The position numbers were made by a program, and so were the translations under genes. DNA of 63,240 bases, counting the filler, from Dimargaris cristalligena (Eukaryota), in the NCBI GenBank assembly GCA_003614675.1. It is 3 parts of 3 records of this genome, joined end to end, with 100 filler letters (N's around TTAATTAATTAA, not from the genome) between each part and the next. Parts side by side here need not be neighbours in the genome. Positions count along the whole stretch, not along the records: positions 42,268 to 63,240 come from ML002678.1; 2 more parts are not named here. One strand, given 5' to 3'. Positions 1-63,240 of the stretch are shown piece after piece (position 1 is the first letter of the stretch; the number at the start of each line of letters is the position of its first letter). Under the pieces are notes generated by a model. It had not been told where the DNA came from. It did not search any database and saw only the letters and a program-made list of their open reading frames with translations.

Positions 1-55
1 CTTACCCATATGAGGTGCCCTTGAGTTCCTTAATGACTTGGGAGAGTTGCGAGTG
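1..55 (-). repeat. Exact 55-nt copy of RTEL1 exon 3/donor fragment (11586-11640) at contig start
   Basis: cttacccatatgagg...gttgcgagtg is identical at 1-55 and 11586-11640; the flanks diverge immediately after. Confidence 0.9.
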
Positions 56-1448
56 GTTGGCTTCACTTATTGAGCTAAGGTGAGACCGATGGGCTTGTTC
101 CATACGGCCCTTGCGGAGATGTCGAGCGATAAATGAATTGGGGAAAGTAAAGGTCATTAAAGAGAGTCAATGAAGCTATAGTGCGGTCAAATAAAGCGGT
201 ACAGCTACTGTTGCAAATATGTAAGGGGGTTTAGTTGGTATTCCAGGCCTAACCGCAGTATTCGTGGGGTTCCATAATTCAATTGTGCCAAAAACTAATG
301 TACGAAATCTTTTTCATTAAGATGGAATTAAAGGATCCTAAACCCCGAACCTATTCGGTGGTCATCGAAATTCAGCAGGTCACGTGTATTTGTCTGACGG
401 ACTAGTGTTAGTGGCGGGGCAATAGTGGCAACCCGTATCGTAAGCGTTTACGTTATCCTTATTTGCGATAAAACCGCAGTGAAATTAATATATTCATCAA
501 AAATACCCGAGTATTTGTCAATATACTCAAGGGGGGTGGTATGGATCATCAAAGGTCGATTAAACCGTTATGCCCAGGATGTGTGTTTTCCCATACCCGT
601 ATAAGTGCCTCGTACAGAGCATATATAATTTGGTATGCGACGGGTGGGTGCGTTTTGAAATAGCTTATGGTCCAGTACACACACGCAATAGCCATTGTGA
701 CGAGGGTGTTAAGGTTTACGGTTGAGACTATCCAATTACTAGGAACCTAGTCTTCCATTATCCCGCCACCTTGCTACTTAACCCGGTCAATACGGCCAAC
801 AAAGTTCCGTTTGACAAACAACGTCATTCAGCAGATCTATTGCTCATCCTCTTTTCGAACGGCGGCTAATTCCATTCACAAAGCCCAAGGCACATTCGAT
901 TATTGCGAAGATTCGATCTTTGTGGTTATCTCAAGCAATGGCGGTTGGGAGGATTAAGTTTTATTATTTAGCAATGGTAAGGGGGCGCAGGTCATCGACA
1001 AGGGGCGCCTGTGGTTCACATTTCCAAATCTAGGGCTAAAACGATGAAAAAGTTATTCCAAATATCACCGTGAAGAAGCTGATATAAGTATCATGAAGGC
1101 CCAAGCCATGGGTTTTAGCCTCGTTTGTTCATTCTCGATCTTGCTTTAATATGCCGTCCGAGAGACTCGAGCCTGCTTCAAAGTGTTCGGACTTCAACCT
1201 GTACAATCGTCCGCCAGTCAAACCACCGGGATTCAGCGTAGCCGCAGATCCCTTCGCATTTAATCAATATCGTACGGGCCACTGAAAGGACTTTTAAACA
1301 TACACGCCGGCCTTTGATTAAAATCTAGTCGCTGGTTAACTGTACTGATATAAATCCCGCTTCGTCCGTGCGCATTCTTTTTCATTATCGAACTTGGTCA
1401 TTCCCTCCCACATTTTATTGTATACTGTTAAACCCCTATTGCCTCCAT

Positions 1449-2129
1449 ATGCTCAGATAGTTAGTTCTATACATTGTTTTCCTTCTGGTGCTCCATTCTA
1501 TAACCCCCATCATCATCGTCGACTTGCGTAACCCTCCGCCCAAAACCTATTCCTGAGCCTATACCGAGTCCCTATATCAGCGCAAAATGACAACCATCCG
1601 CCACCCTTGTTTACTGGTGCGCATCGGCCTGCTCAATGCAGATCAAGTGGACATTGATCAAGCCTTTAATACACCCTTTCCTTCTCCTTCTCCTTCTCCT
1701 TCTCCCTCTCCATCCCCCTCTCCCTTCCCCTCTCTGCCTTCGTCTCCGACCCTACACCTATTTGCCCCAACCCCAATCCGGAAACGAGTGAGCCAGATAC
1801 CCATCTTGGAGGATTGGTGGTCATTCGACCCCTACTCAGCGAATAATATGAGCCTAGAAGAGTGTAGCAACTTTCTGGCGCTACCAATGTCGTCCTTTAC
1901 GGAAGTTCTGGTTTGAGACGTATCATTAGATACCCAGTCGGCTTTGTGGCCCACCTTCCTACCCATACCTGCTAAATATTTAAGTGCCATGTAACTGCCA
2001 CCCTAGGTGTGCCACTTCAATGCAGACATGGCCCGGTTTCGACTACTTATGCTCCAACCCCCCACCGAAGAATCAGACAGTGGTTCACACTTGGAGTATA
2101 TTGTTTTTATCGCCAGTGTAATACCCTAA
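1449..2129 (+). pseudogene. Putative secreted-protein gene with a PS low-complexity tract, interrupted by in-frame stops
   Basis: TATAAA at 1349-1354; ATG 1449 gives MLR*LVLYIVFLLVLHS (hydrophobic signal-like), in frame with ORF 1587-1916; stops at 1458, 1554, 1914, 1992, 2004; final TAA 2127-2129. Confidence 0.55.
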
Positions 2130-2459
2130 TGGGGTTGTAATATTATCGTATCGCTAATAAGCACATCGTTTTGTTTTAGTGTAATCCATATAAAGTTGTA
2201 CAATTATAAACCTCTGCCCAAATCTTTTAGACCGTGAGCCCTTTTACTAGTACCTTAAAAATAGGGCTGCTGCTATGGTGTCATCATTTTCCAGATTAAA
2301 ATATGGCGCAGAATACTTCAGCCAAGCGGTGAGACCTTTGCCCCTGTACAGATAGAATTTATTCAAAATCAGGCGAGTAAAGAAGGTGCCAATGGGAGGG
2401 GGAAAAGCCAACAGGCTGTTTGTGAATGCAGGGACGCCATGGTGCTTAGCCTGTCCGTC

Positions 2460-4744
2460 TTAGTCGACCACGGAGATGATATCCACATGTAATAGCTGGA
2501 GCAGGACCGGGAGTGGGGTAGCCATCTCCTGAATAGTGGTCACGGTGTGGTCCAGGTCCTTTTCGAGAGCCGCTTGCAGGAGAGCCACTGGGTCAGCCAT
2601 AATTTCGTCCACCTCATCGGCCAGTTGGTCAGCGCATTGCTTATACACATGCCCCAGCCACTTGGCCTCCCCCAGGAGAGCAGCCACCACTGTTTGACAC
2701 TTCTGGGCCAGCTCAGGGGCGGTGGACGAAGCGAATCCCGCTTCAGTGGGGGACCGGTGGAAATTTGTGATGTGTTCGGTCGCCATGACGTTTAGCTCGG
2801 ATACTTGCTTACAGGCCGCCACGGCAAATTCGGCCAAAGTCTTGTACGCAGTTTTATGGAAGTCGTTGAGAACCAGTTGTTGGGCGGAAGGGGTGTCCGA
2901 GGCCTTGAAATCAGCAATGGTTGCCCCAACTCCGGCCTCGTCAAACTCCTCCACTTCCTCACTGATTTCCTGCAATGCCCGGAATGAGTCAATATCATCG
3001 ATGCCGACATCTGTCAGTAGTTGTTCCTAACCAGCCATATCCAAACCCAGGGGGTACAAAGGCCCATCATAATACAGTTAACATAATGGTGCAGTTAGAT
3101 GGTAAGTGAAGGGCATGGCTCCGTTGTGAATATAACTGAATGGTCGAATACCAAACGCATAATGCCCCTCAATGGACTGATTCGAATTATGGTTTCGGCT
3201 TACCAATTCCTCGGGAACCACGTCGTTGCTCGGGGAAAGCAGGCTAGCATCACTGGGGGTTTCCCGCGCCGCAAGGGTAGCGGGGGCCAGAAGTTTCACG
3301 ATTTGGGACAAGGTGTCTTTGCCACGGTCACGCAGGCCATCTGCATGAGCCAGTATGGATTCCAGGTGGATGGTTTTGTCTTGGGTAAGTTCCTGTGCGA
3401 CTATAACTAGGGCAGGTCCCTTATACTTTGCAAAACAGCCCTCCCAGGAATTTTCCGAGGGTGGAAGAGCAGTGGCAGGGGAACCTGCCTGATTGGTAGT
3501 GGACACATTCACCTTGCGCTGATATATAGGGATAGCAATCATAGATTGGGCCGAAGTCAGTTATGGCTGCTTGTCAATGCTGAGTCGTCAAAGCAGGGCG
3601 GCTGCAGTCGATAGGGGCTTATCGGCCGTACCGACGGTCGGTAGTCCAATGCAAATACTAATACCAAATGGGCTCAATTATGGGCGCAGTCGTTCCCGTC
3701 ACCTACCTTTTCGTTAACCACGTTTACGGCCGACCGGCCCAGGTTTTCCAGGGCAGCCAGGCTGCTCTTCATTGCCGACTCACCCAGCCACAGGGAATTG
3801 TCCAGAGCCTGTCGGGTCTCCGGGTTATCGCGTAGCTGAGTTAGCCGTTCAGCTAGATTGGCCTGTTCGATGGTTTTATAGCCACCGAGAACCGCATTGC
3901 CGAGGATATTGGAAGCAAAATCGAACGTTTTATCTAAAGTGCCTAACAATGAGTCACCGGCATCGGCTGCTAGAGCAGCGGGGTTAACTCGGCCTTCGGC
4001 TGAGTTGGGGTCAGATTCGTTGGTCGACGTGGGTGGAGCGGTATCGGCCAGACTGCGGTCTAAGAGGTCGGCAAAAGTTTGGCGCTCAGCATCCGGACCC
4101 GGAGAGACAGCCGTGGGCTGAGCAGTTGGGGGCGAGGTCGTGTGTTTTTTGAAATCGGGGTCCAATTTAGCATAGACATCATCAATGGACAAGTCTTTGA
4201 TATTTTCCGATATTTTATGGGCCTGGGAATAGATTGATTCGGCGGAAGTCAAGAGGGATGACCACCCACCCCAGCCCGATGCAGCAGCAGTAGTGGGTGT
4301 GGTCGAGTTTTCCAAGAGCGAATTACTGTTGGGGCTGGTTGGCGACAGGGTAACTTGAGTGGTTTGGGCGAGGGAGTCTGGGCTCCTGGTGATAGGGCTA
4401 ATGGGCACCTGGGGCTGGGGACTTAGCCTGGGGGCCTCGGACAAGGTTAGGGGTGGAGTGGTGCCCGGCTCGACTACACCAATAGAGTCCACAGTATTGG
4501 CCGAAAGAGGCGGAAGGGCAGGTTCGGGGGTCCGAACCGGGCTAGTCTGGGCGCTTAAGAGACTCTTCGCTAGGGCAGGAACCTCCGATTCGTGGTTAGG
4601 TTTGGGGCCCAGGGCAGGTAAGCTGGGCGGAGTGGGTAGCTCGTCGACGGCATCTTCAAAACACTCATCGTCCGACTCGTCGTCGGAGCTGCTGACCAAT
4701 GGTTCGGCAACGGCGGGGAGAATGTGGGCGGGAGGAGGGCACAT
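2460..4744 (-). CDS. FAM114A/DUF719-like protein, 3 exons (4744-3707, 3518-3204, 3026-2460)
   Basis: GT-AG introns join ORFs 3674-4813, 3078-3542 and 2460-2975 in frame; motifs GWGGWSSLLTSA and LAALENLGRSAVNVV resemble FAM114A; acidic/Pro-rich N-terminus. Confidence 0.7.
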
Positions 4745-5157
4745 GTCCAAAATAAAATAGTAGAAAGCAGGTAGGATGCTGCAAAAAAAGGGGGGGGCAA
4801 GGTGGAAATGCAAGGCGAGTTGTTGTCTAAAGCAAGGTAGGAGAATGCCAAGGAGGGCGGCGTGTTATATTTTGAAGAGTGAACCAAACCCTCAGGGGAA
4901 CTTGGCCGGGACCCCCAAAATTGGCCAAGCGGTATAGGCCTAACCCAAGTCAAAGTCCCTCCTTCCACCTCAGTTTCTCTCTATGCTCCATGCCCATGCT
5001 TCCTTTGCTCCATTCCATTTCTTGTTCCTTTGCTCCATTCTTTCCGTATCCGACCCATCTGTCCTCTATTCCGCAATCGCTGTGGACTGCCGTCTAGTGC
5101 CGGCGAACCTGTGACGGCCTCTTTGGCTCGCTCTACCCCCTCCCCGCCTATCACGCC

Positions 5158-7373
5158 ATGCACAAGGTCGTAGCGGGTCACCGTGACGAGAGCATCGTCC
5201 TGGGCCTATTGGTCGTGGGTTTGTAAGTGGCTCGGTCTCATCTCTACTCTTACTCTAGCCCCAACCCTTCATTAATACCCGAATATCACTGGAGCGGAGT
5301 TTCCTCGCTTCCAGAGAAGCAGAGCAGCGCCCAGTGTTTGACTGTATACTGTGGCTGGGCCCATGTACTGGGGATTAACCATTACGTACAGATAGGCCGT
5401 GCCGTAGTTGGGACTTATAGCTGGCGATATTGGCAGTGGAGACTATGCCCTCAAATGCTAACGTTTAATTGTTACCCTGTACTATTATTTTTTTCCGATG
5501 CATATCATTTGTATGTGTCCGACCCACGCTGCATCGACTATTGGATGGTGATAGCCACCACCAACAGGGACCCATCATCGAGTACATGTACCCACCACTC
5601 GAGGACCCCGACTGCCGACTCACGCCCTATATCCACGTTAAGCGCCTACCCCGAAAGAGCTCCGACAGTCATGCCTCCGGAGCCCCCGAATACACCGACT
5701 GCCTTGAGCTCATTGATTCCTGGAGCTCACTGCCCTTCTATGCCCTCCCAGGTAGGCTGCTTGGCTATTGTTATTAACGTATATACACTGCATCTAAACA
5801 GCCGGGTCCTAAAATAGTAATTGTGGAAGCATTCGGTCTATTCCTCGGGCCTTTATTACCGATTTGCCTTTGTTTTCCACTAACGCCAGACGGGTTCCCA
5901 TGGCCCTGAATTGCTATTGTACTGTATGTATTTATCTATTCACTCGCAGAGGGCGCCCACAAACACAATGAGGATATGTGCTACTTCCACCTCCCCACCG
6001 CAACGCACCAGCCCACTCCCGGCATCCCTTCACATCAGACTGCCCTCTTTGGCATCTCATCTTATCGGCAAATCAACTCCAATGACCTGGTTGTTAAAAC
6101 CAGCGACATTACCCGGACCTTTGTCCAGAAGGCCGTTGTCTTAATACTGGCCCAGCCGGTGTTCGCCTACGTGCAGGACCAAATTTCCGACATATCCCAA
6201 CTGTACTTCGGCCAGCGCGATTTCACACGGACCGATATCCTGCAAACCTTTTACCGCCAAATTGTCCACCACCTTACCCCACCTATCCCGAAGGAGTACT
6301 TTACCTCCAAGACCACCCTGGCTTTCCTCATGACCACCTTCAAGCACCATGCCCTCACTATCCTCAAACTCATGCTGGCCGGTGCCAAGGTCCTTTTTAT
6401 GGACGATAAGGCCGACCATCTCTGCCGGTTCCAGTACTCGCTACTCTCCATCTTTCCCCAGGCTGTAGCCAGTCTTCCCTTTCGGCTGTTCTCCATCCGG
6501 TCCGAGCCAGTTCAGTCCGATCCCGCCCAGCCCAACGATGCGCTGCTGAACTATATCGAGTTTTTCGACAAGTGTTCCCTATTTGAGCCCTACTTCTCCA
6601 TGGTGGAGCTCAAGCAGGTCGAATCACCCGACCTGGTGTCCTGCGTCGCCGGTACATCCAACGAGTGGGTAGCCAAAAACGCCAGTAAGAATTTTGACGT
6701 CATGATTGACCTTAAATCGGCCCGGATTGAGTATATTAATGAAGACATGGTTGACGTTGGTGGCCTAACCTCGGCCGACCGGAAGTTCATGAGCCGGATC
6801 ACCAAAAGCAAAGAGAGCAGCAGCACCCCTCGGTCGAGCCGCAAGTCCCGGGCCAGCTTCGATGAGTATGTGGCCGACGATTATAAGGAGGATCAGCTGC
6901 GGGCCGCTTTCCAGGACTATATCGAGCGCTTCCTATGCACGTACCAGTGGGCCCGCGCCCACAAGACCTCCCATAGCCTCAGCGAAGCCCTCCGGGGTGA
7001 CTACGGCGGCCCGTTTCTCGATGCATGGGCCGAGAGCCCCGTCCACCAAACCTGGTGTCTGTCGGTCGCACCCGAACTGAAACCGCGCGTCGCCTTTCTG
7101 GGCCACCCCGGGTCGGGGGCCAGTGTATTTGAGGACACCCGGCTGCTTCTCATGCAGCAGCTGGACGACGCTAACCTGGCCAACGGCCTCCCCATGTCTC
7201 CTGTCCGGGAAGGACTCAAGAGTATCCTCAATGCGGGTACGTCCGTCTGGGGCCAACGTAAGACCCGCGCCATCTCGCATGTACAGGGCTTCCTCGCTAG
7301 CGCTTCATCCTACTTCGCTAATAAGGAGCCACAGCCCCGGGGCAATCGCAGTAAATCCAAAACACCCTCTTAA
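5158..7373 (+). CDS. AVL9: AVL9 late secretory pathway DENN-like protein, 3 exons (5158-5222, 5555-5751, 5950-7373)
   Basis: Spliced N-terminus LVVGFHHQQGPIIEYMYPPL...WSSLPFYALPEGAHKHNEDMCYFHLP and later FVQKAVVLI match AVL9 family motifs. Confidence 0.85.
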
Positions 7374-8101
7374 TACGACTATGAATGCCACGTTGTAAGA
7401 ACTGGACCTAATGCTTTGGGAATAGAATTCCCATCTGGGGTTAGAATAGAGGCAACGGTGATTCTAATGGGGCGGTTGGAAGGGGGGAGGTGGCCTAATA
7501 TCCTCTGCCAAAGTTGCCCCGAATACACGCGTGCACATACTCTCCCGTTTACTTTCTCCGGCTCTCTCCCTCTCTTGTCTATCATTCGGCGCCTCTATTC
7601 TTTCGCTATTTACATATTCACGACCAATCTTAACCTCATTTGCCATTGTATGACCGCCTCTCGTTGATATTTTCATGGTTACCCGATCAGCGGACTATCT
7701 CTCTATTCATTTAATTTAAGTTGACATCCCACCCCTCTTCGTATACTCTAGCCTAATGGCACATCCTCCCGTACTTCGATATTTATTAACTTTATAGTTA
7801 GAAATATAATTTATTATTTTTATCTAATGACTGCCCTAATGACCTATCTACAGTTATCGATTCTCCTCGAGTTTTTTTCTCTCTAGTTGTTCATCTCCGT
7901 GTGCTGTTTTGCGGCCATTTACATACCATTGATGCTTCTGTCAGTCCTTCAGTTTTTGCCACACTATGTTATACCATCTTAACTTGATAGCTAATTTCCC
8001 TGATCATAATAATATTCACCTTATTTTCAAAGATATTAATTGCCAACCCATGTCACTAGTTTCACATACTCGATTCCCTGATTGGCTTTTAGGACAAGGG
8101 T

Positions 8102-11100
8102 TCATTGTTTGTAGGAAGCCATTTCCTGGCGTGCAAGGGCATGGTGTTTGCTGGAAAAAAAGGGAAGCATGGTTAGAAAGAGGTCAAGTCGGTTAGCCTT
8201 GGAAAAGAGTTTGGCTAATTTGCTGATAAGTAACTCGGGCGACCGATGCTTGGCCCTTAATTCCCTCAGGGTACGCTGAAATTGGCTATACTGGGCCAGG
8301 CTGAAAGCCAGCTTGATCTCTTTTAGGAATGGGCCTGGATCGGGCTTCCCTGGGGCAAGTGCGGATTTCCTCTGTTTTAACTTTAATTTGACTGACACCT
8401 GATGCCCCGATACAGGCGCCGCGGACCCCAGCAGTGCCTGAGGCGGAACAGGGGGCTTGGTGGACCGGGGAACGGGGGGGAGTCGCTCGAGAGTGGGTTT
8501 CCCGAGATACATCTTATAGGGATGTGCGGCCGCCTTACTAAAGGTGGTGCTATCCAGTACATTTGGTTTTGGTTGAGTGAGTTTTTGCCAACTGTTTTGG
8601 GTGAGGTCCCAGGTCCTGGGACGCGTGACTGGACATTGGGTGATTGAGCGCTAGCGATTAATAAATATGGCCATAAATAGTACAGTGGTGATGAGCAATG
8701 TAATGGTAATATTGCAATTAGGGACACGAGAAGTGTCACTGGGCTCAGCGATTATCGATTGGCAATGTGTATATATATGTCGAATGACTCAAGAGAGTCG
8801 CCGATTTAACTACTATGTCCAGAAACTAGTAAGGGGCGACTTACTTGGTCGATGAGGGTGGGCGCCTCTGCAACAGACACCAGAGTGTTGGTTTGTACTC
8901 GAGCCTGATTGATAGAGTTTTCGACACCCTGTATATCGCCTCGAGCATCCGCCTCAATGTGGGATAGGAGGCGAGTAACTAGGGACGTTTTATCGATCAA
9001 AATATTACCATCTATAGTGGCCAATGGGTTGACTGGATGTGGGGTTTTGGAAGCCAACATCAGTTGATTCGAACTGGCATTCTCCATGGCCCGGAAAAAG
9101 GGAGTGAGACATCCTATACTAGTGCCAAACTGCTGGTGTACTTGCACGTAGGGCTGAATCCACGCTGGCAATTCACTCCGGATTTTAGCGGAAGCAAACC
9201 GCTCATCGCACAGGATGATGGCCCCAAAGTCATTTTTATGTCGAATCACTCGGCCCAGGGCCTGGTTGACAGCCCGTATCGCCTGTTGGCGGTACCATAT
9301 TTCCCCCGAGAGAGACGGGGTGGCGGATTTAAGGCCGTGACGCGGAGCGGTGTACTGCTCGTCGAGGTATTCCTTCTTGAGCATCACCTTAGGCTCCATG
9401 TACGACGAATAGGGAAGACCAGTAATAATGACCGCTCGACCACGTTCATTGGCAAAATCAATGCCCTCGGACACTTTGCCCCGGCAGACAGCGAACAAAG
9501 CGGCGCCCTTGTCGCGGGAGGGGTGGACCTGCTCGTAGAACTTTTGAATGATTTGCTCACATTCGGCCTTGCCTTTCGGTTCCACAAAAATGGCTTTGTG
9601 TTGGCTAATGCGTTCCCAAATGGAGAGAGTTGGGGTTGACTGATGCCGGTTGGCGGAGAGGTCCGCGGATTGCCAAAGTTTGAGGGTGTCCGCCATCACC
9701 GTGTAGGAAGTGAAAAACACCAGCAACCCATGGGGTACAACTCGACTGTAATTGACGATAGCACGTCCTAGGTCTAGGCGGGCGGCAATGTCGTTCCGGG
9801 AGCTATAGGAGGATGTCAACGTTTGCCCACCAGGGCCCCGGGGAACGACCATTACAGACACTTGGTTGGTCTCAATGACGTGGCTATTTTCCAGCCGTAC
9901 CGGGAAATCGATCTTTAGTTCAGTGGCGAAGGAATCCAAAGGGGCCAGCGTACCACTAGCCAAAACTACCGAACGCACCCCCTCTTTTACAAGACTGGTC
10001 ATGGCCAATCCAGGGTTAAAGCACCATAAGCTGAGCTGGAGGTCGTTGCCTGGGGGATCCTGGCGTTTGCGGAGGGCCGACAGTGATTGTATAGCGGTTG
10101 GGGCCAGTGCCGGGAGCTTTATATGAACCCGGTAAGAGTGCCGGTCCGGCGAATCAATACTTAGCCCAAGTTCAGTGGCGTGTACCATGGATTTCAGGAC
10201 ATTTAGAACGGGACCAAGTCGGAAAGTGCGCGGGAATGCTACGGGACCCGGGTTTCGAACGGACACGAGGGCTTCCGTCACCTTTTCCATAATTGAAAAT
10301 GGGTAGTCCGCCATTTGAGAATGTAGGCCCGCTTTATCTAGGAGCTGGCTTATGAACAGGCCGGGCTTGGTTAATTCAAGAGTATGGGCAGTAGCCTGGA
10401 CCTCCAGTAGCTGACTTCGAATACTCTGTAGAATAGTTTGGACGATCTCGAGCTCGGCTGGGGCCAGTTTATATAAGGCGTCGATTTGGGGGAGAAGCGG
10501 TTCGCAACTCTGTACTTCTGCTATGGCCAGGTCCAGATCCCTCAGGTTAAGGTCAACAGAGCGCGATTCGTCGCATTTGCTCTCCAGATTATGGGCCTCA
10601 TCGAAAATAATAATAGCCTGTTGCAGATTGATACCCTGGGCCCGACGAGTATCGGCGTCCAGTAAATAGTCATAGGGCAAAAATATTGCATCCACGTCCT
10701 TCAGATTTTGACGGGCAGCATAGTACGGGCAGACTCTAAATGAAGGAAGTGACAGGACAGTAGACGGGCTCGAGTTTGGGAAGGGGGGTTAGTTCACCGC
10801 AGAAATTTAAGTGTCAGTACTGGTCAGGATTGTATAGGGGTAGAAGTGTTGCACTAGTCGTAATCAACTAAAGTCAGGTGACCATTATTAGGTCTTCTAC
10901 GCTTATTATTTCGTAATCTATCGCCAGTCAATTATTACAAGCAATAAAGACAGCACAATCCGTTTGATTATTAACTTACCCACAGCCTGTTCCGAACTGC
11001 ACTAGTTCCTCAATATCCAGGACAGGTGGAATATGGGTTTCTTCTGTAATTCGCAGATTAGTAGAGGGCGGTTTAGAGGATGTCATAAGTGTCTAATAGA

Positions 11101-12421
11101 TAAAGAATAGCAAGCTAGCGTGTAGTGGGATGGTCGTGGAATTCCTTGGAAGATGCAGACGAAATCAAAAGAGCTGATCTAGTCGAGCATGGCTATTTAG
11201 CATTAAACCCATCTGGCTAGCCCGGAATAATCGAGAGTGCAGTGGTAGCACTTACCAGTCAGGGCTGTGTAGAATTGGCAGGATTTTCCTTTGACTTTAA
11301 CCCGGCACAAGGCAGTTTGTGCAGCCCGTGAAAAGGAATTCTTGACTTGGGGGTTTATGCACATTTGATCACGCGAACCCAAAGTCTGTATCTTCAGGCT
11401 CGCCCTAAACGAAATAAGACAAAGTAAAGCAACGGGCCAAGATTGCACATTTGGGCAATTCAAATGGATAATAGGGTTGGTAAATAGGGGAGAGCGACCA
11501 AGATGGAGGTATGGGGAGATATTCAGCTTGTTTAAATGAATAAAGGAATCGCAATGGAAAGACACACAGCAGCGTATAGGGTTATCTTACCCATATGAGG
11601 TGCCCTTGAGTTCCTTAATGACTTGGGAGAGTTGCGAGTGCGTTCGGGATGAGTAGAGTAGCTGAGTGGGCAGAGTCTCCGCAATATCTACATATATAAA
11701 TATGAATGTATCCAATAGAGGTGTACCGAATGGCCAAAAGCTATTAGAATAGGGTTGGGATATGCCATGCCAGACTATGGTCGATACGGCGGGACACGTG
11801 GAATGCACGATATATTAAACGGTATACCTTGGATGGGGATGGTTGACCTTGGGTGGCCCGTGACGGCCAGATCCAGTTCGCGTAGTGTGGCCCATATCTG
11901 GAATGGCATGGACGAGGGTGCCTGACCCGCCTCCTCGATACTGTGTTTAACCAGATAACTGGCCATCTTTTTGCGCGTATTAAAGGCCTCCAGCCAGGCC
12001 AGGGAGGCGCACAGTAAGCACAGTGTCTTGCCGGTGCCAGTTGGGCTTTCCAGTAAGGCGTTTGTTCCCTAATGATTGTAATCAGAGCCAAATCAACAGG
12101 GCAGGGATTATGGCAATGATATATGATATACATTGTTAGTTTGTCGTGATTAAAGCGAGAGGGAGCTAAACAGGACCTTATGCAGGGTTTACGTCATTGC
12201 TGCGCTATTCCCAGGTATGTGGAAACCGTCTTTGAAGCCATATGGGCAGTGGTAGGCTCCATAGGTACGTGAGCAGGTACGCATATATATATATATATAT
12301 ATATTTGGCTATCACGTACTTCTTGGAGGGCTGTAATAACCTTTTCCATGAATACCAGCTGGCAGGCATAGGGTTCAAATGGGTATTGCACCGAAAGGTG
12401 GCGAATCGTCAAGGCAGGCAT
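8102..12421 (-). CDS. RTEL1: RTEL1-like Fe-S DEAH DNA helicase, 7 exons (12421-12320, 12068-11828, 11687-11591, 11404-11256, 11043-10980, 10735-8845, 8650-8102)
   Basis: [10 protein letters not shown]-motif, [32 protein letters not shown], Fe-S cysteines (C..C..C..CPYY), [29 protein letters not shown]-terminal harmonin-N-like helical domain; all introns GT-AG and in phase. Confidence 0.85.
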
Positions 12422-13149
12422 GCTGGCGCACTCTACGACGTAGTCTGAGGGGGGGGGGTCCGAGCGGAGTGGGAAAACAGTAAACAACGGGAAGTGGACA
12501 ATTTCCTCGCAGGGCGGAGAGGGTCGAACTACCAAGGCACTATAAGAGAGTATAGTTGACTGGGGTATAACGAATCGGCTTATAAGTGGGGAACCTCCAT
12601 AGGTACAACAGCGGTGGCGAATGAGTAAAGTAGGAAGGGCCTGGTAACAATAACCTCTCAGCAACCAGCCATAAGAATCTGCACAATCGCTAAACGAGGA
12701 TCGTTAAGCTCCATGGTTGCTACGGCATCTCCCCTTTGTCCTTTTCCTTGAAATACAGGAGTATGCATCTTCAGAATCGGAGCTTCCGAAAAGTACAGCG
12801 TTAAACTGCGGCAGCCCCCGAAACATTATGGCTATACTTGACTTTTATATACCGTATTTCAGGAAGCCCAATAAAACTCCCTAGCGCTCAAAGCAGATGC
12901 GTCCATTTGATTAGGTGTGGCTGGTCTAGGCCACTCTATATTAAAACTAGCCTAAATCGGGCCAGTACTTAAATGTATTGTTTAATAAACAAAACGATGG
13001 CCAGGGCAGGCAAGTGGCCATATAGGCGCTACCAGCCAACTGCATGTCCAGGGGGCTACGTACCGTGGACCAAGCGATATAATATATATATATATATATA
13101 TATATTGGGCAAATAGATACCGGTAGACCTTGGACGCCCAGGGGCTGAA

Positions 13150-14232
13150 CTACCGGAGCCTGGGCGACATTTTTGATATGGATGGCGCCGGAGTAGGGTG
13201 GGCCTTCAGGTATGATGCAACAAAAACACGCATAAGAATACTAAAGTCGTGAATAACCAGGTGATCCAAAGCGTCGGCGTCGTCCTTGGTAGTATGCCAG
13301 ACCTTGGGAAAAGGGTGGGGGATCAAATGCAGGACCGGAATGTTACGCTGTACAAAAGGGACATGGTCGTCAATAATACCCCCGACGAATTGCCTGTCGG
13401 TTTTAAAGTACGACTTGTGGCGGCTGACCAGAAAGAGCTTAATCAAACGGCTCTCGAGGCCAGCCAGGGCATGGAAATAGTCGGAGGTGTTGGCAAAGTA
13501 GTCATTGAAAATAGGGGCCGGTGCGCCGATCAAGTCGAGCAATACCATCAAGTCGATATGTTCCAGTGGGGTCTTGTAGGGAACGGCTGATGGAGTGGCC
13601 GGGAACAGAGTAGGGCGCTCCCAGTAGGCGGCCAAGTGCTTGGATCCCCAGATAAAGTCGTTGGGGTCGGCACCCACAAAGGCCTCCTCGCCATCGAAAA
13701 AGATCAACTGCACGGTAGTATAGGGGTCGGTGAATTGGTCTAGGTAGTGGTCAAGCGAAAAGGCAAGGTCGAATAAGAGGGCGCAGGGCACCGCTGAGTC
13801 GGTGGCTCCGATAAAATCGGCCGGGCCCGGGGCGAAGTATTTGGAGTCAAAATGGGCCGCCAGAACCAGGCGGGCTGGGGCCTGGGGGTGCTTGGTTAGA
13901 ATGATATTGGTGAAATCGATGGAGCCCATGGGGGTGTCCTGGGTGAACGAGTCCGTCTCGATAAACCAGCCCAGTTTTTTGCCCTGCTCCAGGATAAACT
14001 TTTGCACTTGGCGGTTGCCCTCCGTGCCCGGGACACGCTTGACCAGGAAGGGCGCCAGGAACTCCCCATCGGGCTCTAGGCGCTCGGGCTTGGATAGGAG
14101 GGCCAGTTCCTCGATTTCCTGGTCGGTCAGGGCAGTGATGAGGTCCGCGGCCACCTGAGCGACGAGATGGAGGACCAGAAGGAGCTGCAGGAGAGCCAGC
14201 AGGGAAGAGCAGAGCGTCGTAAACCTGCGCAT
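13150..14232 (-). CDS. QPCT: Glutaminyl-peptide cyclotransferase (M28 family) with N-terminal signal/anchor
   Basis: LAAHFDSK, GATDSAVPCA, FFDGEEA, LLDLIG, DDHVPF, FPKVWHT; ATG at 14232 followed by a hydrophobic segment; single exon. Confidence 0.9.
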   Translation of the reverse strand: MRRFTTLCSSLLALLQLLLVLHLVAQVAADLITALTDQEIEELALLSKPERLEPDGEFLAPFLVKRVPGTEGNRQVQKFILEQGKKLGWFIETDSFTQDTPMGSIDFTNIILTKHPQAPARLVLAAHFDSKYFAPGPADFIGATDSAVPCALLFDLAFSLDHYLDQFTDPYTTVQLIFFDGEEAFVGADPNDFIWGSKHLAAYWERPTLFPATPSAVPYKTPLEHIDLMVLLDLIGAPAPIFNDYFANTSDYFHALAGLESRLIKLFLVSRHKSYFKTDRQFVGGIIDDHVPFVQRNIPVLHLIPHPFPKVWHTTKDDADALDHLVIHDFSILMRVFVASYLKAHPTPAPSISKMSPRLR

Positions 14233-14674
14233 CGCGGCCGTCGAAGTCCTTATAGAGTCTATAGAGCCGGAGAATAGTTGCAAGGGAGTGCGGACGTTTT
14301 GGATATATTGAATAGGCAGAGGGTTTTGGGCTGAAGTTCAAGTAAGGATAAAGCAGTAAATAGAAGAGGTAACGAGTAGCCAAGGTTCAGGTGTCCCACT
14401 CCTACCAAAAACTCCCAGGGAGGGTATTTTCTTTCCCTCTCTCATTTAGGCCAGCTCAGTTAAGCCCTGAGCTTTTGGACTAGGTTAACTATAAGACACC
14501 GTCATATTAGCCCCGCTCACTATAGCCGATGGGCTTGGCTGGGTCGTACCTACTCCAAATACAAGAAGATAGGGTAGACTGTATCCCCCCACTTCCGCTC
14601 TCGCTTGCTTGCAATTCCCCTTGACTTACTCATTCAGTTACCAGCTCTTGCCAACCCCCCCCCACTCGCCCACC

Positions 14675-15642
14675 ATGGCCTCGCCGCCCGTTTTCTTCTT
14701 CGATATTGACAATTGTCTGTATCACCCGTCGACTGGGATCATGTTCCTCATGAAGGACCGCATTTACGCCTATGGCCAAAAAATAGGCATTCCCACTGCT
14801 GACGTTAAGCACCTCTGCGAATCCTACTACCGGGACTATGGCCTAGCTGTCCGCGGCCTCTTGAAGCATCACGTGATCGACCCCGTTGACTATGACCGCC
14901 AGGTGGACGGCGCCCTTCCCCTGGAAGATATTCTTAAGCCTGACCCCGCTTTACGCCAGATGCTCCAGGCCGCCCGCGTACGGCGCCTGGCCTTCACTAA
15001 CGCCGGGAAAGACCATGCGCATCGGGTTTTGCGTTGTCTAGGTATCGAGGACCTATTCGAAACGGTCATTTACTGTGATTACGCCAGCCCCCAGTTTACG
15101 TGCAAGCCTGAGGTAGCCTGTTTCCACCGGGCCATGCAAATTGCCGGAGTCTCCGACCCAGATCTGTGCTACTTCGTCGATGATTCGGCCGATAATGTAA
15201 AAGCTGCTCGAGTAAGTTATTCGATAATTTATGTCATTTCAGCCGATAACGGTGTTTGGCGAATACTAAGTTATAGACTGCCCCCCCCGCCACCCCATCT
15301 ACCTTGGGTAGCTCTGCTGCGACCGGGGACTGAAGCCGATACCCATTGCATCAGCAGGCCCCAGATACATCATTTCCAATTGTTATCTTCCATGTATTAA
15401 TACGCCACGCCTACGGATACCGCCATTATTGTACTTACATACTCCTTTCCCGGTTCATTATGCGCAATATCTGCGCAACGCCGGGGACCCAGAATTTAGG
15501 CTGGCATTCTGCGCACCTTTGTCCAACTGGCGATTCCAACGCTGGAGAGTTCCAAATTCAGAATATCCTAGACCTACCCAATGTTTTCCCCCAATTTTGG
15601 CCCACCAATGACAGTAGTGCCCACCCCTCTCCCTCTTCGTAG
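14675..15642 (+). CDS. SDT1: HAD pyrimidine 5'-nucleotidase (SDT1/PHM8-like), 2 exons (14675-15211, 15493-15642)
   Basis: FFFDIDNCLY, YYRDYGLAVRGL, FTNAG, CKP, FVDDS..NV.AAR|NLGW after splicing. Confidence 0.85.
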
Positions 15643-15916
15643 TTCAGCCTATTGCTTGTTTTGTAGAGCTCGCTGGTCCTTGCGTGTATTTATTAAAAAG
15701 GTGATCTAGTCCGCTGGATCAATGGGAGGAGGCAGCGAGTCCGAAGGAAGCCAATCTAAAGTTCAAAAAGAATAGACATTGGAAAATAGAGCGGGCTGGA
15801 GCAAATCCTATCTGCTAACCATACTTTCTCTAATCCAACCCAATGCTCAATGGGCCAGGGTGATGGTGGTAGTAACACTGGGGTCCTATGGCTATCCGGT
15901 GGTTCCCATTTCTGGA

Positions 15917-18086
15917 TCAAACACAACGTTTAACCAGAAATTTCTGGTAGGATTCTTTGCTAATATTAAGTTCAGGGATAATCTCGGCAAGCCCCGACTC
16001 ACCCATCATGGAAAAGGCCACCAGGCCCATATACGAATGAAGCACATCTTGTTACGCGAAAACGAGTATGGGGATGAGGGCATTATGGAGTAAAGTCATT
16101 ACATAAATACCACGAGATCAATATTTCCCATTGGATATGCAAAATAGGTCAGTAACGATACACAGTATGGCGGGTGTTTAGCACATGCCCACCCAAGAGC
16201 TGGGGTAAAATATAAAAGTGGAATATTGTTGGTGCCAAGGTAGTCAGCCAGGGATACACAGCCCAGCTAGTGGGGTTTTCGTTGAATAGCTAGGTTAGAT
16301 CTGTCCCGAATGCACAGCATTTTGGTACTAATAGGCATCAATAATTAATGAATAGATTGGGGATAGACTTTTACTCACCTGGATACTCAGTTGGAGCTTT
16401 TCCAAATCCACCAATATGCCGCTGGGTCGTGAGCAAGAATTCTCGCTGCCGATTGTCGTCAATTAGATCATAATGGCCCAGAACCTAATAGTAAAGTTGT
16501 CATTGAAGGGACAGGGTCAAATATATTCTCGATAGAACGGGGTTAGTTCATCAACATAACATCTAGTCTATCCGTATTTACATCAAGATTTGAAAAAAAC
16601 ACTTACCTTTAGGGCAGCGCCCACCCAAAACGAGTAGCACGTATCGTCAGTCTTATTGATTCGACCGTGGAATCCTTGATTCTGGCGGTCGATGCACCAG
16701 CGCAAAACGGCTACCCGATCGGGCAGGCCATCGGCTAAGCGGCCCATAAGCTTAAGGCTGGCTGTAGCGCACAGCATCATACCCCCGTGCGACTCTTCCC
16801 CAGGACTGGTAGCAATGCCGCCGTCGTAGTTCTGACAACGCCGGATAAATTCCACCGCGCGATCGCTATCAAAGCCTGACCAATCATCCAGCAAGTGGCA
16901 GATAACGCAGGCACAGTAGAGAAACCGAATGTCGCATTCGGCGGAGTAGGGGTGGGGGACAATGCTAGATTACCGGCAATATGTTGGAGGAAATCGAATA
17001 GATCGTAATTAGGGATATTATAAATATACCAACGACACTGGCTCCAGTTGAACTAATAAAGTCATCAACCTGGTCAGCTTATCATGACAATACCCTATTC
17101 TGGGCAATTGGCAACTGTACCGCAAAGGGGTTGGTGTTGTTAATACTTACCCTCCATTAGGCTGTTGCAAATAGGTCATCGATCGGACGATGGCTTTCCG
17201 GTCAACCCGAGCCAAGTCGTCACCCAATATAACTAAGCTTAACAGAGCCGAGTAAGTGGTGGCCAAGTTGGCTGTCACGTAGTTAACGCCCTATAATACC
17301 AGAGTGGGTCGAATGGTGATAATAGAGTATAGTTAAGCGCGGGTGACTTTGGCTATGATTAGCGGATATATTGGCAGGATTACGATTAATAACACCTCAT
17401 CCACATGCCCTATAGTACCGTGGTACTAGATGGGCGGTATATAACGGAGCAGCGACTGGGGCTCGCAGAAGTGTATAATGTTAAAGCCCGACCGGCTTTT
17501 CAACCACACAATTTAATGAGGACTCACGTTTACACGGTCATCGAGGGGTCCGTCGAATGGACCGCCCCGGAATCCATGGGTACCGGGCACAGTCGTTACT
17601 GGAACGGGGGGGGGGTATGTATAGTATTGAAGAAACACCGAATATATAGATCAGACCAAGGGTTATTTTGCGAGCCAGGTTGGTCAGGTAGGCCGAGGAA
17701 TGATAATAACACACGGACAACATGACTTACTAGCAGGTGTTACTTGCTGGGCGTAAACCCAATCGATGTGTCCCTGGCGCTGGTCGTCGGTTAAAGTGGC
17801 ATCAAGGGCCCCCAGGACATCTAGGCCTCCTAAGCAGAAAAAGGCCAGACTCAAACTGTGGGTGTAGGATAATTCAATAGACGGTCGTATAGCAGATTAG
17901 CGGACCTGGAAGTTCAGGCAGGGGCCGGAGCATTTTGGGGGTGGGGGCCCCTTACGGGGAGCACCGAGCCGACGGAGGAGAGACTTACCGAACCGACTCC
18001 TCGCTCTGGTAAGGGTGGGGCAGCAGCGTCAAACAGCGCTGGAAATAAGCAATGTGCTTCTTGGGCAAAAAGGTTGGAGGGTCCAT
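15917..18086 (-). CDS. CDC43: Geranylgeranyltransferase type I beta subunit, 7 exons (18086-17989, 17855-17731, 17598-17528, 17290-17151, 16964-16607, 16484-16379, 16047-15917)
   Basis: KKHIAYFQRCL..LP..Y, LAFFCLGGLDVL, GFRGG, ILGDDLARVDR, ECDIRFLYCA, ESHGG, GFHGRINK.DDTCYSFW, GGFGK, DVLHSYMGL. Confidence 0.88.
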
Positions 18087-18448
18087 GGCAGCCAAAAACG
18101 AGAACGGGAGTGGGAAGGAAGGCAACCACAGCCGATCCCACGGCTCCTCGTCTAATGAACCGAGTCCTGGAACAGGGTAGGAGGACCCTGTTACTACGCC
18201 TTTAATTACCCTTTTATCCGGCCAACCCTGGCTGAATTGCACCGGACTAACTCCATCCATCTACTAAGTTTAATTCCCAGTTAGCCGTTTTCCTACTTTG
18301 ACCAGCCCCTCCCGTACTGCTCTATATAGTCCCACTCCGCATTGCTTAGTGTTTATCCTCCATCGCCCCGTCCCGCCATTACCGAGCAACCCCGTGCAGT
18401 AGCGGCGACTTTCCTTACCTGTTCGAACCCCCAACTTACCCCCCTTCC

Positions 18449-20283
18449 ATGGAAAGACGGTACCGACGGGACGTCTTCTTGGGTAAAGGTGCCTATGGCT
18501 CAGTCTATAAAGGGTAAGTACCGCTCCCAGTGGCCAATAGGCCCGCGACAGTACCACAGGGCATTTAGTATAGCACTACAGTTACTATATAGTGTTTCAG
18601 ACATAACCTCTCAAACCCACACAGCTGAAGTTTCTAACCATTTTGAATACAATTGGGGGGGGGGGGGTTATGCCACCTGGTTTGACTGCTGCTAAACCCC
18701 ACGTCGCGCGGGATTAGGTTTGATTTGCTAAAAGGGCGAACTGTAGCCATCAAAATCCTAAATCTCGACACCCGCGAGGATGAAGTGCGGGATATTCAGC
18801 GCGAAATCACGACATTGTCCCAGTTGAGCCACCCCAACATCACCAAGTATTACGGCAGTCTGCTCAATGGCACGCGTCTATGGATCCTGATGGACTACGC
18901 TGCAGGTGGCAATATTCGTACTTTGGTAAGCACGCCTTCTAGGAGCGCCATTTCTTAATGAAACAAATCCTCGTCCCTATCTGCCGGTGCGCTGGATCGT
19001 TGATGGTACCGGGCTTATTTTACCAGTATTAGATACGTGCTGGGCCACGTACGACTCTCCACAAAATCCGGGCTTTCTACCCCTAATAACAATCGGCTTG
19101 GCCTCAAACTCACCTCAAACCAACGGTCCGCTACCTTCACCTACCCCCACTTTATAGATGGAGTGCGGGCCCCTCGAAGACAGCTATGTGTCTACAATCA
19201 CCCACGACCTACTCGAGGCGTTGGTCTATCTACACCGCTGCAATATTGTACATCGAGATATAAAAGGTAAGTTAGCCGGTTGTTTGCCCGCTGTTGGCCA
19301 TATCTGGCCCAGGCCCAGCCCTCTCCGCAATTCACTTTGGAGTCGCTGAAGTAGCGTGACCAAATGTCTAACCCCATACATTTCTCATTGCCTGGCTGCG
19401 TCGTCTACTTGCGCGTGAACCCGATTCCATTTGCCCTATATTGTGATGTCCCGTATAGCTGCCAACGTCCTGTTAACAGATGAGGGCTTAGCGCAACTAT
19501 GCGATTTTGGTGTCGCTCGTTCCATTTCATCAACTTCGATGCGGCGGTATTCCTTCGCTGGTACGCCCTACTGGATGGCCCCGGAGGTGATTGACCAGAA
19601 GTCCAACTACGACTTTAAGGTTGATATTTGGTCCCTGGGCATCACCGTGTACGAAATGCTAACCGGCAATCCCCCAAATACCAATGTGGACCTGAAACGG
19701 ATCCTTTTTCACCACGCTAAATCGACCCCACCACCCCTTCCCGGCGACCATGCGCCGCCTACTCGTGATTTTGTAGGGCTGTGCTTACGCGTCAATCCGG
19801 CCGACCGTCCTACGGCCTCCGAGCTACTTAAAACTCGATTTATTAAGCACCACAAGCGGCAAAACCTAATCGATGTCATCCAGCGCCATCGAAAGTGGCA
19901 AGAGGGGCTCAGTGCCCCCAATGAAAGCGATTCCAGCCCGAACCCGTCCCTACGGCATGACCCCAACGACCCCGACCAGGAAAGTATGTGGGATTTTAGC
20001 GGAACCCAGGGTAAGCCCTCCGACTCCAACTCGCCCATCCATTCCGACGTTGAATCCACTCGCCATGGGACCTCCCCACCCCCGGCCCACACTAGTTCCG
20101 TCATTTTTGCCCCACAACCCCCCGAGTTTGCGCGGGATTTGTTTACGGAACCCAAGACCCCCTCACCCACCAACCCAATTTACCCCGACTTGTATTGGGG
20201 CCCCGATGTGGAATCATCCCCCGTGTTGCCTCATATCACTTCAGCCCCAATGACTTCAGGGCCTGGTCCATCGCCCCCCCTCA
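18449..20283 (+). CDS. Ste20/GCK family Ser/Thr kinase, Nak1/Kic1-like; exons 18449-18513, 18718-18925, 19158-19266, 19459-~20283 (3' end probably rearranged)
   Basis: [69 protein letters not shown]. Confidence 0.88.
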
Positions 20284-21074
20284 CCCAGTCCTGAAGCTCT
20301 AGGATGGAACGCGCGAGATTTTTCTGCAGCCAGTCCGGGTCGTCCAGGCGCTCGAATTCCTCGTGGTCTTTGGCCAGAAAAGCCGGGAGGGAGGGTTGGT
20401 CCCTAGGCCGCCAAGGTGACGAAGAGACTGGGGGAGCTGGGGCTGGAACCGGGCCCGGGCCCGGGGGTGAGACTCCGAGATTGGCATAGGTCATTCCAGT
20501 GCCCTGTACGGCCAGCAGGGGGCTGCCGTACGCGGGCTGCCCGCTGGGTGGGATACTAATCAACGTAAGGCGCCGCTGGTTACGCCGAAGCTTAGACGGC
20601 TTGGCAATGTTTTTTGGCAAATGGGACTGCAGTTGGTCCTGGGGTGGAAAACGGCCCTTATCCACCGGTCGGGGGTAGAGCGAACCCCCGTCGCCACTCG
20701 GGCTCCGCTGGGAAAACATCCGGGATTTATCGGGTAAAGTACTGGAGACCGAGGAGGCGGTGGATGGCGCGGCGATTTCGGATTTCGGTGCCAGGGGGGA
20801 CCGCTGTGATAGTCCACCCAGGTTAAATAGCGGCCGACTGAAGGCCGATGGTGAAGGGGGTAGCAGCTGGGGTGATTGCAAATGGGTTTCAATTGGCTTG
20901 AGCATCGTTTCCAGTGACTGGGAGCGTCGCAGGGCCCGGGGGTGGCGGCTACCGTCCATACTTTGGCTGCGGCGCTTGACGGCATCCGGCCCTGAGTCCG
21001 GGAGGGGTAGATTAGGTGCCGAGTCATTCAGAACGGGTGGTAAGACACCTGGGGGGGCGTAGCTCCTCCCACCG
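20280..21074 (-). other. S/P-rich coding segment open from the contig end, probably the inverted C-terminal region of the adjacent kinase
   Basis: Frame of ORF 20231-20959 is open back to 21074 (RWEELRPPG...); ends with helical [16 protein letters not shown] and collides head-on with the kinase ORF. Confidence 0.55.
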
Positions 21075-21174
21075 NNNNNNNNNNNNNNNNNNNNNNNNNN
21101 NNNNNNNNNNNNNNNNNNTTAATTAATTAANNNNNNNNNNNNNNNNNNNNNNNNNNNNNNNNNNNNNNNNNNNN
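21075..21174. other. Artificial contig spacer N44-TTAATTAATTAA-N44
   Basis: Exactly 100 nt; the central 12-mer has stops in all six frames. Confidence 0.97.
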
Positions 21175-22021
21175 CCTATATGACATTTTAGATCTCCACC
21201 CTGGGGGCGTCAAATAAAAGAAAGCATTAGCCACCGCTACTTAGTAGCAGGGCTATGCAGTAAAACTTTTACAGAGGGGGGTGGTAGGGTTCGTGGTGAG
21301 GTAGAGGTGGATGTCCAGGGGTTGCGGCCTTATTCACATTTAAGCACTGTATCCCGTTAGATCTGCAAAGTTGAGTATGTGTAAGCCAATTTAGTACTGA
21401 GGTGGGTGACCACTTGGGAATAGTTGGTGCTATAACTTTATTTTTTGGATCCGTGAATGTAGGAATGAGCATTACAATAGACCTTATTTGGTCCCCGCCA
21501 TTTTACCTGATATGAGGTATGACTAGATTCATTCTATAGTGAAAAATTAGTTAGCTGGGGCATATGTAGTGCTGTGAGAATGTTGGCCAACAGCCTTTAC
21601 CATCCGGCTATCAATTTATCTGCCGATTCTTATACTGATTTGACGATTATCAAAGAATTACAATACTTACGACTGTTTTTTTTATCAAATACTAGCGATT
21701 ATAACTGATATGATGAATTTCATGAGAAATATTCCATGCCTTTTGGGAAGTCAACTCCCGTTTTGTTATTTTATGTTCATGATAACGTCCATGTGCTATG
21801 ATGATATTATGACGATATTCGAACCCATTAATGGTATTTTGAATGATTTATAATGACCAATTTGCGACCTCTGTTCAGGGAGCCCTCTTCCTGCAACAGG
21901 AAAACAATACTTTGTTCATAATTCCTATTCTCTTCACGATTACTATAAAAATAAAATAAAATACTAATAATTACTAAATTTCTTCCCTCAAAATACATCA
22001 ACACTTAACACTCTCTCTTCA

Positions 22022-22195
22022 ATGTCGCGCCTCCCCATTCATTCCTCTGGACCTAGTGTCCCACCTTCATCCGGCCTGGGTACACCGCCATCCACGCCCC
22101 AGCATTCTGCACTCGAGCAAGGTACGCCAGTCCGTAATCCGAATCCTAGCGGTGGATTAGATGATCCCGACGCCAACACACATACATTACTATAG
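22022..22195 (+). CDS. Small 57-aa Pro/Ser-rich ORF downstream of a TATA box (hypothetical)
   Basis: TATAAAA 21944-21950; GC-rich ORF MSRLPIHSSGPSVPP...THTLL* in AT-rich surroundings. Confidence 0.3.
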   Translation: MSRLPIHSSGPSVPPSSGLGTPPSTPQHSALEQGTPVRNPNPSGGLDDPDANTHTLL

Positions 22196-23468
22196 TGGCT
22201 TAAAAACATTTTACCTGAATAATCCTATGTAATTATCTATTTTACAAACCATTATTGAAATCTATCTATAGTCCAATGTTTAATAGTGTATAGATTCCAT
22301 CTATTCTGGCAGTGAACTATTTGCCACTTATTTTAATATTCGAAAAAGTCACCAACACGCGGGAGGTTTGACTTTACTGTGAAATATATTGAATGAATTC
22401 TCGGACCCAGTAAGAGAGTATCATTTTTTCAGCATGGTTGAACTAAGACCATACATACATAAATTAGAACTATGCAATCGATTTCTTAATAAAACTATAA
22501 TGACCAAGACCACGTATTACTTTTCAGTGGGGTATGTATATCCCCCCCCTTCCTACTTATTCTCTCTATACAATGGCTAAGACTTGGTAATACTACAGAA
22601 TCCTCCCCCAAGCACCCTGTCAACCGCAGGGGGAAGGGGGGGGGTTAGAAGCACTTAGGCGACCCGGATGTTACTAATGAACTATAAGTATGGGCAGGAT
22701 GCAGTAATTTTGGGGGAGGGTGTGTGTGTGTGTGTAGCGTGTACTTTGCTTTGATAGCACCCACACACACACACCGAAAAAAAAACCTAGACTGTTTCAT
22801 TAGTTTGGTTCTTAGGGCCGCTGTATGTTTATCTTGAACCCAATCATAATACTAGTAGTATAGAACAATTGAAAGTATTGGCCGATATGGGTTTGCCAGT
22901 TGGAGAATTCCTGTCTGTACGTTTTTTAGGGCCTCTCCGCGTAACACAGTTCTCCCAGCTCTCAGGTCCAAACTTTGAGTGAATTAGCGTCTTTTGTCTA
23001 AACTAAAGATTCGCTTATAGCAAAGGACCTCTTAATCTACCAACGTCGGTCAAAGAGCACATATCATCAAACAAGCCCCGTGTCTCCTAAGTTACTTAAA
23101 ATTATCCGCGTTCACTGTTTAAATTCCGATTTGATTACTGGTTTATTAATGTGGGTTAATTGCAAAAATGAACCGATAAAAGGCAAATAATAGGGATAAA
23201 AAATCAAACAAAAAAATAGAGATCAATGAAAATATCACACCGCTACATGTTAAATGTAGCAACGGGGTCGTTTCATTCTGGTAGGTTCGCTTTCCTTCGA
23301 ATAACAAAAAAACAATAGTAGTTGAAACAACGTATAATCTGATTTGAATCGAATAGGGAACCCACGAATGGGGGGCATATATATATTTATATATATTTAG
23401 ATGTACTAGGCTTTTAAACCTATACTAATCAGCTGAATCCAACTAACCCAGGCTTCACCGGGACTATT

Positions 23469-26400
23469 TTACTTCTGCCTATTTGAATTGCCATCGCCGT
23501 TCATGGGGTCGTACGAATGGGGGGAATAGTTGGGCCGACCAGTGCTCGGATTGGTATTGGGACTACCACTACCGTCATCATCGTCCGCATTGGTCATGTA
23601 CGAAGGCAGACCGGAAGCACCGTAGCTGGGACCCGAGCTCGATGGCGAATAGGCCGGTGAAGCTGGGGAATAAGCTGTGGCGCCAGCACCCATGGGAGAG
23701 TAGCTCGGGGACGTGGGTGAGTAACTGGGGGAGGTGGGCGAGTAACTCGGTGACGTAGGGGAATACGAAGGTGAGGTGGGGGAATAGCTAGGCGAGGTCG
23801 GCGAGTAACTGGGGGAGGTCGGGGAGTAGGATGGGGACGTCGGAGAATAGCTGGGCGACGTAGGGGAGTAACTCGGGGACGTGGGGGAGTAACTGGGGGA
23901 GGTGGGCGAGTAACTCGGTGACGTGGGAGAGTAGGATGGAGATGTAGGTGAGTAACTGGGCGACGTGGCCGAGTAGGAGGGTGAGGTGGGCGAGTACGAA
24001 GGGGACGTCGGTGAGTAGCTGGGGGAAGTGGGCGAATAGCTGGGGGAAGTGGGCGAATAGGATGGGGAAGTCGGCGAATAGGCCGGCGAAGTAGCCTTGT
24101 ATCCAGGGGAGGTGGGGGAATAGCTAGGGGACGTTGGAGAGTAACGTGGGGACGTGGGGGAGTAGCCGGGCGAAGTGGGTGAGTATCCCGGAGAAGTGGG
24201 GGAATACCCGGGGCTGGCCGCGTAAGTACCACCGGGCGAAGTGGGTGAATAGTCGGGGGACATGCCGCCAGTAGTGGAACCGGGGGAGAAGGGTGAGAAC
24301 CCACCCGCCCAGCTGGGGGACCCGGCACCGGATTCGACGAGAGGGGAGAACATAGTGTCCATACCACCGGGGGAGTGCGGGCGCACCAGGTCCACGTATT
24401 GGGGAGAGCGGCTGTCGTACGGCGTGAGTTGCGGGGTCATGCTACCGTCCCGCATGGGCGACATACCGCCGCTCATACCCGCGCGGAAGCCAGCGGCACC
24501 GCCGAGTCCATTGGCCTCAGCGAGGCGAGCATTAATCACCGTCGACTTCAGCATTTGGTCGTCCAGAAGCACATCAAAGTCACCAGTACCAAGGGGGGCC
24601 ACCTGACCCAGCATGACATTTTCAGTCACACCCCGGCAGTCGTCTAGTTCACCGGTGGCCGCCGCTTCCATCAAAATCTCCACGGTTTCTTCGAATGAAC
24701 AACGCATCAGCGCACCCGTATCGGCTCGATTAATACCGTGACGGGTAATGGCCACCAAATGACCCCGCGCCGTCATCACATCGACCAACATGGCCAAATG
24801 ACGGTAGTTGACATAGGAACCGTCGAACTCAATGACTCGTCGCACTTCGAACAGAATGGACTCGCGGGCGGCTTCGATACCCAGCACCTTGAGGATTTCA
24901 ACGCTGTTGTTGGAGAAAGTACGGATGGGATCAACATGGTCCTGGCTAAGCACCTCGCACATGTTGGTACCGTCCGTTTCGAGCACCCACTCTTCACGGG
25001 TCTCGATCTTACCCCCGTTGGGGCCACCGGGCGTGGTGGCAACGATCAGTTTGCGGGGCACCATAAACACCCGCTTGATGCCTTCAATACCCCGGAGGGA
25101 GATGGTCAACATGTTGAGTTCCAGGCGTTTCAGGAAGACATCCTCTTCCAGGCGACCGGGGACATCGTCGTCTTCATCGGCGAACTTGTCACCCGACGGG
25201 CCTCCCACGATACGACACCGTACCACTAGGGAGTCCGAGTTATCTTCGCTATGAATAATCTGGAGATCACTGCCGAAGTTCTTGCCAATCATCGTACCGA
25301 CCTCGGTCATGGACAGCCCCTTGTCGAGCATTAATTTACGATCCATCTCAAAACGGAGTAGCCAGGGCGACACGGTGTTGGCAGACAGCTCACCCGAGAA
25401 AATACCGTAGTGGGCCATTACGATTTCCTCGTCCTCGGGGATAAGGGTAGTGGTTGGGTCGGGATCGTAGAAAATCTCGGCCACAGAGGTAACCGTCTGC
25501 AGCGTAGTGTGTTCAATGGCGGCTTGGATTTCCTTGGCGCGGTCGGCGTTGCGGCCGTATTCCTGGTCCAGGAACACCGTCAACGAAGGCGTTTTGATAT
25601 TGGTGGCTACGTTGATGATTTCCTTCAACCGGGGCACACCGAGGGTCACGTTCTTACTGGACACACCGGCGTAATGGAACGTATTCAGGGTCATCTGAGT
25701 GGCAGGCTCACCGATGGACTGGGCGGCCAGCGTACCGACCATTTCGCCCGGATTGACTTGAGCCATGGCAAACCGGGACTCGATTTCGCCCAAGACCCAC
25801 TCAAAGGCCTGCGAGTTTAGGTGGTAACGCTCAATGACCCGACGGGTAGCCAGCATAGACCGACACACAATCTGGAACAGCGCCGTGGCGTTCTCCTGGG
25901 CCTCCTGACTGAGTTTGTCCTGGCCACGCACCACGGTCAAACGGGAGCACAGCTGTTCCACACCATCGGTAATCTGGAGCGGGTGAAGGTCGCTGGGTCT
26001 CCGCGAATCGATGCGGAAAATCTGCTGGGCGTTCTTGATCAGTCGGGACAAGTTGACAGGCAGGGGCTTCGTATTGTTGCTGTTCTGAATGTCCTTTTCG
26101 CACATGAAGTCGCGCACGGACAGCCGGTCCTCGACCAACTGGGCGAATTCCTGGTCCAGCCGAGTCTGCGTCCGCTCGTTGCCCTCCATGTCCTTGAGTA
26201 CAGCATATTCGAGGGCCCCGGACTTGAAACTACGTCCATTCTCCTGGTCCATGATGTCCACCCGGAACTCCCGATCGAAGACGGAGTCCTCCATGCTGAT
26301 CAGGTCCATCTTCTGTCGCTCAATGTGAACGGCGTCCATGCCGTCCTCACCGTAACAGAATTGCAGAATATGGCCCAGCGAGTTACGCACGGTACCGTCG

Positions 26401-29303
26401 TAGTTGACCATACAGTCCTCCAGGGCCTTGATCAAACGACGCTGGATGTAACCGGTTTCGGCGGTCTTGACGGCCGTATCAATCAGACCTTCACGACCAC
26501 CCATAGCGTGGAAAAAGAACTCCTGGGGGGTCAGCCCGCGCAAGTACGAATTTTCAACGAAGCCCTTGGATTCGGGGCCGTAGTCGTCCTTGGCGAAGTG
26601 AGGCAGGGAGCGGTTCTTGAACCCAAAGGGGATTCGTTTACCCTCCACGTTTTGCTGTCCAACACAGGCCGTCATCTGGGACACGTTAATGTAACTACCC
26701 TTGGACCCGGATACCACCATCTGTCGCACGTTGTTGTCTTCCTTCAGGTTCTTTTGGGCACTCTTACCGGCGTCATCACGGGCTCGGTTGAGTTCCACGT
26801 TGACCTTGCTTTCGAACGACTCGCGGATAGTCATACCGGCCAGACACTCGAGCTGGTTCTGCTGGGCCGTATTGATAATCTCGTTGACTCGGTTCTTGGC
26901 GTTATTGATGGTTGTGGTAATGTACTCCGCGGTTCGTGGATCCGCAATGGTATCGCCAATACCGATACTAAAGCCGTTGTGAAGGAACCAGTAGTTAATC
27001 ACGGTTTGGGTACCGTTAAAGAACATTTTACAAGTCTCGGACCCCCGCTCCAGCATAATGACGTGAATTAAGCCGCTCTCGGAAGCGCCCACCGTCTTTT
27101 TACACACGATACCGGCCAGAAGCACACCGTCCTCAATGATGACCTTGGTGTCACCGGGGGAAATGTCGGTTTTCTCTTCGTCCGGATGGGTGGAGTGAAA
27201 ACGCGTACAATTGATGCCGGACGGAATCACCATACTGAAAATCTGTTTACCCGACCATAGCGGCTTGGGCTTGAGAATGCAAGGCTGGGGGATCAGGCCA
27301 TCCCAGTCAGGCACCCACAACATAAGGTTCATGACCATGTCGTAGTCCACGAAGGTGTCACGTTTAGTGAACCGGCGAAGAGCGCATAGGGTGTCCTGGA
27401 CGATACCCATGACAGGCTTGTTGGCCTGCGGGGACACGATATTCTTGGGAACCATGCAAATCTCACGGATTTCAGCCCGGGTCTCCTCCGACTGAGGCAC
27501 GTGGAGATTCATTTCATCCCCGTCGAAATCGGCGTTATAGGGTGAGGTGACGGACAGGTTCAGACGGAAGGTGGAGTAGGGCATGACCCGGATACGGTGA
27601 CCCATCATCGACATTTTGTGCAAAGACGGCTGCCGGTTGAAAATGACCAAATCGCCCGAGATCAGGTGACGCTCGACTCGCCAGCCATATTGTAGGGGGA
27701 TTTCATTACCCAGTTTGTTATAGCGAAGATCGATACGTTCGCCATTTTCACGCACCACGTACTTGGCACCTGGGTGTTGATTAGGTCCGTTGCGCACACA
27801 TTCCTGCATTTGGGCGATATTGTACGGCGTGACCAACTCAGGGTAGGTCAAGTTACGGGCAATACTACGGGGTACACCCACTTCATCAATCGATAAGTTA
27901 GGATCACCCGTAATAACCGTACGGGCGGAGAAGTCCACCCGCTTACCCATTAAATTACCACGAAGCCGACCTTCCTTACCCTTGAGGCGGGCACGGATGG
28001 ATTTGAGGGGACGGCCGGATTTCTGGAGGGCCTGTGGGATCCCGGATGCGTCGTTATTCATGTACGTCGCAATATGGAACTGGAGCAGCTGCTCAAACTC
28101 TTCGACTACGTGCTGTGGGGCGCCCTCGGTCTCGCAGCCCTTGACGCGTTGGTTAGCCTTGAGAATATCGCTCAACTTATGGGTCAAATCGTCCTCACCG
28201 CGACTGGTGCCGTCCATCTGAATACTGGGGCGTACGGCGGGTGGGGGAACGGGGAGAACGGTGATAAGCATCCACTCGGGACGGGCCCAATCGGGTGAGA
28301 GACCCAGGTCGATCAGGTCGCGGTCGGAAATACGCTTAAGGATCTGGATGGCCATGGCGGCTGACACGTTCACCTTGCTTTCGGTGACAGTGCCATCCTC
28401 ATTTTTGGTTTTAAGCACCGTGGACAGCCGCAGGCCCTCCTTACGGATCACGGGATGGATCTGCCCGCAGGCTTCCGGGATGTCGAATGGGGCGGCGGGC
28501 TTAGCCATGGGGCCTTCGTCCTTCTTGTCGCCGTCGAGGTCGGTAATTGTGGCCTCGCAGCGCTTTTTGCCGTTGCAGAGCGCGTGGATATCCTTGAGCC
28601 GGCGCTTGGGGTCACGTAGTTTGCGGGCCCGTACGAATCGGATATCACCGGCATCAATCTTCAGACGGGAACAGTGAAAGCACACGCATTCGAGGATTTT
28701 TTTGATTTTGACGATAAACCCAATGTGGTAGACGGGACGGGCCAGTTCGACGTGGCCAAAATGACCGGGGCATTCGGTCATATTCTCGCTACAGGTCTGG
28801 CACTTAAAGTTACGGTCGATGGTCCCTAGGCGCGGATCCAGCAAACCGTTCACCTTTAGCTTTTGGGTACCTTCCTCCATAATCTCAGGGTGCTCGATCT
28901 GAACCACCGACATGGCTTTCTGAAGATGGGGAAACCGGCGGGGTCGTCAGCGAAAAGAGAAACATGAGGGGATCATAAAAAGCATAGGAAGTTGGGGAAA
29001 GAAAGGTACGGTCGCGGTTTTCCGTGACCATCAAATACGAAACGAAGTAGGGCAAAGTCGTTTAGCTAATGCTGGGGGTAGCAAGCCGGGGCCCATGTGG
29101 CCTTGTAATGCCATCGCACTCGCATGGAGGGATACATTGGCACCCATTCAGTACCACAGTGGTATCGATCATTGGGGGATATGATAAGATAGTTAGATTA
29201 AACCACAACTTACAATCTCATCCGGGGATAGAATACCGAACTGGATATAGTTTACTCTCCGGAGGGGTGCCGGAGAGTGAGCGAACTGATAGCTCATACT
29301 CAT
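23469..29303 (-). CDS. RPB1: RNA polymerase II largest subunit, 2 exons (29303-29214, 28919-23469)
   Basis: Exon 1 [37 protein letters not shown] active site; ECPGHFGH; C-terminal YSPTSPS heptads. Confidence 0.99.
23703..24206 (-). repeat. RPB1 CTD: 24 contiguous heptads (21-nt period)
   Basis: YSPTSPS array with variants [21 protein letters not shown] and YSATSPS, flanked by degenerate heptads. Confidence 0.95.
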
Positions 29304-32053
29304 CTTGACCAATGGGGTGCGACCGATGAACGCGACGATGTAACGAACAGCGATGGGCTAGACGGGGCGGGGAAACCGATGACCGGGATGATGGGGCTTG
29401 GAGTAGGGGGTGGTGAAAAGGGACGTCGCGGGGAAAGAGATCGTTGATGGGCACAAAGAGGACTCGCTAGAGGAGTGAGGTCGCGCTTCGGTAAGATAAA
29501 TTATTAAAGGCAGGCGTCGTCAATAGACGAGACGATCACGCGTGCGTTGGAACCAAAAACGAATGGCTAAGTGGCGCGGTACTGTTTTCTAACAGAAGCA
29601 CTAGAGTACAAGTGAACTAGACGTTGGCTTTCTAGGGAAGAATAAAGGACGACGATCAAGTAAAGAATCGAGCGTCCTTTGCGGCGGGGCTAAGATTATC
29701 TATTTATGACGAAAGCGAGATATAGAGCAGGAACACAAAAACGTGACGAGAAGAAAAATAAGGATGCGTAGAAATAGAAGGGAAGAAAGAAAAAGAGAGA
29801 GACCACTGAAGGGAGTCACTCGTGTAGTGATATATAGTGGCAGGGCTAACAGATACCGCGGAATACTCTGGAGGAACGGGGCTTTCCAAAGAAAGTAGGT
29901 TGGTTTAAAGGGAAGTGGATATGGTGAAGGGAGAAGGCGTTTCGTGGAAACCGCCGAGGTTAATTATATATCCCTATAAGAACTAATTATATATAATAGA
30001 GTAGGTTATAAGTATGAAGTAGTATTATTTTTGGGTATTTTTTTGAAGAGCTGAAATAATGATGCTGAAATGGAATCGGTTAGAAGGTTCGTTGATTGAA
30101 GCGACGAACCTTTCTACCCGTGTATATGTATGTATGTATGTGTGTTTAAAACCCTTTGACTTCCAGAATCCTGTGCAATCCCGTAACATGTAACGGCGAA
30201 AAGTCGAAATGAAAGAGATTCGAACAAGAACGAAAGCAAAGCAACAGCACCGCATATACACCCAGCCAGCCCACCCGGCCCCCCTATATACCCTCAGGCT
30301 GGGTGTGGAGCATAAAGTGGGTGGGAGGGCAGCAGGGAAATGTTCCACTCGTCCAAATCATAATAGATTCGCAGCACCGGCGGTCCATCCAGGTAAGAGG
30401 TGCATTCAGTGTAGTAAGGGTGAGTGGAAGCGTGTGGAAGAGCCTGAGTGGCCCCCAGAGGAGGGTAGGGGAGCAGCAGCCAATCACACGACGTTAAGGC
30501 GTTCTGTTGATCTTCTATTGTGGTGAGCCTAATATAGACTGCGCATTCCCATTGGCACGGTCACCGCCCCCCTTATGGTTCCCGTTTCACTCGTTACCAT
30601 ATAAATAGGCTGCCCCCGCCCGCCCTCCTTTCATTGTGTTCTATAATTCTCTTGTCGTTTTTATTTCTCTAGTTCGTTTTCAGTAGTTGTTCTTATCCTA
30701 CCTCGTGTTTCTTATATTCTTCTCTGCTGTACCTCTCGTTAGACACCCATATTGCCTAGGTTCGCCGGAGGTGTAGATGGTTTTGAGTAAGAGAGCGCTG
30801 CTTTGATTTTGACCACTATTCGAGTAGGGCTGACAATGTAGTGGCATTAAGGCGGAAACAACAACCAAATGACAGGCATATCTTGGAGATGGGGAACCCT
30901 TCTTAGTGAGAGGCCAAGCTGCGCAAGGGAGATTGAATGATGGAAATAGAACAGTGTACCACGGGGCAGTAGTTGGTCAGTGTAATATTGTAGGTGGCAG
31001 TTTCAGCTGGTCACTTAATTTACCAATTTATGAGTGGGGGGTGTATGGGGTTAAATGCTACTCACTTACGCATATGGTCACTAACCCTGTAAATTTTTGG
31101 AGGGCATACAGCAATAATCGATCTCTGAGGACTTTCAATGCCCACTATTTGGGTAGCTCGTTAATATTATACCTGCCTTCCAGATTGACAATGACTATTG
31201 ACAGGCGTGTCGAAACAGTCTGAGCTACGCCATAGTTCTGTTCAACTGATTAGGACTGCTTACTACCTAACTATCGGTGAGCAACCCTGGCGTACAAATC
31301 TCTTTTTAATTCAAACTATTATCGAAAAACACCCACTAGCTATCATATAATTATTCCCACCAGTTCTATAGATATGTCCAGGTTACCAGTCAAATTCTTT
31401 TACTGTCGATCATTGTAACAGCTGCTGCTAATAAGTCGTGGTTTTCTAAACCTTCTTCTTACTAGGATTACTGGCGGACTCTTGCATTAATTAGTACTGT
31501 ATAAATGGTCAATTATAGCATTCCATTACTTTAGCCGACTTGCCCATGTCCGCTACATATTCTGGGCATTTATATTTAAACCTCTTTTGTCTACCCCAAA
31601 TGTTTGGTTACGAATATTTTGTATTTTACACATTCTTTAAAAGAGCCCACAAAATTTAAACTATTAATATACCAAATGATAATGCCCATACTTGAAACAC
31701 CTCGTTTCCCTGCAATTGTGGAGCAACTTGCCCAATCTATTCATAGAGCCCTCAAATATATCCCCATATATAGAGGATGACATGTGAACCGACTAAACGG
31801 TGGGCGTTATTTCCTTATCTCAAATGATTCAAGTAGGAGACTTCTATTGGAATGATGGTGTTGATCGAAAACTAACGTATAATTTTACATTATGTTACTA
31901 ATGCTAAAGTTACCTAGGAATACACTTTTATAATCGCTGTCAACAAAAATAAAATAAAGAATCAACCCTGTTTTATTGTAGTTAGTCGCATCGAACAATG
32001 CAAATATACAATGGGCCAATGCCAAAAGTCTAGACTGTGCATGGAGGGGTGGG

Positions 32054-32815
32054 CTACCGGTCCTTTACCTCCTCGGCCCAGTCTAGCACCACCTGAGGAT
32101 CCTCATTTTTTACTGAAAGCCGTTGGAACCGAATCTCATTGGGTATATGGTCAAACTTAAAGTCCTGCCCTTCGAACCCCAAATACTCGGCCGCCCCACT
32201 CGACGCGTCGGCATCCCCCTCGGACTCGTGCGATTCCAAAGCAGCACTACGAGTCGTACGCAGCCGATTCATTTCGGTTTCGAGCATTTTTTTTACCGTA
32301 GCAACGGGTGCCGCCGTGAACAGGTCCACCTTGTTACAGAGTACGAGAATGGGGGGAGGGCTCCGGGCTGCCCCGATGGCCGGGTGAACGAGCACGTCAT
32401 AGAGGGCCATGGCAACATCCCGTACATTGCGGGCCAACTGTGCACTATCCAGAACGAACACTAGCCCTCGGGCCGAAGCCAATTGATCCTGATACTGGGG
32501 TCGGAGTCGGAAGTGGCCCGGAATGTCAACGAAACGGACCGCGTTGGTTCCGGTATGGGCATTATCTGTAGAGCTACTCCGTGGTGAGGCGAACTGGTTG
32601 GATTCCATGGAGGTGTGGGTGGGCAGGATTCGACCAAACTCCAGCTTGGTCAACAGGGCGGTCTTGCCGGCGTCTGAAATCCCCAGGATGAGAAAATCAT
32701 TGCCTGATGAACGGGTCGAGATCCGCTGGCGGAGGACGAGGAATGCAATCGAAGCCACCAAGATGAGTAAGGCCAGAATAAGGCTATAGCCGCTGGGCAG
32801 AGAGGACCACTCCAT
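32054..32815 (-). CDS. SRPRB: Signal recognition particle receptor beta subunit
   Basis: N-terminal TM helix, GISDAGKT, PTHTSME, VDIPGHFRLR, LCNKVDL, LETEMNRLRTTRS, YLG..G..FKF. Confidence 0.92.
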   Translation of the reverse strand: MEWSSLPSGYSLILALLILVASIAFLVLRQRISTRSSGNDFLILGISDAGKTALLTKLEFGRILPTHTSMESNQFASPRSSSTDNAHTGTNAVRFVDIPGHFRLRPQYQDQLASARGLVFVLDSAQLARNVRDVAMALYDVLVHPAIGAARSPPPILVLCNKVDLFTAAPVATVKKMLETEMNRLRTTRSAALESHESEGDADASSGAAEYLGFEGQDFKFDHIPNEIRFQRLSVKNEDPQVVLDWAEEVKDR

Positions 32816-33082
32816 GTTGGTAGATGGCGTTGAAAAGAACTAATTACACTAATGAAGAACGTTTAGGAAAAGAGACGGGGTGAACCCAGGTGGAATTACA
32901 GGTTAGGCACAATAGGGAGAGAATGTGGGTGTATGGTGGAAGTTTAGCTGAGGGGTTCCCCATCAATTTTCTCCATACTATGGAGGCCACACAGTGGAAG
33001 TGAGAGTATCGACGCATCCTAGAAATGCGAGAGTTCAAAATAGCCAAGTATGGCGGTCATGTAGGGCAGACCTCCATCAATG

Positions 33083-33220
33083 ATATGGGAGAAGTTCATT
33101 CAGGCTGTATCATGAAAAATCCATTGGATGAGGCCAATATTACTAGTTAAAAGGTATTCTCACATATTCGTTCATACACGTATTATGTAAAACCTTATAC
33201 AGCTGGTTTGAATTTCATCC
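33083..33220 (+). repeat. Dispersed repeat copy 1 (contains 21-codon micro-ORF 33085-33150)
   Basis: Aligns with 34142-34281 over ~140 nt and with 45719-45789 over ~70 nt. Confidence 0.85.
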
Positions 33221-34141
33221 GTATGAACTAAATCAACTATACTCACAACAAGAGCTTTCGGGTCCGTCAGTACAACCTATTCAACTTAATAGTTAAAGGT
33301 ATTGCTATTTAATACAGAAATATGGTGCCGGACAGTTTGGGTTCACCAGCTCTAAGGAAACCCCCTTAAATAGCTTAGCGCACCTAAGCCGAATTTCAAT
33401 ATCGCATTTTTTCGACCCATCAATGGGGCAAAACCTCACAAAGCGGCTAATGCGTAAAAGGCAGAAATTCCCAATGTTCAGGTACACTATTGAGGCTTTC
33501 CAGGAATTGAGTCCGAACCGAGTACCGTGGGCCATTTTGTTTGGCGAGTCACAGGTGGGTTCACGAAATAATACTGCCGGTATTGGAAGTAACTATATAT
33601 CTCCATACGGTCGAGATCCGTCATTTTTACAGCTTAGTTATCGTGGCACATTATGTGGAGTTGGTATTCACATCCAAATGGCGGGCTTAATACCGCACCT
33701 GGATGCTACGCTGCTTTCTACCATCAGCACATAGCCCAACGCTTTAAACGGACCATAGCACCTATAAATAACACATTGGTCAGTCTTGTCTAACCTATAT
33801 TATACCGTATAGTACACTACTAAGCCGAGTAGCCACTCCACCTCTGTTTCAGGAGACCGCCATCTACGTCGTTATTAAATACTAGGCCCATTAAACTGCC
33901 TTGTGATCAGTAGTTGGTTGCAATATCAATGTCTACGCCGAGACCAGGGGTGGCAGCAATCTCTAAGAGAAGTGAATGAGTCCTTATTAATAACTCCAGA
34001 CTCACCACTGCAACCCCGACATGAATATTAGCCTTATGCCTGGTATTGTTAATAGGATTTATAACACGCGACTCGTTAGTTCGATTGGCACTATCGCCGC
34101 CTGATTTTGGGCGGCTTAATTTACTAGACTAGCTATTGTCC

Positions 34142-34281
34142 ATATGGGAGTAGTTCATTCAGGCTGTATAACGAAAAATCCATTAGATGGGGCCAATATT
34201 ACTGGTTAAAAGCTACTCACCCACATACTCTCCCATACACAAATCATGTAAAACTTTATACAGTTGGCTTGAATTTCACCC
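34142..34281 (+). repeat. Dispersed repeat copy 2 (micro-ORF 34144-34209)
   Basis: atatgggagtagttcattcaggctgtataacgaaaaatccattagatgg matches copy 1. Confidence 0.85.
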
Positions 34282-34641
34282 ATGTAACGACATTATTGGT
34301 CCTGTTGTAATTTACCAAACCGGGAGGACGGTAGCGCACTTGTTCAACCATCTAATGCCAGCCCATTTCCATTATACACCGACCTCTCTACCTAACCATG
34401 GGTAGCCTTATTCGCACATTAAAGCGGGAATTGGTTGAGCCATATACGGCCATACGAAGGGTCTTAAAAGTGGGTAGATTATCTACTTACCCGAGGTATT
34501 TATGCGGCAACACCCCAGTAGTATGTAAGGTTTGAATCGGTCAACCAAGCTGTCCCGAAGGATTTGAGGCTCGGTATGCCATTTTTAGCTGCTTCCACCT
34601 ATGTATCGGCATTTCCCTGCGGATAGGCGAATAATTCACAC

Positions 34642-34854
34642 CCGGCCACTCTCCAGGTCGCTTATGTCAACGGGGAGAGGGGGAGGTAAGATCAGTGCCC
34701 TACTCCCGACCGTGTCGCATCTATCAAACTTGAATTATAGGGAACGTGGGAGTTGCGAAGGGAGATGCGAATGCGTAAACGGGTGAACTTTCTCCCCAAT
34801 CGAGTGACAACCGGCCGACCCATGCGGCCTGTTTAAGCAGAGTGTATTTTTTTT
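34642..34854 (+). ncRNA. Candidate structured RNA (nested helices ending in a T8 run); family not recognised
   Basis: Complementary pairs 34642-34651/34802-34814, 34672-34678/34791-34797, 34681-34685/34703-34707, 34715-34722/34763-34770, 34813-34817/34825-34829; T8 at 34847-34854. Confidence 0.3.
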
Positions 34855-36859
34855 ACTAAAGTAACATATCAATACATTGTGTCCGGTATGGAATGTTCTC
34901 CAACGACCATTCGGGGGACCAAGTACATTTCCGAGTGGAAGGCACGAGAGGGGCTGGCTCTTGGAGCCGTAAGTTCCCCCGTTTCCTGCGTCTCTATTGG
35001 TAACTCAACCCCCGTCGACTTTTCCGGACCGTAAGACCATGGGTGCAGACATGCAGAGAAAAACCAAGGGAAGTGTCTAGAGGCACTATTTTTCACAAAT
35101 TAAAACCATGAGTCTCGTTTCAGATCGATTCATTGGTACAGACAGAACTTCCCGGATTCCCAGCCGCCGCATACTCTTTGGTTGGCCTGGAATTGTGAAT
35201 TCACTACGAATAATTTGCTTTGCGAATACACAAGAGAAATGCGGAATATCTGTTAATAGAGTGCGGTACTTGCTACACTTTCACCGGAAACTTTTTTCTC
35301 ATGCGAACAGGGGAGAGGACTGTCCCTATTTATGGGGCTCTTGATTTGTAGATAATAGTACCACAAGGTCCTGCCTTTTTAATCTAAATTATTACATTTC
35401 ACATTGGGGTTCCTACATATCCAAGTGAGTATGGCCATTCCCTGTCACTAACTTGGAATGGAAAGTTCGATGGTTTTGACACGGGATACCAGTTATTTTT
35501 TGTGAAGTTGGCTTCCCTCCGTTATCATCGCTATAGAAGGCTGGCCGGGATTTCCGATATATTAAATGGCAAATGGGCGATTCCATGAGTAGTGTACATT
35601 CTCACCAGTGCGAGAAAGCAAACCAACCCCATCTATTATGAGACTTCCCATTTCCCGGGTCTATTATTCAAAGATTTCGGTCAAAAGATATCAGTGCCGC
35701 TGTACGGCAAAAAAAAACTAGTTTGAAGGGCCAAGTTTTACGGGTGGAAAAGTAACACCCCGCCTGTTATATCTTTGGTATTTTATTTGATGCCACGTAG
35801 AGCTATGTCGAATTTCGTCCTAATGAAACTCATTCCATTTTAATACACTATTAATACCCTGTCGTGTATACCAAGCGCTAGAGAGCCGTAAAGGCCCTCA
35901 TTGTCCACAGCCCGATTGAATTGCTGAACGGCTTCATCCGTAAATAACGGCGCTCGATAACAAATTGGGGCAATTATGTTTTTTACGCCATGCCCCTTGA
36001 GAAACCATGCTTGTTGACTTGAATGGTCCCGTTAGTAATGTGATTATTTGGTACATACCGTAGCAGCGATCCTAGTCTCCTGTTGACCCGCTGCAGGGTT
36101 TTGACCAGCGGTCCAATCGGTTGCAGTGTTGGCGGATGGCTGTGCGCTCAATTCGGCTACACCAATGCAGGACCAGCGCCACTTCATAGATTCAGTATTC
36201 CAACCGCGATCCAAACACATAACGCGAATACTCACCATGGCTTGGTTTGCCATCTCGACCCCCCTCCTCTCTCCCCCTATCCCTATTTTTATTTCACTTC
36301 TTTTTTAGACAGGACGATAGTCTCACTTTGGATTAAAATAGTGGTAGCCCCCAAAAAACACATAAATCGTGGTGGACAGAGTAGGTCTTTCTCTGGGCCT
36401 TGGGATATTTTAAATCCCGACGACCTTCTGGTGTTAGTGATTGGTGATCGGAGTATGCCTGTTCAACCTCGTATACAGGTGTGTAACGATTGTTGGCTGT
36501 AAGTGGCTAGTCAATAAAAATACTTTCGCAAACTCTTTCATTGCTCTCTTCGTTGCCAACTTGGTTGTACGGCTTATAGCAATTATTATGAAGGAGAGAG
36601 CTCACCGATACCATCCTTTTAATATAAATATCTTGACAATCCCCGCTTCAATTTTTCCATCAAATCACTTCTCTATCTCTTTGGACTGGCCGTTCTTCAA
36701 GGTCTATATATTTTATCCAGGTTGTTTTTATCGTACTAGCGTTTATTCCACACTTTACCGCTCTATTAGACCACTATTTTCTGACACACTTGTGTATTTT
36801 TGGTTTTTCTGATTGTAGTTCCGCCGCCTTCTTAAGCCAGCTCACGAATTACCCCGAAG

Positions 36860-38941
36860 ATGCAGGTCAAGATCACTCTCTCACTCCTTGCCCTAGCGGC
36901 TTTAGCAGTAAATGCTACCCCGGGATCCTATGGAGGATACCAGTATGCCCAACAGCAACCATATGGACAATATCAATCTGTCCAACCGCACTAGTATGAA
37001 GAATACGATACCATGCAGTACCCTGCCGGCATCATTGACGACTACATGGGCGACAACTATGGTAATGGCTTTGGGCCTTCCGGCTACGAATCCTCGGGTC
37101 AGGTTTACGGACAGAATAACCAGTGATAGTATAACCAAGATCTGACCAATTACAATTACCAGTATGAACAAGGCTAAGCCTACCACCCTGCTCAGCGCTT
37201 GGCCTACGACCCTCGCGCTCGTTCGGGAGGTTATATGGTGGCACAGCCTTTGGCATACCACCACCAACCCATCCCCCACAATCAGCCCGGGGCGTACTTG
37301 AACCAACCTTTGTACCGTTCACGCCAAAACCACCCAAATATATCCCAGCAGAGCTACCAATCTAGACTGGATTTCGATTACCAACAACCGTTTGGAGGTA
37401 CTCAACCGAACGCGGGTGCCCAGCCGATAGGCCCTAATTATGGGTACAATCAGCCGCCGACAATCTCGGAAAATCCACCAAATGCCCAGTCGGACCAACC
37501 GACGGGACCACCCCAGATTCCCGTCCCCGAACACCACTACAAGGGTACCCTGTCAGAGCAGGCTTGGGTGTCAAATGAAGAGAAGAACAAGCAGTACCAG
37601 TCGTATGAGAATTTCCAGCAGCCTACTAGTGCCCACCAACCTCCACAATATTATGGGGAGAAGTACACATTCATGCCAGCCCAAGGGGAACGGCATGACG
37701 CTCCAACTCAAGCGGGCGAGGCCAGCAATTATTACAGCGGTATGGACTTTGGGCCGACAAATGAATTCGCCAACCAGGGCGAGTCACAGAAAATTTGGGA
37801 CCCCGAGAATCAAACGATAAATCAGCAACCGCTGGGTCAGACTTACCAGTTGTCTACTGGCGCCTACCCACCTCAACAGCATAATGGGCAGCCTGGGGGC
37901 GAGTACACGGCCGTAGAAGCCCAAGGCGGACCGAAAGATGCTTCCACTCAAACCGATGAGTTTGCCTATAATGACCAAAATGAGTTCAATCTGCCATTGA
38001 ATGAATCCACCAACCAGGATCAAGGGCTAGCCGTGGTGCAGGGTCTTTTACAGAACAGATTAGACAAAAAATATTCTGAGAGCGAACTTGATCCCTATAG
38101 TTTCTCTCATTTTGGCCCCAACGAGGCGTACCCACCCAAGTCCGTAAGTGAGGTGCCGCCCCCATTTGTTGTGCCTGAGGAGCCGGTGTCATCGATGGAT
38201 ACCATGTCTGAGAGCAAGGTACCCGGTGTGGTACTAGATAAATGGGAGTATCCTCTGCCTAACCCACTAGCCCACCAACCGATGCAGGCCGAGTCGTTCA
38301 GTCAGGCCAATATTACGGGTAACTATAGCCCTACCCTAAGCACCAGCGGATCTGACACCGAATACGTGTCCCCACACCTAGACAACGATGCAGTAGTGGA
38401 GAATAATGAACCTTACACTGCTCAGACACCGAATACTTCATCCGATATCAATTCGGAAGCCCCCCCTTCCAACCTGATATTGGAATATTTGAACGCAGAT
38501 ATCAGCGGCACTTCCCAGCATAGTAGTCAAAGTCATGGTCCCGAGCCACAGAAAACTAGGAACTTATTGAACGAACATCAGTCCTATAAGCCGGAGTTTG
38601 AAGACCCGGTAGATGCTCAGTCTGCTCAGGAGCCTTCTAGCCTCTCTCCCGTCATGAATACCGAAGCGAAGATGCTCGTCAATCAGAACAAAGGCGACCA
38701 TGTTAAACCCGTGGAAGACATCACTAAGTACGATTATGTCCCCGAGCGTAAACCTTCGAATACCAGCCTTTGGGGCCATCGTCTACCGGGACTTTCAAGT
38801 CGCTGGAGTCAACGAACCCCCCCTACAGATTCGAAAGCCCAGACCACCGCTGCACTGGATACTACCTCTGCGGCTACTGCCGCCCCGGCCCAGCCCCAAG
38901 GTTCGTCCTGGTGGGCCCCCTATTACAGTGCTAAAAACTAA
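36860..38941 (+). pseudogene. Secreted Gln/Tyr/Asn/Pro-rich protein gene (~693 codons) with four in-frame stops in its 5' part
   Basis: Signal peptide MQVKITLSLLALAALAVNA in frame with ORF 37199-38941; TAG 36992, TGA 37124, TAG 37127, TAA 37175. Confidence 0.75.
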
Positions 38942-39779
38942 TTGGGATTCACCTCGTCCAAATAAATCAACATACTGGGCTGTGGACTCCTCAGCGACCA
39001 CATATCTAGTCGATTAGTAGCATGTAATTGAGTTCCACTCTCCATTCTATTATTCCTAAATATTGCGACAATTTCACCCTATTTTCTTATATAGAATTCT
39101 TCAATCACCTCGTTTTTCTAAATTTTTTGTTTATTACCCCTACCAATTATCGACTCAAATTATAACAGTCAAAAAGAAACCTCTAAGTAGAATAAATATA
39201 TGTTTTTATAAGTAGCAACAGGTCAGACTTATCCCAGTCTCTATAATTAACAGAATTCCAATCGAGCACACAATTCCAATTTATTTCAAAGGTTCAACCT
39301 GTGACCTACATAGGTGGTAATTCTTACCGACTTGCAGGCAGTTTATCTGGCTGAAAGGATTATAAAATAACTAATATAGAAAATTGTATGCATAAACTTT
39401 GGCAGGGTACTGGCCTCATGCTGTTGGACTAGGAAAAAGGGGTGGTGAGTGCCATCTCCCTTTCATCACAGCATTATGTCATTGTGGTTGGCTCCCTTTA
39501 TGCAGAGGACATGTCATATATCAGACCAGGTGGGCCAGTTCTGGTGGTGGATGCAATTGTTGTTAAATTAATGGCAGGAATGGGCAGACAGAGAAAACAT
39601 GTTTTAGGGAAAATATAAAAAACCCAGTAATATTGTGTCAGCCAGGTTTACCACTCTTAGTCCATCAAGAGTCTTGGGAATAGGCTTCTAATGGTAGGTA
39701 GGGCTTAGGCTCAGCCAAGCAGGCTACTAATATTAGGGTGGGTGTAGTACTAACCAATAAAGAATAAGTGTAGGCAAAT

Positions 39780-40410
39780 GCAAGGGATGTGCAGTAGGCA
39801 CATTTACTAGTTAGTATGAGGGGGTAATGGTATATAGAGTTTATTGGGGTAAACTAGGGGTAATAATAAGCTAAAGAATCAAACCAGTCCCAGTGGGGCT
39901 GGTTATATATATGTAGGGACAACTCCAGTGGGAGATCCTAAGGGGAATGCTACTAAGATTAGGTATAGGTAGATAAAGAATTAGACTGGATGGCTTTGTA
40001 TCTGGAAGACTCTTATGGGAACCAGAAGAGTCATTTGGATTAGCTGGTTAAGTGTTTTGTGTGAAGCATTGGGGCTGGAAGGAGAAGAGTTATATAATAG
40101 ATGATGATCCCATAGTACTGGGGGTGACTATGGGGGGGGGTTAATATGGTGCTATAAGGCCTAATAAGGATAGATAATTGTTAAGTCCAGATTAAGTCAG
40201 ATTAAGAGGGCCGACAGCTGATGATAATAACTGTGATAGTTATAGGTTATAAAAACCTGCAATAGGGAAAAAACTGATCTAATGGCTAAACTATAGTTAT
40301 GAATATACTAAATGGAAGTAAAATAATTTAAAATTGGAAGGTTGGAAGACACAGTCTTCCCAGTCCTCCTTCATATCAGATAGTGATATAACTAATAAAA
40401 AGAATTCATA
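39780..40410 (+). repeat. Degenerate CpG-depleted interspersed repeat (probable transposon relic)
   Basis: Homologous to 40801-41052 (inverted), 62605-62858 (inverted) and 41842-42011 (direct). Confidence 0.8.
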
Positions 40411-40800
40411 TTACATAATTATATGGCATAATTCCAAGAAGGAATCCACCGGAGGCTGGTTATTCCTAAGCCCCACTTATAAATGGATCTTTAAATAATA
40501 AAAATAATAATATGAAGGGGCCAATCATTATGGGTTAAAATCACCATTAATTTAGACAGCCTATAACTTTATCAATAATATGTGGAAATATAAATAGAAG
40601 TATAAATTGGAGAGCTGAAGAAAAGGAGAATCAGCTTACATAAAGAAGTTGGATAACACTTTTGGCCCCCGGCTATTCCTATAGAATCAACTCAGTAATT
40701 GTCCAGGGGCTTTGAATCTGTCTAAAGTATAACTACTTCTTGGATTGGTAACTGGTATCAGTGCTTAGGCAGCCTTTATCTAGCTACCCATGGCAGCACA

Positions 40801-41052
40801 CCAGTTACCATCAGAGACTTCTGGATATTAGTGGTCATCTGGTCAGCCTATTTACCTATATCCTAGTTATAGTAGTATCCCCTCTTGGGACCTCCCTCTG
40901 GAGTCATTCCCATATATATATAACTGGGCCCTATTAAGACTAGTTATACTCCTTAGTTTATTCTTACCCCTAGTATACTCCCAATGAACTCTATATATGA
41001 TCACTCCCCCCTATATTAACTAGTAAGTGTACCTACTCCATATCCCTTATAT
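40801..41052 (-). repeat. Inverted copy of the 39780-40025 repeat
   Basis: Reverse complement ataagggatatggagtaggtacacttactag aligns with gcaagggatgtgcagtaggcacatttactag; mostly transitions. Confidence 0.8.
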
Positions 41053-41841
41053 ATATTAGAAATGCATCTCCCCCTAAGTACCATTTACTGTATCAGACTA
41101 TTGGAGTAATCCTATTAGTTCAAATTATCTCCAATAAATACTATTGTGATGAGCTTAATTCTCATCTTGTGGTTATTTCCTACTTCTATCTATTTTTAAT
41201 ATAAGCTTTATTATCAATCTCAGATTATCATCTAAGAGAGAACTTATGGCTATTCCAGTAATATATACCTACTACTTAGCCTTTATTAGTCAATACCATG
41301 TCCTGTGTGTTGCCAACAATTTGAGGGCCTCCACTGGTTTGCCTTTGGGAGAGTCGGTAGGAGGGGGAACCTCCAGTTTCTTTCCACTAAATGGCTCACC
41401 ATATTTCGTCATATAATGTGGAGTGTTGAACTTTGCTGGGTTTGAGGGGGTTGAGACCAAGGTGGCCTTGGGGAAGTTGCCGCTGAGTTCCTGGTCATCT
41501 ATTGCATCATATGTCGTCATCTTGCATCATTGGTTGTTAAAGAAAATATAAAAAATGAAAACGTTATGATCAAACAGTGTAATCAATTTGGTACTCAGGG
41601 ATACCAAAACTTCAAATTGAATAGATGAAACTAATAAAGTAAAATATAACTGGTGATAATAATAATCAAAGTAAAACTGCATGAAGGGTAATCATTGGTA
41701 TCGTCTGGTGAAGTTAAAACAGATATTTATTCATTTATCTCAAAACTAACTTGTCCCTTCAACTGAGGGGATGCTACTAAGGTATATATAAGAAATCGAC
41801 CAAACTAAATGACTATAGCTAATATTAAAGCTATGGTAATT

Positions 41842-42011
41842 GTAGGACATAAAAAACCTAAAGATAGGGGAAAACCTGACCTACTGGCTAAACTATAGTC
41901 ACGAATAGTTAAAATGAAACAAAATATAGAACTTGGAAGGTTGGAAGACACAGCCTTCCCAGACCTCCTTCATGTCAGATATTGATAAAACTGAGAAAAA
42001 AGGAATTCATG
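41842..42011 (+). repeat. Direct copy of 40242-40410
   Basis: Shared ggctaaactatagt and ggttggaagacacag.cttcccag.cctccttcat.tcagata. Confidence 0.85.
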
Positions 42012-42027
42012 CTAAGAAGTTGTATAG

Positions 42028-42167
42028 TGTGGTGAACTTACCACATTTTTTTCCTACTTTTATTTTTAATCCATTTTTCATATTTATCAGAAGTATACCC
42101 CTGATGAGTATAGTTATTTTTCCTCCATTTTCATTATTATATTGTTTTTTCTATTATTATATTTTAT
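42028..42167 (+). mobile_element. LTR-like element end starting TGTGGTGAAC, truncated by the contig end
   Basis: Aligns with 62859-63023 (TGTAGTGAACTTACCACATTTT...); a TG start is typical of LTRs. Confidence 0.5.
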
Positions 42168-42267
42168 NNNNNNNNNNNNNNNNNNNNNNNNNNNNNNNNN
42201 NNNNNNNNNNNTTAATTAATTAANNNNNNNNNNNNNNNNNNNNNNNNNNNNNNNNNNNNNNNNNNNN
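42168..42267. other. Artificial contig spacer N44-TTAATTAATTAA-N44
   Basis: Same design as 21075-21174. Confidence 0.97.
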
Positions 42268-42391
42268 CAATAAGGCAAGATAGGATGGGATGATCAGTAT
42301 TCCCATATTTAGGGAGGATTAGGTGGGCCGATAATACCCTTTAGCTTGTGGTCTGATTAACAAGATGAATACCTTACCACCACTGACACCA

Positions 42392-43321
42392 GGTATTTAG
42401 ACAAGGCCTCAACCCCATTGCCGTAGATGACTACCAAAACAAAAAATTGGCCACCGAGCTTTCCCAATTAAATCCCAGCCAGGATTGCGAAGAGAAATAT
42501 TATGATTTCAGCAACCCCAAAGATCTCGGTGCCTTCCATATCCATAGTTGTGTCCAAAATGCGAGGATGGAGAACAGGCCTTAGGCAATTGGTATATCCC
42601 CTGAGTGTAAAGCCGCGAACATTGGTTGCTGGGTGCTCATGAGTGAAGGTTAGGTCACCTCGCTTTTGCACACCCAACAAAAAACAGTATTGTCACCTGT
42701 ATGATTATGTATATACACATTCGGGATGAAATCGATATCGGATTTGTGGGATCCAGTCTCAGGGTTGTCCAAACCATGCTCTGGAGCAACGGGGAATGCA
42801 TTCCCGTCTACGAGTGCTCCCAAAACGACCAGGTCCCCCACAGCGATGCATCCTGGGGCTTTATTAAATTCGCCATTGAATTCACCCACTAGTACATCAT
42901 TTGATTCGCGAACATGGAGCTGATAAGAGCGATTTGTGAGGACCAGATTTTGGTGCTCTCTACGATTGCCAATGAACTGAAATTCGGACAGTAGGATGGG
43001 AGTGCCTTCGATTTCTGGGCTGGTACCATGGACTACAGTGTGGTCACCAAAATTACGGCATACTTCCATTCCATGACATTAAAGCCATTCGGGGAATGTG
43101 GTGGGCGAACAAATGAACAGTACATTATCCGAAAGAAGCACTTCGTCAAGTACGAAGGGCTGCTGTTCGAAAAGAAGGGACTGATGCCCACTATCAACCG
43201 GAATGAAAACCACCACACCCCGGCCTCATCATCATCATCTTCCTCGCGGGTAACGGGTTGGTTTTTATCCCTGACCCTGTCCTTAGATCTGATCGATTGG
43301 ATATCGAGTGGACAGCACTGA
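42392..43321 (+). pseudogene. Decayed lineage-specific protein gene with in-frame stops
   Basis: ORFs 42701-42892 and 43028-43321 share a frame, bridged by FTH*YII*FANMELIRAICEDQILVLSTIANELKFGQ*DGSAFDFW; the upstream protein-like segment is in another frame. Confidence 0.45.
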
Positions 43322-43762
43322 TTATTAATGTTAAACCAACCCCCTGTTTTTATAGCCATGTTTCTGTAACTCCCTGATACTCAGGTATGTTGTCCCACAG
43401 TGTTCGCTCAGAAACAGACACCATTAGCATTCCTAGTTTTGATTCGCTTGCTTTATTTTAGATGACATGGGTAAAACCCGCCCACTGTAGATACACACTT
43501 ACTTATGTTTGATAAACACCACCCCTTTACAAGCAGCCTGTAAATATAACGAAATTATCTCTATAAATACGATTGCATATAATGCAAGTCCGAACACTCG
43601 GAATGCGAATTTCAGTCACGTCCATGTGGATAAAGAGATTATATATTTACCAGTACTAAAGCACGCCTAGTGGAATTTATAAATCAGCAAAACGGTCGCT
43701 TGGAGTGCAGCTGAACCAAGTAGAGGAACGCAGCAACAGAGAGCGAGGCATACTGGCAGTGG

Positions 43763-45505
43763 CTAGTAGTAAAGCTTAATGAGTTCATCACTCACTCCCG
43801 AGGGTGTCAGGACCCCCAAATCCGTGAATAGAAGGGTGATAAACGACGGTGGCGTGTAATCCACCTCCGGGTTCGTCTTGGCCAGGTCCAAAGCAGCCCC
43901 ATCCAGCTCCATTGAGTTGGTATCGGACAAGGAAGGGGAAGGGGAAGCGACAGACTGTGGCGAATCGAACGATAGGATCTGGGCCGTATGCGTGGGTAAG
44001 TCAAACTGGTTAAGGGGGAACAACCGCACGAATTTGTAGCTTTCCGCCACAGCGTAGAAGGGTTTGCGGGCGGCTTTCGCGACGATGGAAATCTGGTAGG
44101 AGCCGATTTGGTTGATGAGACCGCCATTTTCCACCACCCCTTCGGCACCCACGAGAACAAAATCCACCTCTTCCATGATGTAACCAACGGCACAGTCGAG
44201 GACAACCGTACAGGGAATGCCGGCCTGGCGTAGTTGGGCGGCGGTACGGTAGCCGCTGTTGATGGGCCGGGCTTCGGTCACGTAAACGCGGAAGCGACGG
44301 TTGTGGGCGGCGGCCCGGAGGAGTAAGGTCATGACCACGCGGGAGTACGAATGTACCAAAATGGTCTGTGGTTAAGTGGACAAACCGGCAAGGAAGAGAA
44401 GGACAAATATACGAGCGATTAGTAGTTGGTATTGTATAACATAATCACACCGGCAATATAGGGTAATATAATATGTAGTGAACCAGGTCAGAAATTTTGC
44501 CGGGGGGCCCTTTGGTTTTCGTTGTTGCCCAGTTCTGACTGAATGGTCCGGTATATAGACTAGAATAGTCGGGTTGCTTACCGAGTCATCACGGATGAAT
44601 GGTTCACCTAATTCGGCGATGCTTTCGCGGCACGAAGCAGCTTTTTCGACAAACTTGGTGCCCCGGTTGATGAGGTTTTGGCGGCATTCCTCCACATTGG
44701 CATCAGCCATACGGGTCACCGCCTGCATGAACAAATCGCACCCAGCGGCCAGGGAAACGGAGTTCCGGGCGGATGACTTGAGGACCTGGGCGGCATCCCG
44801 GACCATTACTACAAATTCAGACATAGTTGAGGCTGTAGATTCAACAAGGTCGGGTGGGAATGGTAATGGGCAGTAGAAGAGAACAAGTCTAGTGGCGGAT
44901 TAGCAATTATTTGGATTGACGGAGAGGAATATTTAAGAGCCTCGGAGAGTGGCCTCGAAGACTACGCAATAGTCGGCCGGGGCGCGGTCGGTACACTTTG
45001 TGGTTCTAGATACACAGAAACAGGGGTATTGGGCATATTTGACCTACCTTGCGACTGACGAATGAACTCCACCAGGGACTGCACTGCGGCCACGGGCATA
45101 GACATGTCCTATTAATGTGGATGAAGGTCGGGGATATAAGCGGGCGAATCCACCGAAATACCGGTATGCATACAAAAGCTTTAGACTAGGTCCATTATAT
45201 CGATTGTACTCCCAGTAGTTACATTAGACTGCCAGTGGACGACAGCTGCTATTTGGAATTAGCCCCAAAAGACACTTACCGGGTCGGACTGGAGGAACTC
45301 CTGGTAACTTTGGTATATGCTGAATTCTATCGGGTAATGTCAGGGATGAGTACAACCAAATACGGGTGAGTGGACGACATCAGCGAGCTGGGACATGCGG
45401 AGAAGCGCATCGTCGAGGGAATTAAGCGTTATTGTACCCAGGCCAGGATAGCCAGCGTTGACGTCGCTGTTAGAAAAAAAAAAGCGGGATACCTTCGTGG
45501 GCCAT
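43763..45505 (-). CDS. GCN3: Translation initiation factor eIF2B alpha subunit, 5 exons (45505-45493, 45326-45280, 45108-45048, 44832-44582, 44365-43763)
   Basis: [82 protein letters not shown]; 13-nt first coding exon inferred. Confidence 0.93.
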
Positions 45506-45718
45506 GTCGAATATGTAATGCTATTGATTTGTCTCGGAGTATAAAGAAACGGTCTATTTCACAAAGTCCGTTAATGTTAAAATGAGCCTCGATAAAAAAA
45601 ACTAGAGAGGTAGTTATGAATAGGCACCAATGTTGGAAGTCGAGTTGTTTCGTTCGGGTCCCCCATTCGTTCTTCACTTCTGCTAAACTCTTCCAACCTA
45701 TTAGTAGCCTAGCTGTTA

Positions 45719-45789
45719 ATATGGGAGAGGTTCAGCTAGCCTGTACAACGAAAAATCCATTGGATGAGGCGAATACCGCAGGTTAAAAA
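45719..45789 (+). repeat. Dispersed repeat copy 3 (micro-ORF 45721-45786)
   Basis: atgggagaggttcag...acgaaaaatccattggatgaggcgaat...ggttaaaa; similarity ends just after the TAA. Confidence 0.75.
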
Positions 45790-46715
45790 TGGGTCATATT
45801 TGGCCCTGCTGCATGTTTATAATGGCATGTGTATGGGAAAATATATGGGAAATTTATTTTTAATCAGTAGTTTTTGCCTCATCCTACGGATTTCAAGTCA
45901 TGCGGCTTGGCTGGATCTCCGCCATATGTAGATAGATCTATATGCCACCCGAAACATTAAATAGACCATTCGGCCCAGAATGCTCGCTGGGCCCGCATTA
46001 AGATGGTATCCAAGGCCTGTGGTGGCGCGCTTTACTTGGCTATTGTATATGACCAATACGGGGAAGGGGATGGTGGCCTCTAAATCATTCTTTAGAGGGT
46101 ATACAATGTGTGTGTGGCGGGAGGGGGATATAAACAATGGGTGGGTGGTTTATTTGAGTAGGCAAGGGCTACTTCCAGGTGACTGGGGCTTTACAGCCTT
46201 CTAATGTGCCACAACCCCCACCGAGTCATCCCAGCTAACAGGGTGTGAAACGCTGCCTGCAAAAAATAAGGACTTTGTAATTAGGCTGCTCCAAGTTTGA
46301 GTGTCCAATGATACATCAACTTGATCCTACGTGGGTGCCACTGCATGTTATAGGTCTCTTTTTATCATTCGGTCAGACAAGCCAAACTGCCTGAGGCTGA
46401 TTCGCAGACCTAGATGTACGTAGAAAAATGTAAGCAATTCACTTAGATTCCTCGATTGCCACAATTTAGGAGATTCGTGAAGGTGTATCCCATAGACAGA
46501 TTGCTGGGTGAGAAACCGGATGGCTATTTTATTTTAGACCTTTGTATTCAGTAAGTGAGTAGGGCTAAATGAGAGATACAAAGGATAAACATCCGGTTAC
46601 GTAGGGGGGTTGAAGGTTCCCCCAATATTCAAAACCGTCGCCCAATTAAATGAGCTATTCCAGCTTAGCAGGCAATCCTATTTGGGGCAAGGAGGGCTAT
46701 GCGTGCGAAGGGTTA

Positions 46716-47482
46716 CTAAGAGGAGCAGTTTATCTTCCGGTAACGGTTAATATCACATTCAGTAATCTCCCAATAGGAAAAAATGATATCATTTCCTTTT
46801 ACAATAGTGATCTCTCCTTCTCGATTTTGTATAGTAAGGCTTTCGGCGTCTTCATCTATCCTTATGACCTGGCCTCTGAAAGATTCAGAGAGATCTTCGT
46901 GGTATGCATAATAAAGCCAGTCTGGATACCAGGGATAATATCAAGTTATAGGCCAACGGATAATCGGTGATATATATGTACATAGATTTCAATGATCAAA
47001 AATAGTATCAACACATCCACTTATCACTCGAAGTTCACCCAGCCTAGTTGAGTGCAATGCACAAAAAAAAGGTGGTGAAGACATCAGGGGAGGATTTGAG
47101 CAGGGTGATGCTACACTATTTCTGGAGTCCAATGCCAGTGTATAATCGTCGCGATATAGTAATAGTTTACTGCCTTACTATAGATAGGCACGATCTCCCA
47201 ATCGCCATCAGTGTTCTCAAGATACATTGTACTTCGTGATACGACCAAGAATATGGCTGATGAGTGGTGGGTGGCAGGGTGAAAGGGTGTACTATTGAAC
47301 TAATCCAGAAGATTCAGCTAAAGCGAGTCGATCGTACTTGTTTGTCGAAGTTATAGATGGTAAATACGAGGTTGGCAATTTACGTATTGTCGTGAGGCGG
47401 CGGTATGGGTTATATATAATATACCGAGACTTAATAACCAAGGCTAGTCTAGTCGTATAGTATAGTAAACAATGTACAGCAT
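46716..47482 (-). pseudogene. Possible heavily decayed protein gene
   Basis: Protein-like stretches MYLENTDGDWEIVPIY...HWTPEIV* and HEDLSESFRGQVIRIDEDAESLTIQNREGEITIVKGNDIIFSYW, with many stops and a frame change near a (TA)n tract at ~46970. Confidence 0.3.
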
Positions 47483-50351
47483 TAAGTGTTAAAGTATGAA
47501 TTGTTTATAATAAGCTCTGCCTTATAGGGATTACATCGGAGGTCTGTTCTTTGCTGGCTCCATTTTTCTAGCATGTACAAGGGGACGGATGTGATACTAA
47601 CATTTTTGTTGTCCGGTGATTGGACATATTACCACCAAGAAAAGTATTATACTTTGATATTCAAATATAAATATTCAATCAGGAGACATTGCCACTTGTG
47701 ATAAAATACCTGGCATTGATCAGGTTTGAAAAAGGCACAAACAGGTTAGAGCTATTTCAGTGATGAATACGCTTCTAACCGCAATTTATCATGGGGCATG
47801 TGGCCAGGACAAAGGGTAAACAATATTTGTCATGAATAGTAGTCAGTTGGTTGACAACATGGCAAGGGATACCACGGGGAAGTCTGGTGTACGGGGAGAC
47901 CCTGGTCCACCAAAATTTAGCCGCCTATATAGTAATTGATAAACTGGGCCGTGTACAGTTTATTGACAATGCAATGCGAGGAAATAACCAAGTATTGAAC
48001 CCCGTCTAGTTGTTAATTGTACCATGGTTTGGAAATACCAAGGCTAGACCCATAATTATGGACATAGGGGTTACTGCTCTTTAGGCTATCGCTCAATATA
48101 CAGGTGTGATTGCTTGTAAGCTTTGATCGGATGCCCCCTCGATTCCTATCAGAACCACTTGGATGCCAGTGTCCTCTGACCAGTACATCTGTTACTCCCT
48201 TCCGGCCAACCCATTGGCGACGTGTGTATGTGTATGAATATCCCCTTGGGGTTCACCCTGCTCGTTCCTTAGTGTATATCCCTCCCCCCGCTTGTCCTAT
48301 TGAAATGATAGGGTATTTGTTAGCCAAGTAACTAACAAATATTGAATAGAACAGAAAGGGAGTCATCAATATCCATGGAGGAGAGTAAGAACCGAAGTGT
48401 GGGTGGCCCCAGTCTCTGGTTCAGATATTTTAGTTATCCAATTGATAGTTTCCATTGGCGAGGTATAACGTATACTTTATATGGTAGGATTTACAGCTAT
48501 ATAACCGAGTGCATTCCAAGAGTGGCCTTGGCAATCGTAACAATCTAATAATTTATTTTATATCCACTCTATTATAAGTTGGCGTATTTTGGCGCTATTT
48601 ATTACCACTTCCCAGTAGCTGCTATCACCTGTCCCTGCCCCTACTATGAAAGCATTGGTCAAAAGTACTCCTGTTACTAGATCAAACAGAAACCTACATG
48701 TACAACCTCTTAGTTAATTAAGTGTGACACACCATTGCGACAATGTGCACCTCATCAATATATATTTTTATTTGATGTCAGTTCCTCTGAAAGACCAACT
48801 ACTACTAAACAATAATAGTATTGCCTGGAATGCCATATTAATGAACTGAATATTATTTTTCTGTTGTATGTAGGCTAACAATAATAGAAAGCCTACTGGT
48901 TGTGGCAGGGTATAGTCCTTGCAGATCCCAGCCACCCTACGCCTAGGAAGAGTAAACAGAGACTATTCAAAATAAGATTACAAGGGGAACTTTATGTATA
49001 ATTATAGTGATGGATACCAAAAAGGGCGATTAGTTGACTTGAGTAAAAAGGCCTTACTATACCTATTTAACAAAGGGATGTCCCTAAGAATGAACCTGAC
49101 TTTGTATACCCGATCATACTAAAGATATAGGTTTAGGTTAAACAAAGAGTATGCTGAAATCCGCTACTAGAAGACATGATATAGAAGTGGTAAATAATAA
49201 AGGTATATAATTGAATGAGGTAAACTGAGTAAATGAATGGGAATGCTCAAAAGATAATATCGCTTTGCGAGATTGAATTTATGTGCCTCACTGAGACTAG
49301 GTGACGGTTGCTCCCAAATCACAAAGAAGGGTTGGATTGTATCCCCCTGGTTATTAAGCACACTGCCAACACAGATTGATTATATATGTTTTTTCAAAGA
49401 GAAGCTCTGATACGTATATAGCCTGTAGGGCGGTGAAGGTACAGGGTCTTTGTGGGGAGCTCGGGGTTGACAAGGGCACGGAGGGCGGAAAGGTTTCCTG
49501 TCACCGATAACGTCGGGGATATATATATATTATGGGATAACATATATACTCGCGAAGGCACTAAAACACCAATCAAACTCGGGAAAACGCTGATACTCGG
49601 AAAGAACTCTGATAGTTCTGGTAACTCGGGAATACTCTGGAAACAGTCGAGATAATAATCGAAGCAGGAACTCGTTTTCCGGGAGATGCTCACATAGAAT
49701 AATCTAGTTTATTCATAAATTAAGAATACTGACGCGATTTATACAGCACGTGCAATCACAGAGCAAATTAGCAATGGTGACAAAATGTTAGATACGGCGG
49801 ATTTGAAGGCGAATTACCACAGCGCTAGGTATCATTAAACGGACGGAACCACCGGGATTCTGACGTCAATTCGGAAGACGGATAAACATAAACAAGCTGA
49901 TATAGACCAGACTGCGCCCACTTTTAATCTGGTTAGCAATGTATGTTCCGGATGGCAATAACTTCCAAGAAAATGAATAGTAGAAATGGTAAGTACGTTT
50001 CAACTTCACACAATTACTAGTCAGTAGACATATCTTTAACATCAATCATTAGTCTATGCTTGAATTCTAGCGCATAATTTTATATTTTTTTTATAATCGA
50101 AATGCAGTCAGCGACATTTAATTGGAAATCAGACCACCAGCCTTAAGCGCCTCTTCATTTACCACATTTTTTAACCACATTCATTGGTTAATTAACTATT
50201 GTTGCCACTCTGCCAGTACCACCGGGGTATTTATAGCACTATTTTTGGCTGCCTACTACTAAGTCATTTCACTTTCAATCATGTACCTCCTATCGCATTC
50301 TTAGCCGTGAACGTTTAACCCTACTATTAACTTTATACACTCAAATTGACC

Positions 50352-50714
50352 ATGGACGACCGAGACGCCAGACATGAGATCAATTATGTACTCGTCTCGA
50401 GCAAAAATAACAACAACGACAAAATTCGTGATAATCCCAGTATCCCGAGTAAAAGGGTCCCCAAATTCAAGTGTCCCACTTGTAATCGGAAATTCTATGA
50501 TCGCAATCCTTTCGTTGAACACCAAAGGGATTGCAAGGAATCTGCTTTATCGTATAATTGTTGTGTCTGTAAAGGTGCATTTGGCACTAAATAAGGAAGG
50601 GCCTGCCATGAGCATCATTGTATTAAATACTACTACTGTGATATATGTAAGAAATTTTGTGTATTACCAGATCACCAGAAGGCTCGCCTCAGATATTTTT
50701 TTGTGGAATATTAG
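50352..50714 (+). pseudogene. C2HC/C2H2 zinc-finger protein gene with a TAA inside finger 2
   Basis: Finger 1 CPTC-x12-HQRDC; finger 2 CCVC-KGAFGTK*GRAC-HEHHC keeps x12 spacing across TAA 50592-50594; third CDIC motif follows. Confidence 0.7.
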
Positions 50715-53528
50715 TGCCTTACTCGTCTTATTCTGGATTATTTTTTAACTCATGGTACTTTTTTACGGTTATCTCACGTATACATTGCGGGTTTAAAACC
50801 ATGTAACTGTCCACTGAGTATCTGCTGGTTTTATTCACCCATGCATTGTTTATTATTTTTGTGGCAGTCTGTCCACATTTATGTTTTTTTACAAACAAAT
50901 AGTTTAGGTCATATTGCATTATCCGTTGGTATTTACCTGTAATTTGATGGACTTGTTCTTCACTTTGCTGCTCATTGGATTAGGCAATCCCAGCGATATC
51001 TAACCATTGGAAATACACGATCGTTTGGTATCCTGATAAAAGCACCTTTATTTTGGTATGTAATATTTTTAAATCTATAAACCTGTGCTACAAGTCTGCA
51101 AACAATATAATTAGAAAGTAAATTGGTGGTTGTTTAATGCCCTGTTGGAATGATGCCTGCGCTGGACCAACCTTTATATAAGATTTGGAGTGGGCAAGGC
51201 AGTGTGCATTTGGTACCAAGTAGGTCACTTGGGTAGCGGACTTCCCATACTACAGACTACCAGAAACGGCAGATCTGTATGAATATAAAGCCCAGTAGTG
51301 TGAAATGGGCCGGCTAAGGTCTAATATATACGAGGGCTTCACGTGTTACTATGAAGGTATGGATCTTCCACCGCTCATTTCTCAGGTCGGTGTGTAAACA
51401 TTATCATATGAACTTGGGTGGCTAAGCAGCATTTTATCATATCTTTTTATGATTGCAAATTCGGTTAGTTGATTGCACTTCGTTGGGTTCTACATAAAAT
51501 AAATGAATATAATTACTTCACTATGAAAGTTCGAAGGGATGAATCAAGTGATTCACATATTCCTAAAACAACACGTTTAAAGATATATGAATTGGTTGCA
51601 TTTTTTAGGGAGAACAGCTGTGGAAAGCCAGCTGAATATTGTCACATATAGGCGATTGCAGCAACTATAGGCTAGAGTTTAAATGGTATGGTAAGTGTAA
51701 GATAAAATATAAGCCCTTTAGATGAAATAGACGAGAAATGTGTCGATTCTGACGGCGTATAGTCCAAGTTGAAGTGTAACGGCATTCAGATTCCCCTCCT
51801 TATGATTTCATTCGACTGTTTAATTTGAATCATATATTGGCTAATTAAGAGAAGCACGTACAGATTACGCAGGCCTAATATTTGTGGTCTACCAGGGGAA
51901 CCGTTTTATGGCGCGCTGTAAAGGGAACCCTCGTTATATAAAGTATATATATCAATGAGAGTTTGAGGACAGTTTGAGGACAGTGATCCGCTGAAATATT
52001 TCAGTTATGGTTACGGGATAATTAAATGGATGGCATATACTGTATCCTGCTCCATTTGAGATTAATAAGAGAACGCGTGTGTGTAATGTCATTAAACAGT
52101 CTACAATTAAACCCCCGCGGTTGGCCATCAAATAGACGATAAGTGCGATATATCCAAAAGTCTCTTAATCGTGCTCATGCTGCCGAATACCGAATGGTAA
52201 GTAAACTACAACGCATTTGTGAGGTAACTGTCTCGCTTAATTATTCAATCGACTAATTTGTAAGGCATGTAGGACGACTATAAAATGCCACTTTTTTGGA
52301 TTACAAAGCAAAAATTCGATATACGAACAACCGTTTTTGACCCCCTTTTTAGAACAAGCGCCCTCTTTAATACAGTCAATTATTTTACACCATTCAAAAC
52401 TCTAGCGAATTACTCGTTTATTAAAAAATACTGCTCACAGAAGTGCCATTCCCCCTATTTACTGGCCAACTTTGACCTTTCAATTGTAACTCGATCCATT
52501 ACAGACCTTATCGCTTATAGCCCAGCCCGCCTAACTATCTCAGTCAATCACGAGCCGATCCCGTTATTTCCTGGTCGTTCCTAAAAGGAGCCCACAGGCC
52601 CCACCGGCGTCTCAATACCTAACGCCAGTGTATTGGAATCGAGTGTCAATGCATATTTTAGGTGGTATTATGGGGAATTCGGCACCTATTGTATAAAAAC
52701 TATGGTCATTGCAGTATCCTGCACTGTCCATTATTTTTCTCTAACGCCTAGGTCGCGGGGTCCTTCTCGAACTCGGCCGCCGTACACCAATCCCTGATAT
52801 TATTAGGCTTGTCGGGTCAGTCCAAGCTATTATACTACCGACCACCCGCCCCTACCACTCCCCCGGCCCATCACCCCTTCTACTTCGGGGCACATTTATG
52901 AATTCGGGACAGTATTCCAAGTTCAGCCACATTACTACCTCTGGCAGTCGAAGAGGGGCATTTCTTTTATCCGCCTGCCTAAAATTAGCGCAGGGCAACA
53001 AGGGAGAGTTGTCTTCTGTACATACCACTTGCGGTACTTTTCTCAGTGGCCATAGCTTGTCCCATATGGTGGTTACAGCGGGCTAGTCCGTGTTACACTA
53101 GCTAGCATGGTCACCATTCTCTGTCCTACCGACTATTGGTACTACGCCGCTATTTTATGCCGTTAACATGGACAAAACCCACCCAAGTGTAGCGACAGCA
53201 TGCCTATCATGAATTTCAGCACCGCCTATTGTGTTTCCGGAGGCATAGAGCGACTATTAATCAAATCCATCGGTTTCATGGTATTCTGGCCGGCCTCCCC
53301 AATTGCCGAAACTAGGCGATGGTGGCAGTATACGGCCCTGACCCGACTATACCCGCCCCCCTAGTTACCGATTATTATAAATACAGCAAGGCCAAGCCTC
53401 TCTTCCCCTCTCATTATCCCACACAACCACCCCTTCTATACTCTTATTGGTTTCTCAGCCTATTCTTCAGCAACTCACACCATCACGACCAACAACAACA
53501 GCATAAGCCACTGCCCAACACTCTCATC

Positions 53529-53759
53529 ATGGCCCGCTTCCTGTCCCCCATCGCCCTGTTTGCCCTCGTCTTTGCCGTTTCGGCCGTTACTGCCCAGAAC
53601 CCTGCCGAAGCCCAGGAGACCCTTCACCGCCGTGGCTTTTTCTCTCATCATAAGAAGGCAATCTTCGGCACCACGGTTGGTGGCATTACCGCAGGTGGTG
53701 TAGGTGCCCTGGCTGGTGGCCTGATTGGTAACCACTATGACAAGAAGAGCCGTAAATAA
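53529..53759 (+). CDS. 76-aa secreted precursor: signal peptide + pro-peptide ending LHRR + 41-aa cationic glycine-zipper peptide
   Basis: TATAAA 53376-53381; MARFLSPIALFALVFAVSAVTA|QNPAEAQETLHRR|GFFSHHKKAIFGTTVGGITAGGVGALAGGLIGNHYDKKSRK. Confidence 0.85.
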   Translation: MARFLSPIALFALVFAVSAVTAQNPAEAQETLHRRGFFSHHKKAIFGTTVGGITAGGVGALAGGLIGNHYDKKSRK

Positions 53760-56594
53760 ACGAGCTCGATCCCCCTGTCTCCGTAGCAGCCGATAGAGCG
53801 ATGTGCTTGATGATGGATATTGGCGGCCCGCTTGGTGGGCGTCAGTTGGTGTGCCATATTTCAAACAAAGTAGGCTCAAAGTCGTCAACAGTATATATCT
53901 ACCCCACCATTACTTATGCTATTATGATGCATACTAGATGCAGGCATAGTCCCATTTTCACTTGTTTATAACCATGTTCGCCCATTTTCTTTAGTTGGCT
54001 AGAGAAGAGTGTCCGATTTGTATATTCCCAATAAATTATAGAACCGATGGAACTCTTAGACACCCAATTATGACAATTAGCTGATTATAATGGGCCATCT
54101 GGATATGCCATGGTGTTGCCCAATTCACTATCTAGCTGTAAAGATCATGGTTTGTATATTACTACGCAGGCCTCACCATTGCAGAATTGGTAATGGGTTA
54201 TTTTGTGTGTGTGGTCAACCAAGATTAGCCGGTGTCCCGAGTATGGGGCTATTAAACTAAAAATATGTAAGTGGTGGGATGGGAGAGGGGTATTTAAAAA
54301 GAACGAGATGGTTAGGTCCCAAATGAGACACATGAAGTTGCAATCGGCCTACCCTGTGCAGTGAAAGTCACTGGCCCTGGAAGTAAAGGTTCGGGGTGAC
54401 GTTGGAACCCCGTGTTAGACACACCCCAAGGGTTCTGCCGACTCCGACTAGTAAGTCGACATCCAATCCGATGGATTGGATTATCAGCGGAGTGATAGAT
54501 AAATGGTCTTTAACTGTGGAGAGTAAAAGGGTTGTTTTTGGTTTTTGCGGATTTCTTCCAATTCAACTCTCCTTCATTTATTCAATATTCGCCCGTAGTT
54601 CTCAACAAGCCCAGTCTGGTATATGGCTATGTAATCCTGTCTCCCATGGCTCTAGTATATTTGACCAACCCGAATCATACTATCGTTAATAGGGCTAGAT
54701 CCCAAAGTGGTTCCCCCATTCCTGCACCATAGGAATTGGCACAGTCGTTTGGGAGGTTGTGAAAGCCGGCGGCTCATGCAAAGCCTGGGAATCGGAGGCT
54801 GAGGGCTGGATTTGTTACACGGTTAAAAGCCCAGCAGAATAGGGTATACCGATTTTTCGCCTGCGCGGATAATAAGCCGACGGTGTTCATTGTTGGAGCT
54901 TCTTCCGGCTCTTCATGATGGTGTCTTCGGCGGGACTATTTGAGTGTATAAACTAGGTTTGGGGCCATTATGGCCTTCCAAACGAGATTTAATGGTCGAT
55001 TTTGAAAGCCGTAGAACTAAGCGAAGGTAAAACACACCGTGGTAGCTGGAATAGTTTAGGGTGGGAAACGCGGAGGTCATCGGCCTGCAGCTTACATGCG
55101 TATACCACCCATGGGGAACCACCTTATTTCTCCCCACATTCGAATTGCTTATACCAACTCGTTGGTGAGTGGCTTGGGTCTGTTGTAGAGATATGCTGGC
55201 CAATCTATTGCGAGGTGTATTTTTATATCACTCTGCTTTACAGATCCTTGTAGACCCCTCGAACTGAGCGCACTCGGAGAACGAAGTATTTGAAAACCAT
55301 GATTTTGGTGATGGAAAACGTATGTTTATTAGAGAACGCGATATGCTAACCAATTATACAAAGGCATGGATAGAAATTGAAGAGGATCTGCCTTTGGTGT
55401 TAAGTGGGCAACTTGCGTCGCTGTTCTTACAAGCCAGATCGTCCCAGAAACATGTGTGTCATTCGAGTATTGGTCAGGTTGCCATCTAATCGGACTAGTT
55501 AAGATTAAACCTCCCTGGTATAATAGTGGGATGACTAGGTGGGCACTGTAGCCTCTGGCTCTGAATGGTGAAGCGAGGTTCCGGGGGAAGAGGCACCTAA
55601 ATATATGAATAAATCCAGGGTTTTTCATTACGATTTGCCAAAGCGGTGAATAGGAAACCCTCGGGCTTGCCCCCCGCGAACAACGGGGATTGGCATCGGA
55701 TGTGCTAACAGTTTCGATCTAGTACGGCCGAGATCATGGCGAATGCTCAGTAGTATAGCTAATTTATGAAATACCCCAGGTTTGGAAAGTGACGATCACC
55801 GATCCTTCACACGCATTTGAAGGGCTTTTTTGTGACTTTATAATACGCTTAAAAGGGGAAGGGTTAGGCCAGGGCGACTCAAAGCGAAGGACTCGGCGTG
55901 GCATTAGCCAACCTGGTTTATTATGGCGGGGATGTCGCACCATACGCCGTGTAGATCATTGGCAACCCTAATCAATGTGACCTGCCCTTTTCCGCACCCA
56001 ATAACATATGGCGCTGGCGTGGTTTGCGACGACCTTTCGGAATTTCTTGAGGGCTAAAATAGGATCAAAATAGCGTAAGTAAACCAAATCAACTTTAGAC
56101 GGATCAAATTATGCGCTTTTTTTACCACTATAATACTGCAAGATCCATGTTGCCGAAATTAGGTCAGGGCTAATATATTATGGAAAGAGATCCTCATGTT
56201 CAATGTATACATTTACTATACTTCGCCACGCCCCCCCTCCACTGTAATGGACATCCGAAATAGCCTACTCACTAATCTGTAATTGGTGCTTTTGGTTGCA
56301 CTGACTATGCCCAGAATCCTCTCTATTTGGCCTCTGTGTCCTCCAATGGCCCTGCGGAGGAGGTCCTTTTGACCCTCTCCCCTCCCCTCTTCCTTTGCTA
56401 CTTTAACTTATTCAAAGCATTTACAGTCTCCTTCTACCTCTACCTCTGCCCCTGTTTCAATTCGCATCCTTTAGTTAGCTTGTCCATAATCTTAGTACTT
56501 TGTTCTGCGTGGTTTCATTACCCCTTCCTCTCCCTCTGTCACTAATATATATATATATATATTTCCTTTACAAACACACCTTCATGAGCCCGAC

Positions 56595-58286
56595 ATGGAA
56601 CCATTAACGACTCTACTCCTGTTCTGCGGGGCCATGTTTCTCGGTTCCCTCGGTGTGGGTCTCATCCCCCTCTCCCTCTCCCTCTGCGGCTCCCGCCTGC
56701 ACATGTTTAGTGTTTTTGGCTCGGGACTACTCCTCGGCACGGCCCTTTTGGTCATTATTCCTGAGGGAGTGGACTCCCTGTATAAGGCAATGGAGCCCGC
56801 CACCAAGCCACTTTTGGGGTCGGATGAGCATTCCGACGTGCATGCCTCGGAGTCGTTACTAAGTGCCCACCAGTGGATCGGACTTTCGCTTACCCTTGGG
56901 TTTGCCTGGATGTTCGCTCTCGATACGTTAATCTCTATTTTGACCAACGCCCCCCACCACCTCCACCATGGGCATACTCACGGCCCTTGTGACTCCAGTG
57001 GCGAGTGCAACGAGGATACTGACCTACTGGAACGCCACCGGACCAGCAGTGAGCAGCAGCACTCTGGTCCCAACCATAGCCATAGTCACAGCCACAGTCA
57101 CGCCCAGCCTCAGATCACCGAAATCTCACTCACCACCACCCTTTCCAGCTCAGCTGAGGGCAGTATAGCCTCCACCATGGAGGATCACTCCAGCAGTCCA
57201 ACGGGTTCCCGGATTCAAGGACGAAGTGACGGTACACAGAACCTTTCTACCACAGTTGGCTCGGGCTCAATGTCGGTGGCCCGTTCCAGAGTAACCCACT
57301 CGTACCACGGCAGTCGACCGGGGTCTCCCGACCCCCTGGCCGCCCACCAGGAAATTGATATTCTGCCCTCCTCCGAGGATACAACGGCAGCTGAAGCCGA
57401 AACGGCTCTCTTTGCAGCCCCCCCGTCCGGTTCAGCCTCTAGTAAGCAACGCCGCTCCCCCACGACAACACCAACCACGACGACGACGACAAATTCTCAC
57501 CGCCATACCCACGGCACATTCACCTCGCTGCTCTCACCCGCCACGATCGGCATGTTGATTCATGCCGCTGCTGACGGTATGGCTCTGGGTTCGGCCACCG
57601 CCACGGCTTCCGCGGAGGCCGATTCCTCGTCCAGCGGACACGACCATGGTCACGTTCACGTCCACGGGGGCGGCGGATCGTCCTCAGGGATGTCCCTTAT
57701 TATTTTCTTTGCCATTTTACTTCACAAGGCGCCCGAAGCCTTCGGCCTATGCACCCAGTTACTCCAGGAGGGCCAGTCCCGGCCGGCCATTAAACGGACC
57801 CTGGTCGTTTTCGCCCTGGCCGCTCCACTCATGGCCCTGGCCACCTATGCTGCGACGGGACTAGTTCGGCTCGGGGCCGCCTCGACGGGACCGACTGACG
57901 ATGGAAGTGCCGCGGAATCAACCATCCTGATGCGGAAGTTCACTGCCCTGCTGCTCCTCTTCTCCGCGGGCACCTTCCTTTACGTCGCCGCCGTGCACTC
58001 GCTCCCGGAAACCATGTGCAATGACCTGCCGGAGGAGGATACTTGCGATACGCACCACCACCACCACCACCATGCGGCACACCCGAACCCGGCTGGGCAT
58101 CCCCATTCCCGGATGATATCCACACGCTCATCCATAGACCTGGGAGGTGTGGAATCCGATCTCAACCCGGCTCCTACATCCGGGCTACATTTTACTCAAT
58201 TCCGCCGCCATCTTTTGAAAAGGCTGGGGGTTTTACTAGTAGGAATGTTCCTACCCCTGTTCATTTCCCTAGGCCACTCCCATTAA
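56595..58286 (+). CDS. ATX2: ZIP family Zn/Mn transporter, ZIP9/ATX2-like, with long His-rich loops
   Basis: GSGLLLGTAL..IIPEG, IGMLIHAAADG.ALG, AILLHKAPEAFGL, LLFSAGTFLYVA, C-terminal GHSH. Confidence 0.88.
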   Translation: MEPLTTLLLFCGAMFLGSLGVGLIPLSLSLCGSRLHMFSVFGSGLLLGTALLVIIPEGVDSLYKAMEPATKPLLGSDEHSDVHASESLLSAHQWIGLSLTLGFAWMFALDTLISILTNAPHHLHHGHTHGPCDSSGECNEDTDLLERHRTSSEQQHSGPNHSHSHSHSHAQPQITEISLTTTLSSSAEGSIASTMEDHSSSPTGSRIQGRSDGTQNLSTTVGSGSMSVARSRVTHSYHGSRPGSPDPLAAHQEIDILPSSEDTTAAEAETALFAAPPSGSASSKQRRSPTTTPTTTTTTNSHRHTHGTFTSLLSPATIGMLIHAAADGMALGSATATASAEADSSSSGHDHGHVHVHGGGGSSSGMSLIIFFAILLHKAPEAFGLCTQLLQEGQSRPAIKRTLVVFALAAPLMALATYAATGLVRLGAASTGPTDDGSAAESTILMRKFTALLLLFSAGTFLYVAAVHSLPETMCNDLPEEDTCDTHHHHHHHAAHPNPAGHPHSRMISTRSSIDLGGVESDLNPAPTSGLHFTQFRRHLLKRLGVLLVGMFLPLFISLGHSH

Positions 58287-59143
58287 TTTGGAAGGGTGGG
58301 TTAAGGGGATTGCCATACCTCCTCTTTATTTTATTGTAAGGAAAGGGGCAGCGACGGTTTTATCTTGGCTTTGCTCAACGCAGTTTCTAGGAACTAATTA
58401 TTTTACATGTCCTCCAGTCGATCCGCATCTAAACTCCGCTTGGAATCACTGGATTATACCCAGGGTTACGAGTAATGGTGTATCCCTGTCCCACACTATA
58501 ATATCAGCTAGATTTAATTTTTAGTTTCTCGTTTTTATATATAATTGATATCCAGACTAGGGACTGCATGATTGGGCCTTGAGCAATTTTCTTTACATTC
58601 TATTATCTCTCTCTCTCTTATTCGCCTTGCTTTTGTGTATTATAAATTACAACTCGCTCATTAGATAAATTCACTGACGATTTAATGGGAAATATAGTTT
58701 CAGGATGTAGTATTGATGCTCGACAAGCTACTCAAAGGGAAATTTGGAACTCGAAAAGGTATCGATTATTTGGTCATGATAAATATTTGGTCCAAAAAGA
58801 TGACCGGGGTGTCCTAGCGACGGCAGTCGTGATCCAGTCTTAACACCTCGGTGAAATCCCGCGGTGCAATATTTTGCTTTTGACGCCCATTCAGTCGACT
58901 AGGTCACAATCCTTGGGTTCTTTAGAATCAGTTTTATTTTTTGGATAGCATTTTGAAAAATGTGTGGTGGTTAAGCATTAAAAAACACCTTCAATTAACA
59001 CCTCAAGGAAGGCAGTCCCGCCAAATAGTCCGCATCGGTGCAAAAATGAAATGGCGGCTGGATCGCTGGCATCGTCCAACTTGATTTAATGTAACAAACG
59101 TTGGATTGGGTTGAGTAAGGCCACTGTACCTTTTCTGGTGGAT

Positions 59144-59906
59144 TTAGTTGGCGCCTACTCCTGGCCGGGTGACTCGAATATTATACTTCTTCTGAAATGT
59201 GTTCATTTCCTCTTCCTTCTTCTTGTAGGTCTGCAGAAGTTGGTCAATAATGCTCTTGATGCCGTCAAAGTTGGTGGTGAGGGCGGGAAGGACTTCCCCC
59301 ACCGTGCGTTCGACAAGAACCCCGCCAACAAGACGGAAACATTTCCGGTCATTGTTCATGGGCTTCATAGTGTCAATGACCAATCTAATGCAGAGGTACA
59401 CGGGGGAGATGCAGTTAAAACACGTATTTGAAGGGTGGGGGGGTTGAGTTGGTAGGTGGGGCCATGGTGACGGAGTAAAAATCCTGAAAATCAGCCTAGG
59501 CATAGCCAGCGGTGAACTATAATGCAGGTCGATTAATCCATTCGGGTTGTGGCGGTCGGTTGGGTCAGTATCGGGCAAGGGCGGTTGGCTCTACTGCAGG
59601 GCTTTAATCGGCTATACCTTTGGGGTAGGGCGGGGGAACATTCGTTTCAAGCGAATCATGGGATCTCTCCCCATCTCACTACACCGTCAACTGACCCCGA
59701 AACCACTGCCCAGGAGTCCATTCCCCTCGACGAATATTACCCCAATGTGATGTTCCAACTTACTTATGCTCATCGACTTCCATCTCAAGTTCGCCGACTT
59801 TTTGGGCGATCGATTGGAGCTCCTGTTTCATGCCGTTGAATTGAGCTACGATTTCTTGATCGGAGGGTCGCTTAGCGCCCGAGGAGGAAGATTGTTGGCT
59901 CGACAT
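59144..59906 (-). CDS. GIM4: Prefoldin subunit 2, 2 exons (59906-59764, 59384-59144)
   Basis: ELQSIAQKVGELEMEVDEHK|LVIDTMKPMNNDRKCFRLVGGVLVERTVGEVLPAL. Confidence 0.95.
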
Positions 59907-61883
59907 GGTTGAAATGGAATGAGGTTGGGCGAATAGGTAAAAGGGGTCGAAGAATGTTGTATAAAAGCAATGGGGATGTGTCGGAGAAAAGTACTCTTAG
60001 GATGGAATCCGGGCTTGCAAACAGTGGCGGCAGCCAATTTGGAGGCCAGGAGCAATTGGCAGACGGCGGTGGTCCCAGTGCTGAAGGAGTGTTGAAAGTT
60101 TGGTGGGTAAAGTGGCCTGGGAGGAGGGAAATGTGGATGAGGGCCTACTTTCCCTTTACGTCTGGTGACGAGTTTTGTACTATACGATTTAGTATGTGTT
60201 TGTGAGAAGAAATGTCTCCACATGGTCCACAGAAAGATATTTTAAAAAAATCAGATGTGGCCGTTAACAGTGTAGTATACCGCCTGGAATGCCATGCTTA
60301 ATTTGACAAACCTATGTTAAACCTGAATGTATCTTGTCAGCGTCTATTCTGGCCATTTCTATCTTATAAATGTTGAAAATAATTTTTGCCTCTATATTTA
60401 TTGATGTATTTCCAACGAATTTATTACACTATAACTTTTACTTTCAGTTATTGTGTATCCCTTTTGTTAACCAATTGTCATTCTTATAGCACTCGAGTTT
60501 ATATATAAATGACTGTAATTCTACGAATGAAAGGCATCAGTCGTCAACCCATTAAAGTTTCCAATTCAAAAAATGACGTTTTTATTATTCACTAGGAACT
60601 TTGAAGCATTTTTGCTGATGCGATTATTTTTCCCCTGTAGCCCTCCCTTTTCATCACTAGTCTTGAGTTTCAGCACTCCCGAATCCAGTCCGTCTGTGTC
60701 CTCGAGAAATCCCACGCCTGTCGGTTGAGGACCCTCCACATTGGCGCCAAAACATCCTGAAAAGGCAGTCAAGCCCACCATTCGCACTCCAAAGCCTGGA
60801 ATATCGAAGGTGGAGAAACCCAGCACTACATATCCAGGTGGTTACCTGATCAATTAATAGGTAGAAATCTTAAGAAGTAACGATTCATAAATAGTCGTAC
60901 GTTGCAGATGGTGCGCATGGTTCATTTTAGTCATATAAAAGCATATTTAGTGGCAAACTAGTGTTCCATCTATGATATGAAAAGGGGAAAGACGGAGTCT
61001 AGCCGGGGGATTTATCGGAGAAGCGACGGAACCGGCCAATAGGGCCTCGACTGCCTCACTTTTGACATTCTACTGCAATTGAGCTGTGGCGGATAATATC
61101 GACCAACAGCTACTATTGTATGGCAATCCAGTTGTTATAATCGGCGGCTGAAATGACTAATCGACACTGCCCTCATAAGTATATATAACCATAGAATTTC
61201 AGCGACCAATAGGGTTCTTGACTCAATGTAGCCACAGTCCTGACTTTAAAGTGTTTTATGGTATCACGTCAAAATATTGTGCGGCTTGCAGCTACGTGTA
61301 TCGGCTTATAAGAGCGAGTTCCTTTTTATACAGTCCTCTATTTTAGCATTAAAAGACCCGACTCGCTGTAGCTCGCCTATATCGGACCTAGTCTTGTCAT
61401 TAAACCAAATTATTACTTTAGCCAGGCGGGAATGTATTACCTGTTCACCAATTCCCGAATATAGTGAACGTATATCATGAGTCGGTGTTCGCAATTCAAC
61501 TTCGCATCGAAATACCGAACCTCTCCTTCTACAGTCATTAGCGAACCTCCTGCAGTACCATTTCGAATTCCACTAAAATACAAAATGGGATCACCATTGT
61601 ATGCTCGAATTCTAAAGTAAAATGAATTGCGATCATCGGCCTTTAGAGAACCCGGATGGAAAGTGCAATCCGTAGTAGGACTGCAGGGCGCCTATTACCT
61701 AATCGCATTGCCCTTAAAGGCGCATATCCACTAGCAATTAGTGCAGACTAGGGCTTCCCTATTTTTTGCTATATAAGACTATTGTCCCGCTGCTTTCTGC
61801 AACATCAATCACATTCTCAACATTCACTCGACACCCAGTTATCATTTAAAATCCCACTTCAATTATCGCCCGCCGTGCCCAAC

Positions 61884-62246
61884 ATGAAGTCTATTTCCAT
61901 CATTGTGGTTCTCCTCGTTGCCGCGGTTGCATTTAACGGTGCCACTGCTAAGAAAAGTAGGAACTCCTCTGGCAAAGAAATAGGGAATGGCTCTAAGAGG
62001 TCGCCTGTCAATCAAGATGTCCAGGGCAGCACCCCATTGGGCCAAACACAGAATCCTGGAAGTGGAGGTGGCGAAAAAAGCACTCTGGGCCAATCCGGTG
62101 GAAGTTCCAGAGCTAGTTTTCTGCTGAGCTCCAAATCACCTGCCCGATTGACAGGTAGTGACCTAAGTCTTCCCAATCCCGACAATCTTAATATGACCAG
62201 TGATGCTCCTGCTGTTGCTGCTGCAAACACGCCTGGCTCAAACTAA
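61884..62246 (+). CDS. Small secreted Ser/Gly-rich protein (hypothetical), KR site at SKRSP
   Basis: TATATAA 61770-61776; signal peptide MKSISIIVVLLVAAVAFNGATA. Confidence 0.65.
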   Translation: MKSISIIVVLLVAAVAFNGATAKKSRNSSGKEIGNGSKRSPVNQDVQGSTPLGQTQNPGSGGGEKSTLGQSGGSSRASFLLSSKSPARLTGSDLSLPNPDNLNMTSDAPAVAAANTPGSN

Positions 62247-62604
62247 ACAGCCCTCTTGACTTCTGATGCCAACCTCTCCCTTTCCAGCTAACCATTTATA
62301 TATTACCAGTGAATATGTCAGTCTATGCCTTCAGTAGCCTAGCTCTACAGTTTATATCATGGATCAATACTCACTAATTGTGAAACAACACAAGTGATTG
62401 CTGGATTCCTAAATAGTTTATTAGTACTTGGATTTTCTACATTTGCTATTCCACTACCTCTATAGTAAAATGACTTAACAATAAAGAAGGTATATAGCAT
62501 TTTAGTTTTGGGAATTTTCAATGGGTAATACAGTCAGTATATAAGTTAATTTTTATTTTATATAATATAGAGATAGATTCAGGGTATATTATTTATTAGA
62601 CTAT

Positions 62605-62858
62605 CTAATCTGCCTTAATCCAGTTGGCTTAGATGCCCAACTATATTAAGCCTTATAATATAGTATTAGCTTTCCCATGGTTACCCCCCAGCATTATAGA
62701 ATCATCCCTTATTATGTAACCCTTCTCCTTCTGGACTTTACCTGTTTACACTAATTACTGAAGTACTAATTTATTAGACTCTTCTGGCTACCATTAGAGT
62801 CTTCTGAATACTAATAACTATCTAGTTAGCCTATTTACTTATCCTATAGTCTTAATAG
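62605..62858 (-). repeat. Inverted copy of the 39940-40205 repeat family
   Basis: ctggctaccattagagtcttctgaatactaataactatctagttagcctatttac aligns with 40801-40876; no CpG seen. Confidence 0.75.
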
Positions 62859-63023
62859 TGTAGTGAACTTACCACATTTTTTACCTACTCATATTTTTTA
62901 TCTATTCTTCACACTTATTAGAAGTACACCCCTGGCAAGTGGATGAGCCCCTGCCCCTATTAAGTATAGTCATTGTTCCTCTATTTTCATTATTATAGTA
63001 TTTTTTCTATTAGTATATTATAT
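62859..63023 (+). mobile_element. LTR-like element end starting TGTAGTGAAC
   Basis: Aligns with 42028-42167, with a ~24-nt indel. Confidence 0.5.
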
Positions 63024-63240
63024 ACCCTTGACTATGATGCACCCCTGCCCATGACCAGACTGTACCTTTGTATTTCCACTGCCCCTGGTCTGACTGCACC
63101 CTGTCACCCCTCCTAATCCGTCCTAATCCAACTGATATGACCGCCGTCATATCAGGCCATATAGCGCCATATTGTACCCCCCGGCCCTAATAAGGCCGAG
63201 CATCATTGATATCCCCATACCGGCCAGGCCTCCCGGAGTA

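What the first reader, a model, noticed from the sequence alone, without database searches (positions are those of the whole stretch)
53529..53759. Kex2-processed cationic glycine-zipper peptide: candidate secreted pore-forming toxin or antimicrobial
Seen: 22-aa signal, 13-aa pro-piece ending LHRR, then a 41-aa peptide with an aromatic/His/Lys N-terminus (GFFSHHKK), stacked GxxxG motifs and a basic tail (GLIGNHYDKKSRK), behind a TATA box in a gene-poor region. Known: Kex2 cleaves after KR/RR; glycine zippers drive membrane oligomerisation in class II bacteriocins/microcins and bacterial Gly-zipper domains; His/Phe-rich N-termini occur in piscidin-type peptides. Inference: an undescribed fungal peptide effector family, relevant if the organism is a mycoparasite.
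Basis: partly seen in the sequence, partly recalled or inferred. Interest (0 to 1): 0.7.

Follow-up and report, generated by a model that had tools for sequence, protein, structure and literature searches.

The report
Secreted glycine-zipper peptide gene, mycoparasite-specific
This is a real small gene, found only in the fungus-parasitising fungus Dimargaris cristalligena, that probably encodes an exported, protease-trimmed glycine-rich peptide whose suspected membrane activity has not been tested.

Summary
Window 53529-53759 (+) is a 76-aa ORF with a signal-like N-terminus, a 13-aa piece ending L-H-R-R, and a 41-aa Cys-free Gly/Ala-rich segment with basic ends. A TATAAATA box lies 146 nt upstream. 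The ORF is the only coding-looking ORF between the flanking eIF2B and ZIP genes (about 11.6 kb).

The gene looks real. Its codon usage beats all 118 ORFs of at least 60 aa in the window. Three further family members exist, all in Dimargaris cristalligena, a haustorial mycoparasite. No credible relative was found outside that species.

L-x-R-R fits the extended Kex2 motif and is kept in 3 of 4 members; the fourth, a partial record, has HHH. Gly/Ala show period-4 spacing above shuffles.

The segment is not amphipathic, and the GFFSHHKK N-terminus is unique to this copy, so the piscidin analogy fails. Pfam Gly-zipper_Omp scores just under threshold (23.6 against 25 bits). E. coli OsmB shows no real similarity.

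My best reading is a secreted pro-peptide whose product self-associates and acts on membranes. Secretion, cleavage, expression and activity are all untested. Rivals are a small membrane protein and a protective or wall-associated peptide. It is an orphan candidate effector with a testable mechanism, of moderate interest.

The parts
53376..53383 (+). TATA-like box TATAAATA, 146 nt upstream of the start codon
   Evidence: The motif occurs 11 times in the window against 3.58 expected, and 0 of 100 shuffles reach 11. No ATG lies between it and 53529. Promoter function is inferred.
53529..53759 (+). Coding sequence of the 76-aa prepropeptide (P0001), stop codon included
   Evidence: Best codon-usage score of 118 ORFs. 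Three family members in the same species. Identical 76 aa in a second assembly's model, P0005.
53529..53594 (+). Residues 1-22: signal-peptide-like segment (MAR, 17-residue hydrophobic core, V-T-A before Q23)
   Evidence: Read from the sequence. Kyte-Doolittle 19-residue maximum is 2.21. T21 and A22 are invariant in 4 of 4 members. A helix at 7-23 appears in a low-confidence model. No SignalP was available, so cleavage is inferred.
53595..53633 (+). Residues 23-35: pro-piece QNPAEAQETLHRR; L-H-R-R at 53622-53633 is the candidate kexin site
   Evidence: This is the most conserved block of the family: 73% mean pairwise identity. L-x-R-R is kept in 3 of 4 members; the fourth has F-H-H-H. The motif definition comes from PMC8528282. 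Cleavage is inferred.
53634..53756 (+). Residues 36-76: predicted mature 41-mer with net charge +5, 3 His, 10 Gly and no Cys
   Evidence: One long helix at 40-74 in an AlphaFold2 model of low confidence (mean pLDDT 60.6).
53658..53732 (+). Residues 44-68: Gly/Ala-rich period-4 core (AIFGTTVGGITAGGVGALAGGLIGN)
   Evidence: Pfam Gly-zipper_Omp match over residues 47-73, E 4.8e-5, 23.6 bits against a cut-off of 25. Period-4 placement of G+A is reached by 9 of 5000 shuffles. The summed insertion energy on a recalled Hessa scale is +3.75, which is not TM-like.
53755..53760 (+). AATAAA overlapping the stop codon (possible poly(A) signal)
   Evidence: Function is inferred.

Best explanation
This is a genuine, species-restricted gene of the mycoparasite Dimargaris cristalligena that encodes a prepropeptide. 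An N-terminal signal peptide (probably cut after T21-A22) takes it into the ER. A 13-residue pro-piece ends in L-H-R-R, a kexin (Kex2-type) site, and would be removed in the late Golgi. That releases a Cys-free peptide of about 41 residues. The peptide's centre is a Gly/Ala period-4 'glycine zipper' helix, and its ends are rich in His and Lys. The core is too Gly-rich and polar to be retained as a transmembrane anchor, so the peptide would be secreted. Outside the cell it would self-associate through the small-residue face and bind or perturb membranes, either at the host interface or against competitors, with the basic ends docking to anionic lipids. Shown here: the gene is real, the family exists, the motifs are present and partly conserved, and the period-4 pattern is real. 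Inferred: ER entry, kexin cleavage, secretion, self-association, membrane activity and any role in parasitism.
For: Coding: best codon score of 118 ORFs. The upstream extension and the other frames score poorly. Family: 4 members, all from D. cristalligena, and conservation begins exactly at M1. Paralogue DNA is visible in an independent DNA run at single-copy-like depth (records 5 and 6). Prepro layout: the signal block (68%) and pro block (73%) are at least as conserved as the mature N-terminus (52%). L-x-R-R is kept in 3 of 4 members and matches the P4/P2/P1 preferences of Kex2. Not a membrane anchor: summed insertion energies for the best 19-residue window are +3.75, +5.11 and +6.37 in three members, against +0.84 to +1.63 for their signal segments, and a Lys sits mid-core in the three other members. 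Glycine zipper: near-threshold Pfam Gly-zipper_Omp match and period-4 Gly/Ala placement above shuffles in 4 of 4 members. Precedents for the mechanism: glycine-zipper CdzC/CdzD aggregate on the cell surface and kill on contact (PMC5380434, abstract and passages). Kex2-released candidalysin self-assembles into pores (PMC12153327, passages).
Against: There is no evidence of expression. The second-assembly model P0005 adds a 26-aa N-terminal extension through a 1.27-kb intron with canonical GTAAGT and CAG ends. If that model is correct, the hydrophobic segment is internal. One of the 4 members (a partial record) has HHH instead of RR and has lost several Gly. The peptide is not amphipathic (muH at most 0.26), unlike candidalysin and most lytic peptides. 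The Pfam match is below the gathering score, and the other members score only 10-12 bits or nothing. The structure model has low confidence (pLDDT 60.6). No adjacent gene could serve as an immunity or partner protein. The variation seen in a second sample (5 substitutions and 1 deletion in 2301 bases, none in the 231-base ORF; about 0.6 expected by proportion) is too sparse to show selection.
Confidence: 0.4

Rival explanations
1. It is a small type I membrane protein. After the signal peptide is removed, the Gly-zipper core spans the ER, Golgi or plasma membrane as a single oligomerising helix. About 20 residues face the lumen or outside, and the basic tail (N-H-Y-D-K-K-S-R-K) faces the cytosol. 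It would act as a small regulatory or structural membrane subunit rather than a secreted peptide.
For: The core is a 24-25 residue apolar stretch flanked by basic residues, modelled as one long helix at 40-74. D-K-K followed by exactly three residues is kept in the 3 complete members, which could be a cytosolic sorting tail. Glycine zippers are classic transmembrane packing motifs (Kim et al. 2005, as cited in PMC5380434).
Against: Summed insertion energy is positive (+3.75 here; +5.1 and +6.4 in two other members), and the other three members carry Lys mid-core. The Lys residues sit at positions -4 and -5, not at the -3 position of canonical KKXX/KXKXX retrieval signals (motif recalled, not tested). 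The Kyte-Doolittle 19-residue mean is only 1.0-1.4. A conserved L-x-R-R just before the core would be exposed to kexin in the Golgi lumen anyway.
Confidence: 0.2
2. It is a secreted but non-toxic glycine-zipper peptide. It stays on the parasite's own wall or spore surface, or protects it under stress. That would make it a functional analogue of small bacterial glycine-zipper envelope lipoproteins such as OsmB, or of His/Lys-flanked Gly/Ala modules in ASR-type stress proteins.
For: The overall layout is the same as E. coli OsmB: 72 aa against 76 aa, a signal, a Gly-rich zipper and a short G-x-I-G-H-x-x-x-K end. The best Pfam match is to the envelope-protein family Gly-zipper_Omp. A Mucorales giant protein, P0002, carries 26 modules of the form 'HHH, Gly/Ala zipper, EHHKEKK' that resemble the mature peptide. 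One such module weakly matches the ABA/WDS stress-protein family (E 0.0063, 17.4 bits against a cut-off of 25).
Against: There is no demonstrable homology to OsmB: BLASTP gives no alignment at E up to 100, and hhalign aligns 12 columns at probability 5.3%. The peptide has no Cys or lipobox. P0001 has no ABA_WDS hit at E up to 10. Each P0002 module scores only 7.7-12.1 bits, so the whole-protein E of 1.5e-42 is 26 weak matches added up.
Confidence: 0.2
3. It is not a functional gene: a chance ORF or a decaying remnant in a non-coding region.
For: It lies alone in about 11.6 kb without other coding signal. No RNA evidence could be obtained. One family member looks degraded: partial, with RR changed to HHH and Gly changed to Ser or Arg.
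Against: It has the best codon usage of 118 ORFs. Four members keep the frame, length, start and end. A TATA box and a clean leader precede the start. The 76 aa are identical in a second assembly, and there is no difference in a third data set.
Confidence: 0.04

Closest known systems
Kex2-processed pro-domain (K2PP) fungal effectors (Outram et al. 2021, PMC8528282; passages read)
   Same: The layout is a signal peptide, then a short N-terminal pro-piece rich in disorder-promoting residues in the first half of the protein, ending in RR with Leu at P4, then a single mature product. The family belongs to a parasitic fungus.
   Different: K2PP effectors are folded proteins of plant pathogens such as SnTox3, ToxA and SIX1/4/6. 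Here the product is a 41-residue Cys-free Gly-rich peptide of a mycoparasite from Zoopagomycota. Processing has not been shown, and one member lacks the site.
Candidalysin / Ece1p of Candida (PMC12153327; passages read)
   Same: It is a ribosomal, Cys-free, helical fungal peptide released by kexin from a secreted precursor. It has an apolar body containing Gly and a Lys-rich C-terminal end, and it self-assembles before attacking membranes.
   Different: Candidalysin is amphipathic and is one of eight peptides in a 271-aa KR-separated polyprotein. This peptide has no amphipathic moment and a single core behind a single RR site. No sequence similarity appeared in any search.
CdzC/CdzD glycine-zipper contact-dependent bacteriocins of Caulobacter (PMC5380434; abstract and passages read)
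   Same: These are small exported proteins dominated by Gly and small hydrophobic residues in extended GxxxG repeats, which are proposed to drive both aggregation and membrane insertion. They are used against neighbouring cells on contact, which fits a haustorial parasite.
   Different: They are bacterial, exported by a type I system, work as a two-protein toxin and have an adjacent immunity gene. Here the peptide has a eukaryotic ER signal, no partner or immunity candidate nearby and no detectable homology.
Pfam PF13488 Gly-zipper_Omp and PF05433 glycine zipper 2TM domain (e.g. E. coli OsmB)
   Same: Size, the signal-plus-zipper layout, and the C-terminal G-G-x-I-G-H motif are shared. The best profile match of P0001 is PF13488. 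UniRef names the second-assembly model a 'Glycine zipper 2TM domain-containing protein'.
   Different: The score is below the gathering threshold (23.6 against 25 bits), and the other members score 10-12 bits or nothing. PF05433, which OsmB hits at 1e-7, is not hit at E up to 10. There is no lipobox Cys and no pairwise similarity to OsmB. The protein is eukaryotic.

Membership tests
Pfam PF13488 Gly-zipper_Omp | Whole-protein score at or above the curated gathering score (25 bits) | tested here: not met
   P0001 scores 23.6 bits, E 4.8e-5. P0006 scores 12.0 bits, P0007 scores 10.3 bits, and P0003 has no hit at E up to 1.
Pfam PF05433 glycine zipper 2TM domain (OsmB, 17-kDa antigen) | Profile match; in bacteria a lipoprotein signal with a lipobox Cys | tested here: not met
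   No PF05433 hit at E up to 10 for any of the 3 members scanned. OsmB itself hits at 1e-7. The 76 aa contain no Cys. BLASTP against OsmB gives no alignment, and hhalign probability is 5.3%.
Glycine zipper motif (generic, Kim et al. 2005 sense) | Small residues (Gly/Ala) repeated with period 4 along one helix face | tested here: met
   The period-4 resultant of G+A in residues 44-68 is 0.49, reached by 9 of 5000 shuffles. For Gly alone it is reached by 142 of 5000, and for the other members by 74-210 of 5000. The plain GxxxG count (4) is not above shuffles, with 3617 of 20000 reaching it.
K2PP effectors (Kex2-processed pro-domain) | Signal peptide followed, in the first half of the protein, by a pro-piece ending in KR, RR or LxxR | tested here: met
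   QNPAEAQETLHRR occupies residues 23-35 of 76. L-x-R-R is present in 3 of 4 members. The motif definition is from PMC8528282. The signal peptide was judged by eye and by hydropathy only.
K2PP effectors (Kex2-processed pro-domain) | The pro-piece is absent from the secreted form, or Kex2 removes it in vitro | not testable with these tools
   This needs peptidomics or a cleavage assay. The presence of a Kex2 gene in this genome could not be checked because no whole genome is held.
Kex2-processed repeat proteins (KEPs) | Several repeated peptide cores, each flanked by kexin sites | tested here: not met
   There is one core and one RR site in 76 aa. The search for longer forms found only a 239-aa model whose last 76 aa are one family unit behind an unrelated N-terminal part.
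Candidalysin family | An amphipathic alpha-helical peptide flanked by KR sites inside an Ece1-like polyprotein | tested here: not met
   muH is at most 0.26 in all 24 windows of 18 residues. The precursor has a single core. No sequence relatives were found outside D. cristalligena.
Cdz-type glycine-zipper bacteriocins | A two-protein toxin with an adjacent exporter and immunity gene | tested here: not met
   No other ORF with coding signal lies within 8.6 kb upstream or 2.7 kb downstream. None of the 18 flanking ORFs scanned reaches a Pfam gathering score.
   There is no amphipathic moment. Residues 36-46 are only 21% identical to the other three members.
ABA/WDS (ASR) stress proteins, PF02496 | Profile match | tested here: not met
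   P0001 and the other members have no hit at E up to 10. Only a module of the unrelated giant protein P0002 matches, weakly (E 0.0063, 17.4 bits against a cut-off of 25).

The most novel reading that the evidence does not exclude
Dimargaris has evolved its own family of ribosomal, kexin-released glycine-zipper peptides. These would assemble at the haustorial interface and permeabilise or remodel the membrane of its Mucorales host. That would be the first peptide toxin or effector known from Zoopagomycota, and a eukaryotic counterpart of bacterial contact-dependent glycine-zipper toxins (Cdz). The divergent window copy would then be a variant with a more hydrophobic core and a His-rich N-terminus that could respond to pH or metal ions.
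Probability: 0.15. Interest if true: 0.75.

Novelty: new variant of a known kind. Interest (0 to 1): 0.42.

Why it matters
In the papers read here, the analyses of obligate fungal parasites of fungi centre on enzymes and secondary metabolites, and no peptide effector of these parasites came up (passages of PMC6784888, PMC9866270, PMC9391592 and PMC13188720). This family is small, species-restricted and sequence-simple. A 41-residue Cys-free peptide is easy to synthesise, and the hypothesis is specific: self-association through a glycine face plus membrane binding through basic ends. If it is active, it would extend kexin-released peptide toxins beyond Candida to an early-diverging fungal lineage. 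It would also give a handle on how a haustorial mycoparasite handles host membranes. If it is inert or membrane-retained, it is one more orphan small secreted protein among the tens of thousands predicted in zygomycete genomes (47,494 in 132 genomes; PMC9391592 passage).

Tried and rejected
- **Whole genome:** none is held for this window. Family-member loci, Kex2 presence and dN/dS could therefore not be examined.
- **Expression:** no RNA holder was listed among 5 runs from 2 studies.
- **Reads laid on the region:** all runs were contigs. The second-study run differs at 5 bases plus 1 deletion in 2301 bases, with none in the ORF. That is too few to be informative.
- **ESM Atlas:** no usable hit for the whole protein or for residues 36-76.
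- **PDB profile search:** 3 hits at E up to 10, the best at 0.18. An amyloid-beta fragment appears at E 0.83. None is significant.
- **NCBIfam:** 3 hits at E 0.015-0.033, with 14-15 bits against cut-offs of 152-175. Rejected.
- **Other Pfam matches:** FAD_binding_4, MauE and DUF6861 are all far below their cut-offs. Rejected.
- **P0004 (737 aa):** a repetitive protein matched through low-complexity GG stretches. Rejected as a relative.
- **P0002 (6093 aa, Hesseltinella):** the E-value of 1.5e-42 is the sum of 26 near-identical modules of 7.7-12.1 bits each. I treat it as a resemblance, not as homology.
- **AlphaFold2 on the 3-sequence alignment:** mean pLDDT 60.6 and pTM 0.29. This was too weak for a fold search, so none was run.
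- **The 102-aa model P0005, with its 1.27-kb intron:** considered and judged less likely, for three reasons. Family conservation starts at M1. The upstream in-frame part has poor codon usage. The intron would contain the TATA box. It is not excluded.
- **Flanking DNA:** no repeats of at least 25 bp, no Rfam family and no transposon domains in the 18 ORFs scanned, which I picked from the 38 listed.
- **Earlier findings of this scan:** nothing relevant.
- **Literature:** 0 papers hold both 'glycine zipper' and 'Kex2'. None of the 10 listed papers from the four-term search held 'glycine zipper'. The 2026 mycoparasite-effector paper mentions none of Dimargaris, Kex2 or glycine.
- **Not opened:** supplementary tables of PMC6784888 and PMC9391592 (secretome and SSP lists). 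They may list this protein.

Full report
**What is there.** Window 53529-53759 (+) is an ATG-to-TAA ORF of 76 codons. A TATAAATA box lies at 53376-53383. No ATG lies between it and the start codon, and the start has an A at -3. AATAAA overlaps the stop codon. TATAAATA is enriched in this window overall: 11 sites against 3.58 expected, and 0 of 100 shuffles reach 11. The single site therefore gains weight mainly from its position.

**Is it a gene?**
- I built a codon-preference table from four housekeeping genes of the window: RPB1, a ZIP transporter, SRP-receptor beta and eIF2B.
- The ORF scores a mean ln RSCU of 0.211. None of the 118 ATG-to-stop ORFs of at least 60 aa on either strand scores higher.
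- The in-frame upstream extension (53319-53528) scores -0.092, the other two frames score -0.19 and -0.15, and the overlapping antisense ORF scores -0.074.
- The identical 76 residues occur in a second assembly's gene model, P0005.
- A DNA run from a second study shows 5 substitutions and 1 deletion in 2301 bases, none of them in the ORF. About 0.6 would be expected in 231 bases, so this says nothing about selection.
- No RNA run was listed, so expression is unknown.

**Organism and setting.**
- Public sources name the cluster members as proteins of Dimargaris cristalligena.
- This fungus is described as an obligate, biotrophic mycoparasite of Kickxellomycotina that is grown with a Mucorales-type host (PMC6784888, passages; PMC9866270, passages).
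- The gene sits alone. Between the eIF2B gene (ending at 44899) and the ZIP transporter (starting near 56500) there are 135 stop-to-stop ORFs of at least 40 aa. Only three have a positive codon score: this ORF, the ZIP ORF and one 40-aa ORF at 45961-46080.
- I scanned 18 of the 38 flanking ORFs of at least 70 aa against Pfam. None reached a gathering score.
- The flanks contain no repeats of at least 25 bp and no Rfam family.

**Relatives.**
- A word-indexed search of 5.8 billion proteins found only the query itself (1 hit among 2 candidates).
- A full HMMER pass over 1.84 billion representatives gave 4 proteins at E up to 0.001:
  - the query itself;
  - P0003 (76 aa, 55% identical, E 9.5e-15);
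  - P0002, a 6093-aa Hesseltinella protein;
  - P0004, a repetitive 737-aa protein matched through GG-rich low complexity, which I reject.
- Profile searches added P0006, a 74-aa partial record (3 hits among 422 candidates).
- Among longer proteins they added P0007, a 239-aa model (1 hit among 7996 candidates scored). Its last 76 residues are a family unit behind an unrelated N-terminal part.
- P0003, P0006 and P0007 all carry locus tags of one D. cristalligena assembly. The family therefore has at least four members in one species and none detected elsewhere.
- Short contigs in the second-study run carry paralogue DNA at a depth like that of single-copy sequence (records 5 and 6).

**Family anatomy.**
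- Conservation starts exactly at M1. What lies upstream in P0007 and in the window is unrelated. Together with the poor upstream codon usage, this favours the 76-aa model over the 102-aa model P0005.
- P0005 joins a 7-codon exon at 52177-52196 across a 1.27-kb intron with GTAAGT and CAG ends. That model is not excluded.
- Mean pairwise identity by block:

| Block | Residues | Mean pairwise identity |
|---|---|---|
| Signal | 1-22 | 68% |
| Pro-piece | 23-35 | 73% |
| Mature N-terminus | 36-46 | 52% |
| Zipper | 47-68 | 69% |
| Tail | 69-76 | 65% |

- T21-A22, N-P-A-E-x-Q-x-T and D-K-K are invariant in all four members.
- The window copy is the outlier in the mature part. It is 21% identical to the others over residues 36-46 and 50% identical in the zipper. 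GFFSHHKK is therefore a private feature of this copy.

**Processing.**
- The n/h/c layout and the conserved small residues at -3 and -1 fit a cleavable signal. No predictor was available, so this is inference.
- L-H-R-R matches the extended Kex2 preference of P1 Arg, P2 Lys or Arg, and P4 Leu or another aliphatic residue (PMC8528282, passages).
- L-x-R-R is kept in 3 of 4 members. The partial member P0006 has F-H-H-H and has also lost several glycines. It may be decaying, or cleavage may not be essential.
- I could not check whether this genome holds a Kex2 gene.

**The mature segment.**
- It has 41 residues, net charge +5, 3 His, 10 Gly and no Cys.
- The count of GxxxG pairs (4) is no more than composition gives: 3617 of 20000 shuffles reach it.
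- The angular test for period 4 is clearly above shuffles. For Gly+Ala, 9 of 5000 shuffles reach it in this copy and 114-380 of 5000 in the others. For Gly alone the range is 74-210 of 5000. The 'zipper' is therefore real as a pattern.
- It is not amphipathic: muH is at most 0.26 in all 24 windows. This sets it apart from piscidins and from candidalysin.
- A rough sum on a recalled Hessa scale gives +3.75 for the best 19-residue window of the core, and +5.11 and +6.37 in two other members. The signal segments give +0.84 to +1.63.
- The three other members have a Lys in mid-core. I therefore think the core is not a stable membrane anchor and that the peptide is released.
- AlphaFold2 on the three-sequence alignment gives helices at 7-23 and 40-74, but at mean pLDDT 60.6 and pTM 0.29. 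That is too weak to use further.

**Comparison with known families.**
- The best profile match is Pfam Gly-zipper_Omp (E 4.8e-5, 23.6 bits), which is below the 25-bit gathering score. The other members score 10-12 bits or nothing.
- E. coli OsmB, fetched from K-12, has a strikingly similar layout and hits PF05433 at 1e-7. It shows no BLASTP alignment with P0001, and hhalign gives a 12-column match at 5.3% probability. This is resemblance, not membership.
- The Hesseltinella giant protein carries 26 near-identical modules of the form 'HEHHH, Gly/Ala zipper, EHHKEKK'. Each scores only 7.7-12.1 bits against P0001. One module weakly matches ABA/WDS (E 0.0063), whereas P0001 does not.
- PDB, NCBIfam and the ESM Atlas gave nothing significant.
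- In architecture the gene is closest to K2PP effectors. In likely mode of action it is closest to kexin-released candidalysin and to the glycine-zipper Cdz toxins. It fails defining features of each family (see the membership table).

**Verdict.**
The gene is real, the family is undescribed and restricted to a mycoparasite, and the kexin-type site and glycine zipper are present.
- Secretion, cleavage and membrane or antimicrobial activity remain inference. The piscidin analogy is wrong.
- I put about 0.4 on the full chain: secreted, kexin-trimmed, self-associating and membrane-active. I put about 0.2 each on a small type I membrane protein and on a non-toxic wall-associated or protective peptide, and about 0.04 on a non-functional ORF.
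- No paper in the searched library holds both 'glycine zipper' and 'Kex2'. The zygomycete and mycoparasite secretome papers I searched by passage do not mention such a family. I did not open their supplements.

Noticed in passing
window 52177-52196 and 53467: A second assembly's 102-aa gene model (P0005) starts with a 7-codon exon at 52177-52196, followed by GTAAGT, and joins at a CAG acceptor just before 53467. That implies a 1.27-kb intron that would contain the TATA box. It is probably an ab initio artefact, but the splice signals are canonical.
   Followed up: partly
protein P0002 (Hesseltinella vesiculosa, 6093 aa), residues about 2000-5200: This giant protein is named by UniRef as ricin B lectin domain-containing. 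It holds 26 near-identical modules of the form 'KKPEHEHHHVSAGEVVGGIAAAGAAVIAGGLALEHHKEKKEAE'. One module weakly matches the plant ABA/WDS (ASR) stress-protein family (E 0.0063, below the cut-off). It comes from the order Mucorales, to which hosts of Dimargaris belong. The resemblance to the window peptide is weak for each module.
   Followed up: partly
window 44900-56500: About 11.6 kb, with GC falling to 0.36-0.42 in places, has no coding signal apart from the 76-aa gene, no repeats of at least 25 bp, no Rfam hit and no transposon domains. This is unusual if the genome is as compact as the 20-30 Mb that PMC9866270 estimates for this order.
   Followed up: partly
window 50331-50594 (+): An 87-aa stop-to-stop ORF in the AT-rich stretch has a weak C2H2 zinc-finger-like match (E 0.009, 16.9 bits against a cut-off of 25.2). 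It may be a relic of a degraded gene.
   Followed up: no
window, 11 sites (e.g. 11695, 17019, 30600, 33763, 36623, 40589, 43562, 47666, 53376): TATAAATA occurs 11 times against 3.58 expected, and 0 of 100 shuffles reach 11. Nine of the 11 sites are on the + strand. This suggests that the octamer is a commonly used promoter element in this fungus.
   Followed up: no
protein P0007 (239 aa, D. cristalligena): This gene model fuses a 163-aa N-terminal part, which has no Pfam match and looks coiled-coil-like by eye, to a complete 76-aa family unit that starts with its own Met. It is probably two genes merged by annotation.
   Followed up: partly
window 23469-28946 (-): An uninterrupted 1825-aa RPB1 ORF with the C-terminal heptad repeats, which is useful as a taxonomic marker for the contig. 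Other housekeeping genes in the window are SRP-receptor beta (32054-32839, -), eIF2B family (43763-44899, -) and a His-rich ZIP transporter (56496-58286, +).
   Followed up: no
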